Shown: one piece after another, positions 1 to 36,144 of the stretch | Numbering within the stretch: position 1 is the first letter of the stretch | Layout: every line of letters starts with the position of its first letter | Origin: Nemertoderma westbladi | Taxonomy: Eukaryota; Animalia; Xenacoelomorpha | Length of the DNA stretch: 36,144 nucleotides | Direction of reading: 5' to 3' | Assembly (NCBI GenBank): GCA_032718475.1 | Contig: JAUCBJ010005263.1 | Span: forward strand, 1 to 36,144 | Made by a program: the position numbers and the translations under genes | Notes under the pieces: generated by a model | Databases searched by the model: none | The model's input: the letters and a program-made list of their open reading frames with translations, nothing else | Told to the model about the DNA's origin: nothing

Positions 1-510
1 CCCATGGCAACTACGTTAAAGTTTTGTTAATTTTGAAACCATTGATAAATTAACATACCCATGATATTTTAGCTTAATTGTGAAATATTGCAATTATAAT
101 TGGAATTATTTCCTTGTGATGTATAATAATGGCGCCATCGAAATGGATTATTGGAAGAAGCCCTGTCAGTAACCATGGCAAACCGATTAATGTATGTTAA
201 TTTTCCATAAAGCGAATACCGGACCGGTACTACTGTAAAATAATATAACTTTGGGTGTATCGTGTATCGATTTCAATACAATTTAATACGGAAAACTCTT
301 CAAAGGTATAATTAAATTAACAAATCAATAAGAGACAAATAAAGTAACTTAATCTAAAATGCAGATAGGGGCCGCAGGGGGATTATGATTTTGTTCAGAA
401 GGTTGTATCATTCGAAATCTGGTGAAACGCTGAATCCAATGATGATATTATTCTCCCAATAGGAGAAAGAGATATACATAAAATACAAATGTATAACAGA
501 GTTGGTCTTG

Positions 511-998
511 GGACGTTAGTGCCCGCGAGACATTAGTGCCAGCGGGCACTAATGTCTCAGTACCTTTAGTGCCCGCGGTCACTTAGTTGCAATATCGCGG
601 GCACTAATGTCCCATAGGACTTTAGTGCCCGCAAGACGTTAGTGCCCGCGGATACTTAGTCCGCATTGTTGCGGGTACTATTGTCCCATGTGACTTTAGT
701 GCCCGCGAGACGTTAGTGCCCGCGAGACGTTAGTGCCCGTGAGACGTTAGTGTGCCGCGAGACGTTAGTGCCCGCGAGACGTTAGTGCCCGCGAGACGTT
801 AGTGCCCGCGAGACGTTGTGCCCGCGAGACGTTAGTGCCCGCGAGACGTTAGTGCCCGCGAGACGTTAGTGCCCGCGAGACGTTAGTGCCCGCGAGACGT
901 TAGTGCCCGCGAGACGTTAGTGCCCGCGAAACGTTAGTGGCCGCGAGACGTTAGTGTGCCGCGAGACGTTAGTGCCCGCGAGACATTAGTGCCCGCGA
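511..998. repeat. 17-bp minisatellite (GAGACGTTAGTGCCCGC) with interspersed inverted units; likely the subterminal arm of a foldback-type DNA transposon
   Basis: About 17 near-perfect tandem units at ~697-998. Degenerate direct and reverse-complement units (GCGGGCACTAATGTC) at ~511-690 and ~1070. Confidence 0.85.
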
Positions 999-1624
999 CG
1001 ACTCGCCTGGCTTCACACATTTGCAATACATAGCTACTACAGTATGTACCCTATCTTCCAAATACAATACGGGCACTAATAAAGCATATTGGACGATATG
1101 TTATTTTGATCAGTACTAATGGTGGAATATTTTTATGCTAGTTATTTTGTGACCAGATTTACAGGGCGAGTGAAACGAGGGTTGTAATAAAGACGTGTCT
1201 GTGTTGACTATAATCCTAATAATAATACTATCTCTAATAACTAATAATATCCTAATAACGAGTATTGTTTTGACGATAGCCGTACTACTCGTAAACCACA
1301 TGGTTTATCATATTGGATGATAATATGTCATTTTATCCAATACGATAATGGAATATTGTAAGGTATATATTTGGTGACCAGGTTGTGCAGGACGAACGCA
1401 ACGAGTTTTGCAGTGGATAAGAGTATCCATCTGCCATAAATCAGCAGTTACTCGCACAGTTTTGAGACTTTACATAGTTACAATGGTCACCAGTCTGCGT
1501 ATAAGGAAAAAAGTTTAAGACAAAGCAGTACGAGGGCTACTACAAGGCTAATGAAGGAGACGAGTATTGTAAAACTAAAAATTAACTTAAATAGGTATAG
1601 TTAGTAGGTTTACAAATGACAGTT

Positions 1625-1697
1625 AAAAGCGCGTGCCAAAAGCGCGTGCCAAAAGCGCGTGCCAAAAGCGCGTGCCAAAAGCGCGTGCCAAAAGCGC
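1625..1697. repeat. 13-bp tandem repeat (AAAAGCGCGTGCC) x5.6
   Basis: Perfect tandem copies read directly. Confidence 0.95.
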
Positions 1698-1699
1698 AT

Positions 1700-2745
1700 T
1701 TTCACTAAATCTAATGCCAAACTCACTACAAATAATCAGTCATCACTAAATAATTCATTTATCGCTAAAAATAATCATTTATTCACTAAATATAATCATT
1801 ATTTTACTATAATATTAGTGAAATTTTACATTCACTAAATAGTTTCACACCAAATACAGTATCATCAGTGAATTGTTAGGCTCTGTACTTGGGCCTACCT
1901 TATTGCATTGCCTTGGTTGTCGGTTTGATTTTGGCGCAATAAGTTACCAGTAGTAAGACCTGTCGCCTCAGGTTTCACCCAGTAGTAAGACCTGTCGCCT
2001 CAGGTTTCACCCAGTAGTAAGACCTGTCGCCTCAGGTTTCACCGCGACATGTTACGAGGGGCGATGGTTTCAGAAGCATTAGGTCTTGTAACAGAAAGGA
2101 TCACGTTTGTAAAGGTACAGGAGACACAGACAGGTACAGGGAACCAAACCAACAAACGAAAGTTAACGTGCCGTGCAGGTTAGTAAATAGTTACAATCGG
2201 AAAAGAGATACTTACAGAGTTACTTAGTAAGTTAAAAGCAAAGGGTAGGCTGCTCGGTAGGTTCTGAGATTTTCAGGGAAAGGAGCAGGTTACTGTGAAA
2301 TATTATTCTAACCAAAACAATAAACGAAAGTACAGCACATGTAATAATTTATTTTTTCTACAAATCAGTTATAAATAAAAATACAATTGCTACAACATAT
2401 TATACAAATACAATTATCTAACAACCGCAGGACGTAATAACCAAAGGATCTACTGTATTGACGCACTCCTGTTTAAAGCTGAATTGGGACCTAACAATGC
2501 GAAAGTGAAGGTGATTATATTTAGTGAAAAAAATAAGATTAGTAGAAAGTGAATCAATTTTGTGGAAATTGATTAAATGTTAAATGATTTTTAGTGAAAT
2601 ATGATTATATTTGGTGGATACGAAACGAATGATACTATATTAAAAATAGTTATAATTTGTGGAGAATAATTTATTATTTTTAGAGATAAAATTATTCTTT
2701 AAGTGAAGAAAAATTAAGTTTAAAAAATGATTATTTTTAGTGGGA
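1700..2745. mobile_element. Degenerate foldback-like element with TTCACTAAA subrepeats on the left and TTTAGTGAA on the right
   Basis: Multiple (T)CACTAAA motifs at ~1700-1850, mirrored by TTTAGTG(A/G)A motifs at ~2520-2745. Termini and TSD not resolved. Confidence 0.45.
1947..2043. repeat. 32-bp tandem repeat x3 (CCAGTAGTAAGACCTGTCGCCTCAGGTTTCAC)
   Basis: Three identical units starting at 1947, 1979 and 2011 with no spacers. Confidence 0.95.
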
Positions 2746-2990
2746 AATAAATTTGTTGCGGTACTAAAATAAACAACTGGTTTAATTGTATGATATTATG
2801 TGATTCTCCTGGCACTATTCGTACTGTATATCTGGATAGAGCTGTATAAACTCAAAGTGGTACCCTACCTTAACCAGAGCGTACAACAGCAGAACAGTAC
2901 AAAAGACAATACTGCAGCAATGTAAAAATTAGTGTTAGTCTACCTGTCTACGCGCTAACAGGCTAATGGTACATCTGTACTGTACATAGT

Positions 2991-4364
2991 ATGACATCTG
3001 TAAACGTAAACCCAAAGACTGTTGATAGCATCTCCGATTTACACCGCAAGGAGGGAAACACATTGTACGCCTCGGCTACAGAAAACCTATCAGCTGTTGT
3101 TCGACAAGACCGGCTCACTAAATCAGTTTCGGCCTACTACAAAGCTTGGAACACCGCCCTTAACGATAAGGAAAAGGCATCGGCGGCAAAGAACTACGGA
3201 TTGGCATCATGGCGTCTCGGGAAGATCCATCGGGGAAATGGTTCCACTGCCGAGTACGTCAACTACTTCTTCATGGAGGCCCTGTCGTACATGGCGAAGG
3301 CTGAAATCCACGGCAAGGAAGCCAGTCTAGATCAGCGCTGGTTGTCGCAAATCGAATTGCATCTAAATACCTTCCTCGACAGTGCCGTGAGTAACATACT
3401 ATGTGCTTCTGTGGGTGTAGTTGTCGGAAAGAAAGTGAACATGATTATCGGTATATTAAAAACTCTTCCTGAGAGAAAACATCATTTTCGACTTCATATG
3501 GAAATGGCTGGGTTGTATTTTAAGGACGGTCTCTGTCTCCTGTCTGCAGGCGACTATAAAGGTGCGTTGAATCGTATGTATGAATGTTACCAGCCCATAG
3601 AGGAAGCGAAACTGTGCACGGGTACCTGCAGCGACTCCTTTAGAAATGCTGAGATTTATTTACTACAGGAAGATGTTTACGTTCACAAATGTGTCGCTGA
3701 GTCGATGCAGATGCGAAAGAAAGGAGATGCTATCCTCAACCAGGTGTTACTCGAGGAGGAGAATCTTAATGTTACTCTAGTTTATGACGCCATTGATTGT
3801 TTCACCCAGTCGATTATTCTAACACGCGACAGAGACATTGAAGGGGAGGCCATTACTCACTCTCGCCTGGGGCTCCTTTACCATAATGTCTTGAAACTTA
3901 GAGAAAGAGCAAAAAGATATTTATTGGTGTCGGTGGAATTGGGTCATTCATTGTTCCCGAGGAATTTCAATACTGACGACTGGTTCGTAAAAGCGAAGAA
4001 AGTGTTGGAGGAGTACCAGAAAGAAACGACTGAGAAGGAACTCAGTGAGTATAATAAAACAAGACAACCATACCTCGATACACTCAAGGATGAGTTAGAT
4101 AAACTAGTCAAGGAATTTGAGAAAGATGCCATCGTCTTCCTAGAGTTCCTTTATAAAACTCACCCGCCTAAAAACAAGAATCTCGTTATGGCCCCTAAAC
4201 CAGATGAAATGACCCCCGAGTTTAAGAAGAAGGCCTTGCAGACAGCCATTCTGCATTACCATCCAGACAAACAGAATGTCGACGATCACGGCATGTTATG
4301 GAAGATCTTCTGCGAGGAAATTACCAAATGGCTAACCAATAAATATGAATATTTTAAGGGTTGA
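2991..4364 (+). CDS. Intronless 457-aa alpha-helical TPR-like protein with a C-terminal J-domain-like HPD motif
   Basis: Long ORF with higher GC than the flanks. TPR-like helical segments (AAKNYGLASWRLG, GDYKGALNRM, EAITHSRLGLLY). C-terminal KKALQTAILHYHPDKQ...FCEEITKWLTNKYE. TATA-like TATAAA near 2846. Confidence 0.8.
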   Translation: MTSVNVNPKTVDSISDLHRKEGNTLYASATENLSAVVRQDRLTKSVSAYYKAWNTALNDKEKASAAKNYGLASWRLGKIHRGNGSTAEYVNYFFMEALSYMAKAEIHGKEASLDQRWLSQIELHLNTFLDSAVSNILCASVGVVVGKKVNMIIGILKTLPERKHHFRLHMEMAGLYFKDGLCLLSAGDYKGALNRMYECYQPIEEAKLCTGTCSDSFRNAEIYLLQEDVYVHKCVAESMQMRKKGDAILNQVLLEEENLNVTLVYDAIDCFTQSIILTRDRDIEGEAITHSRLGLLYHNVLKLRERAKRYLLVSVELGHSLFPRNFNTDDWFVKAKKVLEEYQKETTEKELSEYNKTRQPYLDTLKDELDKLVKEFEKDAIVFLEFLYKTHPPKNKNLVMAPKPDEMTPEFKKKALQTAILHYHPDKQNVDDHGMLWKIFCEEITKWLTNKYEYFKG

Positions 4365-6329
4365 TGTTATCCATTGATTTAGATGCATTATTGTATATAT
4401 ATGCGCTTTATATGTTATGAATAATTTGTAATTGACTTTCTTTTATTCACTATGTAAAACGTTATAATATTTACGTTACGTACGTTTTCAAATCGCATGT
4501 TATATTCTAGGTCTATATATATTAGATTACGTTTATCCTCAGTGGTATTCTATTCACTGCTTACATTGGTTCAATGGCTTTTCGCTCACATCTTTATTTT
4601 GTTTATATGATATTTTCGTCGCCTGGGTGACGAGCCATGTGCAGTTTAGTGAGAAAGAATTTGTTTATAAATATTCTATGGTTTATTTGGTCTGGTACTA
4701 TAATTTTCGACAGCTCCTTGCTTCTCCTATTCTGTTAGATCAATCACTAACAGTTGTAAGAAATAAAATAAAACTTTTTTCAGCTACTTTTCGTGGTGCA
4801 TCCCTGCCCCATTCCTTTAGCTAATGTAGCATTGAATCGTTTTGGTTATTTATCCATAATTGTTCGGGTTAATTCGTTTAGCATGTAACGAATTTCATAT
4901 TTCCCTGTATAAATCGCTAAATGTTAACTCCAATATAAGAACTGATATACAGTATAATAGCCTACCGGTGAATTTTACCCATTTTCAAATAAAATAAACG
5001 GATGATAGTAAGTTATTCAGCTGGTTGTATTATATCGGTGACCACGCCTCTATTTACGATGCCCATACCTCCTACATGTCCTACATAGCTAAATATTTAT
5101 ATTTTTTGAAACTCATCCAATTATTTAGTAATTTAATTACCTAGTAATTTTCTCTCATTTGTTCAACTCTACTGATTTGCACCGCCTGGAGGAATATGTT
5201 ATCATTGGTAAAAACAAATACGTAGCTTTTGATATTTTATTATACATTTTTGAAAATTAATAGTATTATACTTAATTATATCACAATAGTTTAGATATTG
5301 TAAGTGTCCACATTGGTTTACTTTAGTGTTTATACTGTCTTGAATGAGAATTCATTTACATGCTTCTAATGGTATAGATAGCTTTAGGGTCTGTCTCAAG
5401 GCTACCTAAATAGTGTTTTATAAAATTATGTCTAAAAAATACCACTAAGTAACATTTAACTGTCGCTGCATTTTATCTTTGATGTTGAACTGTGTTCTAA
5501 AACTTATATCATTGTTAAATGCCTAATTGACATTGATACATACATCCAAATTTACATAATCCTGATATTCAATGTTGCCTTCAAATCGTATGATGATATC
5601 CAATAATTTGAAACATAAATATGTGAATTAAGTATTTTGGCCTATATTTTCGCCTTGGTAGGTCCAAATGTTTATTGTGTGCATCCTCACACGATAATGT
5701 GCATATGTAGAAAATATGTGCTTCCGCATGTATTATTGCACCAATATTGCATCACTTCTGCTGTAATCTTTCTGCACTGCAACAAATTTGACTCTTATGA
5801 GGCGGGCCTTATTCTGCAAAATTTTTTTGCTTAAATAGTCCCGCGCAGAGACAAAACGATATTTCAGTTCTAAACTGAGATCTTTTGACTACTGACGTCT
5901 TTTCAGCTCTTAAATTTCATGCTCACTACTTTTCTTCTTTTAAATCTCTAGTACGTACGATATTTTAGTTCTGATGAAAAAATAAAAATTATATGATGAC
6001 CCTGCCCTTCAGATCCACCGTCACCGAAGTAATGTGATCAAAGTGTAAATTAAAATTTAAAATTTCACTAAAAACACTAGCTAGTCCTTCAATATTTATT
6101 AAATTTTTTCGAACCAGCATTTTTGGTCTCAGCGCCTTCGAATTTACAAAGACTCTTCAGCAGAATTTTTTAAATTATAAATTTTTATTTAAATAATAAA
6201 TTTTATTTAAAACTGTTAACTGACACAACTACCTAAAGATTTCTGGGAATATAATAATATCAACTGGAAAACAGTTGATTTTTTTCAACTTTATTTCATT
6301 GTGAATATAGTCTTTTTCTAAAATCTCGA

Positions 6330-6760
6330 AATTATCTGGTATTTTTATAATCTTGGCATATTTGAACTTGGAACGTTATATTTCTCTTTAATACACCCTC
6401 ATAATACGCTGCTGAATTATTTTATGGGGCAAGAATTACAAAACCATCGTCAACAACATAAAAATAAATAAAATACATAATTCGAGCCATAACGTTCAGC
6501 CTCTATCAAGCCCATGCAGCACCTATTTGTAAATCCCTCAGTATGCATAAATTGTTTGAACTGGTAGTTTCAAAATTTATGAGTAGAAAGTGTTCTCCAT
6601 GAAATATTCCGTCCAACTAGTTCTATTCACCAACATTCAGCCGATCTGCATCCACTAAAAACGTATTTATTCCCCGCGTCAGGCTGGAACTTTCCTTTAC
6701 AATTTCTAAAGTTTTCAGACCACAAAATTGGAATGAACTAACTGAGCAATGAAAAATTAT
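6330..6760 (+). mobile_element. Highly degenerate CR1/L2-like LINE 3-prime relic
   Basis: Broken reading frames recall RT C-terminal motifs (...YAAE.LWG..., KFM, P.NWNEL near 6720-6740). Confidence 0.35.
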
Positions 6761-7859
6761 AAATAAAAAAGAATAATTCGGTTGGTTATCAACTACGATA
6801 TAAATATTATCTCGAAATCTCCCGAGTAAGTTGACTTCCTGACCTTGTGATGTTTCTTACTCTAATTTTTCATATTATTTATTTTCATATTATCTAATTT
6901 TACATATCATTGCTCAACAAATTACAAATACACTACATTACTGGATAAAAATTTGTCGACAGGTCCTAGCAAAGCTCTTATACTGTATGTGTCATTTATT
7001 TATATAGATTATTTCCAGTCTCTCTCTCTACTCTGGTTTTAAGCGCCAAAGTTCCAGGTCACAACCCACAAGTCCAGCCCCCAGACTTGTCTGACTGAAA
7101 CTGTTCCAGCTCCAGGTGGAATGATTTAATTTTAAATCAAAACTCGTCTGTGACCTGCTGTGCAGTGCATGTCTCGTCTACAATTCAGCGTTTTGAGTTT
7201 GATTCAGTCCGTTATTATTTATGCAAGCAATAATGACTAGGCCTATATATCAGAGTTCCACTCGCCACAACGCACAAGATACAACTCACAAGAATTTTTC
7301 AGATACTAATAATCGTAACATCCGTATGTAGCACGAGCACCTAGCACCTGACTTCCTCTTCCATGATTCGTGGATCCAATTGACATTAACAGCTCAGAAT
7401 CCAACTTCCGTTTCCTCTAAATATAGCTAGAATAGGCCTAATTCAGCACACAATATTGTAGCTTAACCTCATGCTTCCCTATTGGCTTCCCTGCTGGTAG
7501 GTAAGGCATCTATTCTGCTGCACTGCCGCAGGCCGGCAGGGGCTTGTTTTGTTTCCAAGAACTAGGCTACTGTACTAAACTACTCTACTTCCTAATTGTT
7601 GTACTTTACTGGACATGATGGGTGAGTACGGCAGTCGTCCTTCTGTCCTTGGCCACATGGCTAACATTCGGACTGTTCCACCCATCACTTTAGTACATAT
7701 TGCACACAACTTGATTTTACTCGTTCTTCTCCATTGTCATTTAAAGTTCAACGTTACTATGTAATTTTTATTAATGTAGTGAATGGTGGCCTTGTTCAGT
7801 ATTAAAAGAACGTAAAAATATTAATTGCAGTGCCGGAATAAGAATATAACAAATACAAC

Positions 7860-10539
7860 ATGTGCGATATTGAGGTTTCTGTTGAATTTTCCGTAGAAAT
7901 TGGAAAATTTTGGAATATAGATTTATTTCAGCGCGGCTATTACCACATTCGTTCCAACCTCTCCGCTGCCTCGAAGTTTCCCACCAAGTGCGAAGTATGT
8001 CTACCGCGCCCTGTCGCTCACAACCTCGTGTTTGGGTCAGCAGTATACAAAGACGTCGCCATATCCAAAACCTTTCAGATTCTCTACAAAAACGAAGATG
8101 TAGAAATTAACGACGTTATATCATTTAAAGTAAACTTCCTTGCCGACAGTCAAATTCTTTTAGAGTCAATAAACGCGACGAAGTTTACTCTTAATTTAGA
8201 TCTTTGGTTCGCGGATTCAACATGCGGCCCGGAACCGGAATTGATGCAATGCGTCAGCAGTCGCAGCCTACTACTCTCTCTCAACGTCTCCCACGGTCTC
8301 CACCACAGAGTCAACGTAATATTCGACTACTTCCACTTGTGCGCGATATCCGTAACGGTTCACGGACAACTAATCGCGATACACCAGCCCATCATAGAGG
8401 TTCCAAAATCTGAGAAATCCTCTAAGTGGGCGAAGAGGAAAACCGGACACCAAATGGTTGGATCAGAAGGACGCGAACACCCACGCACGTTGGAGGCATT
8501 ACTGTTCGGTCCATGCGTCAACGGTTTCAACAATTACCACTCCCCTTCGGACTCACAACTCAGACGCGCATATTACCTTCATAAAGCCATCCTTCTAACA
8601 ATCTTAGACTCGCATAAAGGTCTCCAGGACTCCGTTCGTGACCACGCCAAACAACTAAACTGCCGCCAACGAGTTTTGTTCGAGTTCTCTAACCCTCTCA
8701 TTAAACTCGATTCATTGGTGACGCACATCGCAACTCTAACGAGCTCGGACGACGTTGTAGCCACGGTGAACGCGGACATCTCACAGTGCTGCAGCGAGAT
8801 GTTCCTCTTGTGGACTCAGTTCCTCGACCTCGTTACAATGAACCCCGTAATCGATGTCTACCTCGCGAAACGGCACCACGTAGACCGCCTGAACCGCAGT
8901 CTCCACGGATTCGTTACGCGCTCCGCCGGCGTGTCCACTCGCTCGATCTGCACAGAATCCCCGCACAAACACCTCGCCTACGCCCACCACTTCAAGTCGT
9001 CCCAGTATATGTCGATGGTCCCGTCGCTACCAATAGAGTGCGTAGAATTAGACGGAGATTCTAACAATTTACCAATTATATTCGAGCAGATTTACAGTCT
9101 CGAGTTTGATAATTCGCCTTTTAGAACTCTTTCCCCCACGGAAATTCATCCCATGATCGATTCCACAGATATTATAGAAGAGTCCTCAGCTATACTGCCT
9201 CACTCTTCTGCAGTGGATCGTTCTCCTTCTACAGTGAATCCTTATCCTTCTGTAGTGGGTCCTTCATCTTCTGCTGTGGATCCGCTATCTTCTACAGTGG
9301 ATCCTACACCGTCTGTAGTGGATCCTCCATCTTCTGCAGTGGATCCCCCATCTTTCACCTTGGAGCCTCCTTCTTCTGCAGTGGATCCTCCATTTTCTGC
9401 AGTGGATCCTCCATCTTCTGGAGTGGTTCCTATGTCCTCTGAAGTGGTTCCTTTAGCTACTGAAGTAGTTTCTTCATCTTCTGCAGTGGCTCTTCCATCA
9501 CCTACTATATTTATTCCACCTTCAACAACACATATTACGCCTTATACACCGCCCGATAGTAGACTAAACGGGGATGATACAGCCGGTGTACCTAACGACT
9601 TCTGTGACATCGCACACGAACAGGTCGTTGATAACGACTCGATCATTGAGGACCCCGGGGATCTTATATCTTATAAAGTTTCAAAGAAAAAGGGAAAGTC
9701 GACTAAACGTAAACCGCGAAGCGCCACTTTCAGTAAATCCAACCCTAGAGATTCGCTCGATCTTTTCTTAAAGTCGATGCGGCGACACAAGTTAGCGAAA
9801 ATGTTGAAGCGACGTGGAATAAAGACGGATGAGCCGGTTGTGCTACTTGACTACCGCGAGTGGGACACCCCCAAGACGGCGGTCTCCCTCCCCAGCATTC
9901 ATCCCTCCTCCCCTCCCCTCCCCCCGCCTGCCCCCGCCTCCTCCCCCTCCCTGGCCCATTCTCTCCCCGATCTTGTCCACTCCTTGCTCACCAATCGCTC
10001 GTACACACGGCGGCGTACCCAGTCGGTGGGTTCCGCCTCCGACGACGAACATCTACTCGCCTGCCTCGAGTCGCTCCTGGACTCCGGACAACTAGTAGGC
10101 CGGAAACGCCGCGACTCTACCAAACAGTTCACTGACCTCCTCTTAGCGCTACGATCCTGTAACTACCAACTACCCGTGTGCAATACTTGTATGTGCTTTA
10201 AACTGTCGGAAGATTCCCTTATGCAGTGTCTGTCGCAGGGGCCGGCGGTACAATCCACCGATAGTTCAACAATGGAGTGCGACGGTTCGAACCAATCTCA
10301 ACTCCGATTCAACTCTGTTATGTCGGTAGTTTCGGAGGAGAGTTTGGTGTTGGAGAGTAAAGCGATTAACGGAGGTGTAGCTAAGGTCCCCGCGCTCGTT
10401 GCTCGGGCCAACACCACCGGCGACGCCGTAGAGCTGTGTCGGTGCGGACTGTACGACGATACCTCCGACGGTTCAACCGATCCCGAGATTGCGGCCCTCC
10501 CGGTGGGAAAGAAAATGACGAAAATACCGAGTAGATCAG
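7860..10539 (+). CDS. FAM135: FAM135 family protein, large first coding exon (N-terminal conserved region/DUF3657 plus low-complexity linker)
   Basis: N-terminus VEFSVEIGKFWNIDLFQRGYYHIR, SKTFQILYKNE and FDYFHL are typical of FAM135. Inferred donor AG|GTTCGT at 10540 (phase 1) joins in frame to the acceptor at 10782. Confidence 0.88.
9207..9500 (+). repeat. In-frame 21-bp coding repeat, 14 x SAVDPPS-like heptads within FAM135
   Basis: TCTGCAGTGGATCCTCCATCT-like units; the translation shows heptad periodicity. Confidence 0.85.
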
Positions 10540-10782
10540 GTTCGTTGCCTTGATAAGGAAATACCTACTTATAATATAATACAAATAAATATGAATGCTC
10601 GTTCTTTTGAAAATGACTCACCAAGTCGTAACCTATTTGATGATATATTTTCTGTATTACAGTCCCCGCTGAGTCGCTGTCGCCCAGAATTTCTAGACGA
10701 CTTGAAGTAACTATTGAATATAAAAAGAAATATTCAATACGTTTATAATGTAAATATTTAATGTGGAATTAAATTTGTTTAG

Positions 10783-11300
10783 GTATATTATCGGGTAAGT
10801 CGTCTGGTGTCGTCGGTAAAACCTGTTCGGTTTGTCTCCCTCTCAAGTCCTGTACGAAGGGAGGAGTTGAGGAGGAGCCATATGGAGAGGAGTTTGAGAC
10901 GTGGATGTCCGGCGACGAGGAACTTCCCCGGACGTTGGACGATGTGCGGAGACGCGTTCTCGACAACATCAACGCGAGCGCCTCCCGTCCGTGGAACTTC
11001 GTAGAACCTCTGGATCCCCGCACCTCCAACTGTCTCCCCTACTTCTCCCGCCCCGGTCACTACGACTCCGAGGACTCGGACACCCATCTTGTGGTCTGCG
11101 TCCACGGACTCGATGGTAACTCTACGGACCTGCGACTGGTTCGCACCTACTTGGAGTTGGGACTCCCCAACGTCCAGTTGGACTTCCTAATGTCCGAGTA
11201 CAACCAGTCGAACACGTTCACTGATTTCGAGTTGATGACGGATCGTTTAGTCGGAGAGGTTTTCCGTTACATCAGCAACTCTGGAGTCTTTCCTAAACGC
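10783..11300 (+). CDS. FAM135: FAM135 exon encoding the start of the DUF676 lipase-like domain
   Basis: Acceptor TTTGTTTAG| at 10782. Open frame through HLVVCVHGLDGNSTDLRLVRTYLELGLP. Donor CGC|GTAAGT at 11301. Confidence 0.85.
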
Positions 11301-11967
11301 GTAAGTTTGCTCGGTTAATTATTGTCTGTCTACCGACAGGTCAGTATTTCTTGGCGAAGAAAAAGTTGGACCTACAGAAATAAGGAAAGTAAAAAGTGTT
11401 CTTTAACTTATAGCTTAAATGCTATAACATACAGATGTTTACTACCCGAATGAAAGTAGTGAGTGAGTGCAACTTAGCAACAAGTATGTCTGTTTTTTTA
11501 TTTAAAAATAGTAACATTCCGCTTCGTATGACACTTGTGTTGTGGTTTTGTATGTAATATTGTTAGCTGACTTTCTCAAATTATTATTATTATTATAGGC
11601 TGAATGTCACTGTCCAAATATACCAAACTTCACATTTAAATGCATTTAATAATTATCTTTGCGTATTAAACTGCAAATGTATCATGTAATATGGTAGGTG
11701 TTCTTAGACAGTTAAAATGTAATATTGGTATATAATATTTTAATTCATTTGTAATTATGCATTTAATTTAGAATTAAATTTTTATAAACAAAGTGACTTG
11801 GGAAAGTGACTCATTTGTAGTTTTTGTTTTATTTTTTATTGGGCAAGTGACTTCACACCTTTTATAATAATACGGATTAATAAACATAATATCAAAAATT
11901 GTGTTATTTATATGGCTAGTATTTCAATTTATTATCATTTATATCCTGTAATTGATCTCTAATTTAG

Positions 11968-12561
<594 letters not shown>

Positions 12562-14249
12562 AAAAATAGTGCCGTTTACTATATTACATAGGCGTGGTAA
12601 ATTAATTTTAACTTACTAACTCCAATATTATACGATTTTCCCGTATAGAATTCGTTTATTGTAGTTATCCATCCCAACGTACAGAGTAAACTCACAAATA
12701 TATTCAATTATCTTGCCTTTCAATAAATTAGTGCTTTCCTTTAATTGTGCCACTTTTTATTTTCCTTTTATTTCACAACTTATTTTATATTATATATATA
12801 TTATATTTATGGCAACTACTTTATTAGTGTATCAAATTGAATGTACAATCATTAAATATGACCCTAATTTTATGTTCCTCGTTACGTACCGGTATTTGAT
12901 AGACCTGTGTGATTTATTAAGCTAGTTTACCCCGTGGTAATTTACTGTGCCCTCTCTTTAACATGATAAATAATATCCCCTCTACCCTATCCGTAGCTAA
13001 ATCAATTCCCCCAGATTACCATCATTCCTTCTGGTAACAATTTATTATGTGTCAGTTTGACCCAAATTATCATTCCGGCGCATTAGTTCCCAAGATAATC
13101 GGGTCTTTCATTGTCTATTCACTGGAAATTCATAGTTTTTTTATTTAAAAATAAGTTCTTAAATTAATTCATTATTATTAATCACTTTTGGCGAGGCGAC
13201 ACGTACGTTCAAATGGGGGGTGGGGGGTGAATATGAAATCGTGGTACCTAAATGCGACATATTGTTGGACAGTTCAGTTGTATATTAAATTGCATATTGC
13301 AGAATTCAGTGCAGAGTGTGTTTACGATACATATTATAGGTAACTTATTAGCTGCCTATAAATTTATCGGAGAAATGTTTAATATGTAAACAACTCTTCA
13401 AGATGATTTATTATAATGATTTGCTTTGTGTCGTTATTGAGTTATTTTTAATGACATTTTGTCGATGATTCACGTTGTAGTTGAACCATCGCGGTAACAC
13501 TCTTTGTGCCTTCGGGATGCCACAGCATGCTTCCCTGTTTCACGGTAGGTCGCTTTCTCGCTTTTGTTCTCAATGTCGTAAGCGCACCATGTGATCTCTG
13601 TGTTATCGTATAATAATAGTGATAGGTTGTGAAAATGGGGATATTTCGCGATTAGATTGGGTAAACTAGCTTCGGCGTAATTAAGGACGAGTAAAATCTC
13701 GCATAGTGGAACAAAGGTAATGCTGTTATTATTATGGGTGGGTGCACTTAGATTTTGCCAGGTGCGTGTGTAGTGGATGTAGCCTTATGAGAAATAATTT
13801 ATATATTATTTCGCAGGATTTTCTATTTCGTAATACTGTAGCATTCACTGGTACAATAACCTTGTTGGCCGTGGACTAATTACAAGCGACTTATTATTAC
13901 AGTGGTATTATTTGTACATTGTTAGTATGTATCTTATTTTATTTTAAAATATGGAATGAATTCGAGAGCTCGATTTAATTTATTGATTATTTTAAAGAAT
14001 AAAGGAGTCAGGATGTTGCAACATATGTTTTTATTGTTCTTTTCCCAAATGGAATCATATTCCCAAACCGGCTGTCTCCAGGAAGCTTCAAAGGACTGAA
14101 CTTTCTTAATTGTATATCTATCATGGGTGGAACTGTCAGTACTCCTTGGGCGTATATGGGGTAGCAGCCTCCAGTAGCTACACATTGATTATATCTTAAT
14201 AAATTGTGTTCTTGTTTATTTCCCAAGGTTACCTCACAACTAACAAGTA

Positions 14250-14545
14250 GCTCATCTAGGGTGTGGCGAGCAGCTTCAACCTTGGTCGATAGTCACGATT
14301 TGTAGAAATATTCTCAACACAAGCTAATTTCGCTAAAAGCGGTTTCACTGGAATTCCTTCCAATTCCAATCTGCGGAATCTTTCGACAATAAATTATTAC
14401 TTAGCGTTCCGCCTCATACGGATCAAGTAATTGACGTGCTATTAGGCCCTACAATTACACTTAAATTTGACGTCCTGGAGTTCAACTTGCTCCTTTACGC
14501 AGTCCAATTAAGTCATGGGTTGGCTTAGTTCCCTGAGGCCATACC
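14250..14545 (-). mobile_element. Possible RTE-like LINE relic
   Basis: Minus-strand fragment GLRELSQPMT*LDCVKE recalls the RTE GxRxRGRPxxTWxDxVKED motif; heavily decayed. Confidence 0.3.
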
Positions 14546-14778
14546 ATGATGGGGGGGGGGGGGGGGGGGGGAGGTTACATTATTTCTATTTTTTTTTTGG
14601 ACAACACCTTTATCTTTCTTTTCAAGGTTGTCTGTCAAAAGAAAAGTGATTGGTTTTTGCTATAATTGGATTGTTGGTTCCTAAACCACAATACTAAACC
14701 TGTAGTTTATATAAATAGGTCAGTTTAGACTTGAAACCACACGGGCGGCTTCTATTAACTAACATTAATTATTTGTCT

Positions 14779-14881
14779 GGATAATAAAAATAAAATAAAT
14801 TATTGAGCGTCTTTAGCTGGTGCAGTTTATTGAGGGTATCCCGCTAAAGACCTCCAATAATTTATTTTATTTTTATCATCC
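14779..14881. repeat. Inverted repeat/hairpin with 39-bp arms and a 25-nt loop
   Basis: 14779-14817 GGATAATAAAAATAAAATAAATTATTGAGCGTCTTTAGC pairs with 14843-14881 with about 4 mismatches. Confidence 0.85.
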
Positions 14882-15135
14882 ATACACTACTGTATGTTAC
14901 CGCTGGTAGGTACAACCCATAGGACCCATATTACGTTAAACACATTTGTCTATAGTTATTCCATAATTAAATTTATCTATGTACCTCTTAGGCCACCTAC
15001 CTAGTATACGGTAAATTAGCCAGAAAATAATGAGACCAAATTTTAACGAATTTCTTGGAAAAATAACGGTCGTGTCAGGTCTGAGTCATTTATAAATCCA
15101 ATAATTGAAAGATCACATTACTTAAAAAGATTGTA

Positions 15136-17568
15136 CCCTAGTAGCACACCAACGTTCACCTCACGTTTAGAATAGTTCTAATAACGTGGATAACGTTGTT
15201 CTGATAACGTTCTAGGTGCGTTCACGGTACACGTTCATCTAGGAAGGGATTTGTCCCGCTCAAAAAACGTTGATTCGACGTCATCTTATAAACGTTAGAT
15301 ATTCGTTCTAAAATGGTCCGTTCAACTAATTATTTACCGAACTCCTTTTGAACGGTTTAATATTGTTTTGAAAAGGTTCAATAATGGTTCCTTCCAACGT
15401 TCAAAACTGTTGGTTTGAACTGTGCTTGAACTAAAAGTGTGGTTCAAAAATGCCCCCCCCCCCCCCCCCCCCCTGGACAACTGACCACCGCTGTTAGTGT
15501 AACGATTTGTGTACTGCATGACTGCAGCAAAAGTAAATAAACTGAACATGAAAACAAACATTTGCTTGTTGAAATAACACCACAAGTTTATATTGAATAT
15601 TAGCACTACTTACTTTATCACAAATATACCGAATTTACCGAACATGAGAAACATGGAAAGAAATATAACAAGGAGATAAATCAAATAGGAAATACATAAT
15701 ATATCATTAAGGTAAAAGTTAAATATATAAGTCTAGAGTTAATTATTACAGAGTTGGAGTACTGTGTAATGATATCTTTCTCTGGGTAGCATTCCTTCGT
15801 TTTCTCCTGAATTTTGTAGCTAGTCGAATCCCCACACACACTCCATCCATAATAAATTGCCTTTCCCAGCTGTAACAAAAATAAAATTTATTTAAAAATA
15901 AAAAAAATTAAAAGAAACATTTTATGCACTACTTTACTTCAAAAAAAGGAAGGAGCCGATTATATAATTATACCTAATGAATAGCATGTTGTATAAGTCA
16001 CTTTTACTCCAAGTGATATACTGTTAGGCCTATACTTTTATAAACTGTATACTCTTGCACAAATATGAAACCGAATCTTTCTAATGTGATGCTCATTTAT
16101 ACATACATGTATAATATAAATATACATATAATATATATGCCGCCTCCGCTTTGCAGGACATTGCTTTCGCCGTGAGAACCAGTGAGTCGGTGCACAATCT
16201 TGCGCTTTGACACCCCATGATTTCACCCAAGACGCCTCTTAAAGGACATTGGCTTTGGAGATGCTGATAATTATGGGGACAGGGAATTGCGGCGGTGGAA
16301 TTTTGTATATGACCTGGCATATCATTCTTTGCATGCTGCTTCACAGTAAGCCAATTGAAGGTTGCATGGTGGTGGTGGTGAAACAAATTTTTGTTATAGA
16401 TAGATAAATACTTACATACCGCATTATAAACTTGAGAGATTCAACCAAAGAATTTAAGTATTTAATTTACCGCTGTGCCATAAGCAGGCTGATCGGTAAA
16501 TTGGATCAATTTAAAAAATTTATATTTATTCAATCATATTTTTTTGCATTAATTTTATCTGTTTATAACAACAATCTTCGAATTAAATTACATGCAGTAC
16601 CGCTCATGTGATATATTAAATTACATATTTTAAAGCTAATAACTCTATGTCTAAAGTTCTGTCATATATTCGACTAGAAATAAAATTATTAACTAATAAT
16701 TAAATTTTAAATAATTACCTTTAGTCTCTTTGATGGATGGCGGCCCTTTATTATTGGTCCCGATACGGTTGAAAAGCATCACAAGATTGACCTCGATCTT
16801 CGCACTGTTCACCTATTGAATATATGTACCCCATGACGGCATGACGTATGTACCCCATGCCGTTATAAAAATATACAGCAAATAATTGAGACGCAACAAA
16901 AATTAATTTAAATTACAGTTATACAATGCAGTATGTTGTATTACACACCGTTATACAGTACTACTGTATACTTTGCTCCTGAGTTCTGTATGAACCAATA
17001 TACCACTATTTTACATCATTCAGTACTTGGGCAGTTCCAGTATTGCCTGTAATTGGATGACTCATCACAGACACTGGTTCCCATAGCGTGGGAAAGTTTG
17101 TCGTTCAGATAATTATTATTTTGAACGGAAAATGTTTAGTATTGAACCGCTATTGAACTACGGTTATGAAAAACATAGTTTGGACATTTTTTGAACGACA
17201 ATTTTAAAAATATCTGAACTGAAATTGAACTGGTTAATTTTTATTGGATAATAAACAATATTGAAACGTTCACAATAGAAAACGGAAATATAACTTGCCA
17301 TTTACAAATCGTTACTTTTCAGTTTCTGAACTCAAATTGAACTGGTTATTGCTTTGGACGCCATTCAAACGTCCAAGAACATTAACGGGAAATTAACTGA
17401 TACCATTAATGAACGTTACTTTTCAGTTGAAACACCAACACCATTTAGGCGTTATTATATGGAGACTAATTTAGAACGTTCAAATCGGGTACAGTATGTG
17501 CGACGTTTATGGAGTGGACATGTTCTCAACGTCCAAAAGCTGTGTGTGAACGTTATGTGCTACTAGGG
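15136..17568. mobile_element. Non-autonomous CMC/EnSpm-like DNA transposon, ~2.4 kb
   Basis: TIRs CCCTAGTAGCACA...AACGTTCAC / GTGAACGTT..TGTGCTACTAGGG. TA target duplication at 15134-15135 and 17569-17570. Many subterminal AACGTT motifs at both ends. Confidence 0.8.
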
Positions 17569-18448
17569 TAGGTCCTATGGGTTGTAGGTATTGTGGGTTG
17601 TAGGTCCTATGGGTTGTAGGTCCTGTGGGTTGTAGGTACTGTGGGTTGTAGCTGTATGTACTGTGGGTTGTAGATCCTATGGGTTGTAGGTACTGTGGGT
17701 TGTAGGTACTGTGGGTTGTAGGTGCTATGGGTTGTAGCTGTATGTACTGTGGGTTGTAGATCCTATGGGTTGTAGGTACTGTGGGTTGTAGGTACTGTGG
17801 GTTGTAGGTGCTATGGGTTGTAGGTACTGTGGGTTGTAGGTACTGTGGGTTGTAGGTGCTATGGGTTGTAGGTACTGTGGGTTGTAGGTCTTATGGGTTG
17901 TAGGTACTGTGGGTTGTAGGTACTGTGGGTTGTAGGTCCTATGTGTTGTAGGTACTGTGGGTTGTAGGTCCTATGGGTTGCAGCTGTATGTACTGTGGGT
18001 TGTAGGTACTGTGGGTTGTAGGTCTTATGGGTTGTAGGTGCTGTGGGTTGTAGGTGCTATGGGTTGCAGCTGTATGTACTGTGGGTTGTAGGTACTGTGG
18101 GTTGTAGGTCTTATGGGTTGTAGGTGCTGTGGGTTGTAGGTGCTGTGGGTTGTAGGTGCTCTGGGTTGTAGGTACTGTGGGTTGTAGGTACTGTGGGTTG
18201 TAGGTAATGTGGGTTGTAGGTACTGTGGGTTGTAGGTACTGTGGGTTGTAGGTCCTATGGGTTGTAGGTCCTATGGGTTGTAGGTCCTATGGGTTGTAGG
18301 TACTGTGGGTTGTAGGTCCTATGGGTTGTAGGTCCTATGGGTTGTAGGTCCTATGGGTTGTAGGTCCTATGGGTTGTAGGTACTGTGGGTTGTAGGTCCT
18401 ATAGGTTGTAGGTACAACTGTGGGTTGTAGGTCCTATGGGTGGAAGAT

Positions 18449-20228
18449 AACTATGCTTATTCCCCAGAAGTTAGTTATTTTCCCAGTTATTTAACCCGCG
18501 GGCAGGAAACAACCCGAGGGCGAAGCCCGAGGGTGTTCCTGCCCAAGGGTTAAATAACTGGGAAAATAACTAACTTCTGGGGAATAAGTAAGTTGTTACA
18601 CATTAATTATGGTATGCATTTCGATTATTTTTATCCCTTAACAACTATTTACAGATTCTAAAAGGGCATTGTTTGGGGGGAGAGTTTACAAAATGGGGCT
18701 TGGGAAGTTTTGGGGGTGTTTATATTGATTTTGCCCAGTTATTTTGCCCAAGGGAATAATAACACCCAAGCTCCAAAGGTAAAACATTAGGCCTACTGTG
18801 TCATGTGTGTTGTATAGCTCTATGCTTAATTAATCCAATCGCCGTAAGATTCGATCATCAAAAAAGCACCTGAATTTGTTAGTGAATATTGATGTCAAAC
18901 TTATTTAAATGGTTTACATTCTAAAATTCCTATTTTCTTACATTGGCCGCTAGGGGTAACACATATTTTCACATTTACATCTTTCGCCGGGAAAACTAAG
19001 TTCAATGCAATCCTAGGCCTACTGTATGATTAACTATTATTCCCTAGGGAAAAAAGTAGGTACTTCTTTTTCTCCACATTTTGAGCTATATTTAAGTTAA
19101 CTAAATAGTAATTAATATTCCCATAGTAACGGGTTGTTATGCCAGTTTTAAAAGAAGGATGTCACTTAGAGTCAACCAACACCTATCTCCGCTCCACTAT
19201 ATCAAAGTATGGTCTAGAAAATGTAGTGTTGGCTAAGAACTGCATAAAAGTAAAGTAAAGTTATATTTAAACGTGTAAGAAGAAACACCCGAGGCAACAA
19301 CCCAAAGGCTCCATTATCTTGGCTATTATCTGTAACGCAGGGAAGGCACCACACTACTCCCAAGGTCGAGTACTCTGGTTATCTAACCATATTCTTTACT
19401 CCTTAACTCATGACAGGTTGCCATTAGCCTACAGTACAACTGGAAGCTAGCAAAAATTTGGCTGTTCTGGGGCTTGAACACCAGACCTTCCGCATAGAAG
19501 ACCGGTTAATACTTTTTTTTTACTTTACTTTTATATTAAAACGTTTCAATGTCTGTATTAAAAAGGAAAAGGCAGAAAGAGGCGAACGTATTTAAACGAC
19601 ATTCTTAGATAGGCCTATCTTTTTTTAACATTTAGGAGGAAGGAACTGGAGAAACGCCTCACTGCAGTACGAGGTAGTACGGTACCTTGCAGCCTATATA
19701 AATACAGGCCAAACTAGACCTACCTGCAGGGCTGCAGGCTGCAGACCTGGTACGGTGCGACTCTGGACTGTGACACTATGTAGGCCTACTGTACCGGTAC
19801 CTCTTAATTTGCTGTGGAAATTGAAAGTTTAGTCATAGATCAGTGCCATCAGTATAATTCGTCAGTATGAGTATGACAAATGAGGTGATTAATGAGACAT
19901 AAATAGGCCTTGCTGTCTAGTGGAGCACAGCCCAATAATAATGAAACATGAAATACAAAACGCCCAATAATAATGAAACATGAAGTACAAAACTAGTCGG
20001 TGGTCTGAATACCTGATTTACACCTGATGTGACACACAACAGACCTAAGACGAGTACAGCAGCATTACCGGTTCCTATGTTTATTGTATGTCAGTATGTG
20101 GTGTCACGATAAACACTTCACTACTAAGAGGGAATAACATGGTTATTTTGCCCTAGGGCAAAATAACTTTTTTGGCCGTAGCCCAGCATTAGGGGTAGTT
20201 ATCATCCCGCTAATAAATGTGTAACAAC
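18449..20228 (+). mobile_element. Non-autonomous Crypton-like element with a 5-prime hairpin, ~1.8 kb
   Basis: Interrupts the minisatellite at GGAAGATAAC|GT, with AAC at both ends and empty sites at 20407 and 20586. Perfect 42-bp arms 18456-18497/18547-18588. Right end 20211-20228 is complementary to 18592-18609. No ORF, so the Crypton assignment rests on architectural similarity to 28583-32296. Confidence 0.75.
19250..19510 (-). mobile_element. Possible tRNA-derived SINE fragment nested in the Crypton-like element
   Basis: Minus strand near 19460-19500 reads GGTCTGGTGTTCAAGCCCCAG (B-box/T-arm-like). A short GTAAA repeat marks the other end. Confidence 0.35.
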
Positions 20229-20722
20229 GTTGGTTGTAGGTACTGTGGGTTGTACGTACTGTGGGTTGTAGATCCTATGGGTTGTAGGTACTGTGGGTTG
20301 TAGATCCTATGGGTTGTAGGTACTGTGGGTTGTACGTACTGTGGGTTGTAGCTGTAGGTCCTACCTATAGGTTGTAGGTACAACTGTGGGTTGTAGGTCC
20401 TATGAGTGGAAGATAACGTGGGTTGTAGGTACTATGGGTTGTAGGTACTGTGGGTTGTAGGTACTGTGGGTTGTAGGTACTGTGGGTTGTAGGTCCTATG
20501 GGTTGTAGGTCCTATGGGTTGTAGGTACTGTGGGTTGTAGGTCCTATAGGTTGTAGGTACAACTGTGGGTTGTAGGTCCTATGGGTGGAAGATAACGTGG
20601 GTTGTAGGTACTATGGGTTGTACGTAGTGTGGGTGTAAACCCCCAGAGCAGCTGGTGCGAATGAACTTATTCACTCTAGGCATCAAGCAGCTAAGGAGGT
20701 AAGTTAAATGGAGCCAAAACAG

Positions 20723-21275
20723 GGATGCAGTCCCTTGCCCAATAAAAAAATATTATAGGTCACTTGCCCAATATATTTCATTTTTAACCGAAAGTAGGTC
20801 ACTTTACCAATAGGTCACTTGCCCAAAACTCGACTTACAGAATAAGTCACTTGCCCAATAAGTTTTTTGAGACCATAATTTCCATTCACTACGTATTCTG
20901 CCTGTTACTACTCCTACTACATCACATAATCAGATAGTGGCGCACATTGAGCGCAAGTGAAAATAGTGATCCTCTGCGCAAATTGAGCGCAAGTGAATTA
21001 ATTTATAGTTTATTGTTTTGGTTAGAAAACACCGCCACTGTAACGTGCTCCTTTCCATTATTGTTCTTAATTAAATAAAGCTAAATCTCAAAATATTGGG
21101 CAAGTGCCCTATTCGAAAACTGGCCTATTGGGCAAGTGTCCTATTGGGAAAGTGACCATATCAGATCTAGTTATTGGGGAAGTGACTCATACGGAAAGTG
21201 TCTTAAGGTAAATATTATTGGGCAAAAGTCTCATTGGGGAAGTGTCACTCACTATTGGACATCTGACACTTAACC
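20723..21275. mobile_element. MULE-like foldback/MITE with a 9-bp TSD and GTCACTTGCCCAAT subterminal repeats
   Basis: TSD CCAAAACAG (20714-20722) / CCAATACAG (21276-21284). GG...CC ends. Left-arm GTCACTTGCCCAAT units are mirrored by ATTGGGCAAGTGAC units. An empty-site copy AAGTTAAATGGAGCCAATACAG lies at ~21472-21493. Confidence 0.75.
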
Positions 21276-21486
21276 CCAATACAGAGCGTACAGTATAGCA
21301 GCCCGGCTTACTACAACTGTACACACAGGTAGCTCAATTAATAGGCAGCAAGGCAGGCCAGGCCCTACGGCTACACACATACACTTCATCCGTTCGTTCA
21401 ATACGTAATGCCCTGTCCCTGTCTGATTGATAGACTGAATCGGAATGTGGCCTATATTAACCTGACCACACAAGTTAAATGGAGCC

Positions 21487-21519
<33 letters not shown>

Positions 21520-21615
21520 TGTACAGTAGAGCAGCCCGGATTACTAGCTCATTATAATGCCCTGTCAGATTGATAGACTGAATCGGAATGTGGCTTATAT
21601 TAACCTGACTACACA
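21276..21615. repeat. Tandem duplication (~210-bp offset) with an (AG)14 microsatellite at 21492-21519 in the second copy
   Basis: CCAATACAGAG...TACAGTA.AGCAGCCCGG and TAATGCCCTGTC...GATTGATAGACTGAATCGGAATGTGG..TATATTAACCTGAC.ACACA each occur twice. Confidence 0.8.
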
Positions 21616-21859
21616 GCCAGCCTCAGCAATTAACTGGCGGCAATTACAGTATTACTGTATATTACTAAATAGAAAATAGAACCATTAATTAAGCTACTAC
21701 TACAGCAGTATTCAGTATAAAGCTACTACTACATGCATTTTATTTTGTTGTAAGTAACTTTTTGTGAAAGTCGTTAACAAGTTTGACAAAAAACTTTTTT
21801 TTATCAACAAAAAAAGGTAATGTTGAATTTAATTTCAAAGAAATTTCCATGATTTTTTA

Positions 21860-24380
21860 TACTAGCTAGTTTTTACTAATTTTTATAAAAATGTTATAGA
21901 ACACGTGTTAGCCACCAAATTTGATAAATATTTTTGTTCTTAGAACACATTTTTATTTTTTTTACTAGCTAATTTTTTCTACTTTTTTTTATAAATGATC
22001 TAGAAATAGAACACGTTTTAGTTATCAATTTTGATAAATATTTTTGTTCTAGAACACATTATTTATGTTCTAGAACGCATTTACTATGTTATATCTTCTG
22101 TGAGGCATTAGCCATTGTTTTTTTATGGGTAACTAGTGATTGTTTGAGGGAGCTACTGTTTTTAAAATTACAAAACCAAATTTTTGTTACCTCGTTTTTT
22201 ATATATTTTTGGACCAAATGTTAATGTATATTATCATGATGTTTTTTGTTCTACAGCGTAAATTATTTGAAAATACTAGCTAAACTAATAAAAAGTACTA
22301 GCTAACACAAAATTAAAATTACTAGCTACCATATTACTGGCAGAAGAGAAGGTCAAATAATTGTTCTAGAACACAAAACCACATGTTAAAAGCCATTTTC
22401 ATATGAAAAAATTGGACAAAAGGTGGCTACCCATAACAAAGTAGGCAAAGTCCGCCTAATTCCAGTAAGAAAGACAAGGTAGGTACGATATTGAACCCAA
22501 TTTAAATGCCCTTAACGATAAAGATAATAAATCCTTTCTTCACATACCGAACGCTGATAAGTTGACATAATGTAACAAAATTACATACATCACTGAGTGC
22601 AAAGGTCACTTGTAAGCGTTAAAGGCCCTTGTTTGTTTATCTGAACCTCCCTCGCTCCGCTCGCTCGCTTATTTTATTTATGTTCTAGAAAAGTATATAA
22701 TACTTTTCTATTGTTCTAGAACTCTTCAATGCAGCAATGTTGCCTTAGTACAGTAGTAACAATGACATAAGTTTTAAAAACATAAGTAAATACATAAGTT
22801 CTATATGGTACTTTAGCCATATTTTTAGTGTTTTTGTTATTGGTGGATGTTCTAGAACATTAGTAGGTAATATTATTTATTATGGTAGCTAGAGTTTTTT
22901 TTACTATCTTAGTATTATTTTCTAGTTAGTATTGTTTGAAAAAATGTTTTAATACTTTTTTCTTTAATTACTTTAATATTAATACCGGTATCTAATTTCT
23001 ACTCATTCTATTATCTGAAAAAAAATTTATGCTAGAGTTCCGTATAGAACTGCAGTTTTAAAACATATGTCATTGTTACTATGGCAACATTGTTGAGTTC
23101 TAGAACAAATTAAAATTATTATATACTATTCTAGAACATAAATGAAATAAAAAATATAATGTTCTAGAACATATAGCTATTTTTTTTTAATTTTAAAATA
23201 GCTAGTAAATTTAAAAAAATATCCAATTTGGTAGATAAATTTTCTAATAAATAAATTATATAAATAAATAAATTTTTTCGTATTACTAGCTATTTTAAAT
23301 TTGAAAAATAACTAGCTATATGTTCTAGAACATTATATTATTTTTATTATTTATGCTCTACAGTAGAATAGTGTATAATACATATAATATTACATAAATA
23401 AAATAAAAAATAATAATGTTCTAAAACATATAGCTAGTTTTTTTTAATTTTAAAATAGCTAGTAAATTTAACAAATAATACAATTTGGTACCGGTAGATA
23501 AATTTTTTAATAATAATATATATAAATAATTTTTTTTTATTACTAGCTATTTTAAATTTAAAAAATAACTAGCTATATATTCTAGAACAATAATTTTTTA
23601 TTTTATTTTTGTATTAGAATAGTGTATATTATATATTTTTTGTTCTAGCACTCTTCACTGTTGCCATGGAAACAATGATTTATGTTATAAAAATGCAGTT
23701 CTATACGGAACTGTTACCAATATTTAATACTTTTTTTTTCTTTAAGTACTTTAATACAGTAATATTAATATCTAATTTCTACTCGTTCTAGTATATTAAT
23801 TGATTAGGAATAGTTCTTTAGTTCTTCAGTTTCTCCGTTAATAGAGCCAAACAAATTTCTTCAATACCAATATCAACCTCAATTGGTGTATTTTTATATG
23901 TATTTTGATGTTCAGACATAGCTAGCTAGAAAATCGTATAAAATCAAATATACAGAATATAGTTTAAATCGTATTATGTTTTTATAATGTTCTAGAATGA
24001 ATACAAATCACCATAACAATAATTGGTACTTCTGCAGTATACCCCCACACCTTGATATATGTTTTATCACTTTCCTTTACTTAGCGAGAATCAAAGAGAA
24101 AGGAAGAAAACAAATTTGAACATTTAATAAATGACATAGTACAATTGTATAAATGTTAAGAAATTGAGAGGGTGTGGGGGTATACTGCAGTAGTACCTAA
24201 TAATTTACAAAAAAAAAGTAATTTCGATATTATTATTATATTGTTTAAATACAATCCGATTTTTTTCGAAAAAAATGTTCTAGAAAAAAAAATATTTGTT
24301 GTAGAACATTATTTTTTTAAAATTAATAGCTAACATGTTCTAGAACACTGTCAAAAGATTTAGCAAAACCTAGCTAGTAT
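21860..24380. repeat. AT-rich region of nested inverted and direct repeats rich in GTTCTAGAAC and TAGCTAGTA motifs
   Basis: Hairpin ~23152-23340 is duplicated at ~23400-23610. Segment ~23032-23140 is inverted relative to ~22680-22810 and ~23610-23713. A 27-bp inverted pair lies at 24025-24051/24171-24197. Confidence 0.75.
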
Positions 24381-24644
24381 TAAAAATGTTGTGCGGGGTG
24401 TATGGCTGCCATAGTAGTACCAAATCTGATTCACCCAGTAAGAAGTTGGGGGAGGTCAAACTCATGTAATTTCATAAAAGTTTGTAGAAAATTGAAGAGG
24501 ATGGGTGGCATATGAATTAAGAGTATACATAAACAAAAAACATAGTATAAGTTACAACAACTAAATTCTAGGATTTGAATTCAATATCTGACTTACAATG
24601 TTTAAATAAATGTTAATTCAAAAGGAAATTAATCTGATGCTGAC

Positions 24645-27600
24645 ATGACAATGAAAAATAAAGAGGCGGGAGGTGAACCCTATCAACGTCCTTGTCATAA
24701 TTTACTTAAAAAGAGAAAGCGTCGAATAAAAATTGCAAATGTTCTTGCTGTTGAAACTATTATGGATAAGATGTTGTGGGCGATTGATACAAACAACGTT
24801 TTAAGAGTTGATGAAATCAATGACATTAACACATACTCTAAACCATTAATTCGACGACGTGGTTTTCGTCATTATTGTTTAAATAGGAAATGCCGTTTCT
24901 GTGCCAAATTTATCGGTAGCGAAGAATTTTGGTGCTCATCGCATAAACTTAAGCTTGGCCAATTTCCGCGGGATCTCCGAAATCCCAAATTAATTACTGT
25001 TATCGGTAGTGGAAATCTCAAACACGGAAAACCAAGTACAGCTAATAATGGTACAGATAATGGTAGCAGTAACAGTGTTGATATAGATAATGGTTCAACA
25101 CGCACCATTGATAACAATTTCAGAGTTCTTGATATGGTCTTAGGTGATGGAAGGATGCGTAAATCGCATTTACGTATTAAGAAAAATAAATGTTTTGTCT
25201 GCAAACAATTTGTTTCGAAGAAGGCATCACACTGTATGAAACACAGACTCTTAAACGCAACCAGAGCGCGTCATATATCAACGTTTAACCAGAACGTTTT
25301 ACCAGACCGGTTAACGGGGGAGAAGTCCGTTCTCAGAAGTGGCAATATTAATGGAGTTGATAATAACATAACGAATGTGTCTTTGAAGCAAGAGCAGGGT
25401 CACATGGATCCTTATTCAATGAGTGTCCATCAAGATTCTAACTTAACTCTAAAAAATATTTCAAGCGAGTCAGTTGGCAGAGTTGGTAATATTCATGGAG
25501 TTGATAACAACATAACGAATGTGTCTTTGAAGCAAGAGCAGGGTCAAATGGATCCTTATTCTATGAGTGTCCATCAAGGTTTTAACTTAACTTTACCAAA
25601 TATTTCAAGCGAGTCAGTTGTCAGAGTTGGTAATATTCATGGAGTTGATAATAACATAACGAATATGTCTTTGAAGCAAGAGCAGGGTCACATGGATCCT
25701 TATTCAATGAGTGTCCATCAAGATTCTAACTTAACTCTACCAAATATTTCAAGCGAGTCAGTTGTCAGAGTTGGTAATATTCATGGAGTTTATAACAACA
25801 TAACGAATATGTCTTTGAAGCAAGAGCAGGGTCACATGGATCCTTATTCAATGAGTGTCCATCAAGATTCTAAGTTAACTCTACCAAATATTTCAAGCGA
25901 GTCAGTTGTCAGAGTTGGTAATATTCATGGAGTTGATAACAACATAACGAATATGTCTTTGAAGCAAGAGCAGGGTCACATGGATCCTTATTCAATGAGT
26001 GTCCATCAAGGTTTTAACTTAACTTTACCAAATATTTCAAGCGAGTCAGTTGTCAGAGTTGGTAATATTCATGGAGTTGATAACAACATAACGAATATGT
26101 CTTTGAAGCAAGAGCAGGGTCACATGGATCCTTATTCTATGAGTGTCCATCAAGATTCTAACTTAACTCTACCAAATAATTCAAGCGAGTCAGTTGTCAG
26201 AGTTGGTAATATTCATGGAGTTGATAACAACATAACGAATATGTCTTTGAAGCAAGAGCAGGGTCACATGGATCCTTATTCAATGAGTGTCCATCAAGAT
26301 TCTAACTTAACTCTACCAAATATTTCAAGCGAGTCAGTTGTCAGAGTTGGTAATATTCATGGAGTTGATAACAACATAACGAATATGTCTTTGAAGCAAG
26401 AGCATGGTCACATGGATCCTTATTCAATGAGTGTCCATCAAGGTTTTAACTTAACCTTACCAAATATTTCAAGCGAGTCAGTTGTCAGAGTTGGTAATAT
26501 TCATGGAGTTGATAACAACGTAACGAATGTGTCTTTGAAGCAAGAGCAGGGTCACATGGATCCTTATTCAATGAGTGTCCATCAAGGTTTTAACTTAACC
26601 TTACCAAATATTTCAAGCGAGTCAGTTGTCAGAGTTGGTAATATTCATGGAGTTGATAATAACATAACGAATGTGTCTTTGAAGCAAGAGCAGGGTCACA
26701 TGGCTCCTTATTCTATGAGTGTCCATCAAGATTCTAACTTAACTCTAACAAATATTTCAAGCGAGTCAGTTGGCAGAGTTGGTAATATTCATGGAGTTGA
26801 TAATAACATAACGAATATGTCTTTGAAGCAAGAGCAGGGTCACATGGATCCTTATTCTATGAGTGTCCATCAAGATTCTAACTTAACTCTACCAAATATT
26901 TCAAGCGAGTCAGTTGTCAGAGTTGGTAATATTCATGGAGTTGATAACAACATAACGAATGTGTCTTTGAAGCAAGAGCAGGGTCACATGGATCCTTATT
27001 CAATGAGTGTCCATCAAGGTTTTAACTTAACTTTACCAAATATTTCAAGCGAGTCAGTTGTCAGAGTTGGTAATATTCATGGAGTTGATAACAACATAAC
27101 GAATATGTCTTTGAAGCAAGAGCCTGGTCACATGGATCCTTATTCTATGAGTGTCCATCAAGATTCTAACTTAACTCTACCAAATAATTCAAGCGAGTCA
27201 GTTGTCAGAGTTGGTAATATTCATGGAGTTGATAATAACATAACGAATATGTCTTTGAAGCAAGAGCAGGGTCACATGGATCCTTATTCAATGAGTGTCC
27301 ATCAAGATTCTAACTTAACTCTACCAAATATTTCAAGCGAGTTAGTTGTCAGAGTTGGTAATATTCATGGAGTTGATAACAACATAACGAATATGTCTTT
27401 GAAGCAAGAGCAGGGTCACATGGATCCTTATCCTATGAGTGTCCATCAAGATTCTAACTTAACTCTACCAAATATTTCAAGCGAGTCAGTTGTCAGAGTT
27501 GGTAATATTCATGGAGTTGATAACAACATAACGAATATGTCTTTGAAGCAAGAGCAGGGTCACATGGATCCTTATTCTATGAGTGTCCATCAAGGTTCTA

Positions 27601-27911
27601 ACTTAACTCTAACAAATAATTCAAGCGAGTCAGTTGTCAGAGTTGGTAATATTCATGGAGTTGATAATAACATAACGAATATGTCTTTGAAGCAAGAGCA
27701 GGGTCACATGGATCCTTATTCAATGAGTGTCCATCAAGATTCTAACTTAACTCTACCAAATATTTCAAGCGAGTCAGTTGTCAGAGTTGGTAATATTCAT
27801 GGAGTTGATCTTGATAATGATAATAACATTACGAATGTGACAGTAAAGAGAGAGCTGAGCGACATGAATCCATTCCATTCCATGAATGTGATAACCAAGT
27901 TTGTAACGTAA
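24645..27911 (+). CDS. Orphan 1088-aa putative nuclear protein: NLS, two CxxC-x10-CxxH zinc-finger-like motifs, 17 x 48-aa repeats
   Basis: Uninterrupted 3.27-kb ORF with a non-repetitive ~225-aa N-terminus. Contains KKRKRR, CRFCAKFIGSEEFWCSSH and CFVCKQFVSKKASHCMKH. No recognisable family. Confidence 0.6.
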   Translation: MTMKNKEAGGEPYQRPCHNLLKKRKRRIKIANVLAVETIMDKMLWAIDTNNVLRVDEINDINTYSKPLIRRRGFRHYCLNRKCRFCAKFIGSEEFWCSSHKLKLGQFPRDLRNPKLITVIGSGNLKHGKPSTANNGTDNGSSNSVDIDNGSTRTIDNNFRVLDMVLGDGRMRKSHLRIKKNKCFVCKQFVSKKASHCMKHRLLNATRARHISTFNQNVLPDRLTGEKSVLRSGNINGVDNNITNVSLKQEQGHMDPYSMSVHQDSNLTLKNISSESVGRVGNIHGVDNNITNVSLKQEQGQMDPYSMSVHQGFNLTLPNISSESVVRVGNIHGVDNNITNMSLKQEQGHMDPYSMSVHQDSNLTLPNISSESVVRVGNIHGVYNNITNMSLKQEQGHMDPYSMSVHQDSKLTLPNISSESVVRVGNIHGVDNNITNMSLKQEQGHMDPYSMSVHQGFNLTLPNISSESVVRVGNIHGVDNNITNMSLKQEQGHMDPYSMSVHQDSNLTLPNNSSESVVRVGNIHGVDNNITNMSLKQEQGHMDPYSMSVHQDSNLTLPNISSESVVRVGNIHGVDNNITNMSLKQEHGHMDPYSMSVHQGFNLTLPNISSESVVRVGNIHGVDNNVTNVSLKQEQGHMDPYSMSVHQGFNLTLPNISSESVVRVGNIHGVDNNITNVSLKQEQGHMAPYSMSVHQDSNLTLTNISSESVGRVGNIHGVDNNITNMSLKQEQGHMDPYSMSVHQDSNLTLPNISSESVVRVGNIHGVDNNITNVSLKQEQGHMDPYSMSVHQGFNLTLPNISSESVVRVGNIHGVDNNITNMSLKQEPGHMDPYSMSVHQDSNLTLPNNSSESVVRVGNIHGVDNNITNMSLKQEQGHMDPYSMSVHQDSNLTLPNISSELVVRVGNIHGVDNNITNMSLKQEQGHMDPYPMSVHQDSNLTLPNISSESVVRVGNIHGVDNNITNMSLKQEQGHMDPYSMSVHQGSNLTLTNNSSESVVRVGNIHGVDNNITNMSLKQEQGHMDPYSMSVHQDSNLTLPNISSESVVRVGNIHGVDLDNDNNITNVTVKRELSDMNPFHSMNVITKFVT
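25325..27810 (+). repeat. 144-bp tandem repeat, about 17 copies, in frame
   Basis: CACATGGATCC-like anchor recurs every 144 bp from 25401 to 27705. Confidence 0.95.
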
Positions 27912-29199
27912 CTCAATCAATGCCTACGGCTACAATAATTATGCGAGTAAAAGAAGAGAGTTAGTGGCGGCCACATGATCACAGCGGATGTAACAAGAGC
28001 TCGAAAGGTTGCTTGGTTCAAAAGACATTTCACAGACGCATGATGAGAAGATTTATGTCCGGCCAACTTCTTTTAGGATGTGAACAATAACCTATCTCTC
28101 TACTAACTTAAATGTTCCAAAAACTACTAGTTCTTCATGAATTGTTATTAATATTTACTTTCCCATTTTGATTGTAGTTTCAAGTGTATTCGTATTCTAC
28201 AGTACTAGAGTGTGGGGCGAGCCACGCAGTTAGGTGAGCCTTTATGTCGTGGTATAATTAGTGGGCCATTTGTCGTCGTTGGAAAAGTTTGAACCTAATA
28301 AGCTATAAATTATAGATGAAACGGAACAAAACTTGGCACAAATGTAGTCTATCAAATGTTTAGAAATTGTAAAGACTGACTTATATAGTTCCTCTGCCGG
28401 CCGCTAGGGGTAATATTATAAGAACCCTAGAAGAGGCTATAATAATAGTACTGTATAATTTCATATTAATCTGAAATTTGGTAGGAGTGACCTAGTCCAT
28501 TAATTTTAATGCTACGCAAAGGCTCATCTAGATTTATGCTGTTCGAACGTGTACTGTACTTATGCAGACTACTGTATAATACTGTTTATTGTTAATTTTC
28601 GCATATTGCTACGGAAACTAGCTAAAATTATAATCGTATAATTTTAAAAAAATGTTCTATAATTGTTGTATTATACCATTTTTTCCTAAAATTATACTCT
28701 TTTCTTAGAAATTGCTCTGATACGGGATTCTAGAAAATATATGTTGCAGTATATTCATATAATTTTATGTATTATCCTATGGTACAGCAATATACCAAAC
28801 TTGCTACGGTTTCTTTCAATAATGTACTGTAACTATATATTTCACATTAAGCAAAATGACCATCCCAATAAGATTCACAGATTGGCACTTTAAATTCTAA
28901 TCCAGTATTCGTAAGAATTATAACTCTTATTACAATCTGACCTCACCAAAAGCCGCGCGAGCATCATTAAATTAGATAGAAACGGCATAAAAAACGGAAG
29001 ATCGTTTCGTTGTTTGCGATCTTATTAATTTAATTAAATTTTACTGGGGGGGGGGGGGGGGGGGGGGGAATAATCATTATTATGAATATCCATAGTAAAG
29101 TTGGCTTATCTTTATTAATTTATCAGTGAAAAGAGTCTAGAAAATAATATAACGTGATTTCTGCAACAATTTATTAAATAGATAATTAAAAAAATCTAC

Positions 29200-29425
29200 A
29201 GTAGTTGCACAAATTCGGTCGTCCTTACGACTCATTTCCAGTATAGACCCCACAGAACTATACTCCTTACAGGCAAAGAGATAACTGGTACTCATTTAAC
29301 GACCATTTAATTAACAAAGCATATATGCGCCCTGGTTTGGTTAGTCCCTTTAAAGCATTTGTGCCAAAACGAAAACTATCCTGGCCCGCCTGCAGGGGTA
29401 GAACCCCACGACCTCTGGAGCGATA
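29200..29425 (-). mobile_element. Possible tRNA-derived SINE fragment
   Basis: Minus strand GAGGTCGTGGGGTTCTACCCCTGCAGGCGGGCCA (T-arm-like) followed by AAATGAGTACCAG, a motif seen in invertebrate SINE cores. Confidence 0.4.
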
Positions 29426-29541
29426 TTAATTCAAGGAAATGGATTTAAATGCTACGCAAGGCTTGAAAAAATTGAATATATGCGTGTTTGTATTAGAACA
29501 CGATCCTTAAAAATACAAAGTATGCTGTCATGTTGTTCGTT

Positions 29542-29807
29542 CAATATGCTCTAATTAACAATAAACATACAATATTGCAATGTTCTAGAGTTAATATACA
29601 TACAATATTGACTTTGACTTTATATTATCCTTCAGCAAATTAACCTAATATAATAACCTCGGCCTGCGGCCTCGGTAATTATACAGGTTAATTTGCTTCT
29701 GGAACGGCATCAGTGATTATTCAGTTTCATTCGCTTCAGGTTATTATTTCCGTATATTAACTCTAGAACATTGCAATATTGTGTTTATTGTTAATTTGAG
29801 CATATTG
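29542..29807. repeat. Internal copy of the Crypton hairpin with an intact end-to-end junction
   Basis: Arms 29542-29599 / 29752-29807. 29625-29788 is a 164-bp direct repeat of 32133-32296 with 4 mismatches. Confidence 0.9.
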
Positions 29808-29992
29808 GAAGTACTACTAGCGTAGTGTATGCGTTTAAAGCCAATTTTTAGGATGAGTTCCAATACAACATGGTTATTTTATTTATTATTTCACAGTTAA
29901 ATAGTATGTTAAGCATATTATACTGTATCATTTTATAGTATTTTTAATGTTATTACGAAGAAAAACGCCTAATGAAATTACACCGATACAAG

Positions 29993-31724
29993 CTATATTT
30001 TGTAATAATTTATATTGACATTTGAGTTATTTATAATAGGTGGAGGAAATGTAGACGGGTAATTATAATTCCTCATCAAACCAAAGTTTATCCCTGAGCC
30101 TCCAACACCTGGGTATCCTGGACTTCCAACACCCTGTACACCTATACCAACACCTGTGAAGGCTGACCCTCCTACACCACGAAATCTTTGACTTCCAACA
30201 CCTGGGTATCCTGGACCTCCAACACCCTGTACACATAGACCAACATCTGTGAAGGCTGACCCTCCTACACCACGAAATCTTTGACTTCCAACACCTGGGT
30301 ATCCTGGACCTCCAACACCCTGTACACATAGACCAACACCTGTGAAGGCTGACCCTCCTACACCACGAAATCTTTGACTTCCAACACCTGGGTATCCTGG
30401 ACCTCCAACACCCTGTACACATAGACCAACACCTGTGAAGGCTGACCCTCCTACACCACGAAATCTTTGACTTCCAACACCTGGGTATCCTGGACCTCCA
30501 ACACCCTGTACACCTAGACCAACACCTGTGAAGGCTGACCCTCCTACACCACGGAATCCTTGTCTTCCAACACCTTGTATACCAGGATCTCCAGCACCAG
30601 TGAACGCCCTGAAACCTGGATTGAGAAATTGTCCTCCACCTAAATGTCCAACACTCTCTACTTCTTCAAGAGCCGCGATAAGCAATTCATCATCATCATT
30701 GGCAATGACATGGATATCCATTTCAGGAGCAAAGTTGTCGATATTGTCTATTCTACGTTTTTTTGAGAAGACAGATGACAAGCTGTCAAACATTTCTTTC
30801 TTTTTAATTTCAGAGCATGCAGTGCATGCAGTGGTTGGTGTATTTTTGACTAAGCTCTAAGTTAACACAGAGATTGGTCATAAATCCAGCTAATGTGTTG
30901 CGTCCAACAATCCTTCCTTCATACCACATTTTGTCTCTCACTTGTGGTTTCTGGCGTGGCTTCTGCCACAAACAAGCACTTTGAGAACTTAGCTTTGATA
31001 CATACAACTCATATGAGTGCAGCGGGCATTGATCGTCGTCAGGGTTTTCATAAAGCCGCCCTTCGTTTGCAATAGCCGTGTCATTGCGGACATGATTCTT
31101 ATCAAGCTCATCCATTCCTTGTTCTAAATAGCGTAATCCAGTGGAATGGTCTACTTGAATAGCAAAAGTGCTTTTAGTCATTCCATAGAGATTTTCTCTT
31201 CCCCTGCGACAAAAGAAATATAGTATATAGAACAATACACTTTGCTGAAGCTTCTTAGGTTCACAAAGAGTTTTATCTATTGTGAAGTATTCCTTTATCT
31301 TTATAAGATCTTCTTCAATGATTTGCCTCTTATTCATTATAACGGCCTTTCCTTGCTTTTTTGTTTCTACACTCATCGCCGTAAACATCAGGTTAGCTTG
31401 ACTAAACTCACTATCGCTAACTATATCAATATTGCGCTCGATTTTGAAATGTCTATTTAAAGATGCACGGATGGCTTTCAGTGAGGTGAGTTTGTAAAAA
31501 GAATTATCTTCCTTTCGAATATTTGAATAAAATTCAAAGAGCAAACTAGGTAGATCGTCATTGCTCAATGATGAAAGATCTCCTTTACCAGTTTCTTTCA
31601 GATACGATTGTAGTATCGCTATATGAGAACTCGTAGCAAGTTTGGTATTTTTGCTAATTCTATTATCTATTAAATAATTCTGTCTTTCAACAGAAACACT
31701 TTGGAATCTGTTTGTATAAGACAT
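29993..31724 (-). pseudogene. Crypton tyrosine recombinase (DUF3504/KCTD1-ZMYM-related) gene with a deleted catalytic C-terminus, split into ORFs 30810-31724 and 29993-30793
   Basis: Motifs YKLTSLKAIRASLNRH, FFCRRGRENL, DELDKNH, CPLHSYELYVSKL, LWQKP, WY..RIVGRNTLAGFM and YTNHC, then a stop. The downstream frame carries SEIKKKEMFDSLS and the C-terminal INNSNVNINY motif typical of Crypton YRs. Confidence 0.85.
30100..30600 (-). repeat. 93-bp coding tandem repeat (~5 copies; 31-aa Gly-rich GVGGSAFTGVGLCVQGVGGPGYPGVGSQRFR)
   Basis: TGTGAAGGCTGACCCTCC recurs at 30155, 30248, 30341, 30434 and 30527. Confidence 0.92.
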
Positions 31725-32053
31725 TTATATTTGTCTTTGTATTATTATTATACTATAGCTCATGCCACTACATTAATTTGTATTAAATATAATGTAATGT
31801 ATATTTTCTAGAATCCCGTATCAGAGCAATTTATAAGAAAAGAGTATAATTTTAACATTTATAGAACATTTTTTTAAAATTATACGATTTTTTTAAAATT
31901 ATACGATTATAATTTTAGCTAGTTTCCGTAGCAATATGCGAAAATTAACAATAAAAACACAATATTGCAATGTTCTGGAGTTAATAAACGGAAATTATTT
32001 CCGTTTATTGTTAATTTTCGCATATTGCTACGGAAACTAGCTAAAATTATAAT

Positions 32054-32291
32054 CACAATATTGCAATGTTCTGGAGTTAATATACGGAAATAATAACCTT
32101 CAGCGAATAAAACTGTAATAATCACTTCTGCCTTATCCTTCAGCAAATTAACCTAATATAATAACCTCGGCCTACGGCCTCGGTAATTATACAGGTTAAT
32201 TTTCTTCTGGAACGGCATCAGTGATTATTCAGTTTTATTCGCTTCAGGTTATTATTTCCGTATATTAACTCCAGAACATTGCAATATTGTG
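32054..32291. repeat. Terminal hairpin of the Crypton (46-bp perfect outer arms, imperfect inner stem)
   Basis: 32054-32099 is the exact reverse complement of 32246-32291. Apex motif at 32165-32183. Confidence 0.92.
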
Positions 32292-33416
32292 TTTATATTG
32301 GATCACAATATTCACTGATTAAACTGTTGAAAAACGAAAACCGTGGTTACCTGCGACATTACATAATAATAAACGTTTACCTGCGACATTACATAATAAT
32401 CTCAAGACTCACATTTTCCGATACATTTATCAGGGTATCGGTTGCGTTTATCACAAATGCGAATCCGACAAGCCAATTAATTTTAATGAAATTCTAGGCA
32501 CAAAATGCTGTAATCATGAGTTTTCGTTTAATAGCAGGAACATCAAGAGTGAACATCATGGGAAATTGTATTCCCGCCAGGTTGTTAATTCCGAATGTCT
32601 ATACTTGACCCCCCCCCCCCCCCCCCCCCCTCTCTAGGCTGTTAGAGATTTACTTAATTAATAGTAAATCAATAATATTATTGATATATTGGCCTAGATT
32701 TTAATTAGTTTACTACGAATTTGCGTATTCCAGCTGTCAAACCGCCAACTATCACACCTGTCACACCCACTATACTCAAATCTAAACTCTACTGCGACGT
32801 CTTATTCACCGTTCAACGCAACCTAAGTGGAGGTGGTGTTCGTTTTTACTCCGCTACAATGAAATAATGTGCATTATATATCAACCATGGACCATCACGG
32901 TTACACATTTTTCCTGCAGTAGTCCTAATAGGTTTTTTATACTTTTAATAATTATTGCTCCAATACGGGATTAAATAGCCGTTAAAAATCAAATTTGCCC
33001 GAATATCAATAAATTAGGCAGCTAATCGCAAAAGCTTAAACTACAAACAAAGCGCAGCTCTTCAGTGACGTCACATGGGCGGCCAATGGTGAGGGGGGAT
33101 AATGTGTAAATATTACACCCAACCCAACCTATGCATATTTTATTTTGTAAATTTAAATAAATTTATTTTATTCTTCCGAAGAGAAACCAGTATTAAGTAT
33201 TTTGTCATGCATAACGTACAAATGAAAATGAAACTAAAGTGTTAAGATTAACACCCTTGATAGAGAAATAGCCTCTTACTTAATTTCTTTCATATCCAAT
33301 CACTTTATAGTTCTGTCAATCTAGGCAAAAATGTGAGTTTTTTTATTCTATATTATCTTGATAAAATACCCCGAAAAAGTATATAATAACTATAAATAAT
33401 TCATTGTGTGAATAAC

Positions 33417-33885
33417 AGATATGGGGGCGGGGCAAACTGGACGCAATGTAGTTGAAGCTGAAGTGTTCAATTGTGCTTAGTTTATTGTTTTGGTTAACAT
33501 AACGTGCCACTGTCGTACTCGTAACCTGCTCCTTTCCTAAATTGAGAATTTAACATTGAGGCGGGATTTGCGTCCAGTCCCCACCCCCCCCCCCCCCCCC
33601 CCCCTCCTATGTCTCGAAAAGAAACACGTTTCAACGTTTTAGGGTTATAAAGATGAGGTTATAAACATACGTCAACAAGTTAAACATAGCAACATGGTGA
33701 AGTGCATATTAGTGGAATATAGACTTAACTAGGCCCCTATATTTTGACTATTGATTGACGGAACTCTTAATACTTTTTATTATCATTTTTTTTTATTATT
33801 CTACGAACTAAAGCTAAAAAAATGTTCAAAATTGTTGTTCAAAATTCATTCCTCATCTTTTGCATCCAGTTTCCCCCTGTCTCGT
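33417..33885. mobile_element. Small MITE-like element with AAACTGGACGCAA / TTGC(G/A)TCCAGT inverted ends
   Basis: 33434-33446 is inverted at ~33568-33578 and again at 33860-33877; G/C-rich flanks. Confidence 0.4.
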
Positions 33886-34649
33886 AGAGGCAGCGTACGA
33901 AGCAAGCTTATGTGACACTACCACTGCCACAAATTTGCATGGTTTACGAAGTGAACCGTTTTGACTGGTTAATTATATTAAGCTTATTAACATATGACTT
34001 ATGCCAAAATACTGATAAATAATAAAATTAGTAGTGGCAGTGGTTTATTAATTGATAAATCTTTGTTGTATTAGTTCTTTTTCAACACAAATTTTCACAT
34101 TTTTTATTTCCTAGCAGTGAAATTGTTGAATGCGCAATGGAATGTTGAATTTTTTGTTATATTATACAGCAAATAATCTGATCCATACAGTTCAAATTGT
34201 ACTACTTTCCCATTAAATCTCAGATTATTGTACTGAAATTAAATTATTCTGTAAGATCACTACTTTGCTACTTTTTCCTCCCTAATGTTCCTTTGGAATT
34301 CCCTTGCATTTAGCTAATTTCCGTAGAATTTCCATAAATTAATAAAATCCTGGATTACAAGTTAAAAGATACAAAAAAACAAACTAATTGCGAATTTATT
34401 TTGGGCGTTAACATGGCCTACTATAACTGTTATAGTAGGTCATGGCTTTAAGCAAGATTGATTCGACTGTTAGTAATAAATAATGAGACGAAATTTAGAA
34501 AAATGCACAATATCCAACAATCGAATTAAAATGCAAATGGGGGTTATTCGCATTTGAAACGCATCTTGCAACCCTAGTGACGTCACTGAACCTGATAATA
34601 ATTTAGCAACATCCTAAAACCTACATACAATTATAGCCTACGTCATCAT

Positions 34650-35778
34650 TCATTGTTGACCCTTAATTAACATCTTCATGTAATATTCCCGGCCCTGTAA
34701 GACGATCTCACTAGTGGCCCGCTGGCGCAGTATCTAAAGCCTAACTCGTCAGCGACATCCCGCCAATAGGAGAACCGCTCTGGGGTCACGTATTCCTTCA
34801 CCTTAAGATGCCTTTTGGTTGGCTGTTGGTACTGACCGAGAGTTAGGCAGTCTACTCCCACCAATCTGATATCCCTGAGGGTCTCTCTGATTTGCTCGTC
34901 GGTTTCGCCCAATCCCAGCATCACCGATGTTTTAGTAAGTAGATTCTGATTGGTGGATTAGCATGACGCAGCACGGCCAGCGATTGGTCGTATTTGGCGC
35001 GCGGGTCGCGCACATGCTGTGTCATTAGGCGCGTAGTTTCAACGTTATGAGCGAACACGTCCAACCCGGATGACGTCACCGTATCCACAGCAACGAGGTC
35101 CCCCCTAAAGTCTGGGACCAAACACTCTATCAACATGGTAGGTTTCGCTCGCTTCGTTTCGCGTACAGTCGCGGCGATGTGCGCGGCGCCGCCGTCCACC
35201 AGATCGTCGCGATCTACCGAGGTTATCACGACGTAGTCCAACCCCCACTCCGATATAGCCGCGGCGGTGTTCCCGGGTTCGTTTGGGTCCGGAGGCGGCG
35301 GATTTCGAGAAGTTTTCACGGAACAGAAACGACACCCTCTGGTGCACTGATCGCCGAGCACCATAATCGTGGCCGTCGCAGAACCTTCGGCGCCCCAACA
35401 CTCACCGATGTTAGGGCACTTAGCTTCTTCGCACACCGTATTTAAGTTTAACTTCCTCAGCGACTCCTTTAAGCGATGGTAATTTTTTCCAGACGGAATC
35501 TTCATCTTTATCCATGGCGGGATTCTCAACCTCTCGTTGGCTGCTGTTATTTTAAGTTTACCGCCGTATTCTGTTACTTTGTCTTCCTCTATCGATCGTT
35601 CTATGAAATCATCGAGGTTAGGGCCTTGAGTTAGTTTCTGTTTCTGGGATTGCGATAAAGAAGATGATTTAGCGTATACAAAGTCCACCGGAAGTCCGTG
35701 TCGAGAAGGAGGACGTTTCGTCTCAGATGATTTCGACAGATTAATAAAGTCATACCGGTACTGAACATAATCCAACAC
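34650..35778 (-). CDS. LIAS: Lipoyl synthase (radical SAM) with two apparent 1-bp deletions; 5-prime end uncertain
   Basis: [12 protein letters not shown] (CX4CX5C), CTRGCRFC (CX3CX2C), [30 protein letters not shown] and GPLVRSSY. Restoring one base at ~34958 and one at ~34689 gives ...[17 protein letters not shown]... and ...[15 protein letters not shown] (stop 34650-34652). Confidence 0.9.
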
Positions 35779-36144
35779 AATGTAGTCTATAATAGTAACA
35801 AACTAAAGATAAAATCACTCAAATGAAAGCAAAGTTGACTAAGCACCATCGTTACATATTATTAATTTCTTTTTTCAATTATGACTGTTTGTAAATAAAA
35901 TTTCAGTTGGCCTAAATAAATTATTGTAGCTTTCAAGTCTAAAGAAAATTATAAAAATCTAATATGAATAAATATTAAAGGGGTCCATAAAAGTAAAAAA
36001 AATAATGCATTTTATTTACAATATTCAACAAGCCTTATAATCAGTTAAATATCCTATATCAAGCAGCACGGTACCGACTGACCGATAATGTGTAAACTAA
36101 GTATAGTAACCGGTAGGTAATAACCAAGAATCAAACAAGGTTAC

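Follow-up and report, generated by a model that had tools for sequence, protein, structure and literature searches.

The window (the whole 36,144-nucleotide stretch of contig JAUCBJ010005263.1 from Nemertoderma westbladi) contains two multi-copy elements at 18449-20228 and 28583-32296. Both are of CryptonA type, the second with a gene for a DUF3504-type tyrosine recombinase (YR), and their long hairpins are capped by three small apex hairpins. The first element, H1, and its target showed the following features.

17568..18441, no strand: left part of a 16-bp minisatellite, the target of H1 (repeat search)
18449..20228, plus strand (GNA strand): H1, a non-autonomous Crypton-type element with a 3-bp AAC overlap at its bounds, sitting in the 16-bp minisatellite
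18452..18604, plus strand: long 5-prime terminal hairpin of H1, arms 18456-18508 and 18536-18588, 96% complementary
18513..18533, plus strand: apex 1, with a GA/GA 2x2 loop, a 4-bp stem and a C-GAA-G triloop
20173..20185, plus strand, the same as the apex: small, degenerate hairpin (C-GTA-G) close to the far end of H1, read from the sequence, with one stem mismatch
20232..20634, no strand: right part of the minisatellite, with the empty-site unit (repeat search, junction comparison)

The empty site of H1 was an unbroken satellite unit at 20584-20600. At the left bound, read cover began in the bin 18446-18451 and foreign flanks preceded 18449-18452 in three runs. The junction comparison showed that the 3-prime arm of the H1 hairpin extends into sequence whose complement lies at the far end of H1. 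No YR coding sequence was found in H1, and tblastn of the element gave no match. The second element is a composite unit with these features.

28583..32296, minus strand (GNA strand): composite CryptonA-type unit, bounded at 32290-32296 and 28583-28589 by direct repeats of the 7-bp ATAAACA
32048..32297, minus strand: hairpin A, at the 5-prime terminus of the GNA strand, with three GA/GA 2x2 loops, all on the minus strand
32165..32183, minus strand: apex A, with a GA/GA loop, a 4-bp stem and a C-GTA-G triloop
31905..32054, minus strand: rearranged second palindrome with breakpoints at the GTT/AAC core
31769..31998, minus strand: inverted copy, inside the unit, of the junction between the ends and of the far end (28585-28771), ICR/ATIR-like by complementarity
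30810..31724, minus strand: DUF3504 tyrosine recombinase ORF of 304 aa (Pfam DUF3504 E 6.7e-9)
29993..30856, minus strand: likely C-terminal recombinase frame, with a 93-bp x5.4 tandem repeat and a weak tblastn link
29542..29807, minus strand: hairpin B, an internal complete palindrome with an intact junction core ATAAACA at 29782-29788
29657..29675, minus strand: apex B, with a GA/GA loop, a 4-bp stem and a C-GCA-G triloop
28743..28972, plus strand: decayed YR 5-prime remnant (tblastn E 9e-6; 76% DNA identity to 31455-31545)

Depth collapsed past about 32300 and low-depth contigs linked both ends of the composite unit to flanks; an empty site for 28583-32296 was not seen. The internal copy at 31769-31998 was 100% complementary to the far end over its first 69 nt and 84% complementary over 195 columns. 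The palindrome at 31905-32054 is probably a rearrangement and may also be an assembly artefact. The recombinase ORF at 31724-30810, which also gave a weak QRICH1 match, lacks the end of the catalytic domain in the window copy and is oriented opposite to most relatives; at 30818-30826 contigs of three runs have 101 letters where the window has 7. The YR remnant has the typical orientation of relatives and starts about 160-200 nt past the GTTT terminus. Hairpins A and B were 98% identical over 164 nt. Contig depth reached about 610 over the YR and was in the thousands over the hairpins, compared to about 47 in a flank contig; these are rough values and not copy numbers. The window elements form an interspersed multi-copy family with non-autonomous derivatives. 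The ORF and Pfam scan of the window elements found no RT, DDE or HUH gene, no reverse transcriptase or RNase H ORF and no RepHel (HUH plus helicase) ORF, with the YR as the sole protein.

The sequences and coordinates of the three apexes in the first-pass annotation were exact on re-checking, and a motif scan of the window with CGAG-N1-4-C-GNA-G-N1-4-CGAG gave three matches compared to none in each of 100 dinucleotide shuffles. Every apex tops a long hairpin (folding z -15, -11 and -4.7), and the deepest read contigs at apex 1 spanned it without any difference. Some contigs ended exactly at the loop tip. As first described, the loop N was the sole difference between the related 19-nt apexes A and B, and the inner apex stem showed compensatory differences between the two window families. 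CCGAGG was indeed present on both sides of the apex, but the supposed direct repeats are better read as opposite sides of one stem, which a 2x2 internal loop of GA/GA interrupts; in relatives the hexamer varies and the facing Y-GA-R pairs are kept. It is thus very improbable that CCGAGG-like words are double-stranded protein sites in direct repeat with incidental folding: they flank the apex in both window families, but in relatives the two words differ from one another and are still complementary outside GA (L058, L065, L048, window A arms), and their spacing changes with stem length. That candidate was largely refuted by the covariation.

In DNA, Y-GA-R tandems and GNA triloops give sheared G:A pairs, which the complementary TC/TC strand cannot form. 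The nearest-neighbour model gave nearly equal energies for both strands, and the predicted strand-specific stability of the GNA strand comes from published chemistry, not from this energy model. Tandem GA pairs are stable in RNA too, and the structure could work as an antisense or read-through transcript. This is extremely unlikely, since there was no Rfam match in 17000-33500, no RNA run among the five runs listed with the stretch in a search of DNA kind, a polarity set by the element ends and not by the ORF, and a C-GNA-G triloop stability that is described for DNA (PMC10085684).

The comparative set comprised 80 related recombinase loci. GA/GA-type loops made up 23/37 of the 2x2 stem loops in their YR-linked hairpins compared to 3/57 in control repeats (3/44 among the remaining inverted repeats of these loci and 0/13 among other window repeats; Fisher 1.7e-9, with counts that are not independent). 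None of the 21 curated hairpins mixed polarities, including six with two or more GA/GA-type loops, and stem pairs covaried in a compensatory manner around the constant GA and G-A. The loop G and A did not vary freely, and a GNA or G..A loop occurred in many families. However, the GNA apex is evidently not universal: among 20 families with a long palindrome, a GA-bracketed intact apex was present in 8 and absent in 12, and L024 and L055 shared a different apex without GNA. In L063 the loop and the GA/GA loops lay on opposite strands. The L063 loop looks micro-inverted, and rearrangements were evident in L002, L007 and L063.

The GA/GA strand was non-coding in 11 families and coding in 2, and the intact apex strand was non-coding in 7 and coding in 1. 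The orientation is not random, but judging from these relatives it is tied to the element ends instead of the YR gene or its coding strand. The claim that the GNA strand is the YR coding strand failed, as it is true only for the 31724-30810 gene; H1 has no YR match, the remnant at 28743-28972 lies on the opposite strand and relatives mostly have the opposite polarity. Hairpins 1 and A do stand at the 5-prime end of their GNA strand, but B (29657-29675) does not; it lies 3-prime of the YR gene inside 28583-32296. The mismatches could also be a functionless mutational by-product, with template switching turning TC in CC-TC-GG quasi-palindromes to GA and homogenising the arms. GA is the reverse complement of TC, and rearrangements occur at 31905-32054 and in the three loci above, with the seemingly micro-inverted L063 loop. 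However, random inversion would yield GA/GA and TC/TC equally per strand and no hairpin mixes them, the excess is missing from the control inverted repeats and the polarity is linked to the element ends, so that this origin is already disfavoured and has very little likelihood.

One end of the elements is a long imperfect palindrome. Two observations are new: the ends have nothing in common beyond a short core around GTT/AAC, and the inner arm of the hairpin, taken with its flank, repeats the end-to-end junction in inverted form. Junction complementarity was alike in both window elements, and an internal region complementary to both ends was present in both and in 8/11 testable relatives. Long palindromes stood 400-1100 nt past the YR in 15/33 loci with enough sequence, compared to 3 such palindromes in 101 kb of distant flank. 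The sequence immediately outside the hairpin recurred inverted 222-280 nt before the YR over about 11-15 nt in 8 of the 11 testable loci, with at most 11/200 shuffles as good; this recurrence test was negative in L001 and L023 and weak in L007. The motif GTTT[ACG]TT before the YR was found on the coding strand in 27/52 loci and on the other strand in 3. The termini carried short direct repeats (3 bp in H1, 7 bp in the composite unit), not TIRs with TSDs. End overlaps in nine relatives, with ends chosen by eye, were 0-10 nt (median 4), and the overlap of H1, which has an empty site, was 3 nt. L080 showed a junction-like join of the 3-prime end to the 5-prime start; no circle junction or empty-site joint was among the joints listed. 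Hairpins at both ends and asymmetric terminal inverted repeats were present. In a loose count the small upstream hairpin was not enriched (13/52 loci vs 70/425 background tiles, p 0.125), but showed a strand bias (13 vs 2, p 0.007). The 2-nt bulge beside the core was on opposite arms in the window A/B family and in relatives.

N4-type hairpin promoters place a template-strand hairpin upstream of the start site, where it is read by the virion RNA polymerase. Here, the hairpin is usually 3-prime of the YR gene and an N4-type virion RNA polymerase is absent. That the apex is a second-strand origin or N4-like single-strand promoter for copying an excised circle, and not part of a recombination substrate, is improbable. 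The same 19-nt design occurred in 39 phage contig stretches without a YR nearby (stem closed in 24/41 matches), which points to a general folded-DNA motif; against such a priming role, the palindrome stops precisely at the crossover core and has its complement at the far end, several families manage without the apex and the apex strand is usually non-coding.

The catalytic H-x-x-R...GH...Y motif was kept in 20/67 loci scanned, including the hairpin-bearing L004, L058 and L060. The modelled fold of one relative was closer to Cre (Z 15.9, rmsd 5.2, 279 aligned) than to IntI (Z 12.8, rmsd 6.0, 249 aligned); the model matched Cre, Xer and QRICH1, and had no HUH match. Complete related elements measured 2.1-2.4 kb and consisted mostly of the YR gene. 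The ends could instead be Helitron2-type signals used in trans by an HUH enzyme (RepHel), with the YR only integrating the circle or being a passenger. The topology does match: at one end a terminal asymmetric repeat folds into a small hairpin, and at the other its partner immediately precedes the hairpin (PMC3627910), and coding orientation is sometimes reversed there as well (PMC3627910). Nevertheless, this is highly unlikely given that the YR gene fills most of the complete relatives, the modelled protein is a YR without any HUH match and the arms of 60-125 bp extend to the terminus.

The stronger signal is the GA/GA mismatches repeated along the whole stem together with the end architecture, and for this reason a folded recombination substrate is favoured over a promoter, origin or nick at the loop, as first proposed; the broader idea of a strand-specific folded-DNA signal tied to Crypton mobility was upheld by the comparative data. 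The architecture suggests that the elements probably move as folded single strands, and not as the double-stranded circles usually assumed. The polarised mismatches predict that one strand folds up as a tight rod, and chances are about even that this rod is the recombinase substrate in a single-stranded transposition step. More tentatively, and at somewhat less than even chance, animal CryptonA elements could be the eukaryotic counterparts of integron cassettes and CTX phage, in which their own YR recombines the self-folded strand and the junction copy splints the ends, in a replicative peel-and-paste without HUH or RT. The folding strand would be exposed, for example at a replication fork, and the inner arm would pair with both ends, probably building a duplex recombination site from a single strand. 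A single pair of strand exchanges at the core would next free a folded single-stranded circle, or link it to a target with short homology, and the junction would be resolved when the DNA is replicated. Such copy-out transposition would explain Crypton multiplication. The main role of the apex loop would be to nucleate the fold and keep it stable, not to be read as sequence, and the active strand would be chosen by the sheared G:A pairs and GNA loop. Tyrosine recombinases acting on folded strands have precedent (PMC2727003, PMC4246890).

Several points count against the folded-strand model: the modelled fold seems nearer to Cre, a dsDNA enzyme, than to the integron integrase; these sequence features would also help a cruciform to extrude from dsDNA; the intact GA-bracketed apex is limited to 8/20 families, with the GNA-less L024/L055 apex and the discordant L063 strands; and the listed joints contain no circle junction or empty-site joint, the junction test is negative in L001 and L023 and the bulge arm differs. 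With a cruciform, a double-stranded circle would be excised and its restored palindrome extruded via the GNA loop, and the YR, a host nuclease or a replication factor would act on the well-formed arm. The junction in a circle does restore the long palindrome, the enzyme fold is Cre-like, some contigs stop exactly at the loop tip as expected from tip cleavage, and a dsDNA circle is the model assumed in print (PMC13565253). However, the many TC/TC bubbles on the other arm would probably cost energy, and the 2-4 nt overlaps are short for two-strand exchange, as YR spacers are 6-8 bp (PMC3212892), which leaves the cruciform unlikely.

Transposition of Cryptons is yet to be demonstrated, and passages of PMC13565253 give the double-stranded circle as the standing model, which by itself leaves copy gain unexplained. 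With the anatomy described here, the exact ends, the crossover core, the strand predicted to be active and particular bases to mutate are defined, so that the question of transposition can be tested directly. It also gives a boundary-finding rule for animal Cryptons, which were reported without terminal repeats (PMC3212892). If the folded-strand model is true, a fold-recognising eukaryotic recombinase with a target homology of only about 3-4 bp would represent a new mechanistic class and possibly a tool for integration, with implications for the descent of the ZMYM, QRICH1 and KCTD1 domains and for the human Eulor5/6 fossils.

Comparison with described CryptonA elements (Kojima and Jurka 2011, PMC3212892; Eulor5/6 and salmon Crypton-N1_SSa, PMC5753468; Glomhoppers, PMC13465315) showed the same single DUF3504 tyrosine recombinase gene, animal host, many non-autonomous derivatives, absence of classical TIRs/TSDs and short end overlap. 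In contrast to published CryptonA, the ends described here combine a long hairpin with polarised mismatches, an inverted repeat that is asymmetric, a further small hairpin and a core of GTT/AAC; the main text of PMC3212892 nowhere uses the words hairpin, palindrome or stem. Integron attC/IntI (PMC2727003) likewise combines a tyrosine recombinase with an imperfect palindrome bounded by AAC/GTT, unpaired features differing between strands and a bulge near the core. However, no integron integrase, attI, cassette or cassette array was seen here, the enzyme is inside the element and the asymmetry is mostly tandem G:A plus the GNA loop; folded-strand recombination is demonstrated for attC and only inferred here. 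In CTX phage attP(+)/XerC/D (PMC4246890) one folded strand builds the duplex site, one pair is exchanged and replication resolves, which is the mechanism proposed here, but CTX uses host recombinases, a fixed dif target and its own rolling-circle protein, whereas these elements have their own YR and varied targets. DIRS (PMC7192593), likewise a YR element of eukaryotes, carries within it an inverted copy of its end-to-end junction and has a trinucleotide end overlap as here and single-stranded DNA intermediates, which are only proposed here; unlike DIRS, these elements lack RT, RNase H and gag, and their complementary region is fused to the terminal hairpin. Helitron2/Helentron (PMC3627910) and IS200/IS605 (PMC13565253) share strand-specific hairpins at both ends, asymmetric terminal inverted repeats and occasional reversal of coding orientation, but use HUH enzymes instead of a tyrosine recombinase. 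A close system is that of the SEs, integrative elements that circularize with a strand bias (PMC9345347), which are bacterial and have four genes, 19-bp inverted repeats and att sites without an attC-like fold.

The three apexes, at 18513-18533 (+), 32165-32183 (-) and 29657-29675 (-), were present exactly as in the first-pass annotation, and the apex motif gave three matches in the window versus none in 100 shuffles. Folding showed that the CCGAGG "direct repeats" described there are the two sides of one stem, broken by a 2x2 GA/GA loop, above which a 4-bp stem and a C-GNA-G triloop cap long hairpins. ViennaRNA DNA folding gave no strand difference in energy to speak of, both strands being nearly equal, so that strand asymmetry is beyond the reach of the energy model and strand specificity rests on published NMR work. 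Passages of PMC10085684 describe sheared G:A pairs formed by Y-GA-R tandems and GNA triloops as stable DNA loops, and it follows from this published chemistry that one strand folds preferentially. The search for RNA genes showed no Rfam family in 17000-33500 and no tRNA match.

Hairpin 1 stands at the start of a 1780-bp element (18449-20228) within a 16-bp minisatellite, and no YR (tyrosine recombinase) homology was found in this element. Its two junctions have only AAC in common, and the empty site is represented by the unbroken satellite unit 20584-20600. Contig cover in four runs was zero at 18440-18445 and started in the bin 18446-18451, and the contigs over the element had foreign flanks ahead of 18449-18452. 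The deepest contigs ran across apex 1 unaltered and the three variant rows listed were all elsewhere, an invariance judged from contigs only, which drop rare variants. Several contigs matched one arm of hairpin 1 and ended exactly at the loop tip (18521-18524), and the downstream copy of one relative (L067) was likewise broken at its apex. The contig stops at the tip of hairpin 1 could reflect either tip breakage or an assembly effect.

Hairpins A and B belong to one unit, 28583-32296, flanked by ATAAACA repeats. The element was provisionally filed as a CryptonA-type transposon. Two recombinase features were identified within this unit:

31724-30810, minus strand: DUF3504 recombinase ORF
28743-28972, plus strand: decayed start of a second YR

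Hairpin B lies 3-prime of the recombinase ORF. At 30818-30826 in this ORF the window copy has 7 letters, where the contigs of three runs have 101. The sequence suggests that the intact-looking ORF of the window is likely an inverted duplicate and that the remnant at 28743-28972 shows the ancestral orientation. Contig depth over the unit fell from thousands to tens past about 32300, and no empty site for 28583-32296 was seen in the contig data. No apex variants or predicted circle-junction joints were found among the best 40 variant rows and the 15 joints listed. A rearranged palindrome at 31905-32054, with both breakpoints at a GTT/AAC core, is possibly a recombinase-made product. In addition, a 93-bp tandem repeat of 5.4 copies (30101-30598) in the C-terminal region of the recombinase kept the frame and encoded a Gly/Pro/Val-rich tract.

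Loci around homologous recombinases and the contigs of four runs served as the comparison set in place of a genome-wide scan. A metagenome scan with a 35-protein alignment produced 136 confirmed stretches, the best 80 of which were used; these loci formed 57 families at 80% DNA identity, and many came from few assemblies, so that the counts are not independent. In 33 loci the sequence reached far enough, and 15 of these had a long palindrome 400-1100 nt beyond the YR match. Downstream or just upstream of the YR, a palindrome was present in 23 loci (20 families), while the far flank had 3 in 101 kb. Isolated 2x2 loops in the YR-linked hairpins were of the GA/GA type in 23 of 37 cases; the figure was 3 of 44 for the remaining inverted repeats of these loci and 0 of 13 for the remaining repeats of the window. 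The inverted-repeat and satellite elements at 511-998, 14774-14886, 20797-21157 and 22669-23725, used as controls, had no GA/GA loops or GNA apexes. Among 21 hairpins picked by hand, not one showed mixed polarity, which argues against random micro-inversion.

The GNA strand had been proposed to be the YR coding strand; among the relatives, GA/GA polarity was non-coding in 11 families versus coding in 2 (p 0.022), and the coding-strand rule is not upheld. In the coding-polarity cases inspected (L050 and L059), the hairpin was a second one lying past another. Of 20 families, 8 had an intact GA-bracketed apex, which was on the non-coding strand in 7 and on the coding strand in 1, with the loops GAA (three families), GCA, GGA, two 4-nt G..A loops (one in L060) and one non-GNA loop. 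Three loci (L023, L035 and L036) had lost one GA but still had the right type of central loop, L030 had the stem of hairpin 1 with a GTA loop, and in L063 the loop was flipped versus its own GA/GA loops. Two families (L024:5932-6064 and L055:3596-3750) had in common a different, conserved apex without GNA, with TC/TC-type mismatches and the same ends kept, and no apex was found in L007, L013, L022 and L075. The 19-nt mini-hairpin design was also present in 39 phage contig stretches (L081-L119; 41 matches, with two copies in L097 and L118) with no Crypton YR nearby. A long stem was lacking in 40 of these 41 matches, and in L090 the design tops a longer stem; the mini-hairpin alone is thus not Crypton-specific. 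Overall, the GNA-tipped mini-hairpin is real and conserved, but it is not universal among families and the weight that the first-pass annotation placed on the apex was not upheld.

In the elements of hairpins 1 and A, the inner arm of the hairpin is followed directly by the complement of the far end, and joined ends would therefore restore a longer palindrome. This complementarity was near perfect: the hairpin 1 element has a small bulge, and in that of hairpin A the 88 nt compared differ by a single 2-nt insertion and a single substitution. For the relatives, the 18 nt adjoining the distal hairpin on its outer side were inverted and sought in the 700 nt before the YR, with 200 shuffles for comparison. 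Matches were found in 8 of 11 testable loci (at most 11 of 200 shuffles as good), all 222-280 nt ahead of the gene, and 7 of the 8 begin GTTT. The test was negative in L001 and L023 and weak in L007, and L063 showed an equally good match on the opposite strand. Within the 222-280-nt interval, 27 of 52 loci had the word GTTT[ACG]TT on the coding strand, versus 3 with it on the other strand; the word often forms the leading arm of a small hairpin, the loop of which has the same polarity. The strand bias of this loop was significant (13 versus 2 loci); by a loose count, the small hairpin itself was not significantly commoner than in background (p 0.125). Distal ends consisted of TTG, two extra bases and a GTTT-like word, and in L080 the distal end was joined straight to a start. 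Nine relatives, their ends picked by eye, measured 2.1-2.4 kb; the overlap between the ends was 0-10 nt, with a median of 4. These end comparisons therefore give the rule that the long hairpin is 5-prime terminal on the GNA strand and that the gene usually runs in the opposite direction.

The small terminal hairpin upstream of the YR was branched in L022:3779-3820, L023:3752-3800 and L053, its coding strand carrying two or three TNC loops side by side. A CCAAT-like word followed it in many loci. In L015:1-300 it appears inverted versus the YR gene, either because it has truly flipped or through misassembly of short reads.

The distal catalytic motif was kept in 20 of the 67 loci scanned. The protein model of L004 (pLDDT 87.9) had Cre as its best fold match (Z 15.9), followed by Xer enzymes, an integron integrase (12.8) and QRICH1 (12.1), with protelomerases below 6. 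A telomere-resolvase or linear-hairpin-replicon reading, prompted by the inverted YR duplicate, was rejected; the duplicate is absent from the relatives, and the low protelomerase scores (Z 5.9 and below) add weak evidence. The predicted fold does not decide between a single- and a double-stranded substrate. Cruciform action on a double-stranded circle is considered rather unlikely. The elements carry polarised mismatches, compensatory flanks, a short core and junction complementarity. By analogy with integron attC, CTX attP(+) and DIRS, the folded strand would be the recombinase substrate, and one strand exchange would be followed by replicative resolution; this folded single-strand substrate model is given about an even chance. 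The idea of a single-stranded step in Crypton mobility, first suggested from the window, survives.

Self-complementarity is noted for Eulor repeats, as it is for some non-autonomous Cryptons of fish. The literature search, with Repbase reports, figures and supplements outside its scope, found no published description of these Crypton ends. Among the known systems, passages on integron attC describe AAC and GTT at the bounds and a strand chosen by unpaired bases (PMC2727003), those on CTX attP(+) a site made by folding and resolved through replication (PMC4246890), and those on DIRS an essential internal complementary region and trinucleotide overlaps (PMC7192593). The end topology of Helitron2, as outlined in part of PMC3627910, parallels that of the window elements, and the outcome described in sections of PMC9345347 for bacterial SEs parallels the one predicted here. 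For Cryptons, portions of the respective texts report no terminal repeats in animal elements (PMC3212892), contain no hairpin or palindrome (PMC13465315), describe Eulor5/6 and salmon Cryptons as alike at the termini with the structure undescribed (PMC5753468) and call the mechanism undemonstrated (PMC13565253).

The window is apparently animal DNA, as judged by two host genes:

7842-12561, plus strand: FAM135-like gene (DUF3657, DUF676)
34921-35802, minus strand: lipoyl synthase-like (LIAS) frame

A 465-aa open frame at 2967-4364 (+) had no Pfam match and is helical-repeat-like in look; it ends in an HPDK motif, which we take to be reminiscent of a J domain. Finally, a 144-bp (48-aa) repeat occurs 17 times in a 1092-aa open frame at 24633-27911 (+), for which the Pfam matches were weak and of the propeller type.

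Follow-up and report, generated by a model that had tools for sequence, protein, structure and literature searches.

One Crypton or two

The window analysed here, a 36,144-nt stretch of DNA from Nemertoderma westbladi, raises the question of why the two ends of a Crypton (28583-32296) should rebuild a giant palindrome when they are joined. The original prediction saw a single element whose left ~160 bp, the reverse complement of the region just inside a right-end hairpin, mark an internal template comparable to the internal complementary repeat (ICR) of DIRS retroelements. Our data agree with a Crypton, which we assign to CryptonA, with its bounding TGTTTAT repeats (28583-28589 and 32290-32296) and with the right-end hairpin (32048/32054-32291/32297). 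The inverted match is real as well: 28585-28653 is complementary to 31887-31955 at 69/69 positions and 28687-28755 to 31786-31854 at 93%, and BLAST aligns 28585-28794 with 31955-31746 (80%, E 2e-48). Fusing the ends in silico does lengthen the stem, but the pairing said to be continuous is interrupted three times, by two extra bases (31953-31954), by a fold-back duplication of ~98 nt (31960-32054) and by a rearranged block (~31854-31889).

The segment is, however, not one element but two CryptonA elements arranged head to tail (Table 1): a gene-less derivative (unit A, 28583-29788) made up of left end, recombinase remnant, 26-bp junction mirror and hairpin, and a recombinase-coding copy of the same family (unit B, 29782-32296). 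In both, a long terminal hairpin adjoins a short mirror of the unit's own joined ends. The join between them lies in a second, uncut palindrome (29532-29817), absent from the original prediction, which holds a third TGTTTAT at 29782 and an inverted one at 29561 and whose right arm and tip (29625-29788) repeat 32133-32296 in direct orientation at 98% identity. All four copies of the 7-mer between 28000 and 33000, three on the plus and one on the minus strand, lie at junction sites. Be it a terminal direct repeat or a target duplication, the 7-bp repeat marks the two outer ends as well as the join within the pair. The two mirrors are 18/19 identical and the two hairpins have identical strand polarity. 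Unit A also retains traces of the recombinase gene that had been overlooked (28889-28972, 68% identical to residues 63-90 by tblastn, E 3e-7), and its DNA matches (28789-28814 and 28882-28972) are collinear with 31651-31455. Unit A thus shares with the unit B body, read backwards, the same order of left end, two gene remnants and mirror, a collinearity that makes the long match a pair of ordinary left ends in opposite orientation.

Table 1. Coordinates of the features of the CryptonA pair in the window
Feature	Position	Strand	Remarks
7-bp core TGTTTAT, left outer end of pair	28583..28589	+	shared sequence starts ~28580; unique-flank X1 contig ends 28609
Family left end (L) of gene-less unit A	28590..28755	+	homologous to sequence just 5' of unit B recombinase ATG
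Recombinase-gene remnants in unit A, directed toward hairpin	28789..28972	+	tblastn and DNA matches
Unit A internal mirror of joined ends (true ICR-like segment)	29542..29567	+	23/26 complementary to 28583-28608
Unit A terminal hairpin	29569..29782	+	left arm damaged: partial duplication and deletion
7-bp core at A/B head-to-tail join; putative inversion breakpoint 1	29782..29788	+	
Unit B short junction mirror, now apparently inverted	29789..29817	-	176 bp beyond stop codon
CryptonA tyrosine recombinase gene (DUF3504)	29993..31724	-	broken at 30818-30826; PF12012
Unit B family left end, apparently inverted (the 'ICR' of the original prediction)	31786..31955	-	starts 231 bp upstream of ATG
Inverted core with 2 extra bases; putative inversion breakpoint 2	31953..31961	-	
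Local fold-back duplication (hairpin foot and 51 bp of left end)	31960..32054		
Unit B terminal hairpin	32054..32291	+	minus strand: three tandem GA/GA mismatches, GTA triloop
7-bp core, right outer end of pair	32290..32296	+	depth drop and unrelated flanks in other copies

Hence the 160-bp match and the 270-bp arms do not reflect an ICR design: the family left end is simply present twice, in a gene-less copy and in an inverted coding copy. What does survive is an internal region complementary to both joined ends, namely the 26-bp mirror plus the hairpin foot, which relatives have too. A circle would, as had been suggested, hold two inverted sites, albeit with a true mirror of ~26 bp. To our minds, a single 3.7-kb Crypton designed around an internal template of 160 bp and arms of 270 bp is highly improbable. 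Such a design can point to outer ends that are real termini with the same core, to 69/69 paired bases upon fusion and to the option that the pair moved as one unit after a flip, with several copies sharing the arrangement. But the long match is a family left end, located 5' of the ATG in the contig of the gene family itself, and unit A is a complete element with gene remnant, mirror and hairpin. Mirrors of relatives do not exceed 46 nt, nor does any of the 18 relatives scored (see below) have a gene directed away from a hairpin of such polarity. Moreover, unit A in the window differs from all compared contigs at 28865, 28955, 28956 and 29148, and the window gene shows 0 differences to X3 contigs over 444 and 430 nt; together, this does not look like one amplified unit.

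Family copies have fixed ends

Copy evidence comes from contigs of four sequencing runs (X1-X4), in which the orientation of other gene-bearing copies is not directly visible; X1 and X2 come from a single sample, possibly that of the window itself, which leaves X3 and X4 as independent runs. Of the two runs with small shares, X4 and X5, the comparison took in X4. Judged by contig depth, a rough guide to copy number, the gene (612 in X1; 290 in X3) far exceeds its flanks (31-84 and 14.5, respectively). The family is interspersed and multicopy, with fixed ends and variable flanks. At the left outer end, the core is the starting point of three X1 contigs whose flanks are unrelated (agreement 0.64). 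At the right, depth drops from thousands to 46.6 beyond the core, and other copies carry unrelated flanks of ~1 kb from 32285 and 32290 and, in three contigs, from 32297; the right flank of the window itself, which X3 contigs do not cover and X4 covers little, carries no inference. That other copies share these end points but differ in their flanks, a check put forward together with the original prediction, identifies the outer ends as real termini. Among the contig joints and loose ends listed, neither an empty site nor a circle junction was seen; a contig with a 7-bp spacer (depth 2525 in X1, 986 in X3) would fit a mirror, a tandem join or a circle alike.

With the recombinase as its only gene, the element measures ~2.5 kb here, and gene-less derivatives, which keep the two ends, outnumber coding copies. 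DNA of the unit A type also occurs apart from the gene: X4 covers parts of 28677-29567 and the hairpin, with zero depth across 29837-31840, and X1-X3 have a contig that links 29565 to 32082 (see below). The window further resolves a 144-bp array of more than 20 units.

A broken recombinase with a Cre-like relative

The gene encodes a DUF3504-type tyrosine recombinase (PF12012, E 6.7e-9, above cut-off). Apart from it, the span has no coding frame worth noting, neither transposase nor reverse transcriptase. A frameshifting 94-bp deletion at 30818-30826, absent from the original prediction, removes the stretch with catalytic R, H and Y: by motif comparison, the first R and H are kept and the last R, H and Y are gone. 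Sister copies in X1, X2 and X3 contigs have 101 letters in place of 7 at this site (known by length). The recombinase of this copy, by its reading frame, appears dead; its C-terminal tail has 93-bp tandem repeats. For a full-length relative, the predicted fold matches Cre and QRICH1, scoring TM 0.67 (by target) with Cre versus 0.46 with the integron integrase (rank 38). Protelomerases are missing among the best 30 of 62 fold matches (E up to 0.001) and the element is integrated between ordinary flanks, which leaves the suggested resolution into hairpin ends without support. Relatives of the window protein were confirmed neither in metagenome contigs (protein pattern; 0 of 589 matches) nor in prokaryote genomes (alignment-based search; 0 of 64 matches), and an alignment-based search of viral contigs found none; the hairpin-tip pattern gave one viral-contig match, which lacks the surrounding hairpin. 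DNA similarity between the element and the collected relative loci was not detected at E 1e-3.

Hairpin polarity argues for an inverted coding body

Relatives usually follow the order left end, gene, short mirror, hairpin, end, with left ends ~190-630 bp upstream of the recombinase match. We scored polarity in 18 related clusters, by one representative each, that have a hairpin 320-930 nt beyond the gene. With the gene pointing toward the hairpin, tandem GA/GA mismatches fall on the antisense strand in 16 of them and on the sense strand in none, 2 being undecided. As computed fold energy is similar for both strands, this strand bias is one of mismatch pattern alone. In the window, both hairpins carry GA/GA on the sense strand of the gene, which is thus reversed with respect to relatives, and the coding body (~29789-31955) is most likely inverted. 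Un-flipping it in silico adds a fourth GA/GA, placed in the junction stem and on the strand of the other three; the fusion in the original prediction has none there.

Our preferred explanation, which we consider probable, is a head-to-tail CryptonA pair with the coding body of unit B inverted between the core at 29782 and its own internal mirror at ~31955; anatomy and flip, taken together, we hold with good confidence. One unit would have inserted at the end of the other, because an element end carries the core, and a single flip would then have brought the unit B left end against the unit B hairpin, with the long palindrome as a by-product. The flip may be due to the family recombinase acting in trans or to host template switching or recombination over ~33 bp of inverted homology, and we express no preference. 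FLP/FRT and Cre/lox invert a segment that is flanked by two core sites in opposite orientation. The inversion proposed here likewise runs between opposed core sites. Of the FLP/FRT-like inversion amplification that had been envisaged, the inversion is plausible and has apparently occurred at this locus, while the amplification finds no backing.

The contigs bear on how the pair arose. The unit B mirror contig starts at 29778 in 3/3 runs holding the gene, at a depth at least that of the gene, and the family gene contig extends into the left end as far as 31829. The two extra bases at 31953 are local because a high-depth contig lacks them. To take this contig as tens of exact end-to-end joins is unproven, as it may end before the two bases by which a left end differs from a mirror. 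Nor do we uphold a 2-base bulge conserved at the crossover, since spacer length differs between copies. A contig linking 29565 to 32082 is present in X1-X3, as expected from an uninterrupted host element, and template switching is able to flip the segment between the arms of an inverted repeat (PMC8604942, as far as consulted). Both could favour a coding copy that inserted reversed into the internal mirror of unit A as its target, with hairpin 29569-29782 flipped later, and the end product would be the same. Yet an intact copy of the unit A type explains the 29565-32082 joint equally well. X3, moreover, has the odd left arm of hairpin A again, at depth 689, and the two extra bases beside the unit A mirror are missing from the mirror contig linked to the gene, which ties hairpin A to unit A: these two bases and the partial duplication of the left arm belong with the unit A mirror. 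We therefore regard such a reversed insertion as unlikely.

A flip produced by assembly or amplification at inverted repeats is hard to credit, even if both breakpoints lie within a 67-nt, 90% inverted match and no contig uniquely spans either. Against it, X1 contigs match the fold-back junction beside breakpoint 2 (31957-32030) with no differences, and the resolved 144-bp array suggests long reads. The contig across the fold-back junction has a depth of 78.6 in X1, near single-locus and far below the 612 of the gene.

Inversion of unit B thus stays our favoured reading, and mirror lengths are in line with it. The mirror measures 26 bp here and 11-46 bp in relatives. In four relative families with a left boundary set by flank divergence, pairing with the left end spans 11, 14, 13 and 14 nt; three of them resemble one another in their ends, which makes for about two independent cases. 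In four other clusters it spans 37-46 nt, and none comes near 160. A left end with a hairpin arm directly before it is also seen in the relative L071. Counting against our reading, only 7/25 testable loci have a mirror match reached by at most 2/200 shuffles, and 13/29 relative clusters with at least 700 nt downstream have no hairpin at the BLAST threshold. Two relatives depart from the simple layout: upstream of the gene, L026 carries a short tip whose polarity is opposite, and L041 carries an 89-nt inverted arm copy upstream.

What hairpin and mirror may serve for

So far, Crypton movement is a model inferred from short terminal repeats. The antisense strand of an excised circle would fold into a recombinase substrate, reminiscent of integron attC sites, and this could explain hairpin and mirror. 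That both exist for such a folded-strand substrate is, by analogy, something we consider nearly an even bet. As in integron attC cassettes (PMC5027507, PMC3458562, in the parts consulted), there is an imperfect palindrome with strand-specific unpaired features that is completed by both ends of the unit, and units are stacked head to tail. Unlike integron cassettes, each Crypton unit can encode its own recombinase and, in place of conserved extrahelical bases, there are tandem G.A pairs and GNA loops, while 2-base bulges vary between copies; also, the predicted enzyme fold is closer to Cre than to the integron integrase. The folded-strand likeness is predicted from the strand-polar mismatch pattern.

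Alternatively, movement may proceed through an ordinary double-stranded circle (Goodwin model), with hairpin and mirror serving otherwise, such as in priming or initiating circle copying or as a second recombinase site, and with template switching keeping the arms identical; this we treat as a serious possibility, if one somewhat short of even. The 7-bp end repeats fit the double-strand exchange described for Cryptons (PMC3212892, PMC13465315, in the parts consulted), Cre-like enzymes flip between inverted double-stranded sites and the relative's predicted fold is Cre-like. Copying from arm to arm is also visible at 32094, where the window differs from nearly all compared copies (5679/5707 depth, X1) toward a perfect stem. 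A double-stranded circle leaves unexplained, however, why tandem GA/GA keep to one strand (16/18 families) and extend into the mirror-junction stem. The idea of a folded antisense strand may be taken further: CryptonA could be eukaryotic, integron-cassette-like units in which the joined ends pair with the mirror and the mirror is a live crossover, the family recombinase having stacked the units and inverted the gene-bearing body between terminal site and mirror, and the locus would be a fossil of that inversion. Doubtful as this extended view is, if true, the locus marks the Crypton crossover to within ~33 bp around TGTTTAT.

What is new here is the apparent natural flip. If real, it makes the mirror a working recombination site in a class whose mechanism is only inferred, and offers Cryptons a route to rearrange themselves and form long palindromes. 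With core, left end, short mirror and strand-polar hairpin, the ends have a defined design from which the substrates of a first biochemical test can be drawn. Curators should be aware that flipped or stacked copies yield false long inverted repeats and false boundaries.

Relation to described elements

Like the CryptonA elements in the parts consulted of Kojima and Jurka 2011 (PMC3212892), which also treats non-autonomous derivatives, ours have a DUF3504-type tyrosine recombinase as sole gene, a size of ~2.5 kb and abundant gene-less derivatives. According to these parts, no terminal repeats were found in animal Cryptons and all CryptonA ends are given as 'not determined'; 'hairpin' and 'palindrom' are absent from the main text. 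The present locus differs in its 7-bp direct repeat, strand-polar terminal hairpin, junction mirror, head-to-tail pair and apparently inverted body. In the literature searched, neither a hairpin nor a junction mirror is described for Cryptons; Repbase or Dfam entries, Goodwin 2003 or later reviews may hold such a description. With the ICR of DIRS (PMC6681497, PMC13465315, as far as consulted), the locus shares an internal segment that can pair with the first part of the left end and the last part of the right end, within a tyrosine-recombinase element; unlike DIRS, it lacks reverse transcriptase, RNase H and long inverted terminal repeats, and its mirror adjoins a terminal hairpin. Finally, the Eulor5, Eulor6 and salmon Crypton termini, whose structure the text of PMC5753468 as consulted does not describe, are similar to ours in being Crypton terminal sequences conserved in non-autonomous families.

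Results

Rather than one element, the locus is two CryptonA units, a gene-less derivative (unit A) and a recombinase-coding copy (unit B), with a likely flip and a short true mirror, i.e. an internal inverted copy of the joined ends. The original prediction of a single 3.7-kb Crypton placed the outer direct repeats of the 7-bp core, TGTTTAT, and the terminal hairpin correctly, and the left end's inverted match is also present (two blocks, 69/69 and 93% of 69 complementary). Fusing the ends in silico lengthened the stem as foreseen but did not yield continuous pairing, which is broken by two extra bases, a fold-back duplication of ~98 nt and one rearranged block. A second, uncut palindrome had been overlooked; it carries a third core plus an inverted one, and from tip to right arm it repeats the terminal hairpin in direct orientation at 98% identity.

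Features of the window and their coordinates
Feature	Position	Strand	Remarks
Host genes	7842-12561; 34921-35802		DUF676/FAM135-like gene and lipoyl synthase; long uninterrupted frames
Long imperfect hairpin	18456-18588	plus	tandem GA/GA, GAA loop; sequence unrelated
AT-rich foldback	22669-23799		very AT-rich, ~700 bp, 75% inverted identity; internal repeats; partial copy at 22669-22739
Open frame	24633-27911		1092 codons, mostly ~97% identical tandem units of 48 residues (144 bp)
Left-flank repeat	28167-28530		high depth; weak inverted ends 28231-28264 / 28497-28530
Unit A	28583-29788	plus	gene-less
Cores	28583; 29782; 32290		inverted at 29561 and 31953-31961
Left-end inverted match	28585-28755 / 31955-31786		
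Unit A recombinase remnant	28889-28972		points toward unit A hairpin
Repeat inside unit A	29338-29420		high copy; own edges in contigs
Second palindrome	29532-29817		uncut
Unit B	29782-32296		recombinase-coding
Unit B mirror	29789-29817		18/19 identical to unit A mirror
Inverted segment (likely)	29789-31955		
93-bp tandem repeats	30101-30598	both open	Gly-rich minus, Pro-rich plus
Deletion site	30818-30826		7 letters
Recombinase frame start	31724	minus	DUF3504 protein
Terminal hairpin	~32054-32291		

Relatives were collected by a profile scan of metagenome contigs, the best 80 of 422 falling into 48 clusters. A hairpin lies 320-930 nt past the gene match in 18 clusters; where at least 700 nt were available downstream (29 clusters), 16 have one and none was detected in 13. 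Immediately internal to the hairpin foot, the sequence pairs with the left end over 11, 14, 13 and 14 nt in cases whose left boundary is set by multiple copies, and over 37-46 nt in four further clusters, exceeding all 200 shuffles; overall, at most two of 200 shuffles reached the match in seven of 25 testable loci, one probably spurious. The usual layout is thus left end, gene, short mirror, hairpin, end, which is exactly that of unit A. Tandem GA/GA mismatches (one representative per cluster, n=18) were assigned to the antisense strand for 16 clusters and to the sense strand for none, two being undecided. In both hairpins of the pair, it is the minus strand, the sense strand of the unit B gene, that carries GA/GA and a loop of GTA or GCA, so their polarity is opposite to that of the relatives.

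Read on the minus strand, 31955-29782 is collinear with unit A: both have the left end, then two pieces of the gene, then the mirror. The 160-bp match is therefore the coding copy's left end, 231 bp upstream of the ATG, and its reading as an ICR template was rejected. Since gene contigs from three runs extend into left-end sequence up to 31829 and on the other side start at 29778 with the core attached, the gene's links to left end and mirror are both confirmed. A single inversion, with its ends at the 29782 core and the inverted core of 31953-31961, likely explains these features together. When it is reversed in silico, the result is a canonical element whose junction stem holds a fourth GA/GA in register, which is absent from the fusion originally proposed.

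Diagnostic bases confine the exchange to a stretch of ~33 bp at and beside the core, as expected for the recombinase but equally for template switching, a process described in the accessible text of PMC8604942 as homogenising arms and inverting spacers. Arm-to-arm copying of that type has acted at this locus, since the depth of the fold-back duplication is close to that of a single locus and position 32094 is changed in the direction that perfects the hairpin stem.

The outer ends of the pair are family ends, because depth falls from thousands to 46.6 immediately beyond 32296 and contigs depart at both edges. In X1, a run that shares with X2 a sample that may be the window's source, two ~1-kb contigs diverge from the right arm, at 32285 and 32290, and another three at 32297, and three whose flanks are unrelated enter the left-end sequence at its core; a unique left-flank contig ends at 28609, placing shared sequence from ~28580. 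No empty allele was found among the contig matches listed. The left flank is itself repetitive, so the pair sits beside or within another element. The repeat inside unit A has a motif we take to be B-box-like and is possibly a SINE fragment.

The DUF3504 protein has 3728 relatives (E <= 0.001), and the predicted structure of a full-length one (mean pLDDT 78) best matches QRICH1 and Cre. The full H-x-x-R...H...Y motif occurs in 79/183 proteins (search matches and the window's two frames); the window's copy ends after the catalytic H. Contigs from X1, X2 and the independent X3 have 101 letters at the deletion site, indicating a private 94-bp deletion. Gene depth (612 against 31-84 in flanks for X1; 290 against 14.5 for X3) suggests roughly 10-20 genomic copies, although depth should not be equated with copy number. 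The 93-bp repeats lie in the recombinase's C-terminal tail.

Discussion

In the accessible parts of published work, Kojima and Jurka 2011 (PMC3212892) found animal Cryptons to have no terminal repeats, a 2026 Glomhopper paper gives Cryptons short direct repeats only and, like PMC6681497, treats the ICR as a DIRS feature, PMC5753468 ties Eulor5/6 to Crypton termini with structure not given, and PMC12130899 adds nothing further on Crypton ends. No description of a hairpin or junction mirror in Cryptons was found in the openly accessible literature searched.

Anatomy and comparative polarity are established. By analogy, the antisense strand of the excised circle might fold, its joined ends pairing with the mirror, and serve as recombinase substrate, a tentative reading to which we give slightly less than an even chance. 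Integron attC sites undergo recombination in the form of folded single strands chosen via unpaired features (PMC5027507, in its accessible text); unlike them, the window's family has no conserved bulge, and the relative's predicted fold is Cre-like rather than IntI-like, both of which weaken the folded-strand model, as do computed folding energies equal for both strands. That the circle recombines double-stranded and the hairpin has another role is a real possibility, though we lean somewhat against it; 7-bp direct repeats suit such ordinary exchange and likewise count against the folded strand.

Two relatives depart from the usual layout. L026 has a direct repeat flanking the gene (1-90 and 2934-3000) whose small hairpin tip is oppositely polar in the two copies, and may be another flip; in L041, the right arm of the hairpin recurs inverted over 89 nt upstream of the gene (998-1086), giving TIR-like ends. 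Elsewhere in the window, Pfam matches to the tandem-unit open frame look spurious, no single stretch passing alone, and the GAA-loop hairpin probably marks where an element of another Crypton-type family ends.
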